Source: Actinomycetes bacterium
Lineage (GTDB): Bacteria; Actinomycetota; Thermoleophilia; BMS3ABIN01
NCBI GenBank assembly: GCA_021791195.1
Contig: JAJYXB010000022.1
Coordinates: forward strand, 80,245 to 144,244
Direction: 5' to 3'
Length of the DNA stretch: 64,000 nt
This document shows, in pieces, positions 1 to 64,000 of this stretch. Within the stretch, counting starts at the first letter, position 1. The number at the start of each line of letters is the position of its first letter. A program made the translations under genes and the position numbers. The notes below the pieces were generated by a model. The model did no database searches. It was not told the origin of the DNA and worked only from the letters and a program-made list of their open reading frames with translations.

Positions 1-3000
1 GGCTGGAGAAATCACAGGCCAAGGAGCGGCGCTTCCACCTGACGCTGCTGGCCCGGAACAATGCCGGCTATCACAACCTCATCCAGATCACTTCCCGGGG
101 CTTCCTGGAAGGCTATTACTACAAGCCGCGGATCGACCTCGATGTTCTGCGCGAGCACGCCGAAGGGATCATCTGCCTTACCGGCTGCCTCAACAGCCGC
201 GTCTGCCACCGGCTCTACAGCGGCGATTACGACGGCGCCGTGCAGGAAGTCCGGGATCTGCAGGAAATATTCGGCGACGAAAATGTCTACATCGAGATCC
301 AGGCGCACGGCCTGCCCGAACAGGAGAAAGTAAATCCGCTGCTGATCAGGCTGGCGGCGGATGTCGGCCGGCCGCTGGTGGCCACCAACGACGTCCATTA
401 CCTCCGGAAGGAAGACGCCGTCAGCCATGACGCCCTGCTCTGCATCCAGACCGGCAGCACGCTGCTGGATGCCGACCGGCTCAAGTTCCAGGGCGAGGAG
501 TTTTACCTCAAAAGCCGCGAGGAGATGGAGGCGGCGCTGCCGCAGGCGCCCGGGGCGATCGTGAGCACCGCCGAGATCGCCGCGCGCTGCAACGTGGAGA
601 TGGAATTTGGCAAGATCTATCTGCCCGTCTACCAATCGCCGGATGGTTTGACCGGCGATGACTATCTGCGGCAGCTGTGCGAGGAAGGATTTGGGCGGCG
701 TTTCGGGCAGCAGCCGGAAGCGGCCGCCGCCGCCCGCGAGCGGCTGGAAACCGAGCTGGCGACGATCAGCGAGATGGGCTTTGCTTCCTACTTCCTGATA
801 GTGTGGGATTTTGTCAAGTACGCCAGGGACAACGACATCGCCGTCGGCCCCGGCCGCGGTTCGGCGGCCGGCAGCATCGTCGCCTTCTGCCTCGGCATCA
901 CCGATGTCGACCCGCTGAAGTACGACCTGCTGTTCGAGCGCTTTCTCAATCCCAGCCGGCGCACGATGCCGGATATCGATATCGATTTCTCGCCGGAAGA
1001 CCGCGAGAAAGTGATCGCGTATGTGGCCGAGCGCTACGGCCGCCAGAACGTGGCCCAGATCATCACCTTCGGTTCCTTTGCCGCCCGCGGCGGCACGCGG
1101 GATGCCGGCCGCGTCCTGGGCGTGCCCTACGGTGCGGTTGACAGGGTCGCCAAACTGATACCCGAAGGGCCCGGCGTCACGTTCGCGGAATGTCTCCGGC
1201 CGGGCCAGGAGCTGCGTGATGCCTATGACGCGGAGGAGCAGACCAAGCAGATCGTCGACCTGGGGATGTTCCTGGAGGGGATGGTGCGCCACGACGGCAT
1301 CCATGCGGCGGCAGTGGTCATCTCCGACCGGCCGCTCACCAACCACCTGCCGCTGCAGCAGAAGGGACGCGACGCCGAGGTCGTCACCCAGTTCGCGATG
1401 GAAGACGTCGAGGCGCTTGGCCTGCTGAAGATGGATTTCCTCGGCCTGCGCAACCTCGATATTATCAAGGCGGCGGTGCGGCTGATCGCCGCCAACCACG
1501 ATGTCCGCATCGACCCCGGCGCTATCCCGCTCGATGACGCCCGGACCTATGAGATGCTCAGCCGCGGGCAGAGCGACGCGGTGTTCCAGTTCGAGAGCGC
1601 GGGGATGAAAGATTCGCTCCGGCTGGTGGCGCCGACGCGGTTCGAGGACCTGGTGGCCATCGTGGCGCTTTACCGGCCCGGGCCGATGGCGCAGATCCCC
1701 GAGTTCGCCCGCAACAAGAAGAATCCCGATTCGATCGTCTACGACGACCCGCGCCTGGAACCGATCCTGGAACCGACGTACGGCGTCGCCATCTATCAGG
1801 AACAGCTGATGGAGATCGCCAAGCAGATCGCCGGCTTCACGCCGGCCGAAGCCGATGACCTGCGCAAGGGCATCGCCAAGAAAAAGCACGAAGTGCTGGC
1901 GAAACTGAAGGACAAGTTCCTTGCCGGCTGCGGCGCCAATGACGTTAGCGGCCAGGTGGCCCGCAAGCTCTGGGGGAACATGGAGGCCGCCGGCGATTAT
2001 TCCTTCAACAAGTCGCACGCGGTCGGCTACGCGCTGATCGCTTACCAGACCGCCTATCTGAAGGCCAACTACCCGCGCGAATACATGGCGGCGACGATCT
2101 CCAGCGTCATGACCACCAAGGACAAGGTGCCCTTCTATGTCAACGCATGTGCGGCGATGGGCATCGAGGTGCTGCCGCCGGATGTCAATGAGAGCGGAAG
2201 TGACTTCACCGTTGTTGATGACAGGATACGTTTTGGTTTGACCGCGGTAAAGAATGTTGGTTCAACGGTGATCGCGGCGATCGTCGCGGCCCGCGAGCAG
2301 GGCGGTCCCTTCAGCTCGATATATGATTTCTGCCGCCGGGTCGATTCCCGGCCCCTGAATAAAAAAGCCCTGGAAAGCCTGATAAAATGCGGCGCCCTGG
2401 ATTCCACCGGCGCCAGCCGCCAGGGCATGCTCAAGGTGATGGGGCAGGCGCTGTCGATGGGGGCGCAGAGCCAGCAGGACAGCGCCCACGGGCAGGCTTC
2501 GATCTTTGACATCGGCGGGGAAGAGAGCTCGCACGAGGCTGCCGATCCGGCGATATCCGCCGATGAATTCGAGCCGGAGATCCTGATGCGGCTGGAGAAG
2601 GAGACTCTCGGGCTGTATGTTTCCAGCCACCCCCTGAGGGACCTGCAGCCCCAGCTGGAAGCCGTCGCGGCGCAGTCGACGGCGGCGCTGAAGGAGGCGC
2701 GTGACCGCGCCAGCGTCACCATCGGCGGCCTGGTAACCACCGTGAAGCGGCTGACCACCAAGAAAGGCGATGTGATGGCGTTTGTCACGGTGGAGGACCT
2801 GGAAGGCAGCGTCGAAGTGGTTGTTTTCAGCGACCTGTTTTCCCGCTGCCGCGAGCTGCTGGTCGAGGACCGCGTGGTGGTCATCCGCGGCAAAGTCGAT
2901 CACAAGGATGAAGGGGACGTGAAGATCGTCGCGGCTGACATCGAGGAGCTGCGGGCGGCGCCGCCGTCTGGCGGCGGCGGGAGCGGCGATGCGGCGCCGG

Positions 3001-3245
3001 ACGGCCGGACCCAGCTGACTCTGCGGCTCGAACTTGCTAATATCAAGCCTGAGCTGCTGGTCAATATGAAGGATATCTGCCGCAGCAATCCCGGCGGCGT
3101 GCCGGTCATCCTGAGCATGCGCACCGACGATGGCGTGCGGAAACTCCAGCTGGGACAGGAATTCAGGGTCGAACCCGGCAGCGATTTCATCAAGGGCATG
3201 AAAAGCCTGCTGGGCGCCGACGGGGTTCAGCTAAGCGACGCCTAG
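1..3245 (+). CDS. dnaE: DNA polymerase III alpha subunit, C-terminal ~1080 aa (N-terminus lies upstream of the window)
   Basis: Frame 3 is open from nt 3; PHP domain motifs (GYYYKPRIDLDVL, HYLRKEDAVSHDALLCIQTG), polymerase core, OB-fold tail; stop at 3245. Confidence 0.95.
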   Translation, partial: LEKSQAKERRFHLTLLARNNAGYHNLIQITSRGFLEGYYYKPRIDLDVLREHAEGIICLTGCLNSRVCHRLYSGDYDGAVQEVRDLQEIFGDENVYIEIQAHGLPEQEKVNPLLIRLAADVGRPLVATNDVHYLRKEDAVSHDALLCIQTGSTLLDADRLKFQGEEFYLKSREEMEAALPQAPGAIVSTAEIAARCNVEMEFGKIYLPVYQSPDGLTGDDYLRQLCEEGFGRRFGQQPEAAAAARERLETELATISEMGFASYFLIVWDFVKYARDNDIAVGPGRGSAAGSIVAFCLGITDVDPLKYDLLFERFLNPSRRTMPDIDIDFSPEDREKVIAYVAERYGRQNVAQIITFGSFAARGGTRDAGRVLGVPYGAVDRVAKLIPEGPGVTFAECLRPGQELRDAYDAEEQTKQIVDLGMFLEGMVRHDGIHAAAVVISDRPLTNHLPLQQKGRDAEVVTQFAMEDVEALGLLKMDFLGLRNLDIIKAAVRLIAANHDVRIDPGAIPLDDARTYEMLSRGQSDAVFQFESAGMKDSLRLVAPTRFEDLVAIVALYRPGPMAQIPEFARNKKNPDSIVYDDPRLEPILEPTYGVAIYQEQLMEIAKQIAGFTPAEADDLRKGIAKKKHEVLAKLKDKFLAGCGANDVSGQVARKLWGNMEAAGDYSFNKSHAVGYALIAYQTAYLKANYPREYMAATISSVMTTKDKVPFYVNACAAMGIEVLPPDVNESGSDFTVVDDRIRFGLTAVKNVGSTVIAAIVAAREQGGPFSSIYDFCRRVDSRPLNKKALESLIKCGALDSTGASRQGMLKVMGQALSMGAQSQQDSAHGQASIFDIGGEESSHEAADPAISADEFEPEILMRLEKETLGLYVSSHPLRDLQPQLEAVAAQSTAALKEARDRASVTIGGLVTTVKRLTTKKGDVMAFVTVEDLEGSVEVVVFSDLFSRCRELLVEDRVVVIRGKVDHKDEGDVKIVAADIEELRAAPPSGGGGSGDAAPDGRTQLTLRLELANIKPELLVNMKDICRSNPGGVPVILSMRTDDGVRKLQLGQEFRVEPGSDFIKGMKSLLGADGVQLSDA

Positions 3246-3300
3246 GGCATATATTGGGCAGGAAGCCGGGGCGCGCTCGCCGCCGGCACTGGAAAACGCC

Positions 3301-3732
3301 ATGCAGGATATGATAGCTTCCCTTCTTACGGAAGAGCCCGACCGGGGAGAGACTTTGCCCACAGCCCAAGAAGCATTGAACGAACTCCTGGAGATGTCAG
3401 CCAGCATCCGCCAGGCCGTGCTGGTGCGCGGTGAGGACGAGGTGCTGGCCAGCACATTCGCCGCCAGGGAGGCGGAGGGCACGATGGTCAGGATTGCCCG
3501 CGAGATGCTGGACGCCGCGCGGTCGGAATCCGGGGCGATGGGACGCACGGGGCTCAGCCAGCTGTTCGTGGATACCGCCTCGGGCTGCGTTTTTATCGTG
3601 GCGGGAGACAGGGACACGTGGCTGGCTGCCACAACCGGGGCCGAGCCTACCGTGGGCCTGGTGCTCTATGATGTCAACACGGCGCTCCGGACCGCCCTCG
3701 AGGGCGAGGCCGGCGGCGAATACTCCAAATAG
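3301..3732 (+). CDS. Roadblock/LC7 (MglB-like) domain protein, hypothetical
   Basis: 143-aa ORF, ~100-aa Roadblock-like core (VLVRGEDEVLAS...CVFIVAGDRD); start may be internal at MSASIRQ. Confidence 0.4.
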   Translation: MQDMIASLLTEEPDRGETLPTAQEALNELLEMSASIRQAVLVRGEDEVLASTFAAREAEGTMVRIAREMLDAARSESGAMGRTGLSQLFVDTASGCVFIVAGDRDTWLAATTGAEPTVGLVLYDVNTALRTALEGEAGGEYSK

Positions 3733-3740
3733 GAGCGAGC

Positions 3741-3950
3741 ATGGCCAGAGGAAGATTCTTCTTTACCAGTTTTCTGCTTTCGGCGGCGTCGGCTCTGGGC
3801 ATCACCTATCTGCTTGGAAAAGTGCGCCGGCAGCCACGGGTGGAGCTCTACTACGATGACGGATCGATGCTGGCGATCAGCAACAAGAGTTCCGAGCTGT
3901 CAGTCCGGCTTACCTCCCTGGCGGACGAGCTGCTGAAACAGGCGCTCTAG
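3741..3950 (+). CDS. small membrane-anchored hypothetical protein
   Basis: 69 aa, N-terminal hydrophobic helix, directly follows the previous ORF. Confidence 0.3.
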   Translation: MARGRFFFTSFLLSAASALGITYLLGKVRRQPRVELYYDDGSMLAISNKSSELSVRLTSLADELLKQAL

Positions 3951-6184
3951 GAGCCGGGCCGCAGGCTCCGCCGCTGGCCGCTTTTCGCCTGCAGCTTTTC
4001 CAGGACGGCCCGGCGCAGCTCGGCCATCCCGGCCGCCGGGGCCGGATCGCCGGCCGGTGAATCCGCTGCTCCATCTTTCCTGCGCCGGTAACGAATCTCT
4101 TCCACCTGCCGCGACATCAGGGAGAACTCCTCCGCACTCAGCCAGTATGAAACCCGGGCGGAGAATCCCCTGATAGTCTCTTCCTCATGCCGCCTCATGC
4201 CATGCTCGTCGAGCGCGGCCACCAGGGCCAGATAATCCTTCAGCAGCGGCTCGCGCAGGAAGTCGGGGCCCAGCATGGCGGCCAGCAGTCTGCGCCGCCG
4301 CCGCCGGCGCACCGCCAGCCGGCCCAGCCGCCAGGCGGCCATGGCCGCCAGCAGGATCGCCAGACCCGCCACCACCAGCAACACCACCGGCAGCGGCCGG
4401 GAAAGATTCGCCGCCGCCGCCAGGCCGCCCGTCATGCCGCCCAGCATCGTTCCCACGGGTCCGCTGGCCAGTGCCCCGCCGATATAGGAGAAGATGCGCG
4501 CCACCGGCCAGCTGCTTTCTCCGGCGGCCGCAGCCGGACCGTCATAGCCGGGCGTGGGATCGAAGGGGACCCAGCCGGCGGTGCCAAAATAGATCTCGAC
4601 CCAGGCGTGAGCATCGCTTTCCCTGATCTCCCAGAGTCCGGTGAACGGGTTGTAGCTGCCGCCGGCGTAACCCGTGACCACCCGTGCCGGGATGCCGATG
4701 CTCCGGGCCATCACCGCCATGGCGGAGGCAAAATGCTCGCAGTAGCCGGCGCGCTGCTCGAACAGGAAATATGCCACCGCGTCCATGCCTCTGGTTTGCG
4801 GCGGCACATTCAGATCATAGGGATAATTGTCTTTCAGGTAGAGTTCGATGGCGAGCGCCTGATCGTAACGATTCTGGTAGTTCCGGGTCACCTGGCGCGC
4901 GAGGGCCTGGACCCGTTGCAGATCGGGGTCATCCGGCAGCCGGGTGTACTCGGCTGCGGGCTGCGGGTCGGCCGGGCGGGGGTAGTGGCGCAGCAGGACC
5001 GGATCGTACACCGGGGCCTCTGTCATCACCGAATAAACCGTATCGCTGGTGAGCGGAAAGGGGCTCCTGAGGCTGCCGTAGCTGTCGATCTTGATGCGGC
5101 TGGCGGGAAAATAGAGCGATACCGGCTTCCAGCTGGAGAAGATGATGTTGGGCAGATCGGATTCGATGTAAAAAGTCTCCAGCCTGCTGTTGACGTTAAG
5201 GCCGCTGGCGGCGTGTGTCTTCAGGTCCAGCGGCGGCGTATCGGTGCTCACGTCGGTCGTCTGGTCGGAGCTGATCTCCCAGCCTTTGCCGTTATAGCGG
5301 TCGAAGACGACGCCGCGGTAATAATCGGAGGTGTCGGAGCGGACCTTCATGACGATGTTGTCGCTCAGCTGGCCGCGGGCGCGCAGATCCATGTACTGGT
5401 TGAAGCCGTAGTAGGAGTTGGCATCGAACTGCGGCGGTCCCGAAAACGGACTCCCCTTGGAATATGATGGATTGTCAATCCTGCTCGTGAAATCGCCCGC
5501 GATCTGCCTGAAGCTGGACAGTGGCAGCGAATGCAGGCGCGCCTGCGTCGACTGCGGCAGCAGCAGCAGCACCGGTATGGCCACACACAGGCTCACGAAC
5601 CAGACGAGGGCGCCATAAACGAGCATCGTGACCGGCCGCGCCGGCTGCGCCGCGCTGACGTCCGCCTCCGCCTCGGATGCGTGCATGAACACCAGCGACA
5701 CCGCCGCGGCCAGGCTGAAGAGGATGAAACCGGCGGCGTACATCATGCCGGTGGACAGCACAGCGCCGGCGGCGATTAGGACCAGGCCGCTTCCCAGCGA
5801 GAACTTGAGGTCCTTGCGCGCGGGCAGGTCGAATGAATGCAGCACCTGCAGCCACAGCAGCAGTTTGATCAGCGGCAGGCGCGTGTCATACAGGCTGGCC
5901 GCCAGATCATGGAAGAACATCACCGCGGCGATGATGACCAGGAAGGAAAGGATCGCCTTCGCCGGCAGGTTCCTCTGTGCGCGCATGCGCCAGCTGAAAG
6001 CAAAACCCGCCGCGGTCAGCGCCGGCACGGCCAGCACTGTCAGCGGGCTGTAATAGCCCATCGCCAGCACGGTGATCTCGGCTGTGAAGATGCTGGCCAG
6101 CACGCTCAGCCGCAGCGGCAGGCTGTTCTCCGGCGGCCGCTTGGGATTCAGGCGGCTGAACCAGTCTAAAAGTCTGCCAGGCAT
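3947..6184 (-). CDS. transglutaminase-like membrane protein (TgpA-like: DUF3488 TM region, TGase core, DUF4129)
   Basis: YCEHFASAMAVMARSIGIPARVVTGY transglutaminase core; multi-TM N-terminus; likely start is the ATG at 6184 (MPGRLLDW), which overlaps the DUF58 gene end by 19 nt. The ORF track extends to 6430. Confidence 0.85.
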   Translation of the reverse strand: MPGRLLDWFSRLNPKRPPENSLPLRLSVLASIFTAEITVLAMGYYSPLTVLAVPALTAAGFAFSWRMRAQRNLPAKAILSFLVIIAAVMFFHDLAASLYDTRLPLIKLLLWLQVLHSFDLPARKDLKFSLGSGLVLIAAGAVLSTGMMYAAGFILFSLAAAVSLVFMHASEAEADVSAAQPARPVTMLVYGALVWFVSLCVAIPVLLLLPQSTQARLHSLPLSSFRQIAGDFTSRIDNPSYSKGSPFSGPPQFDANSYYGFNQYMDLRARGQLSDNIVMKVRSDTSDYYRGVVFDRYNGKGWEISSDQTTDVSTDTPPLDLKTHAASGLNVNSRLETFYIESDLPNIIFSSWKPVSLYFPASRIKIDSYGSLRSPFPLTSDTVYSVMTEAPVYDPVLLRHYPRPADPQPAAEYTRLPDDPDLQRVQALARQVTRNYQNRYDQALAIELYLKDNYPYDLNVPPQTRGMDAVAYFLFEQRAGYCEHFASAMAVMARSIGIPARVVTGYAGGSYNPFTGLWEIRESDAHAWVEIYFGTAGWVPFDPTPGYDGPAAAAGESSWPVARIFSYIGGALASGPVGTMLGGMTGGLAAAANLSRPLPVVLLVVAGLAILLAAMAAWRLGRLAVRRRRRRRLLAAMLGPDFLREPLLKDYLALVAALDEHGMRRHEEETIRGFSARVSYWLSAEEFSLMSRQVEEIRYRRRKDGAADSPAGDPAPAAGMAELRRAVLEKLQAKSGQRRSLRPGS

Positions 6185-7362
6185 GCAAGCGCCTCTTCTT
6201 CCGAGCCGGCCAGAAGCATGTCGCCGCCGCCGGCGCCGATGGCCAGCGCCAGCCGGTCGAGCTCGCGGCTGTCGAGGAAATGGGTATGTGCCAGCGGATC
6301 GTGTGTGAAGCGGCGTCCGTCCAGCATGATGACGATCGCCTGCGGATGCGCCGCCAGAAACTCGCTCTCGTGCAAGCGCGCGTATGCGCGGGAGCTGGGA
6401 AGAATTAGCACCGGCGTCGTCTCCGGCCACGGCAGCCCTTCGCCCGAGAGGTCGAGGGAAACCTCAGCGTCCGGCCGCACCCCTGCCAGCCAGAGCATCG
6501 CCGGCCCGGGTTCGTGGCCCAGTCCGGCTTCAGCCGCACCACGCGGCGAGGCGCCGATGGCGAAGCGGCGGCTGCCGGCAGCTTCGCGCTGGACCAGGGA
6601 TGCGGCCAGCGATACCGCCGTCTCGAAGGAAGTGGTGTCGAACCCGCCGGGACCGCCGAATCGGTCCAGGATGAAAACCGGGCTGGTGGCTGTCTGCCGG
6701 GCGAACTCGATCACCGCCAGCTTGCCGATCCGGGCGGAGGTCGGCCAGTGAATCGAGCGCGGGCTGTCCTCCGGGCGGTAATCGCGGACACCGAGGTAAT
6801 CGCTGGCGGCGGAACGCGAAGGGGTCGTGCTGGCGGCCATGCTGCCTGAATTCCGCTGGCCGGCAGTCCAGTCTCCCGCCAGTCTGTGCCAGCGGGGATA
6901 GACTACCAGCGGGCAGTCGGTGTCGTATGAATGCCTGCCGCGCGCCAGTCCCGCGGGGGCGCTGCTGGAGACGATCACGCTTCCTCCGGGATAGACTCCG
7001 CGCCTGAGGCCGGTGAATTCCAGCTCCAGCCGGCATGACTGCCGCGGTCCCAGAAAGGGGATAAGCGCGGAGGCGGCGCCGCCGCCAAGGAAAAGGTCCA
7101 GGCGGAGGAAGAAGCGCGGCAACCGGTGTGGATTGGTGATCACGACGCGGGAGGCAAGCGTATCTTCCCGCAGGGCATGGCCGGCGCAGGACTGCGCGAG
7201 CTGAAGACGCCGGCAGTTGAGCCGGCTGAGCAGCAGCGCCATCAGGGGCATCGCCAGCAATGTTGCCGTGACCACATAAAGCCAGCCGGAGCCGACATTG
7301 AGCGCGATGATGTAAAGGGCGCCGGCGGCGGCGAGCCAGAAAAATGTCTTGCGGGTGGGCAT
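6166..7362 (-). CDS. DUF58 (vWA-like) protein of the MoxR operon
   Basis: DYLGVRDYRPEDSPRSIHWPTSARIGKLAVIEFARQ signature; N-terminal TM segment; sits between MoxR and TgpA. Confidence 0.8.
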   Translation of the reverse strand: MPTRKTFFWLAAAGALYIIALNVGSGWLYVVTATLLAMPLMALLLSRLNCRRLQLAQSCAGHALREDTLASRVVITNPHRLPRFFLRLDLFLGGGAASALIPFLGPRQSCRLELEFTGLRRGVYPGGSVIVSSSAPAGLARGRHSYDTDCPLVVYPRWHRLAGDWTAGQRNSGSMAASTTPSRSAASDYLGVRDYRPEDSPRSIHWPTSARIGKLAVIEFARQTATSPVFILDRFGGPGGFDTTSFETAVSLAASLVQREAAGSRRFAIGASPRGAAEAGLGHEPGPAMLWLAGVRPDAEVSLDLSGEGLPWPETTPVLILPSSRAYARLHESEFLAAHPQAIVIMLDGRRFTHDPLAHTHFLDSRELDRLALAIGAGGGDMLLAGSEEEALACLADF

Positions 7363-7394
7363 GGGCGCCTGCCGGGCCGGCCGGGGCCGGTGCG

Positions 7395-8417
7395 CTAGAC
7401 CGGCACCCGCCGCGAGGCGACGATGCCGGACACCAGCTCCGCCGCCGCCTCACCCCGGAGCGCGGTTCTGTGTTTGAGGACGAGACGGTGCGCCAGCACC
7501 GGCACCGCGGCCCGCTGCACATCGTCCGGGATGACATAATCGCGGCCGTCGGCCAGGGCCAGACCCTGGCAGGTGCGCACCAGCGCCACCGAAGCCCGCG
7601 GAGACGCGCCCTGCAGCACTTCGGCATGGCTGCGGGTCGCGGCGACCACGTCCAGCGCATAGCCGAGCACGTTCTCCGCCACGTCCACGCGGCGCACGGC
7701 CGCCTGCAGCAGCGCTATCTGGCGGGCGTCGACTACCGGTTCGAGGCTGTCGAGCGGGTGCGCCAGCAACTGATCCCGGACCAGGCGCCGCTCGCTGACC
7801 CGGTCGGGCAGGCCGACGTTGAGCGAGATCAGGAAACGGTCGGTCTGTCCCTCGGGCAGCGGGAAGGTCCCGTGCACTTCATACGGGTTCTGCGTGGCGA
7901 TGACGAAGAAGGGCACCGGCAGCGGATGGCTGGTGCGGTCGACGGTCACCTGGTTCTCGCCCATGGCCTCCAGCAGCGCCGACTGCGTCCTGGGGCTGGT
8001 GCGGTTGATCTCATCGGCGAGGACGATGTTGGCAAACAGCGGCCCCGGTGACCAGTAGAATCTCTCTTCCTTGGGGGAATAGATGTTGCTGCCGGTGATG
8101 TCGGAGGGCAGCAGGTCGGGAGTGAACTGGATGCGCGCATAGCTGGCGCTGATTGACCTGGCGATGCTTTTTGCCAGAGTGGTCTTGCCGACGCCGGGGA
8201 TGTCTTCCAGCAGCACGTGGCCGCGGCTGATGAGCGCCACCAGGACCAGGCTGATGACGTCATCCTTGCCCGCGATCACCAGTCCGATATTCCGCTTCAG
8301 CCGCGCGAATAATCCGGGCAGCTCCGCCGCGGCATGCGGATCGCTCAATGTCCCGGCCCGGGCATCCGCGTCCAGGCCGCGCACGAGCTTGGAAACCTGT
8401 CTGTTATCCTTCATCAT
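7395..8417 (-). CDS. moxR: MoxR-family AAA+ ATPase
   Basis: Walker A GVGKTTLAKSIARS; MoxR-like length and gene context. Confidence 0.9.
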   Translation of the reverse strand: MMKDNRQVSKLVRGLDADARAGTLSDPHAAAELPGLFARLKRNIGLVIAGKDDVISLVLVALISRGHVLLEDIPGVGKTTLAKSIARSISASYARIQFTPDLLPSDITGSNIYSPKEERFYWSPGPLFANIVLADEINRTSPRTQSALLEAMGENQVTVDRTSHPLPVPFFVIATQNPYEVHGTFPLPEGQTDRFLISLNVGLPDRVSERRLVRDQLLAHPLDSLEPVVDARQIALLQAAVRRVDVAENVLGYALDVVAATRSHAEVLQGASPRASVALVRTCQGLALADGRDYVIPDDVQRAAVPVLAHRLVLKHRTALRGEAAAELVSGIVASRRVPV

Positions 8418-8554
8418 TTTGCCCCAAAGGTAGGGATGGTGGCGGGCCTGATCCTGCCGCCCGCATTTGCCGCCGCCGGGATAGCACTCTTTAATCTCTA
8501 TCGACCCCGGGCGGCGGGATTTTTAGCGCTCCGGGACGGGCGGATATTCGGCTC

Positions 8555-10012
8555 TTGCCTTCCGCGTGTTATAAGATGAGCGCTTGCGGTAAGAATATGC
8601 TGATCAAGCATCGCGGAGGACCTTTGCTGCTGGACGAACGCCTGATCGAGAAGGCTATCGGCACCGCCCTGGAAAAGGGCGGTGAGTTCGCCGATCTCTA
8701 CGCCGAGCGCGGCTACACGACCTCCCTCAGTCTCGAGGACGACAAGCTGGAGAAGATCTCGCGCGGTATCGACGCGGGCGCCTCCATCAGGGTGGTCCGG
8801 GGCAACAGCATCTCTTTTGTCTCCACCGACCGGGTCGATGAAAAATCGCTGCTGGCCGCGGCGCGGCTGGCCGGCGAGGGAGTGCTCGGCGGCGGCGGCT
8901 CGGCGCGGGCGCTTCATGGCGTCACGGCCGGCTCGGTCCACCGGATAGAGATCGCGCCTGAGTCCGTGAGTGCTTCGGAGAAGGCGCAACTGCTCCGGGA
9001 TGCCAACGCCGCTGCCCGGGCGATGGGCTCGGAGGTCGTGCAGGTGTCGGTCGGTTTCAGCGATGAGGTCAGCGAGATCCAGATGGCGAACTCGGATGGG
9101 GAGCTGGCCCGGGAGGAGCGCGCGCGGGTGCGGCTGATCGCGCGGGTAGTCGCTGCCCGGGGCGGCGTGGTGCAAACCGGCTACGACAGCATCGGCGCCC
9201 ACCGGGGCATGGAGCTGTTCAGCGCCGGCGCCGCGCAGCAGGTCGGTGAGACCGCGGCCTCCAAGGCGATCGTCATGCTGGATTCGCGGCCGTCGCCCAG
9301 CGGCAAGATGACCGTCGTCATGCACCGCGGCTTTGGCGGCGTCCTCTTCCATGAAGCCTGCGGCCACGGCCTGGAGGCTGACGCGGTCGAGAAGGGGGCC
9401 AGCGTCTTTGCCGGACGCGTCGGCGAGCGGGTTGCCTCCGAGCTGGTGACGCTGGTGGATGATGGCAGCATCCCCAACGAATGGGGCTCCAACGCTTTTG
9501 ACGACGAGGGCGTGCCCACCAGGCGCAACATCCTGATCGAAAAAGGCATCCTCAAGGGATTTTTATACGACCGGCTGCGGGCGCGCAACGCCGGCGTGGC
9601 GCCGACCGGCAACGGCCGCCGGCAATCGTTCCGGCACCCGCCGATCCCGCGCATGACCAATACTTTCATCCTCGCCGGCGATTCGACGCCGGAGCAGATC
9701 ATCGCCGCCACCGAACGCGGTTTCTACGCCAAGACGCTCTCCGGAGGGCAGGTGGAGCCGGCCACCGGCGATTTTGTGTTCGGGGTCTCGGAAGGCTACC
9801 TGATCGAGAACGGCCGGGTGAGCTACCCGCTGCGCGGAGCGACCCTGATCGGCAACGGGTTCACGGCGCTGAGGAACGTGGACATGGTGGCGGGCGATTT
9901 CGAGATGAACATCGGCGTCTGCGGCAAGGATGGCCAGGGAGTGCCGGTGGGCAGCGGCCAGGGCACCCTCCGGATCCTGGATCTGACCGTGGGCGGGACG
10001 GAGGTCGCATGA
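8555..10012 (+). CDS. tldD: metalloprotease TldD
   Basis: HEACGHGLEAD motif; TldD/PmbA fold; 4-nt overlap with the following paralog. Start may be the ATG at 8597. Confidence 0.9.
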   Translation: MPSACYKMSACGKNMLIKHRGGPLLLDERLIEKAIGTALEKGGEFADLYAERGYTTSLSLEDDKLEKISRGIDAGASIRVVRGNSISFVSTDRVDEKSLLAAARLAGEGVLGGGGSARALHGVTAGSVHRIEIAPESVSASEKAQLLRDANAAARAMGSEVVQVSVGFSDEVSEIQMANSDGELAREERARVRLIARVVAARGGVVQTGYDSIGAHRGMELFSAGAAQQVGETAASKAIVMLDSRPSPSGKMTVVMHRGFGGVLFHEACGHGLEADAVEKGASVFAGRVGERVASELVTLVDDGSIPNEWGSNAFDDEGVPTRRNILIEKGILKGFLYDRLRARNAGVAPTGNGRRQSFRHPPIPRMTNTFILAGDSTPEQIIAATERGFYAKTLSGGQVEPATGDFVFGVSEGYLIENGRVSYPLRGATLIGNGFTALRNVDMVAGDFEMNIGVCGKDGQGVPVGSGQGTLRILDLTVGGTEVA

Positions 10013-11358
10013 GCGTGCTCGACACAGCCAGGAAGGCGCTCGGGGTTGCCGCCGCCACCGGCGTCGAACAGTCTGAGGCTTTTGCGCAGCTGGGCCGCTC
10101 GCTGCGGGTCAAGGTCTACCGCCAGGAGGTCGAGGAGCTGGTCAGCTCGACCGGCAGCGGCGTGGGCATCCGCGTGTTTTCGGGCGGATCGGTCGGTTAC
10201 GCCTACACGTCTGATCTTTCCGACCAGAGTTTGAAGGCGGCCGCCCAGGCGGCGGCGGACGCGATGTCGGTGACGGCGCCGGACGAGTTCGCCGGGCTGC
10301 CGGAGCCGGCGGGTGAATTTTCGCCGCTGGAGCTTTACTCCCCGGAGCTGGCCGCGCTGCCGGTGGCAGACAAGATCGCCTTCGCGATGCGGGTGGAAAA
10401 GGCGGCGCTCGGCAGCGACAGCCGCATCAGCCAGGTGGAGTCCGCCACCTATTCCGAAGGCGACAGCCATATCGCGCTCGCGAATTCGCTCGGGTTCGAA
10501 CATCAATTCTCGGAGACCAGCTGCTACAGCTTCCTGCAGGCGATCGCCGAGCAGGACGGCCAGATGCAGACAGGCATCTCGTTCACCACAGGCAGGAATC
10601 TTGAGCAAATGGATGCGGAGGCCACCGGACGCGAAGCGGCCTGGCGCGCGCTGTCGCTGCTGGGGGCCGGGCAGTGCGCCAGCATGAGCTGCCCCGTGGT
10701 GATGGATCCCTTCGTCACCGCCAGCGTCATCGGCGCCATCGGCTCAGTGCTCACCGGCGAAGCCGTGCAGAAGAAGCGGTCGATGTTTGCCGGGCGGGAG
10801 GGCCAGCGGGTCGCCGGCGCGCTGGTGAATCTGCTGGATGACGGCATCCATCCGGACGGCCTGGCGACGGCGCCGTTCGACGGCGAGGGCGTGCCTACCC
10901 GGCAGACCGGATTGATAAAAAACGGCGAATTGCAGGCATTTTTATATGACACATATTCAGGCAGAAAGGACGGACGGACGTCCACTGGCAACGGCGCCCG
11001 CGGTTCCTACCGTTCCCAGCCGCGCGTAAGCCCGACCAACCTGCGCCTGCTGGGCGGCAGCGTCTCACCCGAGCAGATGCTGGCCGGCGTCGACCTGGGT
11101 TTCTATGTCATGGACGTAACGGGGATGCATTCAGGCGTCAACCCCGTCTCCGGCGATTTCTCTGTCGGCGCCACCGGCCGGTTGATACGAAGTGGAAGCC
11201 TGGCAGAGCCGGTGCGCGAGGTGACCATCGCCGGCAACCTGCTGGACATGCTGGACACTATCAAAAAAATAGGAAATGACAACCGCTGGGTACCGTTCGG
11301 CGGCAGCATCCACGCGCCATCGATCATGATCGGCCAGATGACCGTGAGCGGAAAATAA
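10009..11358 (+). CDS. pmbA: metalloprotease PmbA/TldE
   Basis: TldD paralog lacking the HExxxH motif; start overlaps the tldD stop. Confidence 0.85.
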   Translation: MSVLDTARKALGVAAATGVEQSEAFAQLGRSLRVKVYRQEVEELVSSTGSGVGIRVFSGGSVGYAYTSDLSDQSLKAAAQAAADAMSVTAPDEFAGLPEPAGEFSPLELYSPELAALPVADKIAFAMRVEKAALGSDSRISQVESATYSEGDSHIALANSLGFEHQFSETSCYSFLQAIAEQDGQMQTGISFTTGRNLEQMDAEATGREAAWRALSLLGAGQCASMSCPVVMDPFVTASVIGAIGSVLTGEAVQKKRSMFAGREGQRVAGALVNLLDDGIHPDGLATAPFDGEGVPTRQTGLIKNGELQAFLYDTYSGRKDGRTSTGNGARGSYRSQPRVSPTNLRLLGGSVSPEQMLAGVDLGFYVMDVTGMHSGVNPVSGDFSVGATGRLIRSGSLAEPVREVTIAGNLLDMLDTIKKIGNDNRWVPFGGSIHAPSIMIGQMTVSGK

Positions 11359-11442
11359 AACCGCTGAAATTGGCTTGTAAAGGCCAAATCCATCTGATAG
11401 TGTCGGTAACCGCCAGCTTCTAAAAACCTTAATACAGGAGGC

Positions 11443-11721
11443 ATGGAAGTGGGAAAGTCCGAATTCGTTAGTGCAGTTGCCGACAAGGCAAATCTTAACA
11501 AGACGCAGGCAGCCGCTGCGGTCGATGCGTTCATCGACACGGTGATGGCATCGCTGAAGAAAGGCGACGAGGTCCAGTTCACCGGCTTCGGGAAATTCAG
11601 CGTTCAGAAGCGTGCCGCCCGTGAAGGCATCAATCCGCAGACGAAGCAGAAGATCAAGATCGCTGCCAGCAAAGTGCCGAAGTTCAGCGCCGGCAGCCAG
11701 CTCAAAGCGGCGGTAAAATAG
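11443..11721 (+). CDS. hup: HU family DNA-binding protein
   Basis: 92 aa, FGKFSVQKRAAREGINPQT arm motif. Confidence 0.9.
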   Translation: MEVGKSEFVSAVADKANLNKTQAAAAVDAFIDTVMASLKKGDEVQFTGFGKFSVQKRAAREGINPQTKQKIKIAASKVPKFSAGSQLKAAVK

Positions 11722-11769
11722 CAGCAGTTGCGCGGGGCGGCGCATTGCCGCCTGAAATCAATCGCGTAC

Positions 11770-11803
11770 AAGCCGTGGAAGCATTGCTTCCGCGGCTTTT
11801 TTC
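11770..11803 (+). terminator. Rho-independent terminator after hup
   Basis: AAGCCGTGGAAGC-ATT-GCTTCCGCGGCTT hairpin followed by TTTTTTC. Confidence 0.6.
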
Positions 11804-12029
11804 ATGGTGCGCAGCGCGCCCGTAATGCAGGAAAACGGCGGCCGGCGGCCAATTATCGCAAGTAAGCGTTGCTTTAACGGTCTTCAACAGGTTAGGAGAA
11901 CCGATCAAGGCAATTCCTGGTTTCGCCGCAGGCCGGACAGGCACCGCCGGCCCCGGGTTCGCCGGCTTCCGTGGCCGGAATCAGACCCGCGCCCGCGAGC
12001 GGGAGGACGGGCCGCGCGGCCTTCGTCTG

Positions 12030-12470
12030 GTGCGGATATCGACCCGGCAAAAGCTGACCCTGGAAGCGCCTCTCCTCGGCCTCCTGCTGATTGTTTTTTC
12101 GATCTCCGCGCTGGTGGCGCCCAACATGCACCTGCGGGTTGGCGATGTCGATCTGCCTTCGGTCGTCCTTTGTCCGTTCTTCGCCATCACCGGTATCCCC
12201 TGCCTCTTTTGCGGGATTACCCGCTCGTTCCTGGCCATGGGGCGCTTTGACTTCGTCTCCGCCTTCGTCTTCCATCCACTGGGTCCGGCGATTTTTCTGG
12301 CGCTGATAGCCGTGGCGCTGGTGATGGCAGTCACCCTGGCTACCGGCTGGCGCGTCCGGCTGGGCCTGTTGCCGGCGCTCCGGCACCAGCTGGTCCGCTG
12401 GGTGATATGCATCCTTGTTCTCGCCTGGCCGCTGAAGCTGGCGATCTGGTCGCACACCGGCCTGCTGTAG
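12030..12470 (+). CDS. DUF2752 family membrane protein
   Basis: CPFFAITGIPCLFCGITRSF motif, multi-TM. Confidence 0.6.
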   Translation: MRISTRQKLTLEAPLLGLLLIVFSISALVAPNMHLRVGDVDLPSVVLCPFFAITGIPCLFCGITRSFLAMGRFDFVSAFVFHPLGPAIFLALIAVALVMAVTLATGWRVRLGLLPALRHQLVRWVICILVLAWPLKLAIWSHTGLL

Positions 12471-12505
12471 ACAACATCACCGCTTTTTGACATAAGGAGG
12501 AGTCG

Positions 12506-13153
12506 ATGACGAGTGTTCCAGCGCTTCAGGCGGACATGAACCTGAGGACGGCGACTGACTGGCAGCAGAATTTCTGGCCGGTGTTCTTCCTCTCCCTGAT
12601 CACCTGCGGCATTTACGGCATCTACGTGCTCTACAAGATGCTCGACCGCCGCCAGCAGCATTTCGAGCGCATGGTCAACCTGCGCCAGCACCTCATCGGC
12701 GTGCTGAAAGAAAAGGCTGAGGCAGCCGGCAGGAGCGCAGAACTGGAGCAGGACCTCTCGCAGCTGGAGGGGATCCACATGGAGGCCACCGCCCGCGACC
12801 GCGCCGGCGAGAAATCGCCCGCGCTCTGGCTGGTGCTGAGCATCGTGGTCGGCATCGTCGTCTATTACGTCTACTACTTCCTCAACGATGATTTTCGCGC
12901 CCATGAATCAAACGAGCAGCGCTTCATGGCGCGGGCCAGCGAGATCATGGCCACGCTGGGGATGCCCGACCAGCCGATCCTCATGGATACGGTGGTGCCG
13001 GAGCGGAATTTCATCGTTTATATCCTGCTGACCCTGGTGACCTGCGGCATCTACGGCATCTACTGGATGTATACCGTCCTCACCGATCCCAACAGGCATT
13101 TTCAGCAGCATGAGGTCTGGGAGGCCCGTCTGGCCGCGGCCGTCACGGTGTAG
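12506..13153 (+). CDS. membrane protein with two DUF4234 repeats
   Basis: ITCGIYGIYVLYKMLDRRQQHFE and VTCGIYGIYWMYTVLTDPNRHFQQHE internal duplication. Confidence 0.6.
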   Translation: MTSVPALQADMNLRTATDWQQNFWPVFFLSLITCGIYGIYVLYKMLDRRQQHFERMVNLRQHLIGVLKEKAEAAGRSAELEQDLSQLEGIHMEATARDRAGEKSPALWLVLSIVVGIVVYYVYYFLNDDFRAHESNEQRFMARASEIMATLGMPDQPILMDTVVPERNFIVYILLTLVTCGIYGIYWMYTVLTDPNRHFQQHEVWEARLAAAVTV

Positions 13154-13191
13154 ATCGTGCGGAGCCGGAACTTCGATGCCAGGGCAATGAC

Positions 13192-13593
13192 ATGACCGAC
13201 TGCATTTATCATCCCGGAGTGGAAGCCGTCGGCGAGTGCGCCAACTGCGGCAAGCCTTTCTGCGCGCAGGATGTGACCCAGACCGCTGAGGGCCGCTATT
13301 TCTGCCGCGTGTGCGCCTCGCAGATCTGCGCCGCTCCCGGGCAGGGGCCGGGCGCGCTGGCGATCATCTCGCTGGCCCTGTCGGCGGCCAGCTTTCTGTT
13401 CTGCCTGATCACGGCGATCCCCGGCATGATCACCGGTTATATCGAGCTGGCGAACATCAAGCGGGGGCAGTCGCCGCCGGAAGGGCGGGGGTTTGCCATC
13501 GCCGGCGCTGTGATCGGCACGGTGGTGACGGCGCTGATGAGCGCGTTCATCGCGCTGATGATCATCCTGGCGATCGCCGGGGTGATCAAATAG
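13192..13593 (+). CDS. B-box-like zinc-ribbon / DUF4190 membrane protein
   Basis: N-terminal CxxC...CxxC ribbon (CANCGKPFC...CRVC), C-terminal TM region with QSPPEGR motif. Confidence 0.6.
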   Translation: MTDCIYHPGVEAVGECANCGKPFCAQDVTQTAEGRYFCRVCASQICAAPGQGPGALAIISLALSAASFLFCLITAIPGMITGYIELANIKRGQSPPEGRGFAIAGAVIGTVVTALMSAFIALMIILAIAGVIK

Positions 13594-13701
13594 GGCCATG
13601 CAGGCGCGACCGGTCAATTCAGCTGCGGGGGAGACGCAAGTGCGCCGGCTAATCCAGATGCGCGGCGGCGTCACCGGGAATGAGACGGCTGGCGAAAGCC
13701 G

Positions 13702-14094
13702 GTGAAATGCTTCAACCATCCCGATAAGGAGGCGGCGGGAGTCTGCGCCGTTTGCGGCCAGCCTTTCTGCCATGCCTGCGCCGTGGAGTTCTCCGACGGC
13801 TCGCTTTTCTGCCGTCCCGACGCCGCCTGCGGGCAGGCACTGGTGAAGTCAGGACCCAGCACCCTGGCTATCCTGGCCCTGGTGCTGGCCATCGCCGGCA
13901 TCACCAATTGTGTCACCGGCGTCGCGGGCGTGATCCTTGGCTTTATCGAGCTGGACAAGATCAAGAAGAAGCAGTCGCCGCCGGAGGGCAGGAAATTCGC
14001 CCGGGCGGCGGTCATCGTCGGGATCGCCACCGTGGTGCTGTTTGCGCTGCTGGAAATCGTCTACTTCCTTGTTTTCGCCAGATCCAGGTTGTAG
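13702..14094 (+). CDS. B-box-like zinc-ribbon / DUF4190 membrane protein, tandem paralog of 13192..13593
   Basis: GTG start; CAVCGQPFC ribbon; shared ELxxIKxxQSPPEGRxFA motif. Confidence 0.6.
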   Translation: MKCFNHPDKEAAGVCAVCGQPFCHACAVEFSDGSLFCRPDAACGQALVKSGPSTLAILALVLAIAGITNCVTGVAGVILGFIELDKIKKKQSPPEGRKFARAAVIVGIATVVLFALLEIVYFLVFARSRL

Positions 14095-14143
14095 TGCCGG
14101 GAGCGGTCTTTTCGGAAAATGATTCTGTGCTAGAATCACCAGC

Positions 14144-14839
14144 GTGAGCGACGATCTTTTAACTACATATCAGCTGGCGCCGTCCATCCTCTCCGCTGAT
14201 TTCGGACAGCTCGAGAACCAGATCGGGCTGGTGATGGACGCCGGCGTGCGTGTCATCCATGTCGATGTGATGGACGGACACTTCGTCCCCAACATCACCA
14301 TCGGACCGGTGGTGGTGCAGCACATCCGCGACCAGGTGCATGAAGGCGGCGGGGCGCTGGACGTCCATCTGATGATCGAGAATCCGGAACGGTACATCGA
14401 TGCCTTCGCCGCCGCGGGCTCCGACTGGATCAACGTCCATGCGGAGGCCTGCACGCATCTGAACGCGGTGCTGGCCCAGATCCGCGCCGCGGGCTGCAAG
14501 GCCGGCGTCACCATCAACCCGGCGACGCCGCTGGCGACCATCCAGGAAGTCACCGGCGACATCGATTTTGCGCTGATGATGACGGTCAATCCCGGTTTCA
14601 GCGGCCAGCAGTTCATCGCTTCGGTGCTGCCCAAGATCAGGCGCGCGCGCATGCTGCTGCCCGAGGGCGCCGGACTCCAGGTCGACGGCGGCGTGGGGCC
14701 GGACACGATCGAGGCCGCGCTTGACACTGGCGCCAACCTGTTCGTCGCCGGCTCCGCCGTCTTCGGAGCGGCCGATCCGGCAGCCGCCGCCCGCGGGCTG
14801 ATCGACGCCATGGCCTGCAGGCTGGACTCGCAGCCGTAG
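14144..14839 (+). CDS. rpe: ribulose-phosphate 3-epimerase
   Basis: GTG start; LAPSILSADF...HVDVMDGHFVPNIT motifs. Confidence 0.9.
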   Translation: MSDDLLTTYQLAPSILSADFGQLENQIGLVMDAGVRVIHVDVMDGHFVPNITIGPVVVQHIRDQVHEGGGALDVHLMIENPERYIDAFAAAGSDWINVHAEACTHLNAVLAQIRAAGCKAGVTINPATPLATIQEVTGDIDFALMMTVNPGFSGQQFIASVLPKIRRARMLLPEGAGLQVDGGVGPDTIEAALDTGANLFVAGSAVFGAADPAAAARGLIDAMACRLDSQP

Positions 14840-14954
14840 CTGTGCCGGCGGCTCGCGCTGCCACTCGCGAAAAAAATATGCCGCGAACTATGAACCCGCG
14901 AATGTTTTTGTTATCATTTTCACGAACGACCTAATTTAATAGCTGTACTTTGCA

Positions 14955-15131
14955 GCAATATCTTCGGGGCGGGGTGGAATTCCCCACCGGCGGTCAAAGC
15001 CCGCGACCCTCGTCAAGAGGTTGATCAGGTGAAATTCCTGGGCCGACAGTCAAAGTCTGGATGGGAGAAGATATAAGCTCGAATGAGCTTGTGACGCCCT
15101 GGGATAGACGCTGCCCGGGGTTTTTTTATTC
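14955..15131 (+). promoter_or_regulatory. FMN riboswitch (RFN element) with intrinsic-terminator expression platform
   Basis: CTTCGGGGCGGGGTGGAATTCCCCACCGGCGGT...GGTGAAATTCCTGGGCCGACAGTCAAAGTCTGGATGGGAGAAG matches the RFN consensus; followed by CCCTGGG-N10-CCCGGGG hairpin and TTTTTTTATT at 15098..15127. Confidence 0.9.
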
Positions 15132-15132
15132 C

Positions 15133-16254
15133 ATGATTTCGGGGACAGACATCAGTTTCATGCAGCGGGCGCTGGACCTGGCCGATCTGGCCAGGGGCAG
15201 GACCAGCCCCAATCCCACCGTGGGCGCCGTTATCGTCAGGGATGATGACGTCATCGGCGAGGGCTATCACCGGCGCGCCGGCGCCGATCATGCCGAAGTG
15301 GCCGCGATCAGGTCGGCGGCGGGAGGCGTCGAAGGGGCCACCATTTACGTCACGCTCGAACCCTGCTGTCATACAGGCCGGACGGGTCCGTGCACGGAAG
15401 CTCTGATCAAGGCCGGCATCGCTCGGGTGCTGATCGCTTCGCTGGACCCGTCGGCGAAGGTGAATGGCAAAGGGCTCAGGCAGCTGCGCGACGCCGGCAT
15501 CGAGGTAGAGGTGCTGGACGGCGCCGTTGCGGCGCGGGCCAGGGCCCAGAACGAGGCTTTCCGCAAGCATGCCGTCACCGGGCTGCCGTTCGTCCTCTTC
15601 AAGAGCGCCATGAGCCTCGACGGCAAGATCGCTACCGCGACAGGTGATTCACGCTGGATCTCGGGCGAGGAAAGCCGCGCCGTGGTGCACGCGCTCCGGG
15701 CCGAGATGGATGCCATCGCCGTGGGCTGCGGCACCGCCGCCATCGATGATCCGATGCTGAACTGCCGGCTGCCGGGCGACTACCTGCAGCCGCTGAGGAT
15801 TGTTTTTGACTCGCAGGCCAATCTGGATCCCCGGAGCAAGCTGGTGCAGACCGCGAACGATTTCCGGACCCTGGTATTTACCGCCGGCAATGCGCCGGAC
15901 GAGCGGGTGGCGGCGCTCGAGCGGGCCGGCGTGGAGGTCAGCCGGACCGGCGGTGAAGGCCGGGTGGACGTGGGCGAGGCCCTCGCGCATCTGGGATCGA
16001 TGGATCCACCGGTGATGAGCGTGCTGCTGGAGGGCGGGCCCACGCTGGCCGCGTCGTTTGTCGAAGCCGGCTTAATCGACAAGGTGATGATGTTCGTCGC
16101 CCCCAAGCTGATCGGCGGCGAGTCGGCCAAGACGCCGGTCGAGGGCCGGGGTTTTCGCCTCGTGGGCGAAGCGGTTCCGCTCAAGCGCCTGTCGCACGTG
16201 TCGATTGGTGAGGATGTGCTGATCACCGCTTACACTTCAGAGGATGAGTGGTGA
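15133..16254 (+). CDS. ribD: bifunctional diaminohydroxyphosphoribosylaminopyrimidine deaminase / 5-amino-6-(5-phosphoribosylamino)uracil reductase
   Basis: Deaminase HAEVAA...PCxxC motif; reductase domain; start placed after the riboswitch terminator (ORF track starts at 15061, inside the riboswitch). Confidence 0.9.
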   Translation: MISGTDISFMQRALDLADLARGRTSPNPTVGAVIVRDDDVIGEGYHRRAGADHAEVAAIRSAAGGVEGATIYVTLEPCCHTGRTGPCTEALIKAGIARVLIASLDPSAKVNGKGLRQLRDAGIEVEVLDGAVAARARAQNEAFRKHAVTGLPFVLFKSAMSLDGKIATATGDSRWISGEESRAVVHALRAEMDAIAVGCGTAAIDDPMLNCRLPGDYLQPLRIVFDSQANLDPRSKLVQTANDFRTLVFTAGNAPDERVAALERAGVEVSRTGGEGRVDVGEALAHLGSMDPPVMSVLLEGGPTLAASFVEAGLIDKVMMFVAPKLIGGESAKTPVEGRGFRLVGEAVPLKRLSHVSIGEDVLITAYTSEDEW

Positions 16255-16343
16255 TGCGGCCCGCGGGCGGCGGCCGCGATCTAATGGAAGACTTTGACTG
16301 TCATGAAAAATGAACGGCACGGTAATTTGAGAGGGAACGAAAT

Positions 16344-16997
16344 ATGTTTACCGGAATAGTCGAAGAACTGGGAAAGCTGGTAAGCCTGGAGATGGGCGCC
16401 GACAGCGGCGTCATCACCATCGAGGCCGATAAGGTGCTGGAGGGCACGCGGCTGGGCGATTCCATCGCCGTCAATGGCGTCTGCCTGACGGCGCGCGCGT
16501 TCGGCAACGGCACTTTTGCCGCCGACGTGATGCCCGAGACGCTTAGAAAGAGCAACCTGGGCAACCTTAAACGTGGCAATCTTGTCAACCTGGAGCGGGC
16601 GATGACGCTCGGCGGGCGCCTGGGCGGCCACCTGATGCTCGGTCACGTGGATGCCACCGGCAAGGTCGTCTCCGTCCGGCCCGAGGGGACGGCGGTCGTC
16701 TACACGATGTTGGCGCCGGAACAGGTGCGGCGTTACATCCTGCCGCAGGGCTCGATCGGCGTCGACGGCATCAGCCTGACCGTCGCCCGGCTCGAAGGCG
16801 ACAAGTTCAGCGTCTCGCTGATCCCGCACACAGTCAGGCTGACGACGCTGGGCAACAACGGCGTCGGTTACGAGGTCAACCTCGAGGCGGATGTCATCGG
16901 CAAGTATGTGGCGCGCATGCTGGAAGGGAATCTGCCCGGGGGGCACGGCGAGGGCGGGCTGACGATCGAGAAACTGGCCGAAGGAGGATTTTTGTAA
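16344..16997 (+). CDS. ribE: riboflavin synthase alpha subunit
   Basis: MFTGIVEELG N-terminus, two lumazine-binding repeats. Confidence 0.9.
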   Translation: MFTGIVEELGKLVSLEMGADSGVITIEADKVLEGTRLGDSIAVNGVCLTARAFGNGTFAADVMPETLRKSNLGNLKRGNLVNLERAMTLGGRLGGHLMLGHVDATGKVVSVRPEGTAVVYTMLAPEQVRRYILPQGSIGVDGISLTVARLEGDKFSVSLIPHTVRLTTLGNNGVGYEVNLEADVIGKYVARMLEGNLPGGHGEGGLTIEKLAEGGFL

Positions 16998-17112
16998 TGA
17001 GCCGGGCGCGAGGATACCGCTCCGAAAGATATCCATCATCGCTTGACGTCCCTAAAGTTTTTTATGCAAGTAACTGATATGAAGTGTCAATTATTCAGAA
17101 GGAAAGGTAGTC

Positions 17113-18393
17113 ATGTCAGATTCAAACCAACAGCAGGAAGTGAAGGAATCGCCGTTCAGCTCCATCGACGAGGCGATCGCCGACATCCAGGCCGGAAAGA
17201 TCATCGTTGTCTGTGACGACGAGGACCGCGAGAACGAGGGCGACCTGACGATGGCGGCGCAGTTCGCCACGCCGGAGGCGATCAACTTCATGGCCACTCA
17301 TGGCCGCGGCCTCATCTGCCTGGCAATGACGCCGGAGAAGTGCACTGATCTGGATCTGCCGCAGATGGTGCAGAAGAACGAAGCTACCTTCAGCACCGCC
17401 TTCACCGTCTCGATCGAGGCGCGTCACGGGGTGACGACCGGCATCTCGGCGGCCGACCGCGCCCACACGATCCAGACGGCGATCAAGCCCGAAGCGCTGC
17501 CCGTGGACCTGGTGCAGCCGGGCCACGTCTTCCCGCTGCGGGCCAAGCCGGGCGGGGTGCTGGAGCGCACCGGTCAGACGGAGGCCTCGGTCGACCTGGC
17601 CAGGCTGGCCGGCCTGGAGCCCGCCGGCGTCATCTGCGAGATCATGAATGAGGACGGCACCATGGCGCGCGTCCCCGACCTGGTCCCCTACTGCAAGAAG
17701 CACAATCTGAAGATGGTCACCGTTGCCGACCTGATCAAGTACCGGCGCAAGACCGAGAAGCTGGTGCGGCGCGCCGCCGAAGCGCGGCTCCCGACCAGAT
17801 TTGGCGATTTCCGCGCCATCGGCTACGAGAGCCTGCTGGACGGCGAGCAGCACGTGGCGCTGGTCAAGGGCGATGTCGAGGGCGCCGAGAACGTGCTCGT
17901 GCGGGTGCACTCCGAGTGTCTCACCGGCGACGTTTTCGGCTCGATGCGCTGCGACTGCGGCGAGCAGCTTTATCATGCGATGCGCATGATCGAGGAGGAG
18001 GGCAAGGGCGTGCTGCTCTATCTCTCCCAGGAAGGCCGCGGCATCGGCATCCTCAACAAGCTCAAGGCCTACGAGCTGCAGGAGCGCGGCCGCGACACCG
18101 TCGAGGCCAACGAGGAGCTTGGCTTCCCGGCCGACCTGCGTGATTATGGCATCGGCGCCCAGATCCTGGTGGACCTGGGGCTGACCTCAATCCGGCAAAT
18201 GACCAACAACCCGAAGAAGATCAAGGGCCTGGAAGGATATGGGCTTAAAATCGTGGAAAGAGTGCCCATCGAGATGCCGCCGCAGTGCGAAAACGTCGCC
18301 TATCTGGCCACCAAGAAGGCCAAGATGGGGCACATCCTCCATCATCAGGATCTCCGTTATGTGGAGGAGGACCAGGAGGAAGGCCAGGTTTAG
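17113..18393 (+). CDS. ribBA: bifunctional 3,4-dihydroxy-2-butanone-4-phosphate synthase / GTP cyclohydrolase II
   Basis: DHBP synthase N-half ([11 protein letters not shown]) and GCHII C-half ([15 protein letters not shown]). Confidence 0.95.
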
Positions 18394-18468
18394 CAGCCGG
18401 GCCTGAACCGGCGGCGGCCGGTGAGCCGCCGCGCCAGACAACGGAACCGAGACAGAAAGGACCAGTTT

Positions 18469-18942
18469 ATGGCCAGTGAGTTCAAGAGTTACGAGGGAAT
18501 GCTGGACGCCAAGGGGCTGAAGTTCGGCCTGGTAGTGGCGCGTTTTAATGAATTCATCTCCACGCGCCTGCTGGACGGCGCGATCGATTGTCTCGTGCGG
18601 CACGGCGCGGGCAAGAGCGCGATCGAAGTGGCCTGGGTCCCCGGCGCCTTCGAGATCCCGCTGGTGGCGGCGAAGATGGCCGAGAGCGGCAAGTACGACG
18701 CCGTCATCTGCCTGGGCGCGGTCATCCGCGGCGGCACGCCGCACTTTGACTATGTCGCCGCAGAGGTGTCAAAGGGGATCGCCAAGGTTTCGCTTGACAG
18801 CAAGTTACCGGTGGCGATGGGTGTGCTTACCACCGACAGCATCGAGCAGGCGGTCGAGCGCGCCGGCACCAAGGCCGGCAACAAGGGCTGGCAGGCGGCG
18901 GCCGGCGCCATCGAGATGGCCAGCCTGGTGAAGAAGCTCTAG
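18469..18942 (+). CDS. ribH: 6,7-dimethyl-8-ribityllumazine synthase
   Basis: [10 protein letters not shown]...VVARFNEFI...; SD AGAAAGGA upstream of the ATG at 18469. Confidence 0.9.
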
Positions 18943-19327
18943 AACGTCATCAACGTCATTTGGCCCGGCCGCAAACAGCGGCGCCGGGGCCGATCCTGAT
19001 CGGCTGGACCTCCGGGCCGGTGGATAGCATTCCGCCGGTCCGGTTTTTATTGCCGCCCGTGGGTCCGCCGGGGCGCGCCAAGCCAGGCGCGTTCATCCCG
19101 GCGGACGGTGGCCATTCCGGCGCCGGGCGTGCGGACCACGGAGTTCGATCTTTCGCGGGGGAAAAGTGAAGCGTTCTACCAGCCCGGCCGCAACGGGGCC
19201 GAAGCGTTCTTTGCGCAGGGGATTTTTCGATGCCTGCAAGGCGCGGCTCCGCCGGGCGAAGCCGGCCTGCCGGCGGATCAGGGAGCTGGCGTCAGGACTC
19301 GGGGCCCAGCCGCCGGGCCAGACCGGG

Positions 19328-19519
19328 TCAGACGGCCTTCTGTACCTTGCCGGCGCTGATGCATTTGGCGCAGACATAGGCGCGCGCCGGGGAGCCGTCC
19401 TTGACGATCCGGATCTTTTGCAGGTTGACGTTGAACCGCCGCCGCGTGGCGCGGTTGGAATGGCTGCGGTTGTTGCCGTATCCCGGCTTCTTGCCGCAAA
19501 CTGTGCAGATTTTTGACAA
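19328..19519 (-). CDS. rpmB: 50S ribosomal protein L28 (TTG start)
   Basis: [34 protein letters not shown]; 63 aa; the only plausible start is the TTG at 19519. Confidence 0.85.
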
Positions 19520-19612
19520 TTGGATCAGATCCTTGGTTTTGCCGGCCGCAGCGTCAGGCCGGAGTTTCTTGCTTTTCACACAAGGCGTAATTATGCTATA
19601 GCCGCTTCTTAA

Positions 19613-21796
19613 ATGCAAGAAGGAGAGGCCATGACCAAACCTGGTTGCCCCGCACTGTTCGCCGGGTCAGGCCCTCTTCAAAAGGCAGGACTTCCCCGCA
19701 CTTCCAAGGCGTTTCTCAATCCTCCCCGGCTGCGCGAGCCGCTGACGGTGCTGCCCGGCGTCGGCCCGGCCCTGGCCGCCGAGGCGCGCCGCCTCGGACT
19801 TAACAGCCTGGGCGATCTGCTGTTCCACTTCCCTTTCCGGCATGACGATTTCACCAGCCGGCGCCGCATCGGCGAGCTCAAGCCGGGGGAGGAGGCGACA
19901 GTCGAGGCCACGCTGGAACAGATCGCCCTGTCGCGTACGCGGCGGCGCAACCTGCATCTGATCAGGGCGACGGTCCGCGATGATACCGGTTACATGCAGG
20001 CGGTCTGGTTCAATCAGGATTACCTGGCGCGGCTGCTAAAGCCGGGAGACACGCTGCTGCTGCGGGGCGCCTGCGATGGCGCCGGCGGCACCTTCAGGGT
20101 GCGGGGGCACGAGATCCTGGGACGCGGCGAGGCAGGGCTGCACACCACCGGCTTCGTGCCCGTTTATTCCACCACGGAAAAAATTTCGGTTAAAAGACTG
20201 CGCGGCTGGCTGGGGCAGGTGCGCCCTCTGATGGCGCGGCTGGCCGATCCGCTGCCGCCGGCGCTCAGGGCCGGGCTGCGGCTGCCGTTCCGGGCCGATG
20301 CCGTGCTGGCGATGCATTTCCCCGGTTCGGCGGACGCCGGCCGGCAGGCCGAGCGGCGGCTCATCTTCGATGAACTTTTCCTGATGCAGCTGGGTCTGCT
20401 CAGCCTCAGGCAGCGCTTTGCGCAGACGCGCCACAGCCAGGCGCTGGGCCAGGAAGGAGAGCTGACGCGGCGGTTCATCGCCGCGCTGCCGTTCGCCCTG
20501 ACCCGCGGCCAGCTGCGCGCCTGCCGGCAGATATCGCGGGACCTGCAGCGGCCGGCGCCGATGCAGCGGCTGCTGCAGGGGGATGTCGGCGCCGGCAAGA
20601 CCGTGGTGGCCACGTACACGATGCTGCGCGCGGTGGAGGGCGGCAGGCAGGCGGCGCTGATGGCTCCCACCGAGGTGCTGGCCGAGCAGCATTATTTCAG
20701 CCTGGCGCGGATGCTGGCGGGGATGGGCCTGCGGCTGGCTTTCCTTTCCAGCCGGCTCAAGGCCGGTGAGCGCCGGAGCCTGCTGGCGCGGATCGCCGCC
20801 GGCGAAGTCGACATCGCCGTGGGCACGCACGCGCTCATCCAGGAGGATGTCGTCTTCCCCGGCCTGGCGGTCATCGTCGTGGACGAGCAGCACCGCTTCG
20901 GCGTCAGGCAGCGGGAGGAGCTGGCGGTCAAGGCGGGGCGCGGCGGCCTGGTGCCGCACGCGCTGCACATGACGGCGACGCCGATCCCCCGGACGCTAGC
21001 GCTGACGCTCTTCGGCGACCTGGAGACCAGCGTGATCGCATCGCTGCCGGCGGGACGGCGGCGCATCAAGACCTGGCAGGTGCCCGAGTCCAGGCGCGCG
21101 GGCGCCTATGGTTTCATCCGCGAGCAGCTCGACGCCGGCCGCCAGTGCTTTGTCGTCTGCCCCCTGATCGAGGAATCGGAGGCGGTCCAGGCCCGGGCGG
21201 CGGAGGCTGAGGCCGGACGGCTGGCCGCCGGGGAGTTTGCCCGCTACCGGGTCGGCCTGCTGCACGGACAGCTGCCGGCGGCCGCCAAACAGGCGGCGAT
21301 GCAGGCCTTTGCCTCCGGCGAGACCCAGGTGCTGGTGGCGACCACGGTGATCGAGGTCGGCGTGGACGTGCCCAACGCCAGCGTGATGGTGATCGAGGAA
21401 GCCGACCGCTTCGGCCTGGCGCAGCTGCACCAGCTGCGCGGCCGCGTCGGCCGCGGTCCGCACGAGTCTTTCTGCCTGCTCTTTGGCGATCCAAAGACCG
21501 GGCAGGCCGAGCGCCGGCTGGCGGCGATGACCGCGACCGGCGACGGCTTCCGGCTGGCCGACATGGATCTGGAGATCCGGGGCGAGGGTCAGCTTTTCGG
21601 CGAGCGCCAGTCGGGCCTGCCTGACCTGAAGCTGGCGCGGCTGACACGCGATCAGGAGCTCCTGTCGCTGGCGCGGGAAAAAGCGCGGGCGCTGCTGGCC
21701 GGCGATCCGGGAATGGCCCGGCCGGAGCACGCCCTGCTCAGGGACGAGCTGGAACGTGTGTTCGGCGACCAGCTCGAGTGGCTCAGGCGGGTATGA
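19613..21796 (+). CDS. recG: ATP-dependent DNA helicase RecG
   Basis: Wedge domain, Walker [19 protein letters not shown] box, helicase C-terminal motifs. Confidence 0.9.
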
Positions 21797-21856
21797 ACGA
21801 CGGCGGCCCGACAGGCGCCGCTTTCTGGCCGCGGTTTTGACGGGAGACTGAATCAG

Positions 21857-22417
21857 ATGCGGATCATTGCGGGGACAAAAAGGGGCGCTGTTTTCGCGGC
21901 GCCGCCGGGCACCCTCACGCGGCCGACCGCCGACCGCGTGCGCGAGGCTGTCTTCAGCAGCCTGGGCAGTGTCGAAGGCCTGGCTGTCCTGGACCTGTTC
22001 GCCGGCAGCGGCGCGCTGGCGCTGGAGGCTCTCAGCCGCGGCGCCGCCCGGGCGCAGATGGTCGAAAACCGCATCGGGGCGGTGCGGACAATCGCCAGGA
22101 ATATCACAAAACTGGGATTTGAAAACGCGGTTTTCAGCCGCCGCGATTACCTCGCTTTCCTGAAAGATGCAGCCAAAAAGCAGCTCCGCTTCGATTTGAT
22201 TTTTGTTGACCCGCCCTATAGAATGCACCGCGCCGCCGGACCGGAGCTGAAGCGCTGGCTGCCGGCGGTCTTGGCGCCGGGTGGCCGGGTCGTGATAGAG
22301 TTTGATGTCCGTCAGGATGTGGACCTGCCATTTACGCTCTTAGCTGATAAGCTATATGGCGACATCAGGATCCGCATCTACCGGGCAGAAGAGCAGGGTT
22401 CCCAAGATAATCAGTGA
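21857..22417 (+). CDS. rsmD: 16S rRNA (guanine966-N2)-methyltransferase
   Basis: MRIIAGTKRG...RPTADRVREAVF...DLFAGSGALALEALSRGA...FVDPPY. Confidence 0.85.
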   Translation: MRIIAGTKRGAVFAAPPGTLTRPTADRVREAVFSSLGSVEGLAVLDLFAGSGALALEALSRGAARAQMVENRIGAVRTIARNITKLGFENAVFSRRDYLAFLKDAAKKQLRFDLIFVDPPYRMHRAAGPELKRWLPAVLAPGGRVVIEFDVRQDVDLPFTLLADKLYGDIRIRIYRAEEQGSQDNQ

Positions 22418-22902
22418 CAGATTTTTCCAACACGATCGCGGTCTGCCCCGGAACTTATGATCCGGTGACCGAAGGGCATCTGGACATCATCCGCCGCTCC
22501 GCGCGCCTGTTCGGAAAGGTCGTGGTCGGCGTGGTGAAGGCGTCTCCGCGCAAGGAAACCCTTTTCAGCACCGAGGACCGGGTCGAGTTCCTGCGGCAAT
22601 CCCTGGGCGAGGAGATCCCGGTGGATGCCTTCGACACGCTGCTGGTGGATTTTGCCCGCAAGTGGCACGCCCGGGCGCTGGTGAAGGGCCTGCGGGCGAT
22701 CTCTGACTTCGAATACGAATTCCAGATGGCGCAGCTGAACAGGAAACTGGCGCCTGACATAGAAACTGTTTATCTGATGGCGTCCCCGGAGTACAGCTTC
22801 CTGAGCTCCAGCGGCGTCAAGGAGATAGCAAAATATGGCGGCAACGTCGACGACCTGGTGCCCGCAGTGGTGGCTGGCCGTCTCGCCGCGTTTTTCCAGT
22901 AA
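22414..22902 (+). CDS. coaD: phosphopantetheine adenylyltransferase
   Basis: AVCPGTYDPVTEGHLDII (T/HxGH); 4-nt overlap with rsmD. Confidence 0.9.
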   Translation: MTDFSNTIAVCPGTYDPVTEGHLDIIRRSARLFGKVVVGVVKASPRKETLFSTEDRVEFLRQSLGEEIPVDAFDTLLVDFARKWHARALVKGLRAISDFEYEFQMAQLNRKLAPDIETVYLMASPEYSFLSSSGVKEIAKYGGNVDDLVPAVVAGRLAAFFQ

Positions 22903-22923
22903 ACCTGGAACCTTGGAGGAAAA

Positions 22924-23403
22924 GTGGACGTACTGGTATTAATTGACAAGCTTGACGAGATAGTAAACAACGCCCGGCCGATGCCGATGACCGACAAGGT
23001 GATGATCGAGCGCGAGGAGATCTACGACATTCTCGACCAGATGCGGACCACCATCCCCGAGGAGATCAAGCAGGCGCGCTGGATCGTCAAGGAGCGCCAG
23101 GAGATGCTGGCCGAAGCCAAGGCCGAGAGCGACCGCATCGTCAAGGAGGCCAACGACCAGGCCGAGCGGCTTACCTCCGAGCAGGAAGTCGTGAAGATGG
23201 CCGAGCGCAACGCCGCCCAGATCATGGAGGACGCCCGCGCCCGCGAGCGTGAGATCCGCCTCGGCGCCGAGGATTATGCCGACGAGGTTCTGGAAACACT
23301 TGAAGTGAATCTGGAAAAATTCCTGGCGGCGGTCCGGCGCGGCCGCGAGCGGCTTCAGGGCAAGACCGGCGAGGAAAGCGAAGAGGCGGCGGTAGAGGAA
23401 TAA
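22924..23403 (+). CDS. hypothetical coiled-coil protein (ATPase-subunit-like)
   Basis: 159 aa, highly charged E/R/K-rich helical sequence between coaD and yceD. Confidence 0.4.
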   Translation: MDVLVLIDKLDEIVNNARPMPMTDKVMIEREEIYDILDQMRTTIPEEIKQARWIVKERQEMLAEAKAESDRIVKEANDQAERLTSEQEVVKMAERNAAQIMEDARAREREIRLGAEDYADEVLETLEVNLEKFLAAVRRGRERLQGKTGEESEEAAVEE

Positions 23404-23491
23404 CCGCGGTGCCTTCCGGCCTCCCGGCCGGACTCGTCATCCACTCGTGAACGTGGCCGGCAGCCCGCCGGCTGAGATCCTGGAGCCCGTC

Positions 23492-24031
23492 ATGCCCAAG
23501 CAAACCCCCACCAGCTTCGATCTGGCCGCGCAACCGCTCGTACTGGGTGTTTCGCGCACTTTCGAACTGAACCTCTATCTACCGCCGCTGCATCTGGCGG
23601 GGCAGGATTACGGCTTTGTACCCGACGTCGTAGCGGCGCGGCTGACCGTCGCGTACGTCGGCGAGGGATACACGGCGAAACTGGAGTTCTCCTGCCGGCT
23701 GGAAGGCGCCTGCTGGCGCTGCCTGGAGCCGGCCGATCTCGACCTGGACGTCAGCGCCGATGACTACTTCGAGACGGAGCTGCCGCCGGTGGAGGAGATC
23801 GGCGACGAGGAAGAAGCGTCGCTCTGGTTCATGGAAGACGGCACGCTGAACCTGTCGGAATGGGCCCGCAGCGCCATCGCCGAACTGCTGCCGCCGCAGA
23901 TATTGTGCCAGGAGGACTGCAAGGGGCTCTGCCCGCAGTGCGGCACAAACCTCAATGCCGGGCAGTGCGACTGCGAACCTCCGGCGGATGAGCGCTGGGG
24001 GAAACTGAGGGAGTGGAAGGCGGCGGATTAG
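23492..24031 (+). CDS. yceD: DUF177 / YceD-family protein (23S rRNA accumulation protein)
   Basis: C-terminal CQEDCKGLCPQCGTNLNAGQCDCE metal-binding motif; directly upstream of rpmF; the ATG at 23492 is preferred over the GTG at 23447. Confidence 0.8.
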   Translation: MPKQTPTSFDLAAQPLVLGVSRTFELNLYLPPLHLAGQDYGFVPDVVAARLTVAYVGEGYTAKLEFSCRLEGACWRCLEPADLDLDVSADDYFETELPPVEEIGDEEEASLWFMEDGTLNLSEWARSAIAELLPPQILCQEDCKGLCPQCGTNLNAGQCDCEPPADERWGKLREWKAAD

Positions 24032-24181
24032 GCAGGGAAGGAAGGCCCTGGCCCCTGCGGGTTCAAACGGCGGCCGGAGGCCACCGGCGAGGGCGCCGTT
24101 TTAGAAAAATCCGCTGCGGCTTTCCAGTTCGGGGGATAATCTGTTATCCTACATCCTTGGCAAGGAAAGGAAGCTTGAGAA

Positions 24182-24361
24182 ATGGCCGTACCGAAACGAA
24201 AAACTTCACAGGCGCGCAGGGACAAGCGGCGGGCGCACGACGCGCTCAGCGAACCGTCCGTGAACGTCTGCCCGCAGTGCCATAGCCCCAAGCGGCCCCA
24301 CCGCGTCTGCCCCACCTGCGGCACCTACAAGGGCCGCGAAGTCATCTCGTTCGAAGACTGA
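24182..24361 (+). CDS. rpmF: 50S ribosomal protein L32 (59 aa; absent from the supplied ORF track, below its size cutoff)
   Basis: [22 protein letters not shown]...[22 protein letters not shown]; SD AAGGAAG upstream. Confidence 0.85.
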
Positions 24362-24392
24362 CCGGTTCCCGGTTACAATCTGAAGGATTCCC

Positions 24393-24418
24393 AAACCGCC
24401 TGCCGGCGGTTTTTTTAT
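24393..24418 (+). terminator. Rho-independent terminator after rpmF
   Basis: ACCGCC-TGCC-GGCGGT hairpin followed by TTTTTTT. Confidence 0.6.
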
Positions 24419-24991
24419 TCCCCGGCCTGTCACATACTGGCAACCGCCGGCAATCGGGTTAAGCGCTATTACGGTTGGCGTCATCCCTAGATATGTCGCC
24501 AGTTACGGCTACTGGCATGCGGGGCGAAAGAAATCTGAAAGCGGACGGCTTTGACAAAAAAGTCCGGAGACGCCGCAATGACGTCTCCGGACATTGTGCA
24601 AATTCGCTCCGGCGTCCACCTGTGGAGGGCGGGATGCACAGTTAGAGGGCATTGTACGATGCATGCCGTTGACCTGTGTTGGTCTCTCCTACCCGCTAGA
24701 GCAAATTATTGTGGAACGCAAAACACGCGAGCCGCTTTGCATCCCATGCCTGTCTTGACCGGAAGACGGCGCTGCTTGACAGCCGGCGGACAGGCGAAAC
24801 CACGTCTTTAATCATACTATTTGAGGTGCATTTGAACAATGAATATCCGGCATGCTAAAGTACAGGATCGCTGAACCGACATATAAGCCGCGCTTCTGCA
24901 TCCGCGGCCGCGATAACGCCAACGGGATGGGGCCGGGAAAGGGTTTCCGGCGCCGTTCGCAGAATATCTGATCAACCCGTATCCGAGGCCC

Positions 24992-25177
24992 ATGCGCTTA
25001 AGCAAGCAAAAATCCGCGACACACCGCTACCCCTGCCACTGCTGCCACAAGCCGGCCGCTATCGTCTGGCACGACAAGCGCCGGTGCTTCATCTGCGAGA
25101 ACTGCCTGAAGACCTTCGACATCGCCATCATCGCCAGCCGCAACGGCCTGGCGGTGGAGCAACTGACGCTCTGCTGA
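24992..25177 (+). CDS. small Cys-rich (zinc-ribbon-like) hypothetical protein
   Basis: 61 aa, CHCCH...CFICENC; weak SD spacing; sole ORF in a ~1 kb lower-GC noncoding stretch. Confidence 0.3.
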   Translation: MRLSKQKSATHRYPCHCCHKPAAIVWHDKRRCFICENCLKTFDIAIIASRNGLAVEQLTLC

Positions 25178-25422
25178 CGGTTTCCGAGCCTGTGGCGGCG
25201 CTGATTTCAGGAATTTAATCGCGCCCGCTCGAGTTTTTACCGGGCTGCTCAGGAAAGTTTACAGGAACGCTCCCACGCCTCGTTCCGGCGGGCGGGTTTC
25301 GTTTCCACCCTTCCAGAAGATATTATTCCCAGTGTGAAATTCCGGTCCGCCTGCCGCCGGCTGCTTGCCTGCCGCGCGGCCATGGTGGCCGCAATCCCGT
25401 CCACGGCTAACGGAGGTTTCTG

Positions 25423-26469
25423 ATGGCAAAGAAAGTTGCGATACTCACCGGCGGTGGCGACTGCCCGGGCCTGAACGCGGTCATCCGCGCGGCGACGCTG
25501 AAGCTGGTCAGGGCCGGCTACGAGATGGTCGGCGTGCGGCATGGCTGGCGCGGCCTGCTGGAGAATGAATACATGCCGCTGGACATCGAGTCCACCGCTG
25601 ACATCCTCCCGAAGGGCGGCACCATCCTGCGCACATCGCGCACCAACCCGATGAAGCAGGAAGGCGGCGTCGAGCTTATCATTGATAATTTGCAGAAAAA
25701 TGACATCTGGGCGACGATCGCCATCGGCGGCGACGACACCCTCGGCGTGGCCAACAAGCTGCACGCCGAACATTCGCTGAACATGGTGGGCGTGCCCAAG
25801 ACGATCGACAACGACCTCTCCGGCACCGACTATACCTTCGGCTTCGACACGGCGGTGCAGATCGCCACCGATTGCATCGACCGCCTCAACACCACCGCCG
25901 AGTCCCACGACCGCGCGATCGTGGTCGAGATCATGGGGCGGCATACCGGCTGGATCACGGTGATGGCCGGCATCGCCGGCGGCGCAGACGTTGTCATGCT
26001 GCCGGAGTTTGATATTTCCGTCACCGAGGTCTGCGACATCCTCAAGCGCCAGCGCGCGGGCGGCAAGAACTTCAACATCGTCGCCGTCAGCGAGGGCGCC
26101 AAGCTGGTGACCCGGGAGGGCGAGGAGAAAATGGTGGTGCAGTCCGACGAAGTCGATGCTTTCGGCAACGTCAAGCTGGGCGGCGTCGCCGAGCTGCTGG
26201 CCAAGGAGATCGAGCGCCGCACCGGCTTCGAGACGCGCGCGACCGTGCTGGGCCATATCCAGCGCGGCGGCACGCCCACGGCGCGTGACCGCATCCTGGC
26301 TACGCGCTATGGCGCCAGGGCAGCGGACATGGTCATCGCCGGGGACTGGGGCAACATGGCGGCGCTGCAGGGCGACGAGATCGTACCGGTGCCGCTCTCG
26401 GTGGCCGTCGGCGAGCGCAAGCTGGTGCGGCCGGAGTACTGGGACCTGGCGCGCACGTTCTTCGCCTGA
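25423..26469 (+). CDS. pfkA: 6-phosphofructokinase (ATP- or PPi-dependent)
   Basis: MAKKVAILTGGGDCPGLNAV...GGDDTLGVANKL...MGRHTGW motifs. Confidence 0.9.
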   Translation: MAKKVAILTGGGDCPGLNAVIRAATLKLVRAGYEMVGVRHGWRGLLENEYMPLDIESTADILPKGGTILRTSRTNPMKQEGGVELIIDNLQKNDIWATIAIGGDDTLGVANKLHAEHSLNMVGVPKTIDNDLSGTDYTFGFDTAVQIATDCIDRLNTTAESHDRAIVVEIMGRHTGWITVMAGIAGGADVVMLPEFDISVTEVCDILKRQRAGGKNFNIVAVSEGAKLVTREGEEKMVVQSDEVDAFGNVKLGGVAELLAKEIERRTGFETRATVLGHIQRGGTPTARDRILATRYGARAADMVIAGDWGNMAALQGDEIVPVPLSVAVGERKLVRPEYWDLARTFFA

Positions 26470-26474
26470 AACTT

Positions 26475-26646
26475 GGGGACGTTCCTTAACTTATTAAACT
26501 TGTCAGGGTCGCCGAAAGCTAACAGGCGATTGCGCGGAAATCGGGAATATGGATGGAGCAGGCAATCGCGCCCCCGGACGGAGAAGGGAAACCGCGGCTC
26601 TCCTGCAGAGTAACGGAAAAAGTTAAATAAGTTAAGGAACGTCCCC
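26475..26646 (+). promoter_or_regulatory. structured 5' leader: perfect 21-bp inverted repeat (GGGGACGTTCCTTAACTTATT / AATAAGTTAAGGAACGTCCCC) closing a 130-nt segment; the right arm contains the SD and abuts the ATG at 26647
   Basis: Direct sequence inspection; internal GCGATTG/CAATCGC sub-stem; left arm starts 6 nt after the pfkA stop. Confidence 0.5.
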
Positions 26647-29310
26647 ATGAACATTGCCGAGGTCATAGTCGCGCACGCGAACACCGACTTCGACGGCTTT
26701 GCCGCATCGGTGGCGGCCGGCCGGCTGTATCCCGAGGCCCGCATCTGCTTCCCGGGCTCGCTTAACCGCAACGTGCGCGAGTTCTACAATCTGCACGCGG
26801 ACGAGATCGACACCGCCGACGTCTCCATGGTCGACCTGAAGCGCTTGCGCCGGCTGATCATCGTTGACACGATCCACTGCAACCGCCTGGGTGAGTTCGA
26901 GCGCGTCTGCGGCCGCGCGGACGTAGAGGTGATCGTCTTCGATCATCACCGCCTGGGCGCTGTTTCCGAGCGCCCCGATTTCGTCTCCGAAGAAAACTAT
27001 GTCCTCTCCGAGGACGGCTCGCTGGTCACCACCATGCTGAAGATCATCCATGACCGCAAGCTGGAGGTCTCGCCGCTGGAAGCGACCATCTTCGCGCTCG
27101 GCATCCACGAGGACACCGGCTCGCTGACCTATCCGACCACGACCGCGCGCGACGCCGAGGCGCTGGCGCTGTGCATGCGCCTGGGCGCCAGCCAGGCGAT
27201 GATCGTCAAGTATCTGCACAATCCTTTAAGTCCGGAGCAGCGGGAGCTGCTGCTGAAGCTGGTGGACGAGCTGGAGCCGGTGCCGGACGGCGATGTCGAG
27301 GTCTACCTGGCGGCGGTCCACAATCCGGTCTATGTAGAGGGACTCAGTGTCGTGGCGCACAAGATGCTGGACGTCACCGACTGCCAGGCGCTGCTGGTGG
27401 CGGTGGAGATGGAAGACCGTATCTTTATCGTCGGCCGCAGCAAGAGCCGCCTGCTGGATGTCGCCAAGGTGCTGGCCAGCGTCGGCGGCGGCGGCCACAG
27501 CCAGGCAGCCTCGGCAATCGTCAAGGGCCGGAGCCTGGAGCAGGTTCGCCAGACGCTGCTGGCTGCCGTCCCCGGGGTGGTCGAGGAGCCGCTGCGGGCG
27601 CGGGACATCATGTCCCAGCCGGTGCACTTCATCGACGTCCAGACCCCGATCAGGGAGGCTCTGCTGTTCTGCCAGCGCTACGGCCACAGCGGCGTCTCCA
27701 TCAGCGAGGGCGGGCGCCTGGCCGGCGTGGTGGCGCGCAAGGATCTGGACAAGGCGATGGCGCACAAGCTGGGCCATGCGCCGGTCAAGGGGATCATGTC
27801 GCGCGGCGTGGTGACGGTGGCCGAGGATGCGCCTGTGCACGAGATGCGCCGGCTGATGTCCACCAGCACCATCGGCCGCATTCCGGTGGTGCGCCGGGGG
27901 GCGGCAGGGGGTGAAATCCCGGTGGAGGATGTCGTTGGCATCGTCACCCGTACGGACATACTCCGGTCGCTGCACGGGATGGAGGCCGAAGAAACCGTTG
28001 CCGAAGTGCTGCGCACCGAGGTCAATTTCCGCGAGCGGTTGCAGGCGCGCGCCGGGCTGGCGCCGCTGCTAGGGGCCGTCCAGCGCCTGGGCGGCGATTA
28101 CCGCGGCGTGTACCTGGTGGGCGGTTTCGTGCGCGACCTGATCCTGGGGGAACCCAACTATGATGTTGACATCGCGGTGGAAGGTGATGGAATCGAGTTC
28201 GGCCGGCGGCTGGCGGCTGAGCTGGGCGGACGCGTGCGCGCCCATAGCAAGTTCAACACCGCCGTGGTCGTTGTCGAACACGCCGAGCCGCGCCTCCGGG
28301 TGGACGTCGCCACCGCGCGCACCGAATTCTACGATTACCCGGCGGCGCTGCCGACGGTGGAGCATTCCTCCATCAAGCGCGACCTCTACCGCCGCGATTT
28401 CACCATCAACGCCATGGCGGTATCGCTGACCGCGCACGATTTCGGCAAGCTGCTGGATTTCTTCGGCGGGCTCAGGGATCTGGAGGACCGGGTCATCCGC
28501 GTGCTGCACAACCTCAGCTTCATCGAAGACCCGACCCGCATCTTCCGCGCCATCCGTTACGAGAACCGCCTTGGCTTCCGGATGAACCCGCACACGCTGG
28601 GGCTCGCCCGCGGCTGCGTGGAGATGAATCTGGTGGGAGATCTCTCCTCGGCGCGGCTGCGTGACGAGCTCATCTGGTTGTTCTCCGAGCCGGAAGTGGC
28701 GCATACTGTTCTTAGGATCGGTGAGCTGGGCCTGGCGCCCTCGATCCATCCCGCACTGGCCGCTGACGCGGAGACCGCCGCCCTGGTGAAACGCGCCGAT
28801 GAGGCGGTTCGACGCTTCCGGATGCAGGACGAGATCAAGCTCTGGCGTCTACGCCTGGCCTGCCTGGCACGCAAGCTGGACGCCGGCCAGCTGGAGCTGT
28901 GGACGCAGCGTCTCAAACTCCGGCGCACGGACGCCGAGCGGGTCACCACCGGCGTTGTGCTGGCGCGCCAGGCCGCGGTGCGGCTGGCGGCCAGAGCCGG
29001 GGCTTCCCGCGCCGATATCCATGACATGCTCAAGCGGCTGCCGGGAGAGGCGCTGCTGCTGGCATTCGCCGCGGCGGCGGACGGGCGCGCGCGCGATGCT
29101 CTGGAGCTTTACCTGACGGAGCTGCGCCATATCCGGCTGTCGGTCGACGGCTCTGACCTGATCGCGGCGGGGCTGAAGCAGTCGCCGCAGCTGGGCCAGG
29201 TGCTTGCGGAGCTTAAGCGGCTGCGGATCGAAGGCCGGATCGCTGGCCGTGAGCAGGAGCTGGAGGCCGCCCGCAAACTGGCGACCCGGCTGGCCGCGCA
29301 GGAAAAATAG
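26647..29310 (+). CDS. DHH-DHHA1 phosphoesterase / tandem CBS / CCA-adding (polyA polymerase head) nucleotidyltransferase fusion protein
   Basis: DHH motif FDHHRL; DHHA1 GGGGHSQAAS; two CBS repeats; GGFVRDLILG...DVDIAV nucleotidyltransferase motif plus RNA-binding tail. Confidence 0.8.
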   Translation: MNIAEVIVAHANTDFDGFAASVAAGRLYPEARICFPGSLNRNVREFYNLHADEIDTADVSMVDLKRLRRLIIVDTIHCNRLGEFERVCGRADVEVIVFDHHRLGAVSERPDFVSEENYVLSEDGSLVTTMLKIIHDRKLEVSPLEATIFALGIHEDTGSLTYPTTTARDAEALALCMRLGASQAMIVKYLHNPLSPEQRELLLKLVDELEPVPDGDVEVYLAAVHNPVYVEGLSVVAHKMLDVTDCQALLVAVEMEDRIFIVGRSKSRLLDVAKVLASVGGGGHSQAASAIVKGRSLEQVRQTLLAAVPGVVEEPLRARDIMSQPVHFIDVQTPIREALLFCQRYGHSGVSISEGGRLAGVVARKDLDKAMAHKLGHAPVKGIMSRGVVTVAEDAPVHEMRRLMSTSTIGRIPVVRRGAAGGEIPVEDVVGIVTRTDILRSLHGMEAEETVAEVLRTEVNFRERLQARAGLAPLLGAVQRLGGDYRGVYLVGGFVRDLILGEPNYDVDIAVEGDGIEFGRRLAAELGGRVRAHSKFNTAVVVVEHAEPRLRVDVATARTEFYDYPAALPTVEHSSIKRDLYRRDFTINAMAVSLTAHDFGKLLDFFGGLRDLEDRVIRVLHNLSFIEDPTRIFRAIRYENRLGFRMNPHTLGLARGCVEMNLVGDLSSARLRDELIWLFSEPEVAHTVLRIGELGLAPSIHPALAADAETAALVKRADEAVRRFRMQDEIKLWRLRLACLARKLDAGQLELWTQRLKLRRTDAERVTTGVVLARQAAVRLAARAGASRADIHDMLKRLPGEALLLAFAAAADGRARDALELYLTELRHIRLSVDGSDLIAAGLKQSPQLGQVLAELKRLRIEGRIAGREQELEAARKLATRLAAQEK

Positions 29311-29367
29311 GAAAAATAATAATCATGGCCTGACGCAGGCCAGTACACGCAAGGCAGGATAGTTTGA

Positions 29368-30018
29368 ATGTTTACCAGTGATTTGTTGCTACAGTTTCTG
29401 ATCACGCTGCCGGCGCTGCTGATATCGATGGTGCTGCACGAGGTGTCGCACGGCTACGTGGCCTACCGCCTGGGTGACCGTACGGCGAGGCAGCGGGGGC
29501 GGCTCTCGCTCAACCCGCTCAAGCACCTGGACAAGCTCGGCTCGCTGATGCTGTGCATCACCTATTTCGGCTCCGGCGGCAGCATGCTGTTCGGCTGGGC
29601 CAAGCCGGTGCCGATCAATCCCGGCAATTTCAAGGATCCCCAGCGGGGGATGATGTGGGTGGGCGCTGCCGGCCCGGCTGCCAATCTGCTGATCGCCATC
29701 GCCAGCGCGCTGGCGCTCAAGATGGCCTATCCCTATCCGGTGGACAGCAACCTGTTCATGGCGCTGTTCCTGGTGTTCCGGCTCAACCTGATCCTGATGG
29801 TGTTCAACCTCATCCCGGTGCCGCCGCTGGACGGCTCGCGCATCGTGGGCGGTTTTCTCAGCCGGCAGGCGTACGTGCGCTGGATCCAGATGGACCAGTA
29901 CGGGATGATGTTCGTCATGCTGCTGATGTTCGTGCTGATCGGCCCCCTGGGTGCGGGTTTCTCCAGCTTCTTCGCCAGCCTCTACCACATCTTCCTGCCT
30001 GCCTCCTACGGATTTTAG
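29368..30018 (+). CDS. site-2 protease family (peptidase M50B-like) membrane metalloprotease
   Basis: HEVSHG (HExxH) in TM1, LNPLKHLD motif, multi-TM. Confidence 0.75.
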   Translation: MFTSDLLLQFLITLPALLISMVLHEVSHGYVAYRLGDRTARQRGRLSLNPLKHLDKLGSLMLCITYFGSGGSMLFGWAKPVPINPGNFKDPQRGMMWVGAAGPAANLLIAIASALALKMAYPYPVDSNLFMALFLVFRLNLILMVFNLIPVPPLDGSRIVGGFLSRQAYVRWIQMDQYGMMFVMLLMFVLIGPLGAGFSSFFASLYHIFLPASYGF

Positions 30019-30103
30019 GGCGGGGACGTTGCTTTCCTAAAGTTCCTATTTTAGAGGGTAGGGCGGGGACGTTGCTTTCCTAAAGTTCCTGTTTTAGAGG
30101 GAA
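30018..30103. repeat. two tandem direct 43-bp repeats (GGGCGGGGACGTTGCTTTCCTAAAGTTCCTRTTTTAGAGGG)
   Basis: Copies at 30018..30060 and 30061..30103 with one mismatch; they begin at the stop codon of the M50 protease gene. Confidence 0.85.
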
Positions 30104-30250
30104 GGAACGCTCTTGGCTGCAGTTTCCTGTTATTGAATGGATCCAGCGTCGGGCGGTTTTCGCACAGAGGAACGTTCTCGGACGTCCACGGCGAATCCGG
30201 CAGATCTCCAGCAGATCACACTGCCGCCCATTAGTTTCCCCTTATATTTA

Positions 30251-30330
30251 GGAACTTTAGGAAAGCAACGTCCCTGGTTTGGGACGCGGTTTTGGAACTT
30301 TAGGAAAGCAACGTCCCCGGTTTGGGACAG
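30251..30330. repeat. two inverted copies of the same repeat (GGAACTTTAGGAAAGCAACGTCCC), each followed by GTCCC-N6-GGGAC palindromes
   Basis: 30251..30274 and 30295..30319 are reverse complements of the 30018/30061 repeats; palindromes CGTCCCTGGTTTGGGACG (30269..30286) and GTCCCCGGTTTGGGAC (30313..30328). Confidence 0.85.
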
Positions 30331-30377
30331 GCCCCGGAGGGGGAAATCAGTCGTGGTGGCGAGTTCTGGAGCGGATC

Positions 30378-33300
30378 ATGGGCGATTGCATGGAGGGGTT
30401 TCCGGAGGCCGGCGAGCGGCTGTTTCGCATACTGGCATTTGACTGGGACGGCACCGCGGTGCCGGATCGCCATGCCGATGCCCGCCGGGTGGCCGCGGTG
30501 CTTCAGCAGCTGCTGAAGCTGGACGTGCTGGTGGCCGTCATCACCGGCACCAATTTCGAGAACATCGACCGGCAGCTTTGCTCCCTGATCCACGGTACCC
30601 ACAAGCGGCGGCTTTACGTATGCGCCAACCGTGGTTCGGAAGTTTTCGGCTTCGACATCGATGGCAATGTCACGCTGCTTTTCAGGCGGGAAGCGACACC
30701 GGACGAGAACAGGCTGCTGGACCGCATCGCCCAGGCGGTCAAAAGTGACATCGAGAGCCTGTCCAGCGTCGGCATCAACATCATCTACGACCGGCTCAAC
30801 CGCCGCAAGGTCGACCTGATCCCCGAATGGCCAGATCCGCCGAAGTCACGCATCGATGAACTGATGGCCAGAACCGAGGCGCGCCTGAAGCAGGGCGGCT
30901 ACAGCGGCGGCATCCACGGCGCCTACGAGCTGACGCTGCATTACGCCCGGCGCTTCGGCCTGAAAAACGCGCGCGTCACCAGCGACGTCAAGCACATCGA
31001 GGTGGGCCTCACCGACAAATCCGACTCGATCCGCTGGGTCATCAGCCAGCTGTGCTACCGGCGCAATATCCCCTTCCGGAACATGCTGGTGGGAGGGGAT
31101 GAGTTCGGTAATGTGGCCGGTTTCGAGGGCAGCGATTCGCACATGATCGTGCCCGAGCTCGGCGGAGATTCCTATATCGTGTCGGTGGGGAAGGAGCCTG
31201 ACGGCGTGCCGCCGGGGGTAACCCACCTGCCCGGCGGGCCCGACTGTTTCATCAGCCTGCTGGAGCGGCAGGTCGCGCTGCATCGGCTGATGCTGCCCAG
31301 CGAGGATGTGACGGCGCTGCTGGTGGAGAACGGCTTCAATCCGCTCCGGGAACGCGAGGTCGAGTCGCTGCTGGCTGTCGGCAACGGTTATCTCGGCACC
31401 CGTGGCTCGCTCGAGGAGCAGGATCCGGCGTCCAGCGCCGCCACGCTGCTGGCCGGCGTTTATGACCGGACGAGCAGGGAATCGATCGAGGAGCTTGTGG
31501 TCGTTCCTGACTGGCTGTATACGCGTATCTACGTCAATAACATCCAGCTGACCGCCGGGCGCCAGAATCTGCTGGAGCACCGGCGGGTGCTGGACATGTC
31601 CAAGGGCATGCTTTTCCGCGAGTGGCGCCACCGGGACCGGGAGAACCGCGTTACCCGCATCCGTTTCATCCGGTTCGCCTCGCTGGCGGATCCGCATCTG
31701 CTGGTGGAGCGGCTGGTGGTGGTTCCGGAGAATTACAGCGGGAAGCTGCGGGTGGAGACCGGGCTCAGGATCTGCGAGGGTTGCCCGCCCGAGCTGACCG
31801 TGACGGCCGCGGCCGGCGCCGAGCCGCCGGAAGATGAAGCGGCCAGGCGGGCGGCAGGGAGCGCGTCAGCCGGCGCGGAGCCGGAAAGCGGCGTCCGTGT
31901 CAGCGCCACCACGGTCCATACCGGCATCGCCCTGGCCCAGCGGCAGCAGAGCCGCCCCGCGGCCGGCTTCATCAACATGCGCCATTCCACTGCTGCCGGC
32001 GGTTTTGGCGCTATCGAGCGCTGGCGCTGGCGGGCGGCGGCGGGACAGCCGGTCACCATCGACAAATACGTGAGCGTCTTCACTTCGCGCGAGAGTACGG
32101 CGCCGGACCGCGAGGCGGCCGCGGCCACGGAGCGGCTGGCCGGGCTGGGCTTCCGGCCGCTTGCCCTGCAGCAGATCGGCGCCTGGCGCGACCGGCTGGC
32201 AACGGCGGCGGTCACCGTGGACGACAATGACAGCCAGCAATGGCTCAACTTCGCCCTTTATCACCTCATCAGCGCCGGGAATCCCCATGACGAGCGCAGC
32301 TCGATCAGCGCCCGCGCGCTTACCGGCTCCATTTACAAGGGACATATATTCTGGGACGCGGAGATGTTTATCCTGCCATTCTTCATCTTCACGCATCCGC
32401 CGACCGCGCGGGCGATGCTGCTGTACCGTTTCCATACGCTGGCGGCCGCCCGCGAGAATGCGCTGCGAAAGGGATATGCGGGCGCGCTGTTTGCCTGGGA
32501 AGCGACCGGCGGCGGTGAAGACATGACTCCCGCCGCCGTCGTCGATCCCCGGGGCGAGATCGTGCCGGTGCTGTCGGGCAAGCTGGAGCATCACATCAGC
32601 GCCGCGGTCGCCTGGGGCGCCTGGTCTTACTGGAATGCCAGCGGCGATGAAGGGTTCCTGGTGGGCGCCGGCGCCGAGCTGCTGATCGAAACGGCGCGCT
32701 TCTGGGCCAGCCGGGTCACCGAGGTCGATGGCAGTTTCCACATCCTCGGAGTCGAGGGCCCCGATGAATATCACGATGAAGGCGTCGATGACAACTATTA
32801 CACCAACGCCATGGCCCGCTGGAATCTGCGGCGGGCGGCGGAAGTGGTAGAGCGGCTGAAGCGTCTGCATCCGGATGAGTGGCAGCTGCTTGCCGCCAAG
32901 CTCGGCTTCGACATCGGCGAGCCCCAGCGGTGGCTGCGCGTGGCCGGCGGCATGTTCATGGGCGCCGCGGACACCGGCTCCGGCAAGAGCGCCTCGGCGG
33001 CCGGCGCGGGCGCCGCGCCGGTGGAGCAGTTTCGCGGCTACTTCGAGCTGGAGGACATCGACGTCTCCGCCTTCGGGTCCCATGTGGGACCGCTGGACGT
33101 TTTGCTCGGTCATGAACGCACGGTCGCCTCGCAGGTCGTCAAGCAGGCCGATGTGGTGATGGCGCTCTACCTGCTGGAAGAGGAGCTCGGCGCGGGCGCC
33201 ATCGAAGCCAGCTTCGATTACTACGAACCGCGAACGGTGCACGGCAGCTCGCTCTCACCCGCCATTCATGGGCTGGTGGCCGCCCGCCTGGGCCGGCTGG

Positions 33301-33725
33301 AAAACGCATGGAGCTATTTCAGCCGCGCCGCCCGCATCGACCTGGCCCACGGCAACGCCGCCGGCGGCATCCACGTCGCCGCGCTCGGCGGCCTGTGGCA
33401 GCAGGTTGTCATGGGCTTTGCCGGGGTCAGGACCAGCAGGGAGGGGGTCTTCGTCTATCCGCACCTGCCGGAGCGGTGGGGGACGATGGCTTTCACGCTG
33501 GCATGGCGCGGGCTGCAGCTCCGCTTCGCGGCCGAGCGCGGCCGCCGGCTGAGACTTGAGCTTGCCGGCGAGGGCGAGGCGATGGTGGGAATAAAAGGTT
33601 TGGAGCTGCAGGCAATGACTGGAGGCCGGAGTTACACCGCGTTCTGGCAGGGTGGCCGCTGGCAGGCCTTCTCGCCGGCAGAGGGCGCCGTAACGGCCGC
33701 CGGCATCCAGGAGGACAAGGCATGA
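30378..33725 (+). CDS. OtsB1-like fusion protein: N-terminal HAD-type trehalose-phosphatase-like domain + glycoside hydrolase family 65 (N-terminal, catalytic, C-terminal domains)
   Basis: FDWDGT HAD motif I; GH65 signatures (HIFWDAEMFILPFF, general-acid region); start moved to the ATG at 30378, downstream of the repeat array (ORF track 30279). Confidence 0.8.
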   Translation: MGDCMEGFPEAGERLFRILAFDWDGTAVPDRHADARRVAAVLQQLLKLDVLVAVITGTNFENIDRQLCSLIHGTHKRRLYVCANRGSEVFGFDIDGNVTLLFRREATPDENRLLDRIAQAVKSDIESLSSVGINIIYDRLNRRKVDLIPEWPDPPKSRIDELMARTEARLKQGGYSGGIHGAYELTLHYARRFGLKNARVTSDVKHIEVGLTDKSDSIRWVISQLCYRRNIPFRNMLVGGDEFGNVAGFEGSDSHMIVPELGGDSYIVSVGKEPDGVPPGVTHLPGGPDCFISLLERQVALHRLMLPSEDVTALLVENGFNPLREREVESLLAVGNGYLGTRGSLEEQDPASSAATLLAGVYDRTSRESIEELVVVPDWLYTRIYVNNIQLTAGRQNLLEHRRVLDMSKGMLFREWRHRDRENRVTRIRFIRFASLADPHLLVERLVVVPENYSGKLRVETGLRICEGCPPELTVTAAAGAEPPEDEAARRAAGSASAGAEPESGVRVSATTVHTGIALAQRQQSRPAAGFINMRHSTAAGGFGAIERWRWRAAAGQPVTIDKYVSVFTSRESTAPDREAAAATERLAGLGFRPLALQQIGAWRDRLATAAVTVDDNDSQQWLNFALYHLISAGNPHDERSSISARALTGSIYKGHIFWDAEMFILPFFIFTHPPTARAMLLYRFHTLAAARENALRKGYAGALFAWEATGGGEDMTPAAVVDPRGEIVPVLSGKLEHHISAAVAWGAWSYWNASGDEGFLVGAGAELLIETARFWASRVTEVDGSFHILGVEGPDEYHDEGVDDNYYTNAMARWNLRRAAEVVERLKRLHPDEWQLLAAKLGFDIGEPQRWLRVAGGMFMGAADTGSGKSASAAGAGAAPVEQFRGYFELEDIDVSAFGSHVGPLDVLLGHERTVASQVVKQADVVMALYLLEEELGAGAIEASFDYYEPRTVHGSSLSPAIHGLVAARLGRLENAWSYFSRAARIDLAHGNAAGGIHVAALGGLWQQVVMGFAGVRTSREGVFVYPHLPERWGTMAFTLAWRGLQLRFAAERGRRLRLELAGEGEAMVGIKGLELQAMTGGRSYTAFWQGGRWQAFSPAEGAVTAAGIQEDKA

Positions 33726-34582
33726 ACACCAACCGGAAGAAACCAGCGGGCAACGGGGCGGCCGTGGTCCTGCCGCTGGACGGCTCGCGCACGGCCGTGC
33801 GCGCTTTCGGCGCCGCCCGTGCGGTCACGCGGATGCTGGGCGCCCGCCTGCACGTGATCTACGTCAGCGAGAAGCCGGTGCCGGCGGCGGAGCTGCCGCG
33901 GCTGCTCCATATCGAGGCCGGAGGCGGCCGCATCCGGTTCCATCAGATTTCCGGCGAGACCGTCAGCGCCATCATCCGCTTTGCTGTCGGAGTGGACGCG
34001 AGCATGATCGTCATGTCCAGCCACGGCAGGACGCACAATACGCGGCAGATGGCCGGCGGCGTGGCCATGCGCCTGATCCAGCACACCGACATCCCGGTGA
34101 TGGTGATCCGGCCGCGCAAACAGGTGCCCGGCGCTGACTGGCGCCCGCGCCGCATGCTGGTGCCTCATGACGGCTCGCCTGTCACCGCCGGCGAAGTGGA
34201 GCAGATATTCAACCTGGCTTGTGCGATGGAGGTGGATATCGACGTGCTGCATGTGGGCATGATCGGCGCCCGGCCGCCGGTGGGGGTGGGGGCCATGGAC
34301 GGCCCGCGCTACCTGGACCGGCCGCATTATGACTGGCCCGGCTGGGCGGACGAGTTCCTGCGCCGGTTTGCCGCGCGCCCCGGTGAATCCAAGGTGCGGC
34401 TGATCTACCAACCCGGTGAGATCGTCGATGCGGCGCTCGATTACGCCGCCCAGAACCGCGACGACGTGATCGCGCTGATTTGGCACGGGATGCTGGGAGG
34501 CAAGCGGGCGGCCAGCGTCAAGGGGATCCTGATGAACGCCGAGGTGCCGGTGCTGCTGAAGCGGATCCGCGGCGGGACTTAG
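33722..34582 (+). CDS. universal stress protein (tandem UspA domains)
   Basis: Two Usp-like halves (LHVIYV..., VLHV...PVLL); start overlaps the stop of the preceding gene. Confidence 0.85.
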   Translation: MNTNRKKPAGNGAAVVLPLDGSRTAVRAFGAARAVTRMLGARLHVIYVSEKPVPAAELPRLLHIEAGGGRIRFHQISGETVSAIIRFAVGVDASMIVMSSHGRTHNTRQMAGGVAMRLIQHTDIPVMVIRPRKQVPGADWRPRRMLVPHDGSPVTAGEVEQIFNLACAMEVDIDVLHVGMIGARPPVGVGAMDGPRYLDRPHYDWPGWADEFLRRFAARPGESKVRLIYQPGEIVDAALDYAAQNRDDVIALIWHGMLGGKRAASVKGILMNAEVPVLLKRIRGGT

Positions 34583-34583
34583 G

Positions 34584-34913
34584 TCAGGAGGCCTTGCGCG
34601 CGCCCATGCGTTCGAATTCGACCAGCATGCGGCTGTAGGGTATCTCCCAGATATTGAGCAGCTTCTCGCCGATCATGAGCATGCCGGGTTCGAGCCGCCC
34701 TTCGGTCACCCGCTGGTAGACCTCCGGATACTCCTTGAGCTCCGGCGAATCGAAATCGACATACCTGAGCTTGGCGGTGCCGCCGAAATCCTCCATCAGC
34801 TGGCGGTTGATCGTTTCGGTGATCTCTTCCAGAGACCAGCTGGGGCCTCAGCCGCCAGAACAGGAGTCCAGATAGCGCGACCCGAAGACCGGGATTATTG
34901 ATTCATAAGTCAC
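34584..34913 (-). CDS. candidate selenoprotein: YuzD/DUF1462-like thioredoxin-fold protein with an in-frame UGA (Sec) codon at 34848..34850
   Basis: GGAGG SD, 8-nt spacer, GTG at 34913; translation VTYESIIPVFGSRYLDSCSGG-U-GPSWSLEEITETINRQLMEDFGG... continues in frame into the 70-aa ORF of the track; hairpin GGUCUCU-GGA-AGAGAUC (34821..34837) begins 10 nt after the UGA. Confidence 0.5.
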
Positions 34914-35027
34914 GGAAATTACCTCCTCAGATTCCCTAAGTGCTCATAAGTTTCGGTGAGCGGCCAACGATTCTTTAGACATCCGCGTCCGCTAAAAGTT
35001 TCAGAAGCGTTCAGACCCTCCGGGATT

Positions 35028-36059
35028 TTACAACCGCCGGAGCGTTTTCGCCAGCCGCCAGCCGTCGGCGCCTGTCACTTCCAGCGCCTGCTCCTCGCCA
35101 CTCTCTTCGCCGCGGCGGCGCCAGCCGACCATGATCTTCTCCTGCTCGCGCGCCTGCCCGTAGCGGGCGGTGAGCGCGGCCGCTTCGGCAAGCGCGGCGT
35201 CGTCGGCGTCCCCCTTGATGACGGCAGTGGGCCCCATCGCCGACAGCGCGCTCATGAGGACGTCACCGGGCTGCGCCAGGGCCTCCAGCCTCCTGGTCTC
35301 GTCCTCGTTGCGCGGGATGATGATCTTGCGGCCGCTGGATGAGATGAACAGCCGGCCCAGCTTCAGGGACTGGATGTCGGCCAGCGGCGGCTCGGGATCC
35401 TCGTCCAGCAGCAGCCGCAGCCGGGCGGCGAAGTTGCGGTCGCAGAGCAGGCAGCCGCCGGCGGGGCAAGGGTAGTCGTTCACGCCCAGCTCGGCCGCCA
35501 GCTGGATCTGGGGCTTGCGCGAGCGCCCTTCGATCGCCATCATCCGTTCGCGGTCCACCCAGCCTTCGCGCTCGGGCAGGCTGGGTTCGAACAGGTGTGC
35601 CGACAGTGGCCTGACGATCAGATCCTCCAGCCCGGATTCGCGCTCGATGGTGCGCATGGCGTCCGGGCGCTGCGACATCGGCCGTTCGCCCCAGACCTCG
35701 CCGGTGACGACGAAGTCAGCGCCGCTCTGCTGCATGTAGGCGCGCGCCCGCCTGAGCATGCTGATGCGGCAGTCGAGGCAGGGGTTGATGCCGCGGCCGA
35801 ATCCGTGGCGGGCATCCCTGATCGCCGCCAAAATCTCCCGGGTGGCGTTGAGCACCTTCAGCGGGATGCCGTATTCCTCGGCGGCCTTGCGCGCCTCGGA
35901 CTTGCAGCTGCTCTTGGCCGTGCAGGTGCAGAAGGCGGTAACGAAGTTGACCGCCTCCAGCCCGATGCCCTGGTCGAGCATCATCTTCACTGCCAGGCGG
36001 CTGTCCAGCCCGCCGGAGAGCAGGATGATCGCCTTGCGCTTTTTCTTTTCCATGGTCAT
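35028..36059 (-). CDS. PP-loop superfamily ATPase, Cys-rich (tRNA thiolation / sulfur-transferase type, TtuA/MnmA-like)
   Basis: N-terminal AIILLSGGLDSRLA PP-loop; CTC, NPCLDC and CPAGGCLLC cysteine clusters. Confidence 0.6.
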   Translation of the reverse strand: MTMEKKKRKAIILLSGGLDSRLAVKMMLDQGIGLEAVNFVTAFCTCTAKSSCKSEARKAAEEYGIPLKVLNATREILAAIRDARHGFGRGINPCLDCRISMLRRARAYMQQSGADFVVTGEVWGERPMSQRPDAMRTIERESGLEDLIVRPLSAHLFEPSLPEREGWVDRERMMAIEGRSRKPQIQLAAELGVNDYPCPAGGCLLCDRNFAARLRLLLDEDPEPPLADIQSLKLGRLFISSSGRKIIIPRNEDETRRLEALAQPGDVLMSALSAMGPTAVIKGDADDAALAEAAALTARYGQAREQEKIMVGWRRRGEESGEEQALEVTGADGWRLAKTLRRL

Positions 36060-36082
36060 TTTAATATATATCAGATATCTGG

Positions 36083-36595
36083 TTAAAAATCCCTGTTAGC
36101 CGGCAGCTCCCGGTCCGGCCGCCCGCGCCGGGCGAATTCCTCGTCGCTCAGCACCTCGATTCCGGCGCGCTGGAAGAGTGCGGCGGTGACGCCATCCCCC
36201 CGGCGCCGGGCGCCGCTGAAACTGCCGTCATAGATCTCGCCGCGGCCGCATGACGGACTTCTCGCTTTCAGGATGGCCTGGCGGCAGCCGTGCCGCTGCG
36301 CGATTTCCAGCGCCCGTCGCGCTCCTTCCAGAAAGCGCTCCGTGAGATCACGGCCGCTTTTGGAAACCACGCTCGCCTTGCCGTCCAGCACATCGGCGCC
36401 GTCACCGCCCTCGATCTCCGCCGTTTCCCTTGGGGTGCGCATGCCGGAGAGCTGTTCGGGGCAGACGGGGATCGCCCGCCCGTCCTCCACCAGCCTTCTG
36501 ACTGGCTCCGACAGCCGGGCGCGGCCGTCATGACTGCAGGGCATCCCGGCCGTGCAGCCGCTGACGATCATCTTTCCGGAAAGGAGCTGGCTCAT
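36083..36595 (-). CDS. DUF523 family protein (TudS-like [4Fe-4S] thionucleobase desulfidase family)
   Basis: MIVSGCTAGMPCSHDG N-terminus matches the DUF523 ILVSACLLGxxCRYDG signature; conserved Cys ligands (CPEQL, SPSCG). Confidence 0.75.
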   Translation of the reverse strand: MSQLLSGKMIVSGCTAGMPCSHDGRARLSEPVRRLVEDGRAIPVCPEQLSGMRTPRETAEIEGGDGADVLDGKASVVSKSGRDLTERFLEGARRALEIAQRHGCRQAILKARSPSCGRGEIYDGSFSGARRRGDGVTAALFQRAGIEVLSDEEFARRGRPDRELPANRDF

Positions 36596-36979
36596 CTTTG
36601 AAGAAAAGGAGAGGACAATCCTCTGATTGCAAAATAGCAGATAAGAAACTGGTAGTAAAACTCGTAAGAAAGTTGTAAATTTTCTGGCGGGCAGAGCTTG
36701 CGATTGCTATACTTTCTTATTCTTCGGCTGGGCCAAACGTTAGGCCAGGAACCGCTTTCCCGGGTTTCAGCATTTCAGAGGATGTGCCTGCGGCGGAAAA
36801 ATAAATTTTCGCGGGGGGTTTGGCAGGCGCCGGGCCGGGTATTTTATAGCCACTTTTCCGGGCATCCGTGCTGACCGGCAGAGTAAATTTGCCGCAGCGG
36901 GCGCGAGGATAATCAGCCAAACTCCGGCAGGACGGACAAACTGAGCAGAGAAGCAGCCAAACAAGCTGGGTTTCCCAAA

Positions 36980-38350
36980 GTGCACTGGCTCAAATCGCTG
37001 GCGCCGGTCAAGCTTGCGGCGCTGATCGGAGCCGCGGTGATGGCGCTGCTTATCATTGCCGCCGTCATGGCGGTCGTCGTGTTTCCTCCAGGGATATCGA
37101 TCAACCCGGGCGACAAGGCCACCGAGATCAAGCCTGCCGACCAGGGCCTGGATATCGGCACCAGCAGCTGGGGTGCTTCGATTGCCTCGGTCACCGTTAC
37201 GCAGCAGGACGTCGCTCCGGACGGCACGCTGGGCGCCAGCCGCCTCGTCAATGGCCAGCTCAAGGATGGCCATTTCGTCACCAGTGACGGCGCCAATCCG
37301 CTCAAGCCGGACGAACAGTACACCGTCACGGTCGACGGCACCGTCAAGAAGCTTGGCATCACTGGCATCAGCTCCCGGCAGGTCGAGCAGACCTCTACTT
37401 TCAGAACCGTGACGACGCCGATGCCGGTAATCCCCCAGGGCGGCCTCGTGGTCAAGTTCGGCGAGGATCTGAAGCTGCAGTGGAACGTCCCCGTCAGCAG
37501 TTTCAAATATCAGCTGGACGGCATCCAGAGCACATCGACCCTGTCTGGCGACGGGAAGACGGCGACCATCAAGCTGGCGAGCTTCGAGCAGGGCAAGAAG
37601 TACCAGCTCACGGTCACCTCCGCGACCTCGAAAAACGGCGTGGACATGAACCAGCCGATCGCCACGACCGTCAGCACGCCCGCCGGCCTCAGCGTGGCTT
37701 TCGATCCGGCTGACAACTCCAGCCGCGCCAGCACCGATGTCTATCCCACGGTGAACTTCTCCGAAGCGGTTGCGAATCCGGATGCGGCCCAGCAGTTGGT
37801 GAGCGTCGATCCCAAGGTCGGCGGCAGTTTCCACTGGGCGTCGCCGAACAAGCTGCAGTTCGTGCCGGCGAAGGAATGGGACCACCTGCAGGATGTGACC
37901 ATCCGCGTCAGGGGCGGCGTGCAGGGATTCCGGGGCGTCAGCGGCGGATATATCGACAGTGACCAGCAGGCGACTTTCACGACCGCCCCGGCCAAGTCAA
38001 TCGACGTCAACGTCACGACTGAGAGAGTGACGCTGCTGGAAAACGGAAATCCCATTGACTCATTCTTGTGCGCCAGCGGCGCCAACAACACCCCGACCCC
38101 GCTGGGTGACTTCACTATCTATGCCAAGCTGCCCGCCGTCGATATGCGAGGCCCTGGCTATTTTGCCCCGCACGTGCCCTGGGTGATGGTGTTCGACGGC
38201 GACTACACGCTGCACGGCAACTACTGGAACACGACCTTTGGTGTCAGGGGGTCAGGGGGCAGCCATGGCTGCGTGGGAATGCCTCCCGCCACCGCCAAGC
38301 GCGTTTATGACTGGGCGCCGCTCGGCACGCCGGTTCACATTCACGAATAG
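36980..38350 (+). CDS. L,D-transpeptidase with N-terminal TM anchor and Ig-like (Big) domains
   Basis: C-terminal YkuD catalytic domain with HGCVGM active-site Cys; N-terminal signal/TM. Confidence 0.8.
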   Translation: MHWLKSLAPVKLAALIGAAVMALLIIAAVMAVVVFPPGISINPGDKATEIKPADQGLDIGTSSWGASIASVTVTQQDVAPDGTLGASRLVNGQLKDGHFVTSDGANPLKPDEQYTVTVDGTVKKLGITGISSRQVEQTSTFRTVTTPMPVIPQGGLVVKFGEDLKLQWNVPVSSFKYQLDGIQSTSTLSGDGKTATIKLASFEQGKKYQLTVTSATSKNGVDMNQPIATTVSTPAGLSVAFDPADNSSRASTDVYPTVNFSEAVANPDAAQQLVSVDPKVGGSFHWASPNKLQFVPAKEWDHLQDVTIRVRGGVQGFRGVSGGYIDSDQQATFTTAPAKSIDVNVTTERVTLLENGNPIDSFLCASGANNTPTPLGDFTIYAKLPAVDMRGPGYFAPHVPWVMVFDGDYTLHGNYWNTTFGVRGSGGSHGCVGMPPATAKRVYDWAPLGTPVHIHE

Positions 38351-38425
38351 AACCCTCGCGGCCGGCGTGCGGGAGGCTCTCCCATCCGCGGGCGCGAACG
38401 CGTCACACCTTCATTCAATATCATG

Positions 38426-38456
38426 GCCCGGCGCCGGCCGGGCTGATATATTTATG
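38426..38456 (+). terminator. possible terminator after the L,D-transpeptidase gene
   Basis: GCCCGGC-GCCG-GCCGGGC hairpin followed by TGATATATTTAT. Confidence 0.4.
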
Positions 38457-38526
38457 GATACGACATTCTTTTCAGCCGATCCTGAGGCCGGCGTTACGCA
38501 GGATGACGATCTGCTGCGGATCGTTT

Positions 38527-38548
38527 GGAAAGGAACGTCCCCTGGTTT
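38527..38548 (+). repeat. single copy of the GGAAAGGAACGTCCCCTGGTTT motif in the corA 5' leader
   Basis: Identical 12-mer core AGGAACGTCCCC to 26635..26646; lies 19 nt upstream of the corA ATG. Confidence 0.6.
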
Positions 38549-38566
38549 CCCGATCCAAGGAACAGC

Positions 38567-39574
38567 ATGCCTCTGAAGACCCTGGTCTGCTCCTCCGGTG
38601 AGGTCACCGCGGTGGCCCCGGCGGAGGAAGCGCGAAAATATCTCCAAATGTCCGGGACGCTTGTCTGGATGGACTTTGAGGGCGTCCTCAGCGGCACGGA
38701 CAAAGAACTGCTCCAGTCGTCCTTTGGCTTCCATGACCTGTCGCTGGAGGATGCCGCCAGACCCGCCGACGGCGCCGTCCGCCGCCAGCGCCCGAAGGTC
38801 GAGGAGTATGACGATTATTTCTTCCTGGTGATGCAGGCGCTAAGTGCGGAGCGGGCAGGGAGCACGCTCGTGCTGGAGCCGGAGGAGCTGGACGTGTTCG
38901 TCGGTGGCAACTATGTTGTCTCGGTGCACCGGCGGCCGGTCCCCGAACTCAGTCTGGTCTGGGAGGAAGCGGTCAAGCGGCCGCGGCTGATGGCCTGCGG
39001 CTCCGACCGGCTGGCTTATCACATCCTCGACGCGGTCGTCGATCACTACATCGACATCGTCGATGACATCGAGGAACTGCTGGACGATCTGGAGGACGCC
39101 GTCATCGACCCCAGGGCGGGGAACCAGGCGGTGCGTGACATCTTTGCCTTCAAGCGGCAGCTGATCGGCTTCCGCAAGGCGGCCAGTCCGCTGCGCGAAG
39201 CGGTGACGGAGATGACCTCACGCGAGTATCCGCATGTCAGCGAAGCCACGCAGCCGTATCTGCGCGACGTCTATGACCATCTGGTGCGGCTGTCGGACAT
39301 GCTGGACACTTACCGCGACATCCTCGCCGGCGCCCTGGACGTGCATCTCTCGGCGGTCTCCAACAATATGAACATGGTGATGAAACGCCTGACCGTGGTG
39401 GCGACCATCTTCCTGCCGCTGGGCTTCATCACCGGTTTCTGGGGGATGAATTTCACCGACTTCATGCCGCTCGAGAGCGCATTCTGGTGGTGGGGCAGCC
39501 TGGCGGTGATGTTCTTCCTCACCGCCGGCATGATGCTGTATCTTTCCCTGTCAGTGGTGCGCAGGGGACGGTAG
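38567..39574 (+). CDS. corA: CorA-family Mg2+/Co2+ transporter
   Basis: GFWGMNF motif (GMN) before two C-terminal TM helices; start ATG at 38567 with AAGGAA SD. Confidence 0.85.
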   Translation: MPLKTLVCSSGEVTAVAPAEEARKYLQMSGTLVWMDFEGVLSGTDKELLQSSFGFHDLSLEDAARPADGAVRRQRPKVEEYDDYFFLVMQALSAERAGSTLVLEPEELDVFVGGNYVVSVHRRPVPELSLVWEEAVKRPRLMACGSDRLAYHILDAVVDHYIDIVDDIEELLDDLEDAVIDPRAGNQAVRDIFAFKRQLIGFRKAASPLREAVTEMTSREYPHVSEATQPYLRDVYDHLVRLSDMLDTYRDILAGALDVHLSAVSNNMNMVMKRLTVVATIFLPLGFITGFWGMNFTDFMPLESAFWWWGSLAVMFFLTAGMMLYLSLSVVRRGR

Positions 39575-39580
39575 GATCTG

Positions 39581-40215
39581 ATGGCCAGAGTCAAGATATG
39601 CGGTCTTACCAGCCCTGGGGACGCCATGCGCGCGGTCGCGGCCGGCGCCTGGGCGGTCGGTGTCATCTTCGCCCCGGAGAGCCCCCGGCGGGTGACCCGG
39701 CAGCAGGCAGCCGCCATCATGGCCGCGGTGCCGCCGGGGATACTTAAAGTAGGTGTGTTTGTCAACGCGGGCGAGGAGGAGATCACAGCCGCGGTCAGGG
39801 AGTGCGGCCTGGGCGCCGTGCAGCTGCACGGCGAGGAGTCGCCGGCGTTCTGCCGCCGCATCGGCGAGATCACCGGCGCCGCCGTTATCAAGGCCGTGCG
39901 CGTTGCCGGGCGGGAAACGCTAGGCAGCGTTGCCTCATTTGACACCGACTTCATTCTGCTGGATACTTATCAGCCGGGAAGGCGTGGCGGCACCGGCGAG
40001 TCCTTCGACTGGGACATCGCCCGCGAGCTGTCCGAAAACCTGCGCAGCGGCAGGGTGATCCTGTCCGGCGGTCTTGACGCTGAGAACGTGCTCGAGGCGC
40101 TGGACGCGGTCGGCCCCTACGCTGTCGATGTTTCCAGCGGCATTGAAACCGCCCCCGGGGTCAAGGACCCCGGTGAGATGGAAAGGCTGTTTGACATTCT
40201 TGGGCAGATGAAACC

Positions 40216-40219
<4 letters not shown>
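39581..40219 (+). CDS. trpF: phosphoribosylanthranilate isomerase
   Basis: [16 protein letters not shown]-terminus; TIM-barrel PRAI. Confidence 0.9.
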
Positions 40220-41390
<1,171 letters not shown>

Positions 41391-41394
<4 letters not shown>

Positions 41395-42176
41395 GCCGGC
41401 TGGAAGAACTTTTCAGGAGCAGGAAGAAGAAAGCGCTGCTGATGCCGTACATCACCGGCGGCTATCCCACCATCCATGAGTGCCGCCACGTGCTGGACGC
41501 TTTCGTCGCCGGCGGCGCCGACATGATCGAGCTGGGCGTGCCGTTCTCCGACCCCCTTGCGGACGGTCCGGTGGTGCAGGCCTCGGCGCAGCGGGCGCTG
41601 GACGAGGGTGTGACGCCTGACGACGTTCTGGCGCTGGCGGGCGAGTTCAGCGGCCGCCTGCCGGTGGTGCTGCTCGTATATTTCAACTGCGTCTATGCCT
41701 ACGGGCAGGAGCGCTTCGTCGATGCCGCCGCTCAGGCGGGTGTCTCGGGACTGATCGTGCCCGACCTGCCTGTTGACGAGGCGGGAGAGTTTGCCGGCAT
41801 CTGCCGCGCCCGGGGTGTGGACCCGATCCTGCTGGTGGCGCCCACCAGCACCGACGAGCGGATCAGCATGATCGCCGCCCAGGCATCCGGGTTCATCTAC
41901 TGCGTCTCGGTCGCCGGCGTCACCGGCGCCCGGACCTCGCTCAGCGAGCAGCTGCCGGACTTCCTGGCGCGGGTCAGGGCAAAGACCGATGTGCCCCTGG
42001 CGGTCGGTTTCGGCGTCTCCACCCCCGATCATGCCGCCGCAGTGGCGGAGTATGCCGACGGCGTCATCATCGGCAGCAGGCTCATCAGCATGGTGGCCGA
42101 AGCCGGCGACATAGACATCGCCGTACGGGCGGTCACGAGTTTCCTGTCACTGATCAATGAGGTGTTAGAACCATGA
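41391..42176 (+). CDS. trpA: tryptophan synthase alpha chain
   Basis: [10 protein letters not shown]...[14 protein letters not shown] motifs. Confidence 0.9.
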
Positions 42177-42538
42177 AACCTGTTGCCCCCAAAGAGGTCC
42201 CCAACTCGACGCTTCCTTTCCCTGACGCGCTGCGTGAACTGCTCGCACTGCGAAATGTCAGCTACCGCCGTCTGGCTACGCGAACCAGGCTTTCCGCCGG
42301 CTATCTCAACCATCTCGCCTGCGGTTCGCGGCCGGTGCCGGCAGATCCGGTGATCAAGACGATCGCCCGGGCGCTCAAGGTGAAGCCAGAATTTTTTTTC
42401 GAGTACCGTCAGCGCGGCCTGCAGCGGGAGCTGGCGGGCTCACCGCAACTGGCTGACAGGCTGTACGATTTTATCGTCGCTGACAAGCCGTTGCCGCGGG
42501 ATTTCAAGTCATTGCTGGAGACGGCTCGCCGCAAGTGA
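42173..42538 (+). CDS. XRE-family helix-turn-helix transcriptional regulator
   Basis: LRNVSYRRLATRTRLSAGYLNHLACGSRP HTH; 4-nt overlap with trpA. Confidence 0.6.
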   Translation: MKPVAPKEVPNSTLPFPDALRELLALRNVSYRRLATRTRLSAGYLNHLACGSRPVPADPVIKTIARALKVKPEFFFEYRQRGLQRELAGSPQLADRLYDFIVADKPLPRDFKSLLETARRK

Positions 42539-42662
42539 AGCGCCGCCTGCGTCTGCTCCGGGACCGCCGGCGCCGAACCGCTAATAATCAGCTCAGCCTT
42601 GAGTGCAGCTGCCGCGAGGCGCTAAAGATCGGGGCGATGTTTTCCCCGGGAGGTTCAGACTG

Positions 42663-43088
42663 ATGAAATCATATCGCAAGGAATTATGGTTTGAGGTGCC
42701 CACACGCCGCGCATTTATCAACATCACCAGCGACGTCGAGCGCGCTCTGGCGGAGAGTGGCATCAGCGAAGGACTGGCGCTGGTGAACGCGATGCACATC
42801 ACGGCATCGGTGTTCATCAATGATGACGAGCCCGGTCTGCACGAGGACTACGAGCGCTGGCTGGAGTGGCTGGCGCCTCATGAGCCGGTGAGCCGGTACC
42901 GTCACAATGCCAATGCCGCCCGTGAGGACAACGGCGACGCGCACCTCAAACGGCAGGTAATGGGCCGGGAGGTCGTGGTGGCCATCACCGCCGGCCTGCT
43001 GGATCTCGGCACCTGGGAACGCATCTTCTACGGCGAATTCGACGGCCACCGCCGCAAGCGGGTGCTGGTGAAGATGATCGGGGAGTAG
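42663..43088 (+). CDS. YjbQ/UPF0047 family protein (secondary thiamine-phosphate synthase-like)
   Basis: [25 protein letters not shown]...[18 protein letters not shown] matches the YjbQ fold family. Confidence 0.75.
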
Positions 43089-43100
43089 ATCCGGGCTAAA

Positions 43101-43706
43101 ATGGGAGAGAAGCAGGCTTCAAAGGCAGGATCGGCAGCGGATATACAGGAAACCGAAAACAGGATCATGAAATGGCTGGCCGTCAAGGTCGACCGGGGGC
43201 GCTATGCGCACAGTCTGCGCGTAATGAAACTGATACCCCGGCTGGCGGAAGCACACGGCGTCGCTCCCATGCCGCTGAGGCTGGCGGCGCTGCTGCATGA
43301 CAGCGCCCGCGGCATGAGTGACGAGGAGATGCTGGCGGCCGCGGAGCGCTGGAAAGTGGCGGTGCGGCCGCTGGACCGCGACTGCCCGGTGCTGCTTCAC
43401 GGCAGGCTGGCGGTGGAGCTGGCCCGGCGCGAGCTGGGCGTCAACGAGCCGGCGGTGGTCACGGCCGTGCTTTACCATACCGCCGGCCATCCCCGGATGA
43501 GCTTATCCGACAAGCTGCTGTTTCTCGCCGACATGATCGAGCCGGCCCGCCGTATCGAGCGGGTGGACGAGCTCAGATCGGTTTCCTTCCGGGATGTCGA
43601 CCGCGCCATGCTGCTGGCGATCGCAATCAACCGGCGCCACCTGGCGGCAAGAGGCCGGCCGATGGATCCCGTGACGCTGGAGCTCGAGCAGGCACTGACG
43701 TCTTAA
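43101..43706 (+). CDS. HD-domain phosphohydrolase (YqeK-like)
   Basis: H...HD (LLHDSAR) and later HTAGHP metal ligands; start may be the ATG at 43164. Confidence 0.6.
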   Translation: MGEKQASKAGSAADIQETENRIMKWLAVKVDRGRYAHSLRVMKLIPRLAEAHGVAPMPLRLAALLHDSARGMSDEEMLAAAERWKVAVRPLDRDCPVLLHGRLAVELARRELGVNEPAVVTAVLYHTAGHPRMSLSDKLLFLADMIEPARRIERVDELRSVSFRDVDRAMLLAIAINRRHLAARGRPMDPVTLELEQALTS

Positions 43707-43767
43707 GCGGGCGTTATCAGCAGGCGGACGGGCAAGGATCCGGACCAGAAAGGTGTGATAGCTGGCC

Positions 43768-45048
43768 ATGGACACGAACAAACCCCGGTTTGTATCCCGT
43801 CATCGTTTCTGGCTGGTGGTGGCGGCCTTCCTGCTGGCGCAGCTGCTGCTCTGGTTCGTCCTTTTCCAGCGGTTCTGGTTTGCGGAGAAGGCCAGCAGCA
43901 GCGTCTACCTCTATTTCATCTACGGCCAGCGGATCGCCAGCGGTCTGGTCCCTTACCGCGATTTCTACCTCGAATACCCGCCGGTGGTCGCGCCGGTATT
44001 CTGCCTGCCATATCTGCTCTCCGGCCCCGATTACGGCAGGTACTTCTACTGGTACGAGATCGAGACCCTGGTCTTTTCCGCGGGCATCACCATCATGCTT
44101 TCCCTGGCGGTCAGGCAATACAGCCGGAGTCTGAAAACGCTGGCGGCCGTCCTTTTGACTTACGTCCTGTGCGTGGCCGCAACCGGCAGTCTCGTGCAGG
44201 TGCGTTTCGACCTCATGATCGGCTTCATGGTCGTGGCCAGCCTGGTGCTCTATCTGCACGGCAGGCCATTGGTCGCCTGGTCATTTCTGGGGATCGGCGC
44301 CATGCTGAAGCTGGTGCCACTGCTGCTGGCGCCGCTGTATCTGATCAGCGATCATCGCCGGGGGCGGCGAGGATGGGTTGGTCCGGCGGTGATGGGGGCG
44401 ACTTCACTGCTGATCGCGCTGCCGTTCCTGTTGACGGCTCCGGCCGGTCTGGCGCGTTCTTTCCTTGACCAGTCGTCGCGGCCGGTGCAGCTGGAAAGCA
44501 CCTGGGCGCTGCCATTTCTGTGGGCGAGGCAGCTTCTGGCCGTGCCGGTACGGACCGAGTTCACTCACGGTTCCGACAACATCATTTCCTCGCACACCGG
44601 TGTCATCTCCCTGCTTTCGGCTGTCCTGTTGCTGGCGGCGCTGGCCTGGGGATATTATGAGTTCTATCTCGTCAGCCGGGACGCGGGCGGCGGGCCGGCT
44701 GCGGCCGGGGGGCGCATGGAGCTGGTGCGGTTCGCTGCGGTTGCGCTGCTGACCTTCATCCTGCTGGGCAAGGTCTTCTCGCCGCAATACGTCATCTGGC
44801 TGTTGCCGCTGATCCCGCTCGTGACGGGCGCGGGCAGGAGATGGGTCGCGGGCCTGTTCGCCGGGGCCCTGCTTTTGACCCAGTACGAATTCCCGTATCG
44901 ATATCCGAAGCTTGTACAGATGCAGGGCTTCATGGTCGGCACCGTCACGCTGAGGGATCTGCTGCTGGCGGCGATGCTGGTCGTTCTGCTGGCGCCCTGG
45001 AAGCTCAAGAGAAAGCCTATTGAAAGGAAGCCGGATGCCTACTTTTGA
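43768..45048 (+). CDS. polytopic membrane protein, glycosyltransferase-like (DUF2029 / GT87-like)
   Basis: About 10 predicted TM helices, PYRDFYLEYPP motif typical of DUF2029-type mannosyltransferases. Confidence 0.5.
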   Translation: MDTNKPRFVSRHRFWLVVAAFLLAQLLLWFVLFQRFWFAEKASSSVYLYFIYGQRIASGLVPYRDFYLEYPPVVAPVFCLPYLLSGPDYGRYFYWYEIETLVFSAGITIMLSLAVRQYSRSLKTLAAVLLTYVLCVAATGSLVQVRFDLMIGFMVVASLVLYLHGRPLVAWSFLGIGAMLKLVPLLLAPLYLISDHRRGRRGWVGPAVMGATSLLIALPFLLTAPAGLARSFLDQSSRPVQLESTWALPFLWARQLLAVPVRTEFTHGSDNIISSHTGVISLLSAVLLLAALAWGYYEFYLVSRDAGGGPAAAGGRMELVRFAAVALLTFILLGKVFSPQYVIWLLPLIPLVTGAGRRWVAGLFAGALLLTQYEFPYRYPKLVQMQGFMVGTVTLRDLLLAAMLVVLLAPWKLKRKPIERKPDAYF

Positions 45049-45526
45049 CATCGTCAATAAAGTCGACATGCAGGAAGTCGACAATGCCGTCAACATGACC
45101 CGGAAGATGATCTCGACCCGCTATGATTTTCGCAAGTCGCAGACGGAACTGACCCTGAACAAGAAGGACAAGAGCATCCACGTCCTCACTGAGGACAGCA
45201 TGAAGATGAAGGCGGTGGAGGGCGAGCTCTCCACCAATTTCTCCAAGCGCGGCATCGATCCGAAAGCGATCGATGCGGGCGAGATCCAGTCTGCCGCCGG
45301 GGACATGATCAAACGCGACATCCGTATTATCGACGGCATCGAAACCGACACCGCCAAGCAGATCGTCAAGCTGATCAAGGAACAGAAGCTGAAGGTTCAG
45401 GCCAAGATCATGGATGACCAGGTGCGCGTCAGCGGCAAGAAGATCGACGATCTTCAGGCAGTGATCAGCATGCTCAAGGCAAAGGATCTTGATGTACCGC
45501 TTAAGTATGTCAATATGAAGAGCTAG
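45035..45526 (+). CDS. yajQ: YajQ family nucleotide (c-di-GMP)-binding protein
   Basis: MPTFDIVNKVDMQEVDNAVN UPF0234 N-terminus. Confidence 0.85.
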   Translation: MPTFDIVNKVDMQEVDNAVNMTRKMISTRYDFRKSQTELTLNKKDKSIHVLTEDSMKMKAVEGELSTNFSKRGIDPKAIDAGEIQSAAGDMIKRDIRIIDGIETDTAKQIVKLIKEQKLKVQAKIMDDQVRVSGKKIDDLQAVISMLKAKDLDVPLKYVNMKS

Positions 45527-45559
45527 GCTTCAGGCCCGCCGCCGCGGCGGCGGCGCGGC

Positions 45560-46000
45560 TCAACCGCTGTGGCTTAGCCTGAGCACATGTTCGGGCGCCG
45601 GCTTTACCCCCGGACGTTCGAACTTGAGCGAGGCTGAATTCAGGCAGTAACGCAGTCCGGTCGGCTCGGGACCGTCGGGAAATACATGGCCGAGGTGGGC
45701 GTCGCAGCGGGCGCACAATACCTCGGTGCGCGGCGATCCGAGGCTGGTGTCGATGCGGGTAACGACGTTCCGGGGATCGACCGGCGCCCAGAAACTGGGC
45801 CAGCCGGAGCCGGAATGGAACTTCGTTTCCGAGCTGAACAGCGGCAGCCCGCAGCAGACGCAGTGGTAGACTCCTTCTTCGTAGAAATCATCATACTGGC
45901 CCGCAAACGCCCGCTCGGTGCCGCCCTGACGTGCGATCCGGAACTGTTCGTGGGTGAGCAGATGACGCCATTCCTCGTCAGACTTGACAATCTTTTCCAT
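45560..46000 (-). CDS. msrB: peptide-methionine (R)-S-oxide reductase
   Basis: Two CxxC zinc motifs ([18 protein letters not shown]) and RYCLNS catalytic Cys. Confidence 0.9.
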
Positions 46001-46292
46001 GTGGGCTCCTTGGAGAAAGGGGTGTGCTGGACTTATTGCCATGCCGGCGCGATATCAAACCTCGTGCAGAGCCGGACGCGGCCAAAACCCGGCCGCTGCC
46101 GGCCTGAAACTGCCGGGGCACAGTGCCTGTCATGGCGCTGTTCGGCGTGATGAAGAAGCGGCGGCAGGTGGCTGACGGGAGGAGGGGTTTGAGCCGCCGC
46201 GATTCAGGTGAACATCAATCTTCCAGGTTTGAATCATCGGGGCTCAAGCCGCGTCTCAAGTGATAATTGACGGAACGACAGACAAAAGGAGA

Positions 46293-46715
46293 ATGATGAT
46301 GGCAGAGCTCAGTTTCAACGTGCACCTCGATCAGCCGTTCGACCAGGCGGTGGAAACGGTCACGGAAGCGCTCAAGGGCGAGGGCTTCGGCGTACTGACG
46401 CGTGTGGATGTGCACGCCGCTTTTAAGGAAAAGCTGGGGAAGGAATTTCGCGAGTACGCTATCCTCGGCGCCTGCAATCCGCCGCTGGCGCACAAGGCGC
46501 TCAACCACAGGGCGGAGGTGGGATTGATGCTGCCCTGCAACGTCACCGTCGAAGCCGAGCCCGCCGGCGGGTCCACGGTTCGCATCGGCGACCCCGAAGG
46601 TTTAATGGAAAACACCGGCTTCAGCCTGGATCCTGTCCTGCGCGAGGTCGGCGAAGAGGCCCGCCAGCGGCTTAAGCGCGTCGCGGAATCTCTGGGCGCG
46701 GCCGTAGCAGAATAA
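46293..46715 (+). CDS. DUF302 domain protein
   Basis: VETVTEALKGEGFGVLTRVDVHAAFKEKLG typical of DUF302. Confidence 0.75.
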   Translation: MMMAELSFNVHLDQPFDQAVETVTEALKGEGFGVLTRVDVHAAFKEKLGKEFREYAILGACNPPLAHKALNHRAEVGLMLPCNVTVEAEPAGGSTVRIGDPEGLMENTGFSLDPVLREVGEEARQRLKRVAESLGAAVAE

Positions 46716-47067
46716 TCCCCGGGGCGAGCTGCCGGTTGTGCCCTGGACATACCCGGGGCAGGCTGCCAGCCCGGGACAAGGCCTGCCGCGGCCGCGTGTC
46801 GCCACCACAGATAACGGCGCGCATCAACGTGGGGAAAGCCGCCGTGTTTTCATGGGGAAAGCCTCCCTGTTTTGGATCGGACCGCCATGCTGGTTTGACC
46901 GGCGCCGTGTTGGGTATGAAAAGTTCGGTGTGTCGGCGCCGGTCAGGGTGGTGCAGGATACTTTGGCTTTTCCGCGAATCACGTCGTTATCGCAGCTAAA
47001 GAACAGTTAAATCTGGCGCGCAGTGTTTGATGGTTCAATTCACAAGGAATGCAAGGAGTGGCTTACC

Positions 47068-48084
47068 ATGCAGCTGGGAATGATTGGCCTCGGACGGATG
47101 GGCGCAAACATGGCGCGCCGCCTGATGCGCGGCGGCCACGAGTGTGTCGTGTACGATAGCCGCGCCGAAGCGGTCGCGGAACTGGTGGGTGAAGGCGTGA
47201 CTGGCGCTAACGCGCTCGGTGATATTGTCGCGAAATTGAAACCGCCGCGCGTGATATGGCTGATGGTGCCCGCTGCCGTGGTCGATTCGTCGCTGAAGGA
47301 TCTGGTCGGGTTATTGCAGTCCGGCGACATCGTGATCGATGGCGGCAACTCGTACTACATCGATGACATTCGCCGGGCGAAGGAACTGGCGGGGAAGGGC
47401 CTCAGGTACATCGACGTGGGCACGAGTGGCGGGGTGTGGGGTCTGGAACGCGGCTATTGCATGATGATCGGTGGACCTGAAGATGCCGTGCAGTATGTCG
47501 ATCCGATTCTCAAAACGTTGGCGCCCGGACGCGGCGATGTCGATCGCACTCCGGGGCGCGAAAAATTGGGCGGCACCGCGGAAGAGGGCTATCTGCATTG
47601 CGGGCCAAACGGCGCGGGCCACTTCGTCAAGATGGTGCACAACGGCATCGAGTATGGCTTGATGGCCGCGTATGCGGAAGGACTGAATATTCTGAAATGC
47701 GCCAATGTCGGCAAGCAGGACCGCGAGATCAGCGCCGAAACGACGCCGCTGCGTAACCCGGAAGACTATCAATACGATCTGAATCTGGCCGATGTGGCCG
47801 AGGTCTGGCGGCGTGGCAGCGTGGTCGCTTCATGGCTCCTGGATTTAACCGCGATCGCCCTGCTGGATGATCCACAACTCGCGCAGTTCTCTGGCCGCGT
47901 TTCCGATTCGGGAGAGGGACGGTGGACAGTCCTCGCGTCCATCGAAGAGGGCGCGCCCGCACCAGTATTGAGTTCCGCGCTATATGAGCGCTTTTCGTCG
48001 CGCGGCGCAAACGATTATGCCGACAAACTGCTTTCCGCGATGCGCTTCCAGTTTGGCGGGCATCATGAATTGCCGGACAAGTGA
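47068..48084 (+). CDS. gnd: 6-phosphogluconate dehydrogenase, decarboxylating (short NAD-type, YqeC-like)
   Basis: [19 protein letters not shown] Rossmann motif, C-terminal 6PGD domain. Confidence 0.85.
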
Positions 48085-48153
48085 TTTTATCGTTCGGCAG
48101 GGGTCCGGGCGCGGAATGCCTCACGCTTGATTTTGTTCGCGAAGGAGGTTCTC

Positions 48154-49542
48154 ATGAGCGTGGAGCAATCAGATGCGTTTGTTTTCTTTGGCGCAACGGG
48201 TGATCTGGCCTATAAAATGATCTTCCCGGCGCTGCAGGCCATGATCAAGCGTGGCAATCTCACGGTGCCGGTGATTGGCGTGGCCAAGGAGGGCTGGGCC
48301 ATCGACCAGCTGCGTGACCGGGCGCGCAAGAGCATTGAAGAGCATGGCGCCATCGACAAGGCGGCGTTCGCCAGGTTGATGGAGCTGCTGCAATATATTG
48401 ACAGCGATTATGGCGATCCGGACACCTTCAGGCGTTTGCGACAGGCACTGGGCGGCGCCCGGCACCCGCTTCATTACCTGGCGATTCCGCCCAGCCTGTT
48501 CGGCACTGTCGTGGCGCATTTGGGCGAGTCGGGCTGCGCCACGGGCGGGCGCGTCGTCGTCGAAAAGCCATTTGGCCGCAATCTGCGTTCGGCCCAGGCC
48601 CTGAACAAGACGCTGCACTCGGTGTTTCCGGAGAAATCGATCTTTCGCATCGATCACTTTCTGGGCAAGAGCGCGGTGCAGAATATCCTGTACTTCCGCT
48701 TCGCCAACACCTTTCTGGAGCCAGTCTGGAATCGCAACTACGTCGAAAGCGTGCAGATCACCATGGCGGAAGACTTTGGTGTGCAGGGCCGCGGTCAGGT
48801 ATACGACGAAATGGGCGCGATCCGCGATGTGGTGCAGAACCATCTGCTGCAGGTCGTCGCCTATGTGGCGATGGAGCCGCCGGTTCTCACATATCCAGAA
48901 GGGATCCGCGACGAGACTTCGAAAGTTTTCCGCACCATTGAGCCGCTCAACCGCGAGAACCTCGTGCGCGGGCAGTTCGCAGGCTATCGCGACGAGCCGG
49001 GTGTGAAACCCGGCTCGCGTGTGGAGACCTATGCGGCCGTGCGCCTGCACATCGATTCATGGCGCTGGGCCGGTGTGCCGTTCTTCATCCGCGCCGGTAA
49101 AAGTCTGCCGGTGACGGCGACCGAGGTGTTGATTACGCTCAAACGGCCGCCGATCACCAGGCTGTCGCCCGGAAAGGGCAACGGCGTGAGGTTCCGTCTG
49201 ACCAAGCCAATTACGCTGGGATTGAGCACTCGCGTGAAGGCGGGGAGCGAAGCAATGGCGTCACGCGAACAGGAGTTGACAGCGGAATACCAGCCCGGCC
49301 CCGGTATGCTGGGCGATTATGAGCGGCTGTTCACGGATGCCATGCGGGGTGACGCGATGCTGTTCGCGCGCGAAGATACGGTGGAAATCGCCTGGTCGAT
49401 CGTCGAGCCGATCCTCGACGGTGTGACGCCGGTGTTTGACTATGCACCGGGCACGTGGGGGCCGAAGGAAGCCGAGCGGTTGACAGCCGATGTCGGCGGC
49501 TGGCACAAGCCTGGCGCCGCCTTGGCCCGATCTCACACATGA
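48154..49542 (+). CDS. zwf: glucose-6-phosphate 1-dehydrogenase
   Basis: [15 protein letters not shown] motif, RIDHFLGK active-site peptide. Confidence 0.9.
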
Positions 49543-49613
49543 CAGTTCAACCGGCACGCTGATTCCCGGCTATCGGGGCATGCGCGTTAGTCCAGCCAGG
49601 AGAAAAAACTCTT

Positions 49614-50462
49614 ATGAGCACTCAGTCGGCGGCAACGCCTCCTTCGATCCGTCTAGTCATCGCCGACGTTGACGGCACGCTCGTTACGGAAGCAAAGGTG
49701 TTGACGCCGCGCGCAATCGCTGCCGTCGCGCGGCTGCGCGCGGCGAATATACTGTTTGCGGTCACCAGCGGACGGCCTCCAAAAGGAATGAGCATGATCA
49801 ACGACGCTCTGCGGTTGACGGAGCCGCTTTCGGCCTTTAACGGTGGTGTGGTCGTCAACCCGGACTTTAGTGTTGTTTCGATCCATCTTTTACCTGCCGG
49901 CATATCCGCGGCTGTGATCCGAATGATTCAGCGGCATGGACTGGACGCGTGGCTTTATACCGACACGGACTGGTACGTGACAGATGCCAACGGGCCGCAT
50001 GTCGCGCGTGAACAGTGGACCGTGAAGTTTTCGCCAGTCGTTGTCGATGACTACTCGCCGTACTTTGCACGCGTGGTAAAAATCGTCGGCGTCAGCGACG
50101 ATCTTGAAGCAGTTGCGCGCTGCGAGAAGGCGATGCAGGAGTGGGGCGGCGCGCGCGTCTCCGCCGAACGTTCGCAGCCGTACTACCTCGATGTAACTCA
50201 TCCCGGCGCAAACAAAGGCGGCGTAGTGCTCACGTTTTCCAAACTGCTCGATATTCCCACCGAAGCCATCGCGACCATCGGCGACATGCCGAGCGACGTG
50301 CTCATGTTTGAAAAGAGCGGCATGAGTATTGCCATGGGTAACGCCAGCGCGGCAGTACAAAAAGCCGCCACGTATGTCACCACGTCGAACGAGGATGAGG
50401 GTTTTGCCAATGCGATGGAGCGGTTTGTGCTTCGCGCGGATCAGGAGCTGAACAATGTCTGA
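49614..50462 (+). CDS. Cof-type HAD-IIB sugar phosphatase
   Basis: LVIADVDGTL motif I, GDMPSD motif IV. Confidence 0.8.
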   Translation: MSTQSAATPPSIRLVIADVDGTLVTEAKVLTPRAIAAVARLRAANILFAVTSGRPPKGMSMINDALRLTEPLSAFNGGVVVNPDFSVVSIHLLPAGISAAVIRMIQRHGLDAWLYTDTDWYVTDANGPHVAREQWTVKFSPVVVDDYSPYFARVVKIVGVSDDLEAVARCEKAMQEWGGARVSAERSQPYYLDVTHPGANKGGVVLTFSKLLDIPTEAIATIGDMPSDVLMFEKSGMSIAMGNASAAVQKAATYVTTSNEDEGFANAMERFVLRADQELNNV

Positions 50463-51189
50463 CATCACCATCTATCCTGACAGTGAGCACTTTGTGGACG
50501 GTTCGGCCGATTTCATTGCAGGACTTGCTGCCCGGGCTGTGGCCGAGCGCGGCCGTTTCGCGATTGCCCTCTCGGGCGGCAGCACCCCGCGCCCGATCTA
50601 TGCCCGGCTGGCGACGGGGGCATACGCGGATCGCATTGACTGGACCAGGGTGCACATCTTTTTCGGCGATGAGCGTTGTGTGCCGCCGGATGATTCACGC
50701 AGCAACTATCGCATGGCGCGTGAGGCGCTGCTCGATCACGTGCCGCTGCCGTCGGGCAATATCCATCGCATTCGTGGTGAAGATGATCCGGCACAAGCCG
50801 CGTTAGCTTACGCGCAAGAAGTGCAGCGCCTGTTTCGTACCGTTTCCGCTCCGGCCTTCGATCTCATCTGTCTGGGCGTGGGCGGCAACGGGCATACGGC
50901 TTCGCTCTTTCCGGGCACGGCGGCTTTGCGCGAGCGGGTGCGGTGGGTTGTGCCGCAGTACGTCGAAGTGATGACGACATGGCGCGTGACGTTCACGACC
51001 GTGTTGATCAACGCCGCCCGGCACATCGCCTTCTTCGCGGCGGGCACGGGGAAAGCCGATGTTCTGTGGCGCGTCCACGAAGGTCCATATCAGCCCGACG
51101 TGTTGCCCTCGCAACTGATCCAACCGGATAACGGCCAGCTCCATTGGCTGGTGGATGCGGCGGCAGGGGCAAAAGTCCAGCCGGTTTAA
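50455..51189 (+). CDS. pgl: 6-phosphogluconolactonase
   Basis: ALSGGSTPRPIY and LGVGGNGHTAS motifs; 8-nt overlap with the HAD gene. Confidence 0.85.
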   Translation: MSDITIYPDSEHFVDGSADFIAGLAARAVAERGRFAIALSGGSTPRPIYARLATGAYADRIDWTRVHIFFGDERCVPPDDSRSNYRMAREALLDHVPLPSGNIHRIRGEDDPAQAALAYAQEVQRLFRTVSAPAFDLICLGVGGNGHTASLFPGTAALRERVRWVVPQYVEVMTTWRVTFTTVLINAARHIAFFAAGTGKADVLWRVHEGPYQPDVLPSQLIQPDNGQLHWLVDAAAGAKVQPV

Positions 51190-51287
51190 TGTCCCCGATG
51201 GGGGTATTAAACTGGTAGCCGGTCAGAATACAGACGGAGGGTGGGCGTATCTCCGGCTCCGGTTGCGCAAAAAACGGAGGTTTTTCA

Positions 51288-52160
51288 TTGTCACCCCTTG
51301 CGGCGGTCATCTACTCGTTCCTGTTCGGACTGTTGCACGGGATTCTGCCTGACGAGCACACCTGGCCCATCACGTTTAGCTACGCCATTGGCGGTGCCAG
51401 CGGAAAGCAGGGCATGAAAGCCGGACTTTATTTCTCCGCCACGTTCACCGTCCAGCGCATGCTCATTTCAGAACTGGCGTACCTGGCGCTGGCGCCGTTC
51501 CTGCTCCGGTCGATAGTCAACGGAATTGTCTATGTGGCCGTCGGCATCGCAATGTCAGCCGCGGGTGCGCTGGTCCTGCGCCAGAATCTTTACCCCCATC
51601 TGCACATTCTCGGGCATCATCATGAAGCGGGCCACCAGATTGAAAAACTGAGCCACGTGCTCAAGAGGCGTCATGCAGAACCGGATGGACCGGTGACGAC
51701 ACCACCAGCACGGTGGACGGTCGTTCACGGCTTTATTGCCGGTTTCGGCTTTGGCGGGTTCTCGCTTTTTGTCAACACCGTTGCCGCCCCTGCCATGTCC
51801 AGCGCGTGGTTAGGATTTTTGCCCGGGCTGGTCTTTGGTATCGGAACGATGATCATGCTGGTGGTTGTCGGTGGCCTGTTTGGCGCCTCGTTGCGGTGGG
51901 CGCACGCGCTGACGGAGCCGGAGATCAAGCGGATCGGAGCGCAGACCGGAGGGAGGACCCTCTTCTTCGGCGGATTGCTTTTTGGGGTTTTCGGGGTCGC
52001 TTCGCTTCTGGGATTGGACCGGCTTTTGCCAGTTGACGCGGGATATGTGCTTATCGGGCTTTTCATGATCACCATTGCCATCCCGGCTTTTATTTACTCG
52101 CTGAAGGAAGTGCTGGCGGCGCGGAAACCATCGGCTGTAAATCGTGAGCAACCCCAATGA
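51288..52160 (+). CDS. polytopic membrane protein with His-rich cytoplasmic loop (possible NicO/RcnA-like metal transporter)
   Basis: HGILPDEH motif in TM1 and HILGHHHEAGHQIEKLSHVLKRRH loop. Confidence 0.4.
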   Translation: MSPLAAVIYSFLFGLLHGILPDEHTWPITFSYAIGGASGKQGMKAGLYFSATFTVQRMLISELAYLALAPFLLRSIVNGIVYVAVGIAMSAAGALVLRQNLYPHLHILGHHHEAGHQIEKLSHVLKRRHAEPDGPVTTPPARWTVVHGFIAGFGFGGFSLFVNTVAAPAMSSAWLGFLPGLVFGIGTMIMLVVVGGLFGASLRWAHALTEPEIKRIGAQTGGRTLFFGGLLFGVFGVASLLGLDRLLPVDAGYVLIGLFMITIAIPAFIYSLKEVLAARKPSAVNREQPQ

Positions 52161-52424
52161 TCATTCCAGGTTTCCGGCGCCTTTCATCCCACCACACAGC
52201 GGCTGCTGCTGGCGCGCGCTCCGCGCTGCATCAGCCACCACGCGGTCGCTGCTCCAGGGTGCCTGTCTCGTGGGTTGCGGGCATGCCTTTTGCGACTGAG
52301 AATCGCCGCTGGAGAGCGCGACCGGTCAAGCCGGGCCTAACGGTGAATCGATTGACAAGAAAATTTTGGAAAGGTATGTTCACGCCTGGCGGCAGTATCA
52401 GTTTCCTGCATATATTGCGGGAAT

Positions 52425-53285
52425 TTGGTGAATTATCTGAATATGGTCACCATGTCCTTTGAACTGGTTTTCCTCGTCTCCATCGTGGCGGGGCTGATTG
52501 GCGCGATGAGTGGGATGGGTGGCGGGATAGTCCTGATCCCCGCCCTCACCCTGTTGGGCCTTGACATCAAGCACGCTATCGCCATCAGCATCGTCTCAGT
52601 CGTCGCCACCTCTAGTGGCGCTGCCTCGGCGTATGTCCGCGACCGGATTATCAATCTCAAGCTCGGGATGTTTCTCGAGATGTTCACGATTATCGGCGCA
52701 CTTGCAGGTGCGACGATTACGGTCGTAGTCTCCGCGCAGGGCCCGCTCTTTATTGTTTTTGGACTCGTGCTGCTGGCGTCTCTGGTGACGCTTTTCTTGC
52801 GGCGGCACGAGGACTGGAAACCTGTCGCGCATCAGGATGCGTTTTCCGGCTGGCTGGAACTGGAAGGGAGCTACGACGATCAGGCCACGGGGCAGACCGT
52901 CTACTACCACGGGGCGCGCGCCTACTTTGGGGGGCCGCTGATGTTCGGCGCGGGACTGATCGCAGGACTTCTCGGTATCGGTGCGGGAGCGCTCAAGGTA
53001 TTGATCATCGATTTGGCGATGGGGCTGCCGCCCAAAGTATCCACCACGACGAGCAACCTGATTATCGGCATCACCGCGCTTGCCGGCACCAGCATTTATC
53101 TCGCGGCGGGCCTGATTGATCCGGGTCTTGCTGCCCCCGTGATCCTGGGCGTTGTCGCGGGCGCATTCATCGGCACGCGGCTTCTCGTCCGGCTCACCAA
53201 TGAGAAGGTGCGCCGTTTCTTCATGGTGGTGTTAGCGGTGCTGGGCATTGAGATGATTCTGCGCGGGGTCGGAGTCATACCATGA
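52425..53285 (+). CDS. TauE/SafE (DUF81) family anion exporter
   Basis: Two 4-TM repeats with GxGGG motifs. Confidence 0.8.
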   Translation: MVNYLNMVTMSFELVFLVSIVAGLIGAMSGMGGGIVLIPALTLLGLDIKHAIAISIVSVVATSSGAASAYVRDRIINLKLGMFLEMFTIIGALAGATITVVVSAQGPLFIVFGLVLLASLVTLFLRRHEDWKPVAHQDAFSGWLELEGSYDDQATGQTVYYHGARAYFGGPLMFGAGLIAGLLGIGAGALKVLIIDLAMGLPPKVSTTTSNLIIGITALAGTSIYLAAGLIDPGLAAPVILGVVAGAFIGTRLLVRLTNEKVRRFFMVVLAVLGIEMILRGVGVIP

Positions 53286-53695
53286 CGGCGCCGAAGGGGG
53301 TGGCGGCGCATCAACCGTCCGGCGCGAAGACCGCCGGCTTTGGCATGGAAGTCCTGGTGGGGTACATTTTGCTTACCGGTGTGCTTCTTAGCGTGGCGCT
53401 GATCACGATTGGAGTCGCGTGGAGCTGGCTGGCAACGGGTCATCTCGGCCTTGAGTACTCGATCGCAGGGATGACACTGTTCAGGTTCGTGCTCGCGGAC
53501 CTCCGGCAGATTTTCTCCGGTGCTTTTCGCCCGCGTCTCTTCGTCGATATGGGAATTGCGGCGCTGATGCTGACGCCCTACGTCCGCGTCTTTGCCTCGA
53601 TGTTCTACTTTGCCATTGTGGAGCGCAATTTCAAGTACACCGTTTTCACGGGTTTTGTTTTCACCGTCCTGACTTACAGCCTCTTCCTCCGGTAA
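53282..53695 (+). CDS. DUF1634 membrane protein (frequent partner of DUF81)
   Basis: 137 aa, 3-4 TM, 4-nt overlap with the TauE gene. Confidence 0.7.
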   Translation: MTAPKGVAAHQPSGAKTAGFGMEVLVGYILLTGVLLSVALITIGVAWSWLATGHLGLEYSIAGMTLFRFVLADLRQIFSGAFRPRLFVDMGIAALMLTPYVRVFASMFYFAIVERNFKYTVFTGFVFTVLTYSLFLR

Positions 53696-53823
53696 ACAGC
53701 CGGCGCCGGTACGGGACGGTCACACTTTGAAATCACAAAGACCCCGACCCGGAAAACCGGGACGGGGCCGTGATGCTTTCGGTGGAAGGCGGCTGCGGGC
53801 TGATCTCCGTTCATTCAGGCGTG

Positions 53824-54318
53824 CTAGGCACCGCCGCCAACGCTCTGGCCGCCACCGCTGCCGCCCTGTCCGCCGCCGCGGCGGCCGCCGGGGAAGAAGG
53901 ACGAGCCGGCCGGCGTGACCTCGATGTCCTGGGCGGCGATGCTGCCATCCGGATTACTTGTGCCGGTGGCCAGTACCTGGTCGCCCGTCTTAAGATCACT
54001 GACGCTGCCCCTGTCCATCTTGCCCACCTGCGTCGAGCCGGAGTAGTAGATGGTCTTCGAGCCGCCGCCGCGCATCTTGACGGTGATGCTCTGGTTGTCC
54101 ATCGAGAGGATGGTGCCGGACGTGAAGCCGCCGTTCTGGCCGTTCCGGCCGGCGCCGCCGCGGAAATTGCCGCGGCCGGCGGATTGCGCCGGGCCCCTGG
54201 TGCCGGGAGCCCTGCTCTCGCCGTACTTCATGCCGGCGAAGAACATGCCGGCGCCGACCGCCAGGATGGCGACGATGCCGATACCGATGATGCTCTTTCC
54301 GTTTTTTTCAGTGGCCAC
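53824..54318 (-). CDS. small signal-anchored protein with Gly-rich C-terminal tail
   Basis: N-terminal TM; beta-rich middle; GGRRGGGQGGSGGGQSVGGGA tail; last gene of the efflux operon. Confidence 0.5.
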   Translation of the reverse strand: MATEKNGKSIIGIGIVAILAVGAGMFFAGMKYGESRAPGTRGPAQSAGRGNFRGGAGRNGQNGGFTSGTILSMDNQSITVKMRGGGSKTIYYSGSTQVGKMDRGSVSDLKTGDQVLATGTSNPDGSIAAQDIEVTPAGSSFFPGGRRGGGQGGSGGGQSVGGGA

Positions 54319-54336
54319 GATCTTCTCCTTTTCAGT

Positions 54337-55554
54337 TTATTCGTATCTGAGCGCCACGATGGGACTCAGGTTTGCCGCCCGCCGGGCGGGATAATAACCG
54401 AAGACTATGCCGATGAGCGCCGACACCCCGAAAACGAGGATGACGGACGAATAGGAAAAACTGGTTGGCATGTTCGCCAGATGTGATATCGCCAGCGAGG
54501 CTGCAAAGCCGAGCACGATGCCGATCGCGCCTCCCAGGAAGGTCAGCATCACCGATTCCGACAGGAATTGCATGCTGATGTCGCCCTTTTTGGCGCCGAC
54601 CGATTTGCGCAGGCCGATCTCACGCGTGCGCTCGGTGACGGTGGTGAGCATCATGTTCATGATGCCGATGCCGCCCACCAGCAGGGAGATGCCGGCGATC
54701 GACGCCAGCAGCAGTGTCAGCGTCTGCGTGACGCTGGAAGCCGTGCTGATGATGTCCTGCTGATTCATGACGCTGAAATCGGCCATCGCCGGGTTGCTGA
54801 TTCTGTGCCGCTGCAGCAGCAGGTCGGCAAGCTGCTGCTGCACGCCCGGCATGGCATCCTGGCTGGCAGCGGAAACGCTGATGCTGCTTACATAAGAGCC
54901 GCCCACCAGATAATGCTGCATCGTCCCCAGAGGGATATAGATGGCGTCATCCGGGTTGTTGAAGCCGGAGCCGCCTTTCGAAGCTGTCACGCCGATGACC
55001 TTGAACATCGAGCTGCCGATGCGGATCTCCTGGCCGACGGCGTCGGCGCCGGTGCCGAACAGGTCGTCGCGCGCGCTGGGCCCGAGCACCGCAACTTTGG
55101 AAGAGCTCCTGTCCTCGCTGCCGGTGATGAAGCTGCCGCTGTCCATGGCCTCGTTGCGAACGTCCGTGTATGCGGGCACGGTGCCAATAATCTGCGTGTT
55201 GGTGTTATTGCCCTTCGCGGCCACCTGCTTGCGGCTGTCGAGCTCGGGCGCCACCTTGACATTGGATATCTGGCTGGAAATGGCATCCGCATCCGCCTGG
55301 GTCAGCGTATGGGCACTGCCGCGCCCGGCGCTGATGGAGCCCGGTGAGCGCTGGGCGCCGGGCATGACGATGATAAGGTTGGAGCCGATCGCTGTGATCC
55401 GGTCCTTGATCGAGGCCTGGGCGCCCTGGCCCACCGAGATCATGGCGATCACGGAGCCGATGCCGACGACGATGCCGAGCATGGTCAGCCCCGAACGCAC
55501 CTTGTTGCTGGAGAGGAACCAGAAAGTCTGTTCGAGCATGTCGCGGAAGCTCAC
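54337..55554 (-). CDS. MacB-type ABC transporter permease (FtsX-like)
   Basis: N-terminal TM, large periplasmic domain, C-terminal FtsX 3-TM bundle. Confidence 0.85.
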   Translation of the reverse strand: MSFRDMLEQTFWFLSSNKVRSGLTMLGIVVGIGSVIAMISVGQGAQASIKDRITAIGSNLIIVMPGAQRSPGSISAGRGSAHTLTQADADAISSQISNVKVAPELDSRKQVAAKGNNTNTQIIGTVPAYTDVRNEAMDSGSFITGSEDRSSSKVAVLGPSARDDLFGTGADAVGQEIRIGSSMFKVIGVTASKGGSGFNNPDDAIYIPLGTMQHYLVGGSYVSSISVSAASQDAMPGVQQQLADLLLQRHRISNPAMADFSVMNQQDIISTASSVTQTLTLLLASIAGISLLVGGIGIMNMMLTTVTERTREIGLRKSVGAKKGDISMQFLSESVMLTFLGGAIGIVLGFAASLAISHLANMPTSFSYSSVILVFGVSALIGIVFGYYPARRAANLSPIVALRYE

Positions 55555-56303
55555 GCGCTCACCGTCCCGGCCGCCGGCGGCGCGAAACCGCCGCCGGGGA
55601 TCACCTCTGTCTGCGCGCCGCTGTTGCCATTCAAGCGGTCGGCGACGATACTCCCGTCACGGATGGTGATCACCCGCTGGGCGTATGCGGCGATCTCCGC
55701 CTCATGGGTGATCAGCACGATCGTGCGCCCTTCGCTGTGGAGCTGCTGGAATGTCTGCATGACGATTTTTTCCGTTTTACTGTCGAGGTTGCCGGTCGGC
55801 TCGTCGGCGAGGATCATAGCCGGATTGGTCACCAGCGCCCTGGCGATGGCGACGCGCTGCTGCTGGCCGCCCGAAAGCTGGTTGGAGCGCTTGTAGAAAC
55901 TGTCCTCTTCCAGGCCGGTCCTCAGCAGCGCCTGCTTCGCAAGCTCTTCGCGCTCGGTGGTCGGCACTTTCGCATAAAGCAGCGGCAGGCAGACGTTGCG
56001 GATGACGTTTGCCCGCGGCAGCAGGTTGAAGGCCTGAAAGACGAAGCCGATCTTGCGGTTGCGCAGCTCTGCCAGCTCGTCATCGCCAAAATCGGAGACG
56101 TCCTGCCCGTCCAGCAGGAACTGGCCACTGGTGGGTATGTCCAGCGCTCCCAGGATATGCATCAGGGTGGATTTTCCGGAGCCGGAAGGCCCGATGATGG
56201 CGACGAACTCGCCCGCGTCGATACGGAAAGAAACGCCTCCCAGCGCCACCGTTTCCGTATCGCCGTTCACGTATTTCTTGGTGATATCAATGCACTCGAT
56301 CAA
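55551..56303 (-). CDS. MacB/LolD-type ABC transporter ATP-binding protein
   Basis: Walker A GPSGSGKST, LSGGQQQRVAIARAL signature, Walker B ILADEPT. Confidence 0.9.
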   Translation of the reverse strand: MIECIDITKKYVNGDTETVALGGVSFRIDAGEFVAIIGPSGSGKSTLMHILGALDIPTSGQFLLDGQDVSDFGDDELAELRNRKIGFVFQAFNLLPRANVIRNVCLPLLYAKVPTTEREELAKQALLRTGLEEDSFYKRSNQLSGGQQQRVAIARALVTNPAMILADEPTGNLDSKTEKIVMQTFQQLHSEGRTIVLITHEAEIAAYAQRVITIRDGSIVADRLNGNSGAQTEVIPGGGFAPPAAGTVSA

Positions 56304-56353
56304 GGCAATACCACGCGATCGCTAATGACTGTCGGTGACAGGAGCGAGGCCTG

Positions 56354-57856
56354 CTAGCCGCCGCGGCTGATCATGCCGCGGCCGCCTAAGCCTCCGCCGC
56401 CCCCGCCGCGTAAGGCGCCGCCGCCCAGGTTGAAACCGCCGCCGCCCGAAGACGAGCTGCTGGAGCTGCTGGCGTTGGGATTGATCGTCTGGACCACGAT
56501 CGTGTCGCCGGCGTTGAGTCCGCTGGTGATCTCCGTGTCAGTGTCATTGGCGATGCCGATGTTGACCGGCTGCTGCACGGGGCTGCCGTTTTTCATGACC
56601 TGGACATAATGGCTGCTGCCCTGCGACTTCAGCGCCGAGTTGGGTACGGTGATAACGTCCTGATGGACGGCAGTGGTGATGTCGGCGGTCACGCTCATGC
56701 CCGGCTTGATCCTGGGATCCGAAGTGTCGAAGCCTACGGTGACGCTGTAGTTGACCACGCCGGAGCTGACGGTGCCGGATGCGTCGATCTGCTCCACCTT
56801 GCCGGTGAGCGAGAGGCCGTCGATTGCGTCGAAGCTCAGCGACGCCTTCTGGCCCACGGCGATCCTGGTGACGTCCACTTCACTGACCTGGACTGTGGCA
56901 TCCTCGGAGTTGAGGTCGTCGATGACCATCGCGGCAGACGATGAGCCGGATCCACTGGAGCTGCCGGCTGATTCCCCGGATGCACCGCCGCCGGCCGAAG
57001 AACCGGACGAACCTGATGAGCCGGATGAATCAGATGTGGCTGAACCGCCGTTGGAGGAGCCGCCATTCTGCACGTTGATGGCAGTGATGGTGCCATCGAT
57101 CGGCGCCGTCACTGTGCGCTCATCCGCGGTCTGCTTCTGGTTGTTGTAACTGGCCTGGGCTGCCGCCACGTTCTGCTCGGCGGCGCTGACGCCTGATTCA
57201 GCGGCGCCCAGTTTCGAACCGAGCGCAGAGGCGCTTTCGCCACTCGCCTGGTTCTGCTGCTCGGCCTTGGTCAGACTGGACTGTGCCTGGGCCAGCTGTG
57301 CCTGGGCGCTGGAAAGCTTCTGGGAATTATCTGCCGACGGGTTTGAATTGTAATCGGACTGGGCGATGTTGACGCCGGTGATCGCCGCGTTGACCTGAGC
57401 CTGCAGTGCCGCGATATTGGCCGAGGCGGGAGCACCGTTCTGGCCGACGGCGTTGTCATAATCGGACTGCGCCTGCCGCGCCGAGGCCTCGGCATTGCTC
57501 AGGGACGACCGCGCCTGCTCGAGCGAGGCGTACGACTGGCTTACGTTGACATCAAGTGAATTGTTGATGATATCGAAGAGGTGCTCGCCCTTGGTGACGT
57601 GGTCGCCGACCTTGACGGTGATGTTGGTCACGGTGCCGGAGACCCGGGAGGTGACTTTGGCGCTGGAGTTGATGCTGACGTTGCCGCTTGCCGAGACAGT
57701 CGAGGCGATCATGCCCTTCTTCACCTGAGCGGTCACGTAGTGGACCTGGTCGCTGCTGCCGCGCGCCTCGGAGTAGACGAAGTAGCCGCCCAGCAGTACG
57801 ACGACGGCTGCACCGATCACATACGGTTTCTTGCGCAGGAGCTTAGATATCTTCAA
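56354..57856 (-). CDS. HlyD/MacA-family periplasmic adaptor with Ser/Gly-rich low-complexity insert and Gly-rich C-terminal tail
   Basis: N-terminal TM, coiled-coil, barrel-sandwich hybrid; SSGSSGSS... insert and GGGGFNLGGGALRGGGGGG tail. Confidence 0.8.
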   Translation of the reverse strand: MKISKLLRKKPYVIGAAVVVLLGGYFVYSEARGSSDQVHYVTAQVKKGMIASTVSASGNVSINSSAKVTSRVSGTVTNITVKVGDHVTKGEHLFDIINNSLDVNVSQSYASLEQARSSLSNAEASARQAQSDYDNAVGQNGAPASANIAALQAQVNAAITGVNIAQSDYNSNPSADNSQKLSSAQAQLAQAQSSLTKAEQQNQASGESASALGSKLGAAESGVSAAEQNVAAAQASYNNQKQTADERTVTAPIDGTITAINVQNGGSSNGGSATSDSSGSSGSSGSSAGGGASGESAGSSSGSGSSSAAMVIDDLNSEDATVQVSEVDVTRIAVGQKASLSFDAIDGLSLTGKVEQIDASGTVSSGVVNYSVTVGFDTSDPRIKPGMSVTADITTAVHQDVITVPNSALKSQGSSHYVQVMKNGSPVQQPVNIGIANDTDTEITSGLNAGDTIVVQTINPNASSSSSSSSGGGGFNLGGGALRGGGGGGLGGRGMISRGG

Positions 57857-57971
57857 CTTGAGTAAATGACGGATTTAACATCGAAACAACCGTAACAGCC
57901 CTTTGTAAGCTGTTTGTTAGACAAATGTAAAGAATTTGACAAACTTGCAGGGGTGTTTTAGAGCGGGATTG

Positions 57972-58820
57972 TCAGCTGGCGCCGGTGACGTCGCGCCGCC
58001 TGACGATGGCTGCCGCCACGGCCAAAAATACCACGATCTCGATCGCCAGCACGATGGCTGCCTGGGTGGCGGACACCGTCGAGCCGGAGAACCCTCCCGG
58101 ACCCTCTCCGGTGAAGGTTACGCCCAGCGGCGACAGCAGCGAGTAACTGTTTGTGCGCAAAAAAATCTTGGATAAATAACCCAGAAGCGTGATCTGCCGG
58201 CTAAAGGCGGAGATCACACCCTCCAGCACCAGGCCGTAGATGATGCCAAGGCCGATCGCCAGCGATGTTCCCTTCGACAGCACCGAGATCATGACGCCGA
58301 ATGATGCCCACACGGCGAGGATAAACCAGGAAAAAGCCAGCGCCCTGACCAGCAGCCACAGGTCGGGCGGCTGCGTCGACTGTCCTTCCTTCAGCGCGAT
58401 CAGCATGCTGGCGATGTAGCCGAGCAGATAAACCATGACCACGAATGGCACTATCGCGATTGCCAGCGCCAGGACCTTGGAGAAGAACACCTTCAGGCGG
58501 CTGGCCTTCTGCGTGAACGCCGGCGTCAGCGTTCCCCAGGTGTATTCGCTGCCCATCGCCAGCACCGCCAGGATCAATACGAAGATGCCGCCGAAAGCGG
58601 GGAAGCCGCCCAGCAGGCTGGAAACCAGGTTGTGTGGCAGCATCACGCTCAGCAGCACGCCGCCGGTCCGCGCGCGGAAGCGGATGTCGCCCTTGTAAGC
58701 AAAGTAGGGGAGGACGTAGGCGAATACCACCGTCACCAGCATCCAGAAGCAAAGCAGGATCCAGGTGGCGGCGCGCTTGCGCAAAAGCAGCAGCTGTGCG
58801 GCGAGGGCGTCGAGCATCAC
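57972..58820 (-). CDS. ABC-2 family transporter permease
   Basis: 6-TM protein; start overlaps the stop of the upstream ATPase gene. Confidence 0.7.
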   Translation of the reverse strand: MMLDALAAQLLLLRKRAATWILLCFWMLVTVVFAYVLPYFAYKGDIRFRARTGGVLLSVMLPHNLVSSLLGGFPAFGGIFVLILAVLAMGSEYTWGTLTPAFTQKASRLKVFFSKVLALAIAIVPFVVMVYLLGYIASMLIALKEGQSTQPPDLWLLVRALAFSWFILAVWASFGVMISVLSKGTSLAIGLGIIYGLVLEGVISAFSRQITLLGYLSKIFLRTNSYSLLSPLGVTFTGEGPGGFSGSTVSATQAAIVLAIEIVVFLAVAAAIVRRRDVTGAS

Positions 58821-59749
58821 GCCTCCTCCCCGGTCAGATTCAAAAAGACGTTCTCCAGGGAAAGCTTCACCGGACCCAGTTCGCTGACGGCCACGCCGGC
58901 TTCGACCAGGATCCGGTTGATCTCGGCGGCGCGCGCCGGACTGGCATCGATCACCAGGTAGCCGTTCACGGGTTCCGCGCCGGCTACGCCTTCGATCTTT
59001 TCCAGCACCTCGCGCGCTCTGGCCTCCGGCTCGGCTTTGAGCCGCAGCTGAGCGCCGTGGCGGAGGTCATCAAGCGACCCCTCCGCGATCAGGCTGCCAT
59101 TCTTGACGACCCCCACGCGATCGCAGATCTGCTCCAGCTCGCCCATCAGATGGCTGGAGAGCATCACTGTGCGCTCGCCCCGGCCGAGGCTGCGGATCAG
59201 CCGCCGCATCTCTGCCATGCCGGCCGGGTCCAGCCCGTTGGTCGGTTCGTCCAGGATCAGCAGCTCAGGGTCCTTCAGCAGCGCCGCCGCCATCCCCAGA
59301 CGCTGTTTCATTCCCAGCGAATAGCTCTTGAACTTGTGCCCTGCCCGTTTCAGCAGTTCGACTTCCTCCAGGGCGGGATCGATGCGGGAGTAGGGCGTGT
59401 CTGACAGCCGGGCCAGCACGCGCAGGTTGTCCCGCCCGCTCAGATAGGGATAAAAGGCAGGGGTTTCCACCAGCGTCCCCATGCGGGCCAGGGCGGCCGG
59501 TGTGCCCGGCTTCTCGCCCAGGACCGTGCACTCGCCGGCGGAGGGCCGGACAAGTCCCAGCAGCATCCTGAGCGTCGTCGTCTTGCCTGCCCCGTTGGGG
59601 CCGACAAAGCCGTAAACCTCGCCCCGCCGGATTCTCATCGCGAGGCCGTTGACCGCCAGGATGTCGGGCCGGTAGCGTTTGGTCAGGTTTTTTGTCTCGA
59701 CGATGAAGTTGTCCATCGGCTGTTTCATATCATTAATGTCACCATTCAT
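58817..59749 (-). CDS. ABC transporter ATP-binding protein (ABC-2 type exporter)
   Basis: GPNGAGKTT, LSLGMKQRLGMAAAL, LILDEPT motifs. Confidence 0.85.
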   Translation of the reverse strand: MNGDINDMKQPMDNFIVETKNLTKRYRPDILAVNGLAMRIRRGEVYGFVGPNGAGKTTTLRMLLGLVRPSAGECTVLGEKPGTPAALARMGTLVETPAFYPYLSGRDNLRVLARLSDTPYSRIDPALEEVELLKRAGHKFKSYSLGMKQRLGMAAALLKDPELLILDEPTNGLDPAGMAEMRRLIRSLGRGERTVMLSSHLMGELEQICDRVGVVKNGSLIAEGSLDDLRHGAQLRLKAEPEARAREVLEKIEGVAGAEPVNGYLVIDASPARAAEINRILVEAGVAVSELGPVKLSLENVFLNLTGEEA

Positions 59750-60326
59750 TCGTGGCGCAAACCGCAGTATAAAGAGGGGATGTAAATAAAATGTAAAAGC
59801 GTCGTGCGCGCGTCAATCTTCAAAGAGAAACTTCTGCCATGGTAATTGTCGGCGGTTCTTGTCATCGAAGCCCTTTCCGGGGCGATAAACTGCGATTTGA
59901 AGAAGGGTTTCCCGCCGCCGGTCTTTATAAACCGGATGGCATAAAAAGATAAGTTTTGCAGCAATAATAGCCTTGCATCTCAACCATGAAGATGCTAAAG
60001 TCCTATTTGGCCCGCACGAAAAAAATGACCGCGTCGTCTGAGGCGTCCGGTCTCCTCAGGGCGGGCTTTCCCATGCGGAACAATACAACTTCATAACTGG
60101 CGCATACCTTCGCGCCCACCGTGAGCCTGAAAGACATAAAGGCGCGGCGCAACTTAAAAAAGCAATTCCGGGAAGGACCTTTCAGGAACCTGAAAGACGC
60201 ACAGCTACGCAAGTTAATGCGGGAATATCCCGCGCCTAGCGGATTCCCGCCGGAACAAACTCCATTTGCTTGTTTCCCCTGTATATATCCCTGGGTTAAT
60301 TCTGCCTCGAACAAGGAGCTGATTTT

Positions 60327-61361
60327 GTGAGGAAACTATCAATTATAATCATGCTATCAACAATAATCTCCCTGCTGCTGGCCGGTACGGCCAGGGCGGA
60401 CATCTACGGCGTGGATATCTCCAAGTATCAAGGGACGATCGATTGGGATACGCTCAGGAACCAGACCAGCTTTGTCATGATCAAGGCGGGGGGAAGCGAT
60501 GACGGCATGTACACCGATCCGCAGTTTGCCTCCAACCAGGCCCAGGCGCGCCGGCTCGACATGGTTCGCGGCTATTATTACTATACCGGCGGCACCGATC
60601 CGGTAAAGGAGGCCGAGCATTTTGTCAGCATCGTCGGCCCGCTGCAGCCGGGAGAGGTGCTCGCTCTGGATCTGGAGATCGATCTCCCCGATCCGGTCGC
60701 TTTCGCCCGGGCTTTCATGGTCCGGACCGAGCAGCTGACCGGCGTCAAGCCGCTGCTTTATTCGAACATGAACCGGATCTGGCAGCACGACTGGACGCCG
60801 CTGGTCGCCAACGGCAACAAACTGTGGGGCGCGTACTATGACAGCGACGCCTATAATATGCCCTCACCCGGGAGCTTCCCCGGCGTGACGATCAAGCAGT
60901 ACAGCAGTTCGGCCAGCGTTCCCGGTATTAGCGGGCCGGTCGACGTCAACGTGTTCAAGAGCAATTCGTATGATTTCCCGGCGATGGGCAAACCGGCGCC
61001 ACCAGCGCCATCGCCGCCACCAGCGCCGAAGCCGACGCCTCCGCAGGCTCCGGCGGCTAACCGGTCGCAGCCGGACAGCGCCGGCGGAGCGCCGGCCGCA
61101 CAGCCGGCTTCTCCGGCCCAGGCCGGCCAGGCAGCTAACGGAGGTAGCCCGGCGCCGCCCAAGCAGGCTGAACAGCCGCCGGCCAAACCGGCCGTGTCCA
61201 CCACGGCAGCAGGCGCCACCGTGACCGAGCGGGCGTTTGACTGGCTGGTGAGTCCGCTGGTCGGTTCGCGTAACGACCCGACGACGTCCATCAGGCACGG
61301 GCAGGATTCACAGTCGCCGGTAAATGCGGTCGAACACGCATTCTACTCGCTGCTGGGGTAG
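60327..61361 (+). CDS. secreted GH25 muramidase (lysozyme) with Pro/Ala-rich linker and short C-terminal domain
   Basis: Signal peptide; DIYGVDISKYQGTIDWDTL GH25 motif; PAPSPPPAPKPTPPQAP linker. Confidence 0.8.
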   Translation: MRKLSIIIMLSTIISLLLAGTARADIYGVDISKYQGTIDWDTLRNQTSFVMIKAGGSDDGMYTDPQFASNQAQARRLDMVRGYYYYTGGTDPVKEAEHFVSIVGPLQPGEVLALDLEIDLPDPVAFARAFMVRTEQLTGVKPLLYSNMNRIWQHDWTPLVANGNKLWGAYYDSDAYNMPSPGSFPGVTIKQYSSSASVPGISGPVDVNVFKSNSYDFPAMGKPAPPAPSPPPAPKPTPPQAPAANRSQPDSAGGAPAAQPASPAQAGQAANGGSPAPPKQAEQPPAKPAVSTTAAGATVTERAFDWLVSPLVGSRNDPTTSIRHGQDSQSPVNAVEHAFYSLLG

Positions 61362-61552
61362 CCGGCCGCCGCAGCAGAACGAACAAAAGAACGAACAAAT
61401 AAGCGCCCCTGGCGAGGGGGCGCTTTCGTCTTTCGGAGCCTGTGCGGCTTATAGCCTGCGAACCGCTCGACACAGTGACGGCGCCTGACCAGCCCGGCGT
61501 TTATCCGTGGGCGCTCTCCACTTGGCGCGGAGGACTCCGCGACAGCCGGGTT

Positions 61553-61579
61553 AAAAAAACCGCGCCCCGAGGGGCGCGG
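61553..61579 (-). terminator. Rho-independent terminator (minus strand) after the small His-rich gene
   Basis: CCGCGCCCC-GA-GGGGCGCGG hairpin followed by T7 on the minus strand. Confidence 0.5.
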
Positions 61580-61655
61580 CGATAATGGTTATGGCAGGTG
61601 GTTGGCGCTGAGCACGGCGTCGCGGCCTGCAGTAAATCAGGTCAGCAGACTGAGA

Positions 61656-61859
61656 TCAGTCATTTCCGTGTCCGCGGCCATGATCATGTCCGTACTCATG
61701 GCTCGCCGGTTTGTCCTGCTGGCTGACGCGGCTGTCCGACGATTTTTGCGTCGATGTGTCCGAAGACGACGAACCCCAGTAGTGCGGCACGGCGGCGAAG
61801 GCTATGGAACCGAACAGGGCCACGATCACGATGGCCAGTGCGACGGATTTCTTCTTCAT
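61656..61859 (-). CDS. small secreted His-rich protein
   Basis: MKKKSVALAIVIVALFGSIAFA signal peptide; C-terminal HEYGHDHGRGHGND; SD GAAGGAGGG upstream; the internal start was chosen over the 133-aa ORF of the track. Confidence 0.45.
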   Translation of the reverse strand: MKKKSVALAIVIVALFGSIAFAAVPHYWGSSSSDTSTQKSSDSRVSQQDKPASHEYGHDHGRGHGND

Positions 61860-62035
61860 TCTCTCCCTCCTTCTGAAAGTTTCATGGTTGGCACCTCTAT
61901 ATTCGGATTTTCCGTCGAAAAACCTGAGCGGCGCCAGCGCGCAGTTGTGTGGCCGACGCGGGCGTGAAAGGCTAGGATGGGATGGATCGGGAACCAGTTG
62001 AAGCCGGTTTCCGGAAAAAGGACAGGGGCTGGACC

Positions 62036-62893
62036 ATGGAAGCAATAGCAGAAGCACTGATCAGCGAAGCGGCTGCGAAGCTGAAGACGGTCAGCGAGCG
62101 CTTCGGGCTTGAAGGCGAGGAGCAGAACGAGGCCCGGGAGCTGCTGGCGGAGGCGCTTGGGCGCGAACTTCTGCCGGGTGAAGCTGTGACTGCTGCCGTG
62201 CGCCGCCGCTTCCAGCGTCTGATTGGCCGCCGGATGACCGGGGAGCCGCTTGAGTTCATCACTGGCCGGGTCCGTTTCGCCGGCCGGGAGCTGAAAATCA
62301 GGCCGGGGATGTTCATACCGCGGGTGACCAGCGAGTTTCTTGCCAGCCAGGCGGTGCGGCGGCTGCGGGGCCGGCGCCTTCCCGCGCACGTCGACGTTGC
62401 CACGGGCATCGGACCGGTGGCGCTGACGGTGGCCCTCGGCGTGCCGCATGCCCGCGTATGGGGACTTGATATTTCGCAAAAAGCTGTTAATCAGGCGGCG
62501 GCGAATGCGCGGCGGCTGGGGGCGGAAAACGCCAGCTTCCGGCGTAGCGACCTGTTCGCGCGTCTGCCGGACAAGTTATGGGGACAGGTGGATGTGGTCA
62601 CCATCCATCCGCCTTACGTGCCGAGCGCGATGGTGGCCGACCTGCCGGCGGAGATCAGAAAATTCGAGCCCAGGCACACGCTCACCGATGGCTCCAGGGA
62701 CGGCTTCGGGCTGGTGCGGCGCGTCATCGACGAAGGACGTGGCTGGATCAGGCCGGGAGGATGGCTGCTGATAGAGATCATGCCCAGCGAATCGCGGCGG
62801 ATCCGTTCGCTGCTTAAGGCCGGCGGTTATGGCGATGTCCGCAGCACGCATGGCGAGTACCGCGAAACGCGGGTGGTCACCGGCCGCCGTTAG
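62036..62893 (+). CDS. prmC: release-factor glutamine N5-methyltransferase (HemK/PrmC)
   Basis: SAM motif DVATGIGPVAL and HPPYVP (NPPY-like) motif; alternative start at 61982. Confidence 0.75.
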   Translation: MEAIAEALISEAAAKLKTVSERFGLEGEEQNEARELLAEALGRELLPGEAVTAAVRRRFQRLIGRRMTGEPLEFITGRVRFAGRELKIRPGMFIPRVTSEFLASQAVRRLRGRRLPAHVDVATGIGPVALTVALGVPHARVWGLDISQKAVNQAAANARRLGAENASFRRSDLFARLPDKLWGQVDVVTIHPPYVPSAMVADLPAEIRKFEPRHTLTDGSRDGFGLVRRVIDEGRGWIRPGGWLLIEIMPSESRRIRSLLKAGGYGDVRSTHGEYRETRVVTGRR

Positions 62894-63384
62894 CTGGCTC
62901 CCGCGGCGCCTGGCAGCGCGCTGCATATTATAATCATTACGAGTGTTTTCCATACCTGGCCTTAAACTCCTGACCGGCAAGGACATGAAGAAGATTTTCG
63001 CCAGTCATAAACAAAACGGCTGGAATGTCAATCCTAATCTTTCCAAGCTTGACGTGGATATCAGCCGCGAAGTCAGCGCCGAGGTCATCGGCATCCGGCG
63101 CGAAGCGGCTGCCAGTGTGTTGACAGCAGGGTGGGGAGGAGATCGAAATGATCCTGTTTTCGTCGCTGTTCTTTCTCACCTGGAGCCGGCAGCTGCCGCT
63201 GATGATCGTTGATACCACCAACCTGTTTATGGTCCTGGCGGCCTACTTTCTGAGCGGGAGGCGCGTATTCATCCTCTTCGGTCGGCTTCTTTGTCAAGTC
63301 CATAGGCCGTTGATGCCAGCGCGGCGAGCGGAACAGGCGCCGGCGCCGCGAAGGGCGGCCGCGCTCAGGGCTGCGGATGCCTGG

Positions 63385-64000
63385 CTAAGTCTGAGTCACG
63401 ACCTGGCGGGCAAATCCCCGCCGCAGCAGCTCCAGACCCTTTTCCACGTATATGCAGTAGAGCAGGAAGGCCGGCAGCAATATCAGGGCGATGCCGGCGC
63501 TGAGAAAACTGCCGTCATGGACGATCCCCGCTTGCCCCAGCGCGACGAAAAAAGCGATGTGTAGCAGATAAACCGGCAAAGAGTGATCGCCGACCGTGCT
63601 CACCAGCCGCGGAAATGGCAGGCGCGGGCGTGTTCCCAGGGCAAACAGGCAAACAAGCATCAGGCTAAATAGCAGGAGAGGGCTCAGCAGGCTTCTAACC
63701 TCGAAATGACCGAAGCGCATCGTCAGCGTGATCGCGGTCAGGCCAGCCACGGCCAGCACCAGCGCCGGCCTGCTGTTGAAGCGGTCCCGCTGTTCGGCGA
63801 GCAGCGACGGGATCAGCATTCCCAGGGCAAAGAGGAAGATGTTGCCGCAGAAAAGCCCCGCGGCCAGATTCGGCTGGATGACAAACGCATTGAGGAGCCT
63901 CGCGGCCCCAGCTTGCGGAGCCACCGCGAAAAAAATGAAAGTTGTGACGGAGGACATCATGATCAGCGCCAGGTTGATCCAGAGGAAAAGCCTGATGCCA
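63385..64000 (-). CDS. acyltransferase family 3 membrane protein, C-terminal part (N-terminus beyond the window end)
   Basis: Multi-TM sequence with an acyltransferase-3-like C-terminal region; ORF is open to the window edge. Confidence 0.45.
   Translation of the reverse strand, partial: GIRLFLWINLALIMMSSVTTFIFFAVAPQAGAARLLNAFVIQPNLAAGLFCGNIFLFALGMLIPSLLAEQRDRFNSRPALVLAVAGLTAITLTMRFGHFEVRSLLSPLLLFSLMLVCLFALGTRPRLPFPRLVSTVGDHSLPVYLLHIAFFVALGQAGIVHDGSFLSAGIALILLPAFLLYCIYVEKGLELLRRGFARQVVTQT

Follow-up and report, generated by a model that had tools for sequence, protein, structure and literature searches.

A repeated intergenic motif in an uncultured Thermoleophilia bacterium is the conserved foot of a small hairpin-forming inverted-repeat element

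REP doublets (REPINs), which consist of repetitive extragenic palindromic sequences and are mobilized by RAYT transposases, have been described in Pseudomonas and enterobacteria. They share several features with the element reported here: they are short, non-coding, extragenic inverted doublets that fold into hairpins and are accompanied by singlets and tandem clusters, the hairpin keeps a conserved foot beneath a variable upper part, they often lie just 3' of stop codons, and their families are lineage-specific. A second group comprises the co-transcribed bacterial MITEs, such as the Neisseria Correia elements, enterobacterial ERIC and pneumococcal RUP/BOX. Common to these and to our element are terminal inverted repeats of ~25-30 nt with conserved termini, a length of 60-300 bp without coding capacity, insertion between the genes of operons, and presence at a given intergenic site in some related genomes but not in others; a further likeness is that such MITEs form long hairpins in mRNA, which can be cleaved by RNase III or can change the stability and translation of the message. 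Intrinsic and bidirectional terminators resemble the element in being stable, GC-footed hairpins directly 3' of stop codons. Finally, the Dev box of M. tuberculosis, which shares with the element a GGGAC-type pentamer and the neighbourhood of USP and otsB1-like genes, is an 18-20-bp palindrome with conserved G3, G4, G5 and C7 in each half and a GGGNC-N4-GNCCC core; Rv2005c and Rv2006 are targets of DevR (PMC3177182).

The window, a 64-kb stretch of DNA from an uncultured Thermoleophilia bacterium, contains eight matches to AGGAACGTCCCC with at most one mismatch (0.29 expected), a count reached by none of 100 shuffles. The shorter pattern AGGAACGYYC has 6 matches against 0.5 expected, all of them intergenic, and all ten sites of the form AG(G/C)AACGYYC are intergenic and fall within four neighbouring gaps at 25.2-38.5 kb. 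Exact copies of AGGAACGTCCCC lie at 26475-26486 (minus strand), 26635-26646 (plus) and 38531-38542 (plus); AGCAACGTCCCC is found at 30022-30033 (minus), 30065-30076 (minus) and 30307-30318 (plus), and AGCAACGTCCCT at 30264-30275 (plus). The copies are clustered within 13 kb. Those listed in the initial annotation are real, with small coordinate offsets (for example, 30018/30061 given and 30022/30065 found), and the palindrome GGAACGTTC..GGACGTCC that it described is located at 30169-30188. It also reported a GTCCC-N6-GGGAC palindrome in two copies, and exactly two are present in the window, at 30270-30285 and 30313-30328. Its remark that no copies occur elsewhere in the 64 kb was nearly right, the exceptions being two one-mismatch matches in coding sequence at 1262 (minus) and 37481 (plus), which a whole-arm profile does not support (E about 5). 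Scanning a further ~12 kb of flanking sequence of this genome revealed no other copy; copy number appears low and local, with four adjacent intergenic regions occupied in ~76 kb of the source genome and no copy in the remainder of these ~76 kb.

The motif is the conserved outer end, or foot, of a small hairpin-forming inverted-repeat element located in the gaps between genes. It forms the invariant outer end of arms of 25-30 nt, most of which occur in inverted pairs; this arm organization, the inverted pairing and the tandem units at 30 kb are all absent from the initial annotation. The features in the window are as follows.

25263..25286, plus strand: weak or decayed copy, AGGAACGCTCCC, with GGAACG-N11-CGTTCC and a match to AGGAACGYYC, about 140-160 nt 5' of the pfkA start codon
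26474..26501, minus strand: left arm of pair W26, subtype A; inverted repeat of 28 nt, 96% complementary (nhmmer E 1.2e-6)
26502..26619, no strand: inner segment of W26, 118 nt, dissimilar to those of other copies
26620..26647, plus strand: right arm of W26, abutting the ATG (26647) of the DHH-CBS-CCA-adding enzyme gene
30016..30101, minus strand: two 43-nt tandem units, a direct repeat of 98% identity, with left arms of subtype B (30021-30046 and 30064-30089)
30103..30188, plus strand: inner segment with two decayed cores, AGGAACGCTC at 30103 and AGGAACGTTCTCGGACGTCC at 30168-30187
30247..30328, plus strand: two 43-nt tandem units, a direct repeat of 95%, with right arms (30249-30274 and 30294-30319)
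38518..38542, plus strand: solitary arm, subtype B-like (GGATCGTTTGGAAAGGAACGTCCCC; nhmmer E 2.5e-5)

The copy upstream of pfkA is present as first described, and a search with the arm profile did not detect it. The 10-mer AGGAACGCTC is common to this degenerate copy and to the sequence at 30103.

The left arm of W26 starts 5 nt past the pfkA stop codon (26467-26469), and its right arm contains the sequence AAGGA 8 nt before the ATG of the CCA-enzyme gene. No Rfam match and no sigma-70-like promoter were found in the segment between them. RNA spanning 26466-26660 is predicted to fold at -72.1 kcal/mol (z = -4.6) with the W26 arms paired. The 30-kb copy has a two-plus-two arrangement (30016-30328), in which two 43-nt tandem units face two more. 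It begins at the stop codon of an M50 peptidase gene, its inverted repeats of 25-26 nt are 100% complementary, each right arm is followed by a local GTCCC-N6-GGGAC hairpin, and the last right arm ends 59 nt 5' of the HAD-GH65 ATG (30378). The predicted fold of 30010-30385 is a nested double stem of -172.7 kcal/mol (z = -7.1). The solitary arm lies 3' of a canonical terminator (38424-38445), ends 24 nt before the corA ATG (38567) and gives no significant RNA structure (z = -0.25). Rfam covariance models run against the four intergenic regions returned nothing at the gathering threshold or at E <= 5.

Each arm unit ends in ..A-G-(G/C)-AACGTCCCC, and the usual layout, with conserved ends facing outward, is GGGGACGTT(G/C)C ... 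G(C/G)AACGTCCCC. In every inverted pair, both in the window and in the loci of relatives, the core occupies the outer end. From core end to core end, the elements are 61-295 bp long; they lack ORFs and Pfam matches and enclose segments of 11 to about 250 nt that are unrelated in sequence between copies; single and tandem arms are found in addition to the inverted pairs. Within a locus, 23-30 of 30 arm positions are identical. When loci are compared, the Watson-Crick pair differs at 11 of 24 arm positions, with both arms of a pair changing in concert; positions 1-8 and 10-11 are invariant. Single arms, as folded for the solitary copy at 38518-38542 and for locus L042, do not pair with themselves.

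Members of the family are also found in other metagenome contigs of Actinomycetota, beside unrelated genes. Inverted doublets were found at 26474-26647 and at loci L037, L024, L040/L044 and L043, and a direct tandem at L042; the pairs in L037, L040, L024 and L043 fold as very stable hairpins (z = -8.6 to -11.3). Arm subtype A is common to the window and L043, and subtype C to L037, L040/L044 and L042. The 25-nt arm at 30 kb is identical at 24 of 25 positions to the arms of L024, a contig from another MAG, where the pair sits between a divergent archease gene and Rrf2-cysK. Such long identical arms at non-homologous loci indicate copying rather than independent evolution of binding sites. In strains L040 and L044, two genes converge and the pair occupies the whole interval between their stop codons, where a promoter would have no place; both 32-nt arms are identical between the strains, while the loop is scrambled. 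The genes downstream of the element have no common function across organisms.

Among seven syntenic relatives, only L037 carries the family, in the same gap between pfkA and the CCA-enzyme gene and with a different arm subtype; the element is missing from its sister L038 and from the closest relatives of the window, L045, L036 and L051. The orthologous gap is polymorphic for presence of the element, as is seen for MITEs: it measures 177 nt in the window and 79 nt in L037, which contain the element, and 8 nt (L045), 26 nt (L046) and 67 nt (L051) where it is absent. Neither the regions upstream of corA (L037, L038) or GH65-USP (L036, L045, L051) nor those upstream of pfkA (all relatives) contain a copy. 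This distribution suggests that the element is not maintained upstream of particular genes.

With modest confidence, we interpret the family as a low-copy, MITE- or REPIN-like palindromic element that probably acts at the RNA level when transcribed. The feature is of an ordinary kind but new for this lineage of Thermoleophilia-like Actinomycetota, to which the family appears to be restricted. Terminal inverted repeats bound a short non-coding element, as in MITEs, and the cluster at 30016-30328 and the singlet at 38518-38542 complete the REPIN-like set of doublets, singlets and clusters. The element may have spread into intergenic DNA by a copy-and-insert or duplicative process resembling that of MITEs or REP doublets. 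The window copies fill the spaces between genes read in the same direction and are therefore probably transcribed, folding into hairpins of 26-30 bp. Such a hairpin might provide a stable 3' end or termination structure for the upstream gene, serve as an RNase III-type processing site, or occlude the downstream ribosome-binding site; the last option is suggested by the arm at 26620-26647, which itself supplies the AAGGA Shine-Dalgarno sequence of the CCA-enzyme gene.

Several observations argue against a mobile element. Comparison of flanks revealed no target-site duplication at 26.5 kb, 30 kb, L037, L024, L040 or L043, and no transposase or RAYT gene is present in any locus examined. Unlike in typical MITE families, the inner segments are non-homologous; few copies were found, and no parent IS with matching ends was identified. 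Wider scans recovered only three true loci in JGI metagenomes, using a fairly strict pattern, and one locus in GTDB representative genomes. The element also differs from REPINs in that its single arms are not palindromic (each REP unit is an imperfect palindrome), its arm spacing is highly variable and its copy number in the sampled DNA is low. The 43-nt period, equal on both sides of the 30-kb copy, is not explained by simple transposition. In addition, solitary or direct-tandem arms (38518-38542, L042 and 30247-30328) lie 24-60 nt 5' of start codons in gene orientation, a position that would also suit an operator or promoter-proximal element.

It is possible, though unlikely, that each arm is one binding site of a putative sequence-specific DNA-binding protein. 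Inverted and tandem sites 60-300 bp apart would then permit cooperative binding, or DNA looping around the promoters of pfkA, the CCA-enzyme gene, GH65-USP and corA, which would constitute a local regulon. The invariance of the 12-nt core in all copies, their exclusively intergenic location and their concentration in 13 kb are consistent with operators, as are arms pointing to start codons 0-60 nt away (26647, 30378, 38567, L042 and the L024 archease gene) and the 43-nt phasing at 30 kb, which corresponds to about four helical turns. A near-consensus TTGACA-N17-TATAAT promoter-like sequence directly follows the right arm of L024. However, changes outside the core affect both arms of a pair, which would not be expected of independent operators, and arms at non-homologous loci of different organisms match over 25 nt. 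Moreover, the L040/L044 pair lies between convergent gene ends, the motif is not conserved 5' of any orthologous gene in six of seven relatives, the downstream genes share no function across organisms, and no regulator gene is nearby.

A doubtful alternative holds that the hairpins evolved locally and were selected in place, without mobility, as factor-independent or bidirectional terminators, stabilizers of mRNA 3' ends or RNase III sites separating the genes of operons. It differs from the mobile-element interpretation mainly in origin, the RNA-level role being common to both. While it would account for left arms 3-10 nt past stop codons (26474, 30021, L037, L040 and L044), very stable stems, compensatory changes and the U-rich GGTTT(T) after several arms, it leaves unexplained the near-identical 25-nt arms at unrelated loci of different organisms, the solitary arms and direct tandems, neither of which folds into a hairpin, and the L024 copy between divergent starts. 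The hairpins at 26.6 kb and L037 lack a downstream U-tract and therefore are not classical intrinsic terminators. Of the element's hairpins, just the small GTCCC-N6-GGGAC one was flagged by a terminator consensus scan, and this on the minus strand; U-rich tails are present at L040/L044, between convergent genes, and after some arms. Unlike terminators, the element has stems of 26-30 bp that enclose large loops, a U-tract is missing from most copies, and its sequence, not only its structure, is kept across loci and organisms.

We regard inversion of the enclosed segments (26502-26619 and about 30090-30248) by a site-specific recombinase that would recognize the conserved inverted repeats and turn the downstream genes on or off as very improbable. 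Conserved inverted repeats do flank segments of 118 and about 160 nt directly 5' of genes, and the loop of L044 gives a better alignment when that of L040 is reverse-complemented (22/33 versus 20/37 with gaps), but the 26-kb region has the same orientation and identical sequence in six independent assemblies of this species, as does the 30-kb region in three. In four of six family members the arms are just 11-45 nt apart, a distance that allows neither inversion nor room for a promoter; scanning the enclosed segments detected no promoter, and no recombinase gene is nearby.

The preferred reading of the initial annotation, a DosR/DevR-type (NarL/LuxR family) box of a hypoxia or dormancy regulon, is rejected. 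Its gene-content parallel is real, with an Rv2006-like HAD-GH65 gene adjoining a USP gene as in the Rv2005c/Rv2006 type, and the motif includes GGGAC/GTCCC, but the DNA element has no share in this parallel. GGGNC-N4-GNCCC occurs zero times on either strand of the 64 kb (3.35 expected). The GTCCC-N6-GGGAC palindrome is everted relative to the Dev box and found in just 2 of about 11 copies; Dev boxes are adjacent and in tandem, and the pentamers here are either everted or separated by 60-300 nt. The element is missing from the same GH65-USP upstream regions in L036, L045 and L051, and elsewhere the family adjoins unrelated genes, also where two genes converge at their 3' ends. Neither the window nor its ~12 kb of flanks encodes a response regulator or sensor kinase. 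By comparison, its alternative suggestion of a small MITE-like element in leaders comes close to the interpretation we favour.

The invariant duplex foot GGGGACGTT/AACGTCCCC may, quite tentatively, be the recognition site of a dedicated protein of the lineage, with a domesticated HUH/RAYT-like nuclease, a recombinase or a double-strand RNA/DNA-binding regulator as candidates. The element would then be a genuine portable cis-regulatory module that couples or uncouples the expression of neighbouring central-metabolism and stress genes (pfkA, the CCA-adding enzyme gene, GH65-USP and corA), a reading that would account for the local concentration of copies and for the 43-nt phasing of the tandem arms.

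The 12-mer described in the initial annotation is merely the outer end of longer arms, as revealed by a repeat analysis of the window. The motif positions listed there are essentially correct: AGGAACGTCCCC has eight matches in the window at one mismatch or fewer (0.29 expected), GGAAAGSAACGTCCC matches exactly at five sites and the looser pattern AGGAACGYYC is found six times (0.5 expected). All ten window sites of AG(G/C)AACGYYC are intergenic and confined to four regions, and the ends of the element read GGGGACGTT...AACGTCCCC.

Intergenic regions holding AG(G/C)AACGYYC sites in the window
25178-25422: region with a decayed core at 25263
26470-26646: 26.5-kb pair, two 28-nt arms, 96% complementary and 118 nt apart, extending from 5 nt after the pfkA stop codon to the CCA-enzyme ATG
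30019-30377: 30-kb cluster, two 43-nt tandem units facing two more 43-nt units, extending from the M50 stop codon to 59 nt before the GH65 ATG; decayed cores at 30103 and 30168
38351-38566: 38.5-kb copy, one solitary arm, 24 nt before the corA ATG

The arms of the 30-kb cluster are 26 nt long and 100% complementary. The GTCCC-N6-GGGAC palindrome was likewise borne out, with two occurrences in the window, both at 30.3 kb. Gene and domain annotation agreed with the identities initially assigned: a PFK, a DHH-DHHA1-CBS-poly(A) polymerase-type CCA enzyme, an M50 peptidase, a GH65 protein with an N-terminal DxDGT (HAD-like) motif, a USP and CorA. Two intragenic one-mismatch matches (1262 and 37481) are unsupported by the full-arm profile. 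The second, TGGAACGTCCCC at 37481-37492 (+), matches at 11 of 12 positions and falls within an L,D-transpeptidase gene, 1 kb ahead of the corA copy. Chance is its probable origin, given an arm-profile E value of about 5.

Giant hairpins are predicted for the RNA of both paired regions, the 26.5-kb one at -72 kcal/mol (z = -4.6) and the 30-kb one at -173 kcal/mol (z = -7.1). The solitary 38.5-kb copy is predicted to be unstructured, and no Rfam family matches the four intergenic regions. The window copies occupy the spaces between co-directional genes and so are probably transcribed. Once transcribed, a copy would probably form an RNA hairpin with three effects: protection or termination of the upstream message, provision of an RNase III site and masking of the ribosome-binding site downstream. 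A 26-30-bp hairpin probably shapes mRNA processing and downstream translation at the pfkA/CCA-enzyme and M50/GH65-USP operon junctions. An AAGGA at 26634-26638, located 8 nt before the CCA-enzyme ATG, is supplied by the arm itself.

We scanned GTDB representatives, a database without the window's species, with TTWGGAAAGSAACGTCCC. The matches were mostly due to chance, several of them being RBS-like 'AAGGAACGTCCC-ATG' contexts, and included one true relative, the MAG contig L024. Eight identical matches came from one multicopy Lacipirellula region unrelated to the element: the Lacipirellula limnantheis chromosome (L011-L014, L018, L022, L027, L029) carries eight near-identical copies of a stretch of >130 nt, probably a multicopy gene or insertion sequence, which match by accident via the ribosome-binding region TTTGGAAAGGAACGTCCC-ATG. 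A JGI scan returned four contigs with the element (L040, L042, L043 and L044) and two chance matches, L039 (within a coding region) and L041. Viral contigs and plasmids gave no match.

In L024, divergent archease and Rrf2-cysK genes flank the pair, and its arms show 24/25 identity to those of the 30-kb cluster; a near-consensus sigma-70 promoter is situated immediately outside the right arm. The pair found in two related strains (L040 and L044) exactly fills the gap between two convergent stop codons, L042 carries two arms in direct tandem some 50 nt ahead of a TPR gene, and L043 contains one further pair. Comparison of six independent pairs shows no variation at arm positions 1-8 and 10-11, while 11 of 24 positions carry differing Watson-Crick pairs between loci, so the two arms of a pair change together. 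There are three arm subtypes, each common to different organisms. Although the flanking genes of L040 and L044 are about 96-97% identical and both 32-nt arms are identical (L040 530-575; L044 4035-4078), the 33-nt loop is scrambled. It aligns slightly better as the reverse complement (22/33) and may have been flipped, replaced or hypermutated.

Identical copies of the window proteins are present in several MAG and metagenome assemblies, and their best-named homologues are from Thermoleophilia/Actinomycetota MAGs. The intergenic regions are identical and in the same orientation across all same-species assemblies. One same-species Logan contig (L005) ends within the first left arm (6320-6347, corresponding to window 30019-30046), an assembly break for which the repeat family appears to account. 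Same-species strains diverge after the 6-phosphogluconate dehydrogenase (6PGD) gene, from about 48100 of the window onward: one strain (L032) has opposite-strand Band_7 genes there, whereas the window and L033 have G6PD.

We compared the syntenic region of seven relatives whose CCA enzymes are 70-76% identical to that of the window. In an arm-profile search, only one of the seven (L037) contained the element family. Its copy occupies the same pfkA-CCA gap as a compact hairpin (27-nt arms, 11-nt loop, z = -8.6), with arms of a subtype different from the window's. In the CCA-enzyme tree, the window groups with L036 and L045, and L037 groups with L038; the same search detected no element in the syntenic regions of L036, L045 and L038. 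The pfkA-CCA gap measures 8 nt in L045, 26 nt in L046 and 67 nt in L051, and the motif is absent upstream of corA, GH65-USP or pfkA in all seven relatives. Independent gains or repeated loss best account for such patchy presence and absence. The pfkA-CCA copy is not a conserved regulatory site.

A separate long inverted repeat in the L036 pfkA-CCA gap was dropped because the gap has no stable fold (z = 0.39), and the L038 gap holds an 18-bp hairpin unrelated to the element. In the window's closest relatives, L036 (13440-13730) and L045 (13368-13586), the M50-GH65 intergenic region lacks the motif but contains a different set of small repeats that form hairpins, GGCACAGGCYTNNAGCCTGTGC and CTCCCAAAGGCAG..CTGCC; lineage-specific palindromes seem to accumulate in this gap. 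Gene content after the M50 gene is variable: a second PFK gene follows in L037 (13433-14407), L038 (13361-14335) and L051 (5449-6423), and GH65-USP is present in the window, L036, L045 and L051 only. In one relative (L047), an insertion of about 8 kb (2021-10000), carrying Fic, RhuM-like and HTH_23/29 genes and a glutaminyl/glutamyl-tRNA synthetase, splits pfkA from the CCA-enzyme gene; the junction is therefore again a rearrangement site.

The evidence favours a small palindromic repeat similar to MITEs or REPINs, close to an alternative raised in the initial annotation. The occurrence of long identical arms at non-homologous loci of different organisms indicates that the sequence is copied rather than evolved in place. 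The same reading is favoured by the conserved end, which always faces outward, by the co-variation of the arms, by copies at gene 3' ends, by the patchy distribution among relatives and by neighbouring genes that are unrelated across organisms. Well-studied bacteria commonly carry small palindromic repeats between their genes; in Thermoleophilia, a group represented mostly by metagenomes, such repeats are, to our knowledge, essentially undescribed. A literature search for the sequence and for actinobacterial MITEs yielded nothing relevant. Elements of this kind are well known in other bacteria; what is new is this family and its lineage. Recognizing the family avoids mis-annotation as a regulon signal.

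Several observations weaken the MITE/REPIN reading, however. Few copies were found, and the ones in this genome cluster together. The copies show no target-site duplication, their inner segments are unrelated and no transposase was seen at the loci examined. In addition, the solitary and tandem arms are near start codons and oriented with the gene. For these reasons the arms could conceivably be an operator for an unassigned protein, which we consider unlikely. Recognition of the invariant hairpin foot by a dedicated protein also seems unlikely; it would make the element a compact module, portable between sites, for regulation or mobility.

A DosR/DevR-type dormancy-regulon box, as initially proposed, is rejected. 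The gene-content parallel with Rv2005c and Rv2006 holds, and both are DevR targets (PMC3177182). Dev boxes are palindromic, span 18-20 bp with G3-G5 and C7 in either half, and are present in adjacent tandem copies (PMC3177182). The pentamers of the motif are everted or far apart, and GGGNC-N4-GNCCC does not occur in the window. The window encodes no response regulator or kinase, and among relatives the element is not inherited together with the USP/GH65 genes.

Other candidate readings were rejected. For an ECF-sigma promoter (GGAAC ... CGTC), the 13-nt spacing is too short and the arms are not followed by a conserved -10 partner; a SigB/SigF-like GGTTT-N15-GGG(G/T)A fits one copy only (30319-30348). 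Resemblances to half-sites of sigma-54, CcpA cre, Rex, LexA, CggR and IdeR/DtxR extend neither to the whole motif nor to its symmetry. A 10-bp palindromic core, GGRACGTYCC, is compatible with the G variants alone, its symmetry being broken by the AGCAAC variants. Tn3-type 38-bp ends (GGGG...TAAG) are mismatched at the inner end, and attC, retron, riboswitch and ribozyme assignments have neither Rfam support nor a matching gene context. A k-mer repeat census of the loci was too noisy for use.

Two further features of the window were also observed. Upstream of pfkA, a conserved 61-aa cysteine-rich ORF (CxCC...CxxC; 24992-25177 (+)) matches no Pfam family; most relatives have a called ORF of 59-65 aa in this position. 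The riboflavin operon (ribD, lumazine-binding, ribBA, ribH) is immediately preceded by an FMN riboswitch (RF00050, 117.8 bits) at 14956-15076 (+).

Follow-up and report, generated by a model that had tools for sequence, protein, structure and literature searches.

A strain-variable inverted-repeat array between M50 protease and GH65 genes is probably one copy of a small non-coding repeat family in an uncultured Thermoleophilia species

Mycobacterial variable-number tandem repeats were reportedly described as MIRU by Supply et al. 1997; their tandem units of 40-100 bp lie in intercistronic positions of actinobacterial operons, vary in copy number among strains, and are multiples of 3 nt with small ORFs that overlap the stop and start codons of their neighbours. 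REP hairpins near a stop codon are said, by Liang, Rudd and Deutscher 2015, to be able to reduce expression of the upstream gene, and REPs are imperfect palindromes. The RAYT-mobilised REPINs occur as inverted pairs and as singlets, are extragenic, leave no target-site duplication and persist vertically (PMC3116915; PMC3337134). The Correia elements (CREE) of Neisseria are non-coding intergenic elements of ~100-300 bp with ~26-bp terminal inverted repeats, which are expected to form a hairpin if co-transcribed; RNase III cuts or protects hairpins at these inverted repeats, with changes in the expression of neighbouring genes, and the elements also have TA target duplications, contain an IHF site and exist in hundreds of near-identical copies (PMC2649163; PMC10969869).

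Here, we analysed a window of 64,000 nucleotides from an uncultured Thermoleophilia species, in which a repeat array, E2, separates a protease gene from a gene for a putative phosphorylase. Our preferred reading, to which we assign a probability of roughly 0.55, is that E2 represents one member of a family of small, non-coding inverted-repeat elements that is specific to this lineage and MITE/REPIN-like in character, and that the arms of E2 were duplicated in place. As it stands, this family adds to a well-known class of repeat elements and is not a new kind of system. The genes around E2 are as follows.

29368..30018, + strand: Peptidase_M50 gene (site-2 metalloprotease; domain search), upstream neighbour of E2
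30378..33725, + strand: gene for a GH65 phosphorylase-domain protein with a HAD-like N-terminus (domain search), downstream neighbour of E2
33722-34582, + strand: Usp gene, next after the GH65 gene

These assignments agree with the first-pass annotation made from the sequence alone, which had placed an M50 gene upstream and an OtsB1-like gene with a Usp gene downstream. The surrounding cluster is one of housekeeping genes, all on the + strand (recG, rsmD, coaD, yceD, rpmF, PFK, a DHH-CBS CCA-adding enzyme, M50, GH65 and Usp). The N-terminal 300 aa of the GH65 protein match HAD-family hydrolases, at ~50-59% to stand-alone HAD proteins, without close relatives, and a metagenome search with the M50 protein returned relatives at only 44%. 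The ORFs scanned contained housekeeping genes only, with no transposase, cas, recombinase, regulator or transcription-factor domain among them. Neither strand between 29300 and 30700 yielded a sigma-70-like promoter in a scan with a consensus that fits actinobacterial promoters poorly. Rfam returned no family at the gathering threshold over the whole window, nor at E <= 1 for E2 and for the related element E1 described below. E2 itself is made up of the following parts.

30016..30058, + strand: forward unit F1, 43 nt, core at 30021-30046 (TRF period 43, 2.1 copies)
30059..30101, + strand: forward unit F2, 43 nt, 98% identical to F1, core at 30064-30089
30102..30246, no strand: E2 spacer, non-coding, ~145 nt between the unit arrays
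30247..30289, - strand: reverse unit R1, core at 30249-30274, repeat copy at 30247-30285, hairpin GTCCC-TGGTTT-GGGAC at 30270-30285
30290..30328, - strand: reverse unit R2, core at 30294-30319, hairpin GTCCC-CGGTTT-GGGAC at 30313-30328

The element spans 313 nt between the two annotated genes. Two tandem 43-nt direct repeats starting at 30018 had been proposed previously; the tandem pair is real, but it starts 2 nt earlier, at 30016, where the first three bases of F1 (30016-30018) are the TAG stop codon of the M50 gene. The two reverse-complement copies reported beyond the spacer are likewise present, offset from each other by 43 nt and in the opposite orientation to F1 and F2, and the repeat search paired the two sides into five inverted pairs (I1-I5) with arms of 25-26 nt that are 100% complementary. 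All four units have a perfect core of 24-26 nt in common, and four matches to the 24-mer GGGACGTTGCTTTCCTAAAGTTCC were counted (two on each strand, allowing <=3 mismatches), compared with none in 100 shuffles. Units on the same side are 95-98% identical with their linkers included, and the linkers of 17-18 nt, which hardly differ within one side, are unrelated between the two. The GTCCC-N6-GGGAC palindromes noted on the reverse copies were recovered, and this hairpin is found only beside R1 and R2. Both palindromes claimed for the spacer were also located, namely GGAACGTTC (30169-30177, or GAACGTTC at 30170-30177) and GGACGTCC (30180-30187). The spacer further contains two degenerate R-type ends, S1 (GGGAAGGAACGCTCTTGG, 30099-30116, overlapping the end of F2) and S2 (AGAGGAACGTTCTCGG, 30166-30181); the motif AGGAACG has just 12 occurrences in the window when both strands are counted, of which two fall in the S1/S2 region. 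The distance from the end of the R2 core to the ATG of the GH65 gene (30378) is 58 nt. With two units per side, near-identical linkers, sides inverted relative to each other and no cas domain among the ORFs scanned, E2 is not a CRISPR array, as the first-pass annotation had concluded.

The ends of E2 recur at two further loci in the window.

26474..26647, no strand: E1, inverted pair with arms at 26474-26501 and 26620-26647 (28 nt each, 96% complementary, 118 nt apart)
38518..38542, + strand: E3, solo end GGATCGTTTGGAAAGGAACGTCCCC, 24 nt before the corA ATG (38567)

Together, the four ends of E2, the two of E1 and that of E3 make seven ends in the window, for which we derived a family consensus of ~25 nt, GGGGACGTTSCTTTCCWAAMGWTCC. 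A scan with this consensus recovered the four E2 ends and E3 at 2-3 mismatches, the E1 ends being more distant. The outermost 13 nt are common to all family members, and the window contains seven copies of the terminal 13-mer GGGGACGTTSCTT, compared with 0.13 expected. E1 (arm sequence TGGGGACGTTCCTTAACTT...) shares with E2 only these terminal 13 nt, GGGGACGTTCCTT, beyond which the arms differ. Across the family, interiors are unrelated, and the inner arms differ between members while matching within each member. No inverted partner of E3 was found. E3 is identical at 23/24 positions to the R arm of an element in a sister-lineage genome (L016, see below); ends of 24 nt that are so nearly identical, at separate loci of two genomes, cannot arise without some process of copying. 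The shared outer 13 nt, the member-matched inner arms, the unrelated interiors and the solo end form a pattern that looks like one mobilising enzyme recognising terminal repeats across sub-families.

All three family loci lie within 12 kb of the ~75 kb sampled, and no further copies were present in ~11 kb of additional flank taken from conspecific contigs (~5 kb on the right and ~6 kb on the left). This clustering is unexplained. Collections of genomes, metagenomes and viral contigs, which are evidently without this species, gave 0 matches to the exact E2-type core, and a BLAST search of E2 against plasmids and phages returned nothing meaningful.

We compared the two junctions, whose spacers in the window measure 359 nt (M50-GH65) and 177 nt (PFK-CCA), with those of relatives.

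L016: M50 97% identical in amino acids, four-fold-site divergence 10%; one arm pair, CGGGGACGTTCCTTTCCTAACG and its complement, ~85 nt apart
L015: M50 81%; M50-GH65 spacer of 71 nt without the array
L011: M50 67%; M50-GH65 spacer of 57 nt without the array; an unrelated GTTTCC/GGAAAC-rich inverted repeat between PFK and CCA
L017: M50 71%; between M50 and GH65, 217 nt containing two unrelated palindromic hairpins of 15 nt; between PFK and CCA, 8 nt
L025: PFK 91%; an unrelated inverted repeat at the PFK-CCA junction
L024: PFK 96%, four-fold-site divergence 17.7%; an orthologous E1

The array is present in 11/11 conspecific sequences, and L016 has a different, one-pair element at the corresponding site. 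Both arms of the L016 element differ from the window arms at matching positions, that is, by concerted changes. Its spacer has no detectable similarity to that of the window, while identity is 91.5% over the 59 nt downstream. Neutral divergence of 10% would leave an orthologous spacer alignable, so the interior in L016 was replaced or the site was hit twice. At the other junction, L024 and the window agree at 38/38 positions in the outer 19 nt of the two E1 arms, and at 97/134 in the remainder of the element (28% diverged). If these sites changed at the four-fold rate, all 38 would stay the same with a probability of ~6e-4, and those of the F arm alone with one of ~0.025. Conservation of the E1 arms at the orthologous site exceeds the expectation for a decaying selfish insert, and the family ends are either constrained or homogenised. 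The comparisons show that this lineage acquired the family in steps, E1 before E2.

No target-site duplication was visible at E1, E2 or the L016 element on direct reading of the flanks. Local alignment of the empty site of L015 to the arms or the flank was no better than that of shuffles (p = 0.28-0.73), the site being too diverged for the junctions to be read; a scenario in which a native R arm gave rise to the F arm by inverted copying was rejected, as the alignment of this empty site to the arms did not rise above shuffles.

The window and 10 contigs encoding an identical M50 protein formed a conspecific set of 11 sequences. Six structural alleles of E2 occur among them, with 2-3 forward and 1-2 reverse units.

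Window and L002-L005: 2 forward, 2 reverse units, no small duplication
L010: 2 forward, 2 reverse units, 14-nt duplication CGTCCCCGGTTTGG
L001: 2 forward, 2 reverse units, 14-nt duplication and a 10-nt duplication at the left end
L006 (with one core SNP), L008 and L009: 2 forward, 1 reverse unit, 14-nt duplication
L007: 3 forward, 1 reverse unit, 14-nt duplication

R1 is the unit missing in L006-L009, forward and reverse copy numbers vary independently of each other, and the small 10-nt and 14-nt duplications are situated at the outer ends of E2. Because the units vary in number between strains and each side is near-identical including its linkers, the layout of two plus two units is an unstable local amplification and not a fixed design. 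Within the species, 1/102 core columns of E2 are variable compared with 15/226 non-core columns (p = 0.027). E1 shows no copy-number change among conspecific strains. The alleles are not an assembly artefact: the 86-nt array is shorter than the k-mer of 141 that is evident from contig names beginning with k141_, and separate assemblies contain the same alleles. As a source of the two-plus-two layout, insertion of one element into another was also considered and set aside, since tandem slippage better fits the near-identical linkers within a side and the range of one to three units among strains. An rve-family IS is present in strain L005, and its ends are unrelated to the family.

The 43-nt period is identical on both sides of E2 despite the unrelated linkers and the independently varying copy numbers, which is unexplained.

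Folding predictions gave -169.5 kcal/mol for E2 (z = -8.75), and z-scores of -4.8 for E1 and -6.5 for its orthologue in L024. The E2 spacer alone folds no better than shuffles (z = -0.10), so the structure signal of E2 lies wholly in the arms. E2 is most likely transcribed, given that the flanking genes are co-oriented and closely spaced, and its transcript would form a long hairpin with two perfect 25-26-bp helices and the insert looped out. Such a hairpin, beginning 3-5 nt past the M50 stop codon, would provide a double-stranded RNA substrate as well as a 3' barrier, and by analogy with Correia and REP elements it could alter the processing, stability or read-through of the mRNA. As for its history, comparison with relatives having spacers of 57-71 nt shows that a single-pair element entered a short M50-GH65 spacer after the split from them. 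Each arm would then have been duplicated locally as a 43-nt tandem unit, probably by slippage or unequal exchange, giving rise to the unstable variable-number repeat whose alleles differ among the strains observed.

The arms may instead have been kept for the benefit of the host, with the stem setting the stop codon beside the start codon, masking or unmasking an SD-like R arm, or serving as an RNase III or stability determinant, and with a mobile origin that is secondary or absent. This is a minor possibility. In its favour, E1 fills the PFK-CCA-enzyme junction flush with both genes: the F arm starts 5 nt past the PFK stop codon, the last base of the R arm is the A of the CCA-enzyme ATG, and AAGGAAC is located 8 nt upstream of this ATG within the stem. 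Folding of E1 would bring stop and start to ~5 nt from each other, compared with 8 nt in the empty site of L017. The unchanged outer 19 bp of both E1 arms, against 28% divergence elsewhere in the element, the concerted arm changes between the window and L016, and the presence of unrelated inverted repeats at the same junctions in other lineages are all consistent with selection on a stem, although complementarity of the arms is equally expected of terminal repeats bound by a transposase. In E2, however, the R arms are positioned 58-101 nt upstream of the GH65 ATG, whose GGAG is outside the element, so masking of the ribosome-binding site is impossible there; moreover, unit copy number drifts freely among strains, E3 as a solo end cannot form a stem, and near-identical 24-nt ends at unrelated loci call for copying and not for local selection alone. 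We find it quite doubtful that the R arms mimic the Shine-Dalgarno sequence and the F arms the anti-SD, such that a domesticated, host-kept family colonising stop-to-start junctions of operons would loop out the insert by its stem, set the upstream stop codon next to the downstream start and gate the ribosome-binding site in a form of long-range translational coupling; if this were true, the conservation of the outer E1 arms across species would be a signature of host selection.

The geometry of E2, with perfect 26-nt inverted repeats around a non-coding segment of 150-250 nt just upstream of an operon, resembles that of an inverton (we used the family definition of PMC11602134 for this comparison). 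An unlinked recombinase would then bind the 24-26-nt core, flipping the spacer upstream of GH65-Usp through the inverted sites and adding or removing 43-nt units through the direct ones. The gain and loss of such units between strains fits direct recombination sites, and an 8-8-8 reading of the core gives outer arms that match at 6/8 in the E2 and E3/L016 variants, which is only marginally beyond chance in a freely chosen frame; the E1 arms, however, are non-palindromic in this frame. Directly repeated sites should resolve to one copy, but two or three persist, and the assemblies show a single spacer orientation in 11/11 sequences for E2 and in 10/10 for E1. The ORFs scanned include no recombinase, the interval 29300-30700 has no sigma-70-like promoter on either strand (again by a consensus poorly suited to actinobacteria), and E1 adjoins the housekeeping tRNA CCA-adding enzyme, an unlikely target of phase variation. 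Taken together, inversion is a very unlikely function of the array. The least probable of the readings is the operator array with DNA looping that the first-pass annotation had offered, in which four phased sites (43 bp being about four helical turns) and the central palindromes would loop the DNA to control GH65-Usp, with E1 and E3 in the same regulon. The spacing of the four sites is indeed the same on each side, with symmetry about position 30170, the three loci within 12 kb are upstream of + strand genes, and within the species the core varies less than the sequence around it. Against this, the perfect identity over 24-26 nt with near-identical linkers indicates recent duplication and not site selection, the number of sites differs among strains, the core is long and lacks symmetry, the ORFs scanned include no regulator gene, and the element is missing in relatives with the same gene order. 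Nor is looping supported by L016, where at only ~10% neutral divergence the palindromes and the entire spacer have been replaced, or by the spacer of the window, which has no significant fold.

Returning to the inverted-repeat family, the MITE-like reading that the first-pass annotation had placed beside the operator array holds in part. The ends recur at two other window loci and in a sister genome and are absent from distant relatives, but there is no target-site duplication at the elements read, no autonomous partner or cognate transposase among the ORFs scanned, and no set of near-identical dispersed copies in the ~75 kb sampled. E2 has the terminal inverted repeats, the small size, the lack of coding capacity and the presence or absence at orthologous sites that define MITEs, and it shows no flanking target-site duplication. 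In contrast to a MITE burst of near-identical copies, E1 shares just 13 nt with E2 and the interiors are unrelated. E2 is therefore MITE-like in a broad sense, with ends shared by three loci in the ~75 kb sampled. CREE correspond to E2 in size range, non-coding nature, length of the terminal repeats, intergenic position and expected hairpin, whereas none of the TA duplications, the IHF site and the abundance of near-identical copies was seen here and there is no sequence similarity; unrelated interiors and, in E2, tandem-duplicated arms are special to the present family. The REPIN layout is matched, with E1 and the L016 element as single pairs and E3 as a singlet, together with the extragenic position, the lack of target-site duplications and vertical persistence. 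Unlike REPs, the family core contains no internal palindrome (at best 6/8 in the 8-8-8 frame), and the E1 and E2 arms diverge after the first 13 nt. MIRU are similar to E2 in unit length, setting and strain variability, but the units of E2 are 43 nt long, non-coding and arranged in two opposed arrays.

Three further candidates were rejected. Tn3-family ends have a GGGG terminus, but neither a 5-bp duplication nor an inner TAAG motif was found. A DosR-like box is GGGAC-N4-GTCCC, and the half-sites of E2 are in the wrong arrangement and spacing. An ECF-sigma promoter (GGAAC ... CGTC) does not fit, as the spacing is 13 nt and not 16-17.

Thermoleophilia are known mostly from metagenomes and their small repeat families are hardly described; one such family now has a defined consensus. 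The hypervariable 43-nt repeat locus could serve to distinguish conspecific strains in metagenomes. Should the conservation of the E1 arms reflect host selection, the family would offer a tractable case of a repeat element co-opted for intercistronic RNA control. Sister lineages carry unrelated hairpin-forming inserts at the same operon junctions, which have thus been taken repeatedly by inserts of this kind.

At the junction between the PFK and CCA-enzyme genes, which in the window is filled by the inverted pair E1 (26474-26647), two related Thermoleophilia MAGs carry an inverted repeat of another kind, with many GTTTCC/GGAAAC motifs (L011 3149-3316; L025 about 4660-4900). The L025 junction contains four tandem copies of CGAAACG, with a promoter-like TTGACA-16-TATAAG between the inverted-repeat arms. 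Unrelated hairpin-forming inserts therefore occupy the same PFK-CCA junction across lineages. In a lineage with 92% PFK identity, the contig (L027 1789-1817) stops 29 nt past the PFK stop codon, in ...GAGGGGGGACGAG, where a further arm of the E1 type may begin and the repeat may have broken the assembly.

The spacer between the M50 and GH65 genes, which holds the studied array E2 in the window, was found in a locus with 71% M50 identity (L017) to contain a pair of palindromic hairpins, each 15 nt long and facing opposite ways:

L017 5640-5654, hairpin CAGGCTTTTAGCCTG
L017 5699-5713, hairpin CAGGCTAAAAGCCTG

The pair resembles a doublet of the REPIN type. It has no relationship to the GGGGACGTT family, to which E1 and E2 belong.

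The R-type (reverse-complement) ends of that family are Shine-Dalgarno-like, reading GGAAAGGAAC / AAGGAAC (window 26631-26646 and 38527-38542), and the forward arms consequently resemble the 16S rRNA 3' end. In E1 this end sits 8 nt upstream of the CCA-enzyme ATG; the corA ATG has a separate AAGGAAC 4 nt upstream (38557-38563).

In one conspecific strain, an rve-family transposase gene (an IS) adjoins recG (L005 1-260), a place occupied by rpmB in the other strains. The IS end, which bears two copies of AACATTTTTnnnTGAGGCAAC, shows no relation to the E2 repeat.

Three further elements were observed in the window:

14956-15076, + strand, FMN riboswitch (RF00050, 117.8 bits)
24393-24460, small inverted repeat AAACCGCCTGCCGGCGGTT / AACCGCCGGCAATCGGGTT
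46830-46873, tandem 23-nt repeat TGGGGAAAGCCGCCCTGTTTTCA (1.9 copies)

Directly downstream of the riboswitch lies the ribD / ribBA / lumazine-synthase operon (15061-18942). The inverted repeat, with 19-nt arms that are 84% complementary and 30 nt apart, is located in a non-coding stretch upstream of the PFK gene. The tandem repeat, in the spacer between the DUF302 and 6-phosphogluconate dehydrogenase genes, might serve as a binding site or might simply be one more small repeat.

Follow-up and report, generated by a model that had tools for sequence, protein, structure and literature searches.

A 70-residue hypothetical protein of Thermoleophilia very probably represents the C-terminal part of a thioredoxin-fold selenoprotein of 109 residues

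We analyzed a 64,000-nucleotide stretch of contig JAJYXB010000022.1 from an Actinomycetes bacterium (hereafter the window), in which public annotation places a 70-residue "hypothetical protein." Our analysis indicates that this product is very probably just the C-terminal part of a thioredoxin-fold protein of 109 residues, with selenocysteine (Sec) at an in-frame UGA. We put at about 86% the probability that positions 34913-34584 of the minus strand encode a cytoplasmic thioredoxin-fold selenoprotein of that length. Translation starts at a GTG codon behind a GGAGG Shine-Dalgarno sequence; a hairpin downstream of the UGA would recruit SelB carrying Sec-tRNA(Sec), and Sec would be inserted as residue 22 in place of termination. 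Eighty-seven codons further on, UGA would act as the stop codon of the gene, there without a hairpin of this kind behind it. The glycine-rich loop S-C-S-G-G-U-G-P-S between β1 and α1 would hold both Cys18 and Sec22, with Pro76 opposite.

All features of the gene lie on the minus strand. The Shine-Dalgarno sequence GGAGG (34922..34926), read directly from the DNA, is separated by an 8-nt spacer from the GTG start (34913-34911), and GAGGAGG is kept upstream of the gene in a related locus, L010. From the GTG, the frame runs for 21 codons to a TGA (34848..34850), the proposed Sec22 codon in the motif D-S-C-S-G-G-U-G-P-S-W, and after another 17 codons reaches the ATG at 34796, where the 70-residue open reading frame of the public annotation begins (34584..34796; hypothetical protein, e.g. 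MCL4309584.1). The full-length coding sequence (34584..34913) comprises 109 codons plus a stop, with Cys18 and Sec22; it ends at a terminal TGA (34586-34584) and reads VTYESIIPVFGSRYLDSCSGG*GPSW...ARKAS. The annotated frame thus represents the C-terminal two thirds of the 109-residue product. A first-pass annotation of this DNA had pointed out that only the 70-residue frame was listed, and that a GTG with a well-spaced GGAGG opened a frame running through a single TGA into it; both observations were confirmed at these coordinates.

In-frame TGAs are common in GC-rich DNA, and TGA is an ordinary stop codon in this region. It ends 8 of the 17 genes called around the locus, none of which contains internal stops, and it terminates the family gene itself in 15 of 30 loci. 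Recoding, if it occurs, would therefore be local and context-dependent rather than genome-wide.

We used the full-length product, with Cys substituted for Sec, as the query in a word-indexed search of 5.8 billion proteins, which returned four clusters. One was the annotated 70-residue fragment itself, recorded as "hypothetical protein [Thermoleophilia bacterium]" on 18 contigs, and two more consisted of 70-residue fragments with 90 and 87% identity. The fourth, represented by P0002 from locus L009, was a full-length protein of 112 residues with 63% identity, reading DSCSGGCGRRWSLEE where the window reads DSCSGG-TGA-GPSWSLEE. Its motif, DSCSGGCG, places a Cys in alignment with the TGA of DSCSGG-TGA-G, and TGT stands in the TGA column in both P0002 (L009) and P0137 (L037). 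The UGA had been proposed to occupy the position of the second redox Cys, giving C-x3-U, and this full-length homolog has its Cys at exactly that position. An exhaustive phmmer search with P0002 against 1.84 billion cluster representatives added few true relatives, nearly all of them called as C-terminal fragments of 45-90 residues; three candidates from the representative search (P0009, P0014, and P0015) were discarded as repeat-driven false positives.

Relatives were also collected at the DNA level. A pattern scan across GTDB, with each species represented by one genome, found eight loci, all in Thermoleophilia, Gaiellales, or "Actinomycetes" metagenome-assembled genomes (MAGs), and a scan of JGI metagenome contigs found ten more. 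Every scanned locus carries TGA at the same column, within a block, FGSRYLDSC(S/A/T)(G/S)G-U-GPSWSLEEIT, that is almost invariant. The TGA is present in 14 of 14 Sec-lineage sequences and in 10 of 10 metagenome loci, and it is kept in all of the ∼22 distinct Sec-form sequences, which comprise those from the eight species-representative genomes, the ten metagenome contigs, and several other assemblies. From these searches, the family appears to occur almost only in Thermoleophilia/Gaiellales-type MAGs.

The fold was modeled with AlphaFold2 on the Cys form, P0002, from 12 sequences (pLDDT 84.5, pTM 0.73). The model has the topology β-α-β-α-β-β-α, with β1 at residues 4-10, α1 at 27-42, β2 at 46-52, helices at 56-69, β3 at 78-81, β4 at 84-87, and α3 at 93-102. 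The C-S-G-G-C loop (residues 17-22; pLDDT < 50), its only low-confidence segment, lies between β1 and α1, where thioredoxins carry their CxxC motif. A nearly invariant proline, Pro76, precedes β3, at the cis-Pro position of thioredoxins. Foldseek searches of the PDB returned thioredoxin-fold proteins only, all of them weak matches (best E value 0.03, TM-score ∼0.4). The model thus indicates that the protein is a predicted minimal thioredoxin fold with C18-x3-U22 in the β1-α1 loop, in agreement with the earlier suggestion of a thioredoxin-like β1-redox motif-α1 layout. The motif spacing is C-x3-U, with C-x4-U in two members (L012 and the Sec copy of L037).

The same first-pass annotation had likened the protein to the YuzD/DUF1462 family, and here the outcome was divided. 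At the level of fold a resemblance is possible, and the comparison points to the nearest solved fold. Membership does not: Pfam and NCBIfam scans of the protein with Cys in place of Sec gave no match at E ≤ 10, including none to PF07315, and hhalign against the YuzD/DUF1462 structure 1xg8 gave a probability of 1%. The sequence of 1xg8 (Staphylococcus aureus SA0798) itself matched PF07315/DUF1462 with an E value of 5.6e-38, whereas a PDB sequence-profile search with the present family did not retrieve 1xg8 and gave only spurious leucine-rich-repeat matches. YuzD/DUF1462 proteins carry CxxC after β1; the present family instead has C-x3/4-U-G in a Gly-rich loop. ArsD (PF06953; structures 3ktb and 3kgk) was likewise rejected as a family assignment, with no Pfam match and an hhalign probability of 0.9% in an alignment that did not include the motif region. 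We would describe the protein as a new sequence family within a YuzD/ArsD-like corner of the thioredoxin fold.

The thioredoxin-fold selenoproteins already known from bacteria (Sec-Trx, Sec-Grx, SelW-like, and Trx-like Sec.1/Sec.2; Table 1 of PMC13188914) are similar in several respects: they are small redox-type proteins that pair Sec with Cys at the redox position, their UGA is accompanied by an in-frame stem-loop, and they are routinely mis-annotated as truncated open reading frames. Their motifs, in contrast, are CxxU, UxxC, CxU, or UxC rather than C-x3-U, and none of their Pfam or NCBIfam models matched the present protein; most of the selenoprotein families defined in recent years have a curated model in NCBIfam release 20. 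Among the 119 prokaryotic families catalogued in a 2026 selenoprotein inventory, neither DUF1462 nor ArsD appears, and none is a thioredoxin-like C-x3-U family that lacks a domain model. Public records contain only the truncated product (e.g. MCL4309584.1 and MDO8736797.1), and the full-length sequence is not on record. This therefore is apparently a small selenoprotein family undescribed in the 119-family inventory, possibly listed earlier as an unvalidated candidate in groundwater-MAG surveys. It would add one more family, with no Pfam, NCBIfam, or Rfam model, to a catalogue of ∼119.

What such a protein would do was considered from its fold, the position of its motif, and analogy with other thioredoxin-fold selenoproteins. 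On this basis we would give even odds to a small redox or chalcogen-relay protein in which Cys18 and Sec22 cycle between the selenol/thiol and selenenylsulfide states. A different role, equally compatible with Sec insertion, is that of an ArsD-like carrier of soft metals, metalloids, or selenium, in which the flexible Cys18/Sec22 loop would act as a ligand arm and not as the site of an oxidoreductase. The ArsD motif C-S-T-G-V-C-G resembles C-S-(K)-G-G-U-G by eye, the motif here sits in a glycine-rich, low-confidence loop and not at the N-terminus of a rigid helix, and its spacing is x3-x4 and not the canonical x2. However, ArsD uses a Cys12-Cys13-Cys18 triad, whereas the present family has one Cys plus Sec and no Cys-Cys pair; the hhalign and PF06953 results given above do not favor a relationship; and the conserved neighborhood contains no ars, mer, or metal-transport genes. 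We regard a carrier role as the less likely reading, yet as one to be taken seriously.

The selenoprotein reading calls for a signal downstream of the UGA, and one is present. A SECIS-like hairpin, UGGUCUCU-GGA-AGAGAUCA (34820..34838, minus strand), occupies nucleotides 10-28 after the UGA. It consists of an 8-bp stem closed by a 3-nt loop, with a UGA-to-loop distance of 17 nt and a folding energy of -8.1 kcal/mol. The published bSECIS model specifies a loop of 3-9 nt with G in its first two positions, an upper stem of 4-16 bp, a UGA-to-loop distance of 16-37 nt, and a minimum free energy of at most -7.5 kcal/mol (PMC13188914). The window hairpin falls within all four published limits, narrowly (-8.1 versus -7.5 kcal/mol, 17 versus 16 nt, and a 3-nt loop), and in two members the core stem falls short of the energy threshold (-5.0 kcal/mol in L012 and -4.5 kcal/mol in L016). 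In the window alone the folding energy is unexceptional: a 71-nt region folded at -25.7 kcal/mol (z = -1.44), and 16 of 200 shuffled sequences folded as well. Because the fold of the single sequence is not remarkable, the question had to be put to a comparison of relatives.

In that comparison, 19 of the 22 distinct Sec segments had the same hairpin sequence. Among 11 non-redundant Sec lineages, the mean pairwise synonymous difference was 0.064 in the hairpin codons, as against 0.575 in 47 other conserved degenerate columns, and the six hairpin codons (S-S-L-E-E-I) formed the lowest synonymous run of the gene (permutation p < 1e-5). Ser, Leu, and Glu codons elsewhere in the gene vary freely. 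Pairing is preserved in 98% of cells, with one compensatory change of G-C to A-U, in the divergent low-GC locus L012, and two one-sided compatible changes; covariation is thin, at one compensatory event, because the hairpin is nearly invariant. In the Cys form, the corresponding codons have drifted (UCC CUC GAA GAG GUC) and the stem is weakened. These comparisons indicate that the hairpin is under selection at the RNA level where SelB would bind. The original proposal of a hairpin after the TGA, with a G-containing loop ∼17 nt away and a fit to bSECIS expectations, therefore gains from the frozen synonymous sites.

In kind, the element resembles the bSECISearch model and the Escherichia coli fdhF type, being a stem-loop within the coding sequence just 3′ of the UGA with a small loop that begins with GG. 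It differs from the bacterial SECIS consensus in being very short, nearly invariant across the family, and without a match to a curated RNA model; Rfam gave no match to the region either at the gathering threshold or at E ≤ 10. The bulged U of the fdhF element is absent here. At 19 nt, this nearly invariant hairpin is among the smallest natural SECIS candidates and could provide a compact SECIS module.

Genes for Sec decoding were sought in the same DNA. ARAGORN found no tRNA-Sec in the window and 14 loci, motif scans of the window and related loci found no SelA, SelB, or SelD, and tblastn with the E. coli SelA, SelB, and SelD proteins found no selA, selB, or selD in 467 kb of related DNA; these genes are simply not nearby. 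A literature search on Sec use in Thermoleophilia or Conexibacter yielded nothing useful. The trait is documented only in a neighboring actinobacterial class, where Rubrobacter xylanophilus carries a tRNA-Sec along with five selenoproteins (PMC1794560, PMC5330540). On the comparative evidence, the Sec machinery is predicted to be present, and subsurface and groundwater Thermoleophilia are predicted to decode Sec.

These data also bear on whether the UGA might be read through without Sec, by a near-cognate or suppressor tRNA that inserts Trp, Cys, Arg, or Gly under stimulation by the hairpin. We know of no established mechanism in bacteria for conserved stimulated read-through of this kind. Such a reading would accommodate both the lack of Sec machinery in the window and the 467 kb of related DNA and a hairpin that is short and just over the bSECIS thresholds. 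It does not account for a codon that aligns with the Cys of a paralog, in a Cys-x3 motif at the redox position, which is the classical Sec/Cys signature, or for a hairpin whose position, loop size, and G-G loop fit the SelB-binding consensus. With Sec decoding documented in related Actinobacteria as well, we consider read-through without Sec very improbable.

The segment upstream of the annotated ATG behaves as coding sequence. The residues I-P-V-F-G-S-R-Y-L-D-S-C-S-G-G that precede the TGA are conserved, with 2-5 synonymous codons per column among 14 sequences. A comparison of the window with L010 over the 39 codons that lead from the start to the "ATG" shows seven synonymous changes, a single non-synonymous change, and an in-frame indel of one codon. 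The non-synonymous change falls on the "ATG" at 34796 itself, where L010 has GTG and the Cys form has GAT (Asp). Conservation of the N-terminal sequence together with synonymous change indicates that the extension is translated and under purifying selection. Comparison with the relatives likewise indicates that a start at the ATG at 34796 is not conserved. The long form had been put forward as the real product, with a conserved start at 34796 and no conserved upstream coding sequence named as the observation that would speak against it; in the relatives the start varies, whereas the upstream coding sequence is conserved as protein in every one of them. At the position of the TGA itself, where relatives were to be inspected for Cys or TGA, the Sec forms have TGA and the Cys paralog has TGT.

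Gene callers have treated these loci inconsistently. The called starts give products of 45, 62, 65, 70, and 90 residues among relatives. In L013 and L014, the called GTG "start" directly follows the in-frame TGA, which is preceded by ...IPVFGSRFQESCSSG. In L012, a low-GC contig from sediment, the 112-residue protein P0008 has a "W" where the DNA has TGA, evidently because the gene caller used a code in which TGA means Trp. If the selenoprotein reading is right, every public record is a fragment that lacks the predicted catalytic loop, and one is mistranslated, with Trp at the Sec position; these annotations would need correction.

The same data argue against taking the TGA as a genuine stop, with the 70-residue protein from ATG 34796 as the product, perhaps accompanied by a separate 21-residue upstream peptide. 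That is the annotation in every public record, and an ATG or GTG does stand at the 34796 position in window-type sequences and in L010. However, between the TGA and the ATG lie 17 codons whose amino acids are conserved while synonymous sites change, and the start is not conserved, being Asp in L009 and placed at five different lengths by the callers. The Cys paralog is read straight through this region, and a 70-residue product would be without the first 38 residues, which form β1 and most of α1. A genuine stop is thus extremely unlikely.

The one known Cys form has a telling position. In L037, and less completely in L009, the gene order is PP-loop ATPase, Cys copy, terminator-like hairpin, and full-length Sec copy, the last with the canonical hairpin and the sequence ...DSCASGG-U-GPSWSLEEIT...RKAS. 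Thus, the sole organism with a Cys form also keeps the TGA form beside it. Sec orthologs in other genomes share 80% identity with the Sec copy, whereas the Cys copy is at best 58-64% identical to anything; Sec is therefore the conserved state, and the Cys gene a divergent duplicate. The family is essentially Sec-only; the only Cys form found is this divergent duplicate, a tandem paralog. Being almost all-Sec, with an unusual C-x3/4-U motif in a Gly-rich loop, the family would be a good test case for Sec that cannot be replaced by Cys. That the gene is a pseudogene in which a Cys codon recently mutated to TGA appears effectively refuted by the comparative data, for although TGA is one base from both TGT and TGC, it is shared by lineages that are only 37-70% identical in protein, purifying selection persists on both sides of the codon, and it is the Sec copy that is the more conserved.

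Directly upstream, on the same strand, lies a gene (35028..36059) for a ThiI-like PP-loop ATPase that carries an NFACT-R_2 RNA-binding domain at its C-terminus. The protein matches PF18297 (1.7e-17), PF02568 (3.4e-10), and PF03054 (2.2e-6), that is, ThiI/MnmA-type and NFACT-R_2 domains, and its gene is preceded by one for a DUF523/TudS-type 2-thiouracil desulfurase. The ATPase gene is directly upstream of the family gene in 18 of 18 loci with enough DNA, including both Cys-paralog contigs. The flanking YkuD and M50-protease genes are conserved too, and for that reason the adjacency is read as class-wide synteny. The ATPase belongs to a very broad family, and at three loci in other phyla (Nitrospirae, Deltaproteobacteria, and another lineage) none of its homologs had a relative of the small protein nearby.

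A bipartite intergenic motif, TGAAACTTTT-N-GTCTAAAG (34973..35003, minus strand), precedes the putative selenoprotein gene and is found in ∼18 lineages. It does not match the sigma-70 consensus, and a scan for sigma-70 promoters and terminators around the gene found nothing. The motif may be a dedicated promoter or operator, judging from its conservation and placement; being gene-specific, it suggests separate transcription, with a control region of the gene's own. Synteny, the missing partner in other phyla, and the gene's own motif together leave a coupling to the ATPase possible but unsupported. That the ATPase encoded immediately upstream is the client of the small protein is accordingly speculative and unlikely. 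A fuller scheme is quite improbable: a Sec-obligate, lineage-restricted relay in which the PP-loop/NFACT-R_2 ATPase would have its sulfur or selenium delivered or resolved by a flexible C-x3-U arm, in selenoprotein-dependent thiolation or selenation of RNA, under its own and possibly stress-responsive promoter. In its general form, TGAA(A/T)C(C/T)TTT ... ATCTAA, the bipartite motif occurs only once per locus, and in L037 it stands before both paralogs.

On the 5′ side of the selenoprotein gene, we found a conserved bipartite motif (window 34973–35003, minus strand) that consists of TGAA(A/T)C(C/T)TTT, a spacer of about 13–17 nt, and (A/G)TCTAA(G/A)G. The motif is kept at this position in about 18 lineages, including the comparison locus L010 (2979–3006), and occurs once per locus. 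In tandem paralogs it was copied along with the gene, as at L037 (~1470–1500 and 2007–2035). Comparison with the sigma-70 consensus gave no match; by eye, this candidate element resembles ECF-type promoters (GAAC-N16-TCTAA).

The tandem paralogs also account for the sole Cys form of the family. In both pairs, at L009 (575–913 and 1117–1257) and at L037 (1593–1931 and ~2130–2480), a Cys form accompanies a Sec copy, and the Cys form, which has diverged further than its Sec partner, is sited between the PP-loop ATPase gene and the normal Sec copy. The public database entry for a further family member, P0008 (L012 94–432), shows Trp in the Sec column as a result of the gene caller reading TGA as a sense codon. 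This member has a C-x4-U motif and a compensatory A-U pair in the hairpin, and its contig is low in GC and probably belongs to a different lineage.

A basic tail, (R/K)(K/R/Q)AS-COOH, is conserved at the C terminus of most family members (window 34587–34598 and homologs). The tail is disordered in the structural model and could serve in recognition or docking.

We also examined the genes flanking the selenoprotein gene (34584–34913, minus strand). A tandem-Usp gene (33722–34582, plus strand) converges on it and ends one base short of its stop codon, and we detected no terminator-like structure at either of them. Next to the tandem-Usp gene lies a gene for a GH65 glycoside phosphorylase-type protein of 1148 aa (30279–33725, plus strand), whose N-terminal extension carries, by eye, a HAD-like DxDGT motif (FDWDGT). 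Only some lineages carry the Usp and GH65 genes as an insertion at the selenoprotein locus. The second gene upstream of the selenoprotein gene (36083–36595, minus strand; PF04463, E = 3.4e-40) encodes a 2-thiouracil desulfurase of the DUF523/TudS type and is limited to the window-type, L010 and L016 lineages. DUF523 is itself among the families with Sec-containing members, with the motif SxSUG (2026 review, PMC13188914); the window copy has no in-frame TGA.

In other phyla, a Nitrospirae PP-loop/NFACT-R_2 gene is directly followed on its 3′ side by 880 nt without called genes (L033 5000–5882), and no relative of the selenoprotein family was found within this stretch. In a Deltaproteobacteria MAG (L034 72–5666), the homologous gene lies within a sulfur-related cluster together with HcyBio, NIL-ferredoxin, MnmA, a QueC-like PP-loop protein and an FtrD-like protein, which fits a sulfur-transfer role of the PP-loop/NFACT-R_2 ATPase family.

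Elsewhere in the window, an FMN riboswitch (14956–15076, plus strand; RF00050, 117.8 bits) precedes the ORFs at 15061–18942, which, on position alone, we read as a riboflavin biosynthesis operon.

Follow-up and report, generated by a model that had tools for sequence, protein, structure and literature searches.

The window analysed here is a 64-kb stretch of DNA from an uncultured soil or sediment actinobacterium, and its content is of a housekeeping kind (DnaE, riboflavin synthesis genes, RecG, PFK, TrpF/TrpB and G6PD). We find within it three co-directional ORFs on the minus strand, separated by gaps of 23 nt and 114 nt, exactly where a first-pass annotation of the same DNA had placed them. 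An Rfam scan of positions 34300-37100 (E<=1) returned zero RNA families, and terminators were absent between the three genes in a scan for consensus promoters and terminators. The features referred to in what follows are these:

36083..36595, minus strand: gene for a TudS-type DUF523 [4Fe-4S] desulfidase homologue, 170 aa (PF04463; match to TudS structure)
36137..36568, minus strand: PF04463 domain of the DUF523 protein, residues 10-153 (Pfam match)
35028..36059, minus strand: gene for a predicted tRNA sulfurtransferase of 343 aa, in which a ThiI-like PP-loop ATPase is followed by an NFACT-R_2 domain at the C terminus (PF02568, PF18297)
36000..36017, minus strand: SGGLDS motif of the PP-loop protein, residues 15-20 (invariant in 23 homologues)
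35097..35357, minus strand: NFACT-R_2 domain, residues 235-321 (PF18297 and RqcH match)
34976..35004, minus strand: promoter-like motif CTGAAA-N17-TGTCTA in the spacer between the PP-loop and selenoprotein genes (alignment of 17 spacers)
34584..34913, minus strand: gene for a predicted small selenoprotein of 109 aa (Sec22 counted) with the motif C18-S-G-G-U22 (ORF and homologues)
34848..34850, minus strand: in-frame TGA, codon 22, predicted Sec (TGA aligned in 21 homologous genes)
34819..34841, minus strand: SECIS-like element, invariant 23-nt block AGCUGGUCUCUGGAAGAGAUCAC (synonymous-site invariance and pairing)
34838..34820, minus strand: SECIS-like hairpin with an 8-bp stem and GGA loop, starting 9 nt after the UGA (MFE fold)

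Judged by its domains and motifs, the protein encoded by the central gene is a member of the ThiI+NFACT-R fusion family. Residues 8-152 match PF02568 (ThiI) with 40.3 bits (cutoff 20.5, E 3.4e-10), residues 235-321 match PF18297 (NFACT-R_2) with 63.9 bits (cutoff 26.9, E 1.7e-17), and the best matches among PDB sequences are ThiI (2c5s/4kr6, ~5e-9) and the NFACT-R domain of RqcH (3.5e-9). Neither THUMP nor rhodanese domains are present, the domain search having yielded only PP-loop and NFACT-R_2 families. The SGGxDS motif and cysteine clusters that the first-pass annotation had picked out are confirmed: SGGLDS and the motifs FC44TC46T, NPC94LDC97R and YPC198PAGGC203LLC206 are invariant or nearly so in 23 homologues, C206 being the sole exception, and the family motif GRxRxxQ (GRSRKPQ, residues 178-184) is likewise near-invariant. 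The C-terminal NFACT-R_2 domain had been overlooked. The resemblance to TtuA or MnmA suggested at the same stage gives way to a ThiI-like PP-loop joined to NFACT-R_2. The NCBIfam search produced no TtuA match, and its equivalogs all fell below cutoff (ThiI 38.2 against 264.5, MnmA 29.8 against 284, LarE 20.2 against 150, QueC 16.6 against 150.3). HMM assignment, which had been put forward as a check, leads to a ThiI-type family (PF02568) and to none of the TtuA, MnmA, LarE or QueC equivalogs. Foldseek searches with a model of the protein do not distinguish ThiI, MnmA, LarE and TtuA, all of which are matched at ~1e-7.

Fusions of a ThiI-like PP-loop with DUF814/NFACT-R were described in 2014 by Burroughs & Aravind, with a predicted role as an alternative tRNA 4-thiouridine synthase, a reported mutual exclusivity with THUMP-ThiI, and TusA as a conserved neighbour, joined in some genomes by IscS or IscU (PMC4075521). 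The three-gene combination had been said to match no recognised module; the two-domain architecture of its central protein and a predicted function for it were already published (PMC4075521). The family is extensive, with at least 7,979 homologues (clusters) and at least 584 confirmed loci among species-representative genomes, and along its whole length the window protein shares ~50% identity with members from Deltaproteobacteria, Omnitrophota and Planctomycetota; we found no experimental study of any member in the literature. The window protein resembles the family in its two domains, SGGxDS, CxxC with a downstream Cys, GRxRxxQ and the absence of THUMP and rhodanese domains. It differs in that most members of its clade carry the extra Cys206, and in its setting: TusA is not among the genes flanking it (TusA-like ORFs occur in only 3 of 80 loci), and instead a predicted Sec protein, modelled with a thioredoxin-like fold, lies 3' and a TudS homologue 5'.

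This 5' gene encodes, by homology, a TudS-type [4Fe-4S] desulfidase whose activity is predicted. Membership of the TudS family, as first proposed from the DNA alone, is borne out by the match to PF04463 (137.7 bits, gathering cutoff 34.7, E 3.4e-40), by a full-length match to the solved TudS structure 6z92/6z96 (E 9.6e-26), and by the retention of every cluster and catalytic residue; the phosphate-binding Arg17 is missing. In the alignment, Cys14, Cys45 and Cys116 correspond to the TudS cluster ligands Cys10, Cys43 and Cys104, and Glu47, Ser113 and Ser115 to the catalytic Glu45, Ser101 and Ser103 (roles of these residues and of Arg17 from PMC10611767), within a stand-alone domain like that of TudS (PDB 6Z92/6Z96). 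In contrast to TudS, however, the position of Arg17 is occupied by Ser21, as part of a PCSHDG motif common to five subclade loci, while the DUF523 protein of locus L006 keeps TRYDG. TudS recycles 4-thio-UMP, and in docking models its Arg17 contacts the phosphate of this nucleotide (PMC10611767); with the arginine lost, the substrate may therefore be a base or nucleoside rather than 4-thio-UMP. The window protein is also not RudS, a fusion of TudS with DUF1722 that acts as a tRNA s4U eraser (PMC11417400), because the DUF1722 domain is absent. TudS-family genes are known from organisms without canonical ThiI, where ThiI homologues of other architecture have been suggested (PMC11417400), and we found no description of linkage between TudS and a thiouridine synthase gene in the TudS/RudS literature (PMC10611767, PMC11417400).

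The third gene starts at a GTG (34913) with GGAGG at 34926-34922, and its in-frame TGA had been read in the first-pass annotation as a putative Sec codon, a reading that comparison with homologues strongly supports. The TGA is kept in 21 homologous genes, with strong conservation of the coding sequence on both sides, and the only Cys homologue found, copy a of a tandem paralogue pair at locus L081 (P0002), has TGT at precisely this codon. Immediately downstream, the 23-nt block uses a single codon at all seven of its codons in the 12 genes tabulated, whereas invariant residues upstream use 2-5 codons, and the hairpin that it forms lies at the distance from the UGA expected for a SECIS. Its stem is paired in 98.8% of cells and shows one compensatory change (G-C to A-U, in L096). 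Over the 63 nt that follow the UGA the minimum free energy is not significant (z -0.27), and consequently our argument for a SECIS rests on conservation and not on folding energy.

These patterns lead us to regard the small gene as a real selenoprotein gene with a predicted Sec. It could alternatively be a pseudogene, two ORFs, or a case of some other readthrough mechanism, as might be supposed from public records, in each of which the annotated ORF is limited to the stretch 3' of the TGA, and from the 64-kb window, the part of the source genome that was examined, in which there are no sel genes, no tRNA-Sec and no other tRNAs. However, we consider such explanations very improbable, since they leave unaccounted for the conservation of the TGA and of the protein on either side of it, the cysteine in the paralogue, and the synonymous-site invariance with a compensated hairpin; moreover, the gene itself ends with TGA, and so this codon is not generally reassigned.

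The protein appears to define a new selenoprotein family, previously unannotated at full length. The family is tiny (11 matches among 1.84 billion representative proteins), and searches of Pfam, NCBIfam and PDB sequences with the small protein gave nothing significant. Its redox motif, C-x3-U (C-x4-U in some members), sits in a Gly-rich loop. For structural comparison the Cys paralogue P0002 was modelled in place of the window protein, giving an AF2 model (pLDDT 83, pTM 0.71) with the order beta-alpha-beta-alpha-beta-beta-alpha, in which the redox loop has pLDDT <50. Among the top 50 Foldseek matches to this model in the PDB nearly all are Trx, Grx or PDI, with weak scores (E 0.02-0.4, TM ~0.4). 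The model thus has a thioredoxin-like fold with a flexible C-x3-U loop, in keeping with the thioredoxin fold that had been assigned to this protein from the outset.

The accompanying label of YuzD-like or DUF1462 fares less well. The PF07315 HMM had zero matches for six members of the selenoprotein family even at E<=10, and a profile comparison by hhalign, made with a YuzD sequence that itself matches PF07315 (E 2.4e-45), is borderline, with a probability of 51.6%, a pairwise E of 1.5e-4 and 101 colinear columns. In this alignment Sec22 falls opposite the second cysteine of the CxxC motif in YuzD. The two proteins are similar in length and in the order of their secondary structure elements, but differ in that YuzD has CxxC where the window protein has Sec in a C-x3-U motif in a Gly-rich loop. 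Homology to TusA was rejected (hhalign probability 0.1%), as was homology to ArsD (no Pfam match, and only 7 columns aligned by hhalign). With TusA and rhodanese carriers there may be at most a functional analogy: the protein shares with them a small single domain, a reactive chalcogen residue after beta-1 and a gene beside a ThiI-type enzyme, and departs from them in its different fold, its two redox residues including Sec, and the absence of detectable homology.

The arrangement of the three genes varies considerably across genomes. The full trio occurs in five closely related loci of a narrow Thermoleophilia subclade (the window, L089, L090, L091 and L094), in all of which the DUF523 gene lies directly 5' of the PP-loop gene and co-directional with it, and in three of them (L089, L091 and L094) the end of DUF523 and the beginning of the PP-loop gene overlap at the stop and start codons; the two genes are probably co-transcribed. 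DUF523 also lies directly 5' of the PP-loop gene in L006 and is missing from the sister locus L097, which implies two independent DUF523/PP-loop junctions. A further 15 clade loci with the upstream flank visible lack DUF523. The selenoprotein gene, in turn, comes after the PP-loop gene in each of the 20 loci whose upstream flank is visible, and Cys206 (of C203-x-x-C206) is present in 16 of 18 PP-loop genes with a selenoprotein neighbour and in none of 48 without one, a correlation that may reflect a single evolutionary event. Beyond the clade, neither DUF523 nor the selenoprotein accompanies the PP-loop gene in 76 of 80 loci from other lineages, and only L006 and L039 of 80 genome loci have a DUF523 gene nearby. 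The co-conservation raised in the first-pass annotation therefore holds for the PP-loop/selenoprotein pair within the clade and for a DUF523 junction in two lineages, and fails for the trio, which is confined to five loci. Across phyla, the neighbours of the PP-loop family are sulfur-mobilisation genes (LarE, in 22 of 80 loci, cysteine desulfurase, HcyBio, Thi4, Rrf2 and PAPS reductase), together with ThiH-like genes.

The selenoprotein gene appears, from aligned spacers, to have its own promoter. Among 17 aligned spacers the promoter-like motif is conserved and the surrounding sequence is not, the consensus of the relatives being TTGAAT-N17-TATCTA; the weak version in the window was missed by the consensus promoter scan. 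In L096, a low-GC organism with a distant Sec homologue, such a motif lies upstream and a terminator-like hairpin downstream, and the 93 nt of available upstream sequence show no PP-loop gene.

Our preferred reading is that this is a thiouridine-metabolism cluster built around the ThiI-type PP-loop/NFACT-R enzyme, with the selenoprotein as its partner and DUF523 in salvage, to which we assign a probability of roughly 0.5. Under this scheme the tRNA would be held by the NFACT-R domain, and a uridine, most likely U8, would be adenylated by the PP-loop domain. Cys94, Cys97 and Cys203 would form the site of sulfur delivery, where a [4Fe-4S] cluster is probably bound, to judge from the cluster-dependent enzymes ThiI, TtuA and LarE. 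The presumed product would be tRNA s4U. The selenoprotein may be linked to the PP-loop enzyme physically or functionally, as a dedicated reductant or sulfane-sulfur relay, much as TusA or rhodanese has been suggested to serve other ThiI enzymes, and the DUF523 protein would desulfurise thiolated uracil compounds set free when tRNA is turned over. A bolder version, which we think improbable, has the C-x3-U protein acting as a Sec-based sulfur relay (selenosulfide/persulfide) or dedicated reductant that replaces TusA/rhodanese in ThiI/NFACT-R tRNA thiolation, with the co-transcribed, Arg-less TudS variant closing a writer/salvage cycle. Of the module for thio- or seleno-nucleosides envisaged in the first-pass annotation, the thiouridine half is supported in so far as the DUF523 protein and the ThiI-type enzyme belong to families tied to thiouridine metabolism. 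Seleno-nucleoside chemistry is unsupported, there being no rhodanese domain of the SelU/MnmH type, and the Sec belongs to a redox motif in a small protein that resembles a carrier.

It is possible, if on the doubtful side, that there is no functional module at all, and that the genes adjoin one another through local synteny and a single insertion, the selenoprotein being a general thiol/selenol oxidoreductase with its own promoter and DUF523 a thiouracil-salvage gene that landed here by chance. The whole region is syntenic in the clade (TrpB-TrpF-CorA-LDT / PP-loop / small gene / M50/PFK), and adjacency of the selenoprotein could therefore be inherited gene order instead of functional coupling; together with the conserved promoter-like motif, seen also with a terminator-like hairpin in L096, this makes the adjacency weaker evidence of coupling than it appears, and the scarcity of DUF523, both in the clade and among the 80 genome loci, points the same way. 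Nevertheless, the PP-loop/selenoprotein pair has outlasted rearrangements on both sides (DUF523 has been inserted, the genes downstream are either USP-GH65 or PFK/M50, and L081 carries a tandem duplication), Cys206 and the small gene tend to occur together, and a chance landing sits uneasily with a co-directional DUF523 gene directly 5' in two lineages and a stop/start overlap in three loci.

A different objection concerns the target, in that the enzyme might insert sulfur elsewhere than tRNA U8, at another RNA position or into a thiamine- or cofactor-type molecule, with the selenoprotein and DUF523 serving that chemistry. The distance of all tRNA-thiolase equivalogs from their cutoffs (ThiI 38 against 264, MnmA 30 against 284) and the failure of Foldseek to separate candidate relatives allow for this, as do the extra conserved cysteines C44, C46 and C198, for which we know of no ThiI counterpart. 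The LarE, Thi4 and ThiH-like neighbours elsewhere would also fit a cofactor-related, non-tRNA function, and HcyBio and cysteine desulfurase neighbours are compatible with it. We nonetheless judge a target other than U8 unlikely, as NFACT-R is a tRNA/RNA-binding module (best match RqcH), the PP-loop domain is closest in sequence to ThiI proteins, mutual exclusivity with THUMP-ThiI has been reported (PMC4075521), and a TudS neighbour fits uracil thiolation.

Returning to the thiouridine reading, we consider this a plausible thiouridine-metabolism locus, and a modest variation on a pathway known only from prediction. ThiI+NFACT-R proteins form a very large family and are predicted to synthesise s4U in many anaerobes, and the placement of a TudS gene directly before the PP-loop gene, twice and independently, offers contextual evidence for the thiouridine assignment. 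Invariance at synonymous sites gives the SECIS of the small gene unusual clarity, which should help annotation pipelines as well as surveys of the selenoproteome in Actinomycetota. If the selenoprotein truly serves the PP-loop enzyme, it would represent a new connection of selenium use to tRNA sulfur modification, and if the Sec-relay version were true, this would be the first selenoprotein-dependent tRNA thiolation system.

The three minus-strand ORFs of the first-pass annotation, with their gaps of 23 and 114 nt, are reproduced in the window, where the frame of the third extends upstream through a TGA codon:

36083..36595, minus strand, DUF523 (TudS-type) gene, 170 aa
35028..36059, minus strand, PP-loop protein gene, 343 aa
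34584..34796, minus strand, small gene as an annotated-style ORF, its frame open further upstream
34584..34913, minus strand, small gene as extended, through TGA 34850-34848 up to GTG 34913, with GGAGG before the GTG

In sequence the window corresponds to a Thermoleophilia MAG (ACYCXU_08910 and ACYCXU_08915 at NCBI), and the surroundings are ordinary chromosome, including DnaE, riboflavin synthesis genes, RecG, PFK and TrpF/TrpB.

The small gene very probably encodes a real selenoprotein. Its Sec, formerly putative, is borne out by an in-frame TGA at the same place in 21 loci (DNA read directly), within the conserved motif FGSRxLDSC-x(2-4)-G-U-GPSWSLEEIT, by a tandem paralogue with TGT (Cys) at this codon (copy a of locus L081, public record P0002), and by a SECIS-like hairpin with invariant synonymous sites. 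In the 12 genes tabulated, each of the seven positions +3 to +9 3' of the TGA (S W S L E E I) has one codon only, and ten invariant residues upstream use two to five each. Starting 9 nt 3' of the UGA, the invariant 23-nt block folds into a hairpin whose stem has 8 bp and whose loop is GGA; pairing holds in 98.8% of cells across 20 sequences, the changes being four one-sided and one compensatory (G-C to A-U, in L096), while the Cys paralogue has lost the loop GG and carries a C-A mismatch. TGA is also the terminator of the small gene itself. That the TGA does not encode Sec seems to us very improbable; the folding energy of the hairpin is by itself not significant (z -0.27), and the case for a SECIS consequently rests on conservation. 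At L081, the tandem paralogues follow the PP-loop gene (575-913 and 1132-1257), the first with Cys (CSGGCG), its hairpin degraded. The hairpin is intact in the second, which has Sec (CASGGU, C-x4-U) and a promoter motif of its own and is preceded by a terminator-like hairpin.

Homologues of the small protein are very rare, with 18 matches in a collection of 5.8 billion proteins and 11 among 1.84 billion representatives, and nearly all are recorded as N-terminally truncated gene calls of 45-90 aa. Records P0001, P0003, P0004 and P0125-P0139, each a 'hypothetical protein' of such length, begin 3' of the TGA, P0002 and P0140 being the exceptions among the public records found; the shared C-terminus is (K/R/T/S)-(A/S)-S. 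P0140 is recorded with Trp at the Sec position, where the contig DNA (L096:94-432) has TGA. This distant homologue (38% identity), whose hairpin covaries (AAUCUC-AGGAA-GAGAUU), lies on a low-GC sediment contig, and the family is therefore not strictly limited to Thermoleophilia; the next gene there is crcB-like.

Sequence searches of Pfam, NCBIfam and the PDB gave no match for the small-protein family. An AF2 model of the Cys paralogue (pLDDT 83) is beta-alpha-beta-alpha-beta-beta-alpha, with a poorly defined C-x3-C/U loop, and its top 50 Foldseek matches in the PDB are nearly all thioredoxins, glutaredoxins and PDI domains, at weak scores (E 0.02-0.4). Profile comparison with one sequence that we take to be YuzD (it matches PF07315, E 2.4e-45) was borderline, with 101 colinear columns at Prob 52% and E 1.5e-4, and aligned the Sec with the second Cys of the YuzD CxxC. 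A thioredoxin-fold redox selenoprotein is thus a reasonable prediction, but the DUF1462 membership implied by the earlier 'YuzD-like' label is not established. Homology to ArsD and TusA was rejected, both being unrelated by comparison.

The SGGxDS PP-loop reported for the 343-aa protein is present, within a ThiI-type domain (Pfam, residues 8-152), but a second domain, NFACT-R_2 at the C-terminus (residues 235-321, E 1.7e-17), had been overlooked. In the HMM assignment proposed in the first-pass annotation, the protein falls far below the cutoff of each NCBIfam equivalog (ThiI, MnmA, LarE, QueC and NadE). In profile searches of the PDB, the N-terminal domain matches ThiI (2c5s and 4kr6, ~5e-9) better than MnmA (8e-7), and the C-terminal domain matches the RqcH NFACT-R (3.5e-9). 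The architecture is that of the 'ThiI+DUF814' family (Burroughs & Aravind 2014, PMC4075521), predicted there to be a tRNA 4-thiouridine synthase lacking THUMP. Canonical ThiI and this family are described as mutually exclusive, and TusA is the family's usual neighbour and the sole one named as conserved across diverse bacteria. SGGLDS, C94xxC97, C203 and GRSRKPQ of that family are all in the window protein, and C44xC46 and C198 are likewise conserved. The family comprises at least 7,979 clusters, with at least 584 confirmed loci in a scan of species-representative genomes, and we found no experimental work on it in the literature. A substrate other than tRNA U8 would accord with the AF2 model (pLDDT 83.8), to which MnmA, LarE (including [4Fe-4S] LarE), ThiI and TtuA are about equal structural matches; given the ThiI-leaning profile matches, we consider it improbable.

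Membership of the DUF523 protein in the TudS family holds (PF04463, E 3.4e-40; solved TudS structure, E 9.6e-26). The TudS cluster ligands align with Cys14, Cys45 and Cys116, and the catalytic residues named in PMC10611767 with Glu47, Ser113 and Ser115. However, TudS Arg17, reported to contact the phosphate of 4-thio-UMP (PMC10611767), is replaced by Ser21 (window 36533-36535), so the protein may act on a different substrate from characterised TudS. The motif concerned, PCSHDG, which also brings an extra Cys20, is common to all five DUF523 genes of the subclade (the window and its four closest orthologues), whereas the Arg is kept in the more distant, operon-linked DUF523 of L006. Unlike the Sec-containing DUF523 protein reported from another bacterium (PMC12013277), that of the window has no in-frame TGA.

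Of the 80 genome loci that match the PP-loop gene best, only the four closest (Thermoleophilia/Gaiellales) carry the small gene, and only L006 and L039 carry DUF523. A LarE-family gene lies directly 3' of the ThiI+NFACT-R gene in 22 of the 80 (TIGR00268, E 7e-101). These junctions (L005, L007, L010, L019, L028, L030, L040, L042 and others; e.g. L077:5036-5896) come from Deltaproteobacteria/Thermodesulfobacteriota and other phyla. The stop codon of one gene often overlaps the start of the next, and several of the loci have another ThiI+NFACT-R paralogue after the LarE gene, an arrangement that suggests a conserved multi-PP-loop sulfur-transfer operon. Genes that also recur nearby are cysteine desulfurase, HcyBio with a ferredoxin-like protein, Thi4, ThiH-like, Rrf2, cysteine-synthase-like, PAPS reductase, Prok-JAB and sulfite-reductase-like genes; the context in other phyla is one of sulfur mobilisation.

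Within the Thermoleophilia clade, sampled through seven metagenome loci found via the small protein and look-ups of nine PP-loop and two small-protein homologues (P0002, P0140), the PP-loop gene is followed by the small Sec gene in 20/20 loci with visible upstream flank. Co-conservation of all three genes, raised in the first-pass annotation, does not extend across the clade: the full trio occurs only in the window, L089, L090, L091 and L094, three of which have overlapping stop and start codons, and fifteen of the loci with visible upstream flank lack DUF523, the gene directly 5' being the divergent L,D-transpeptidase. In a NJ tree, DUF523-bearing loci nest within the clade carrying the small gene, and L006 (with DUF523) is sister to L097 (without), so DUF523 was placed directly 5' of the PP-loop gene at least twice, or lost repeatedly. 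In the window (30279-34582), L090, L091 and L094, genes for a universal stress protein and for a GH65 (HAD-fused) protein of 1,100-1,160 aa lie 3' of the selenoprotein gene, the place of PFK or M50 peptidase in loci without DUF523; the co-occurrence indicates two rearrangements marking one subclade.

Two further features bear on whether the small gene is tied to its neighbour:

35004-34976, minus strand, window version of the spacer motif, CTGAAA...TGTCTA
35441-35452, Cys206 site of the PP-loop gene, residues 203-206, where the extra cysteine turns GGC203-L-L-T into C203-x-x-C206

The trio may form no functional module, reflecting synteny plus an insertion only. The order TrpB-TrpF-CorA-LDT / PP-loop / small gene / M50/PFK is clade-wide, and the spacer carries a conserved, sigma-70-like TTGAAT-N17-TATCTA (window and 16 loci) with a TCCGAA box downstream; the selenoprotein gene is probably transcribed from a promoter of its own, with a 5' leader of some 60-90 nt, and the adjacency could be inherited order with independent transcription. 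Counting for a link, the pair is kept through rearrangements on both sides and despite the tandem duplication in L081, and Cys206 occurs in 16/18 PP-loop genes with a small neighbour and 0/48 without, a pattern that may represent a single evolutionary event. On balance we regard mere synteny as rather unlikely, though the most serious alternative.

The most likely reading, to which we give a probability of about 0.5, is a thiouridine-metabolism locus combining a ThiI/NFACT-R thiolase, TudS-type salvage and a Sec reductant or relay. The ThiI/NFACT-R protein would be a tRNA thiolase with a predicted Fe-S site and s4U as probable product, the probably co-transcribed desulfidase would salvage thiolated uracil compounds, and the small thioredoxin-like protein would serve the thiolase as reductant or sulfur relay. 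TudS is already known, and the PP-loop family is known by prediction only; we found no description in the literature of the selenoprotein family, its SECIS or its placement next to ThiI/NFACT-R, two recent selenoproteome papers make no mention of YuzD, DUF1462 or Thermoleophilia, and the repeated TudS-ThiI/NFACT-R junction also appears undescribed. According to the RudS paper, canonical ThiI is missing from some organisms that carry TudS-family genes, and these may possess ThiI homologues of another architecture; the linkage of TudS to ThiI/NFACT-R in the window fits this idea.
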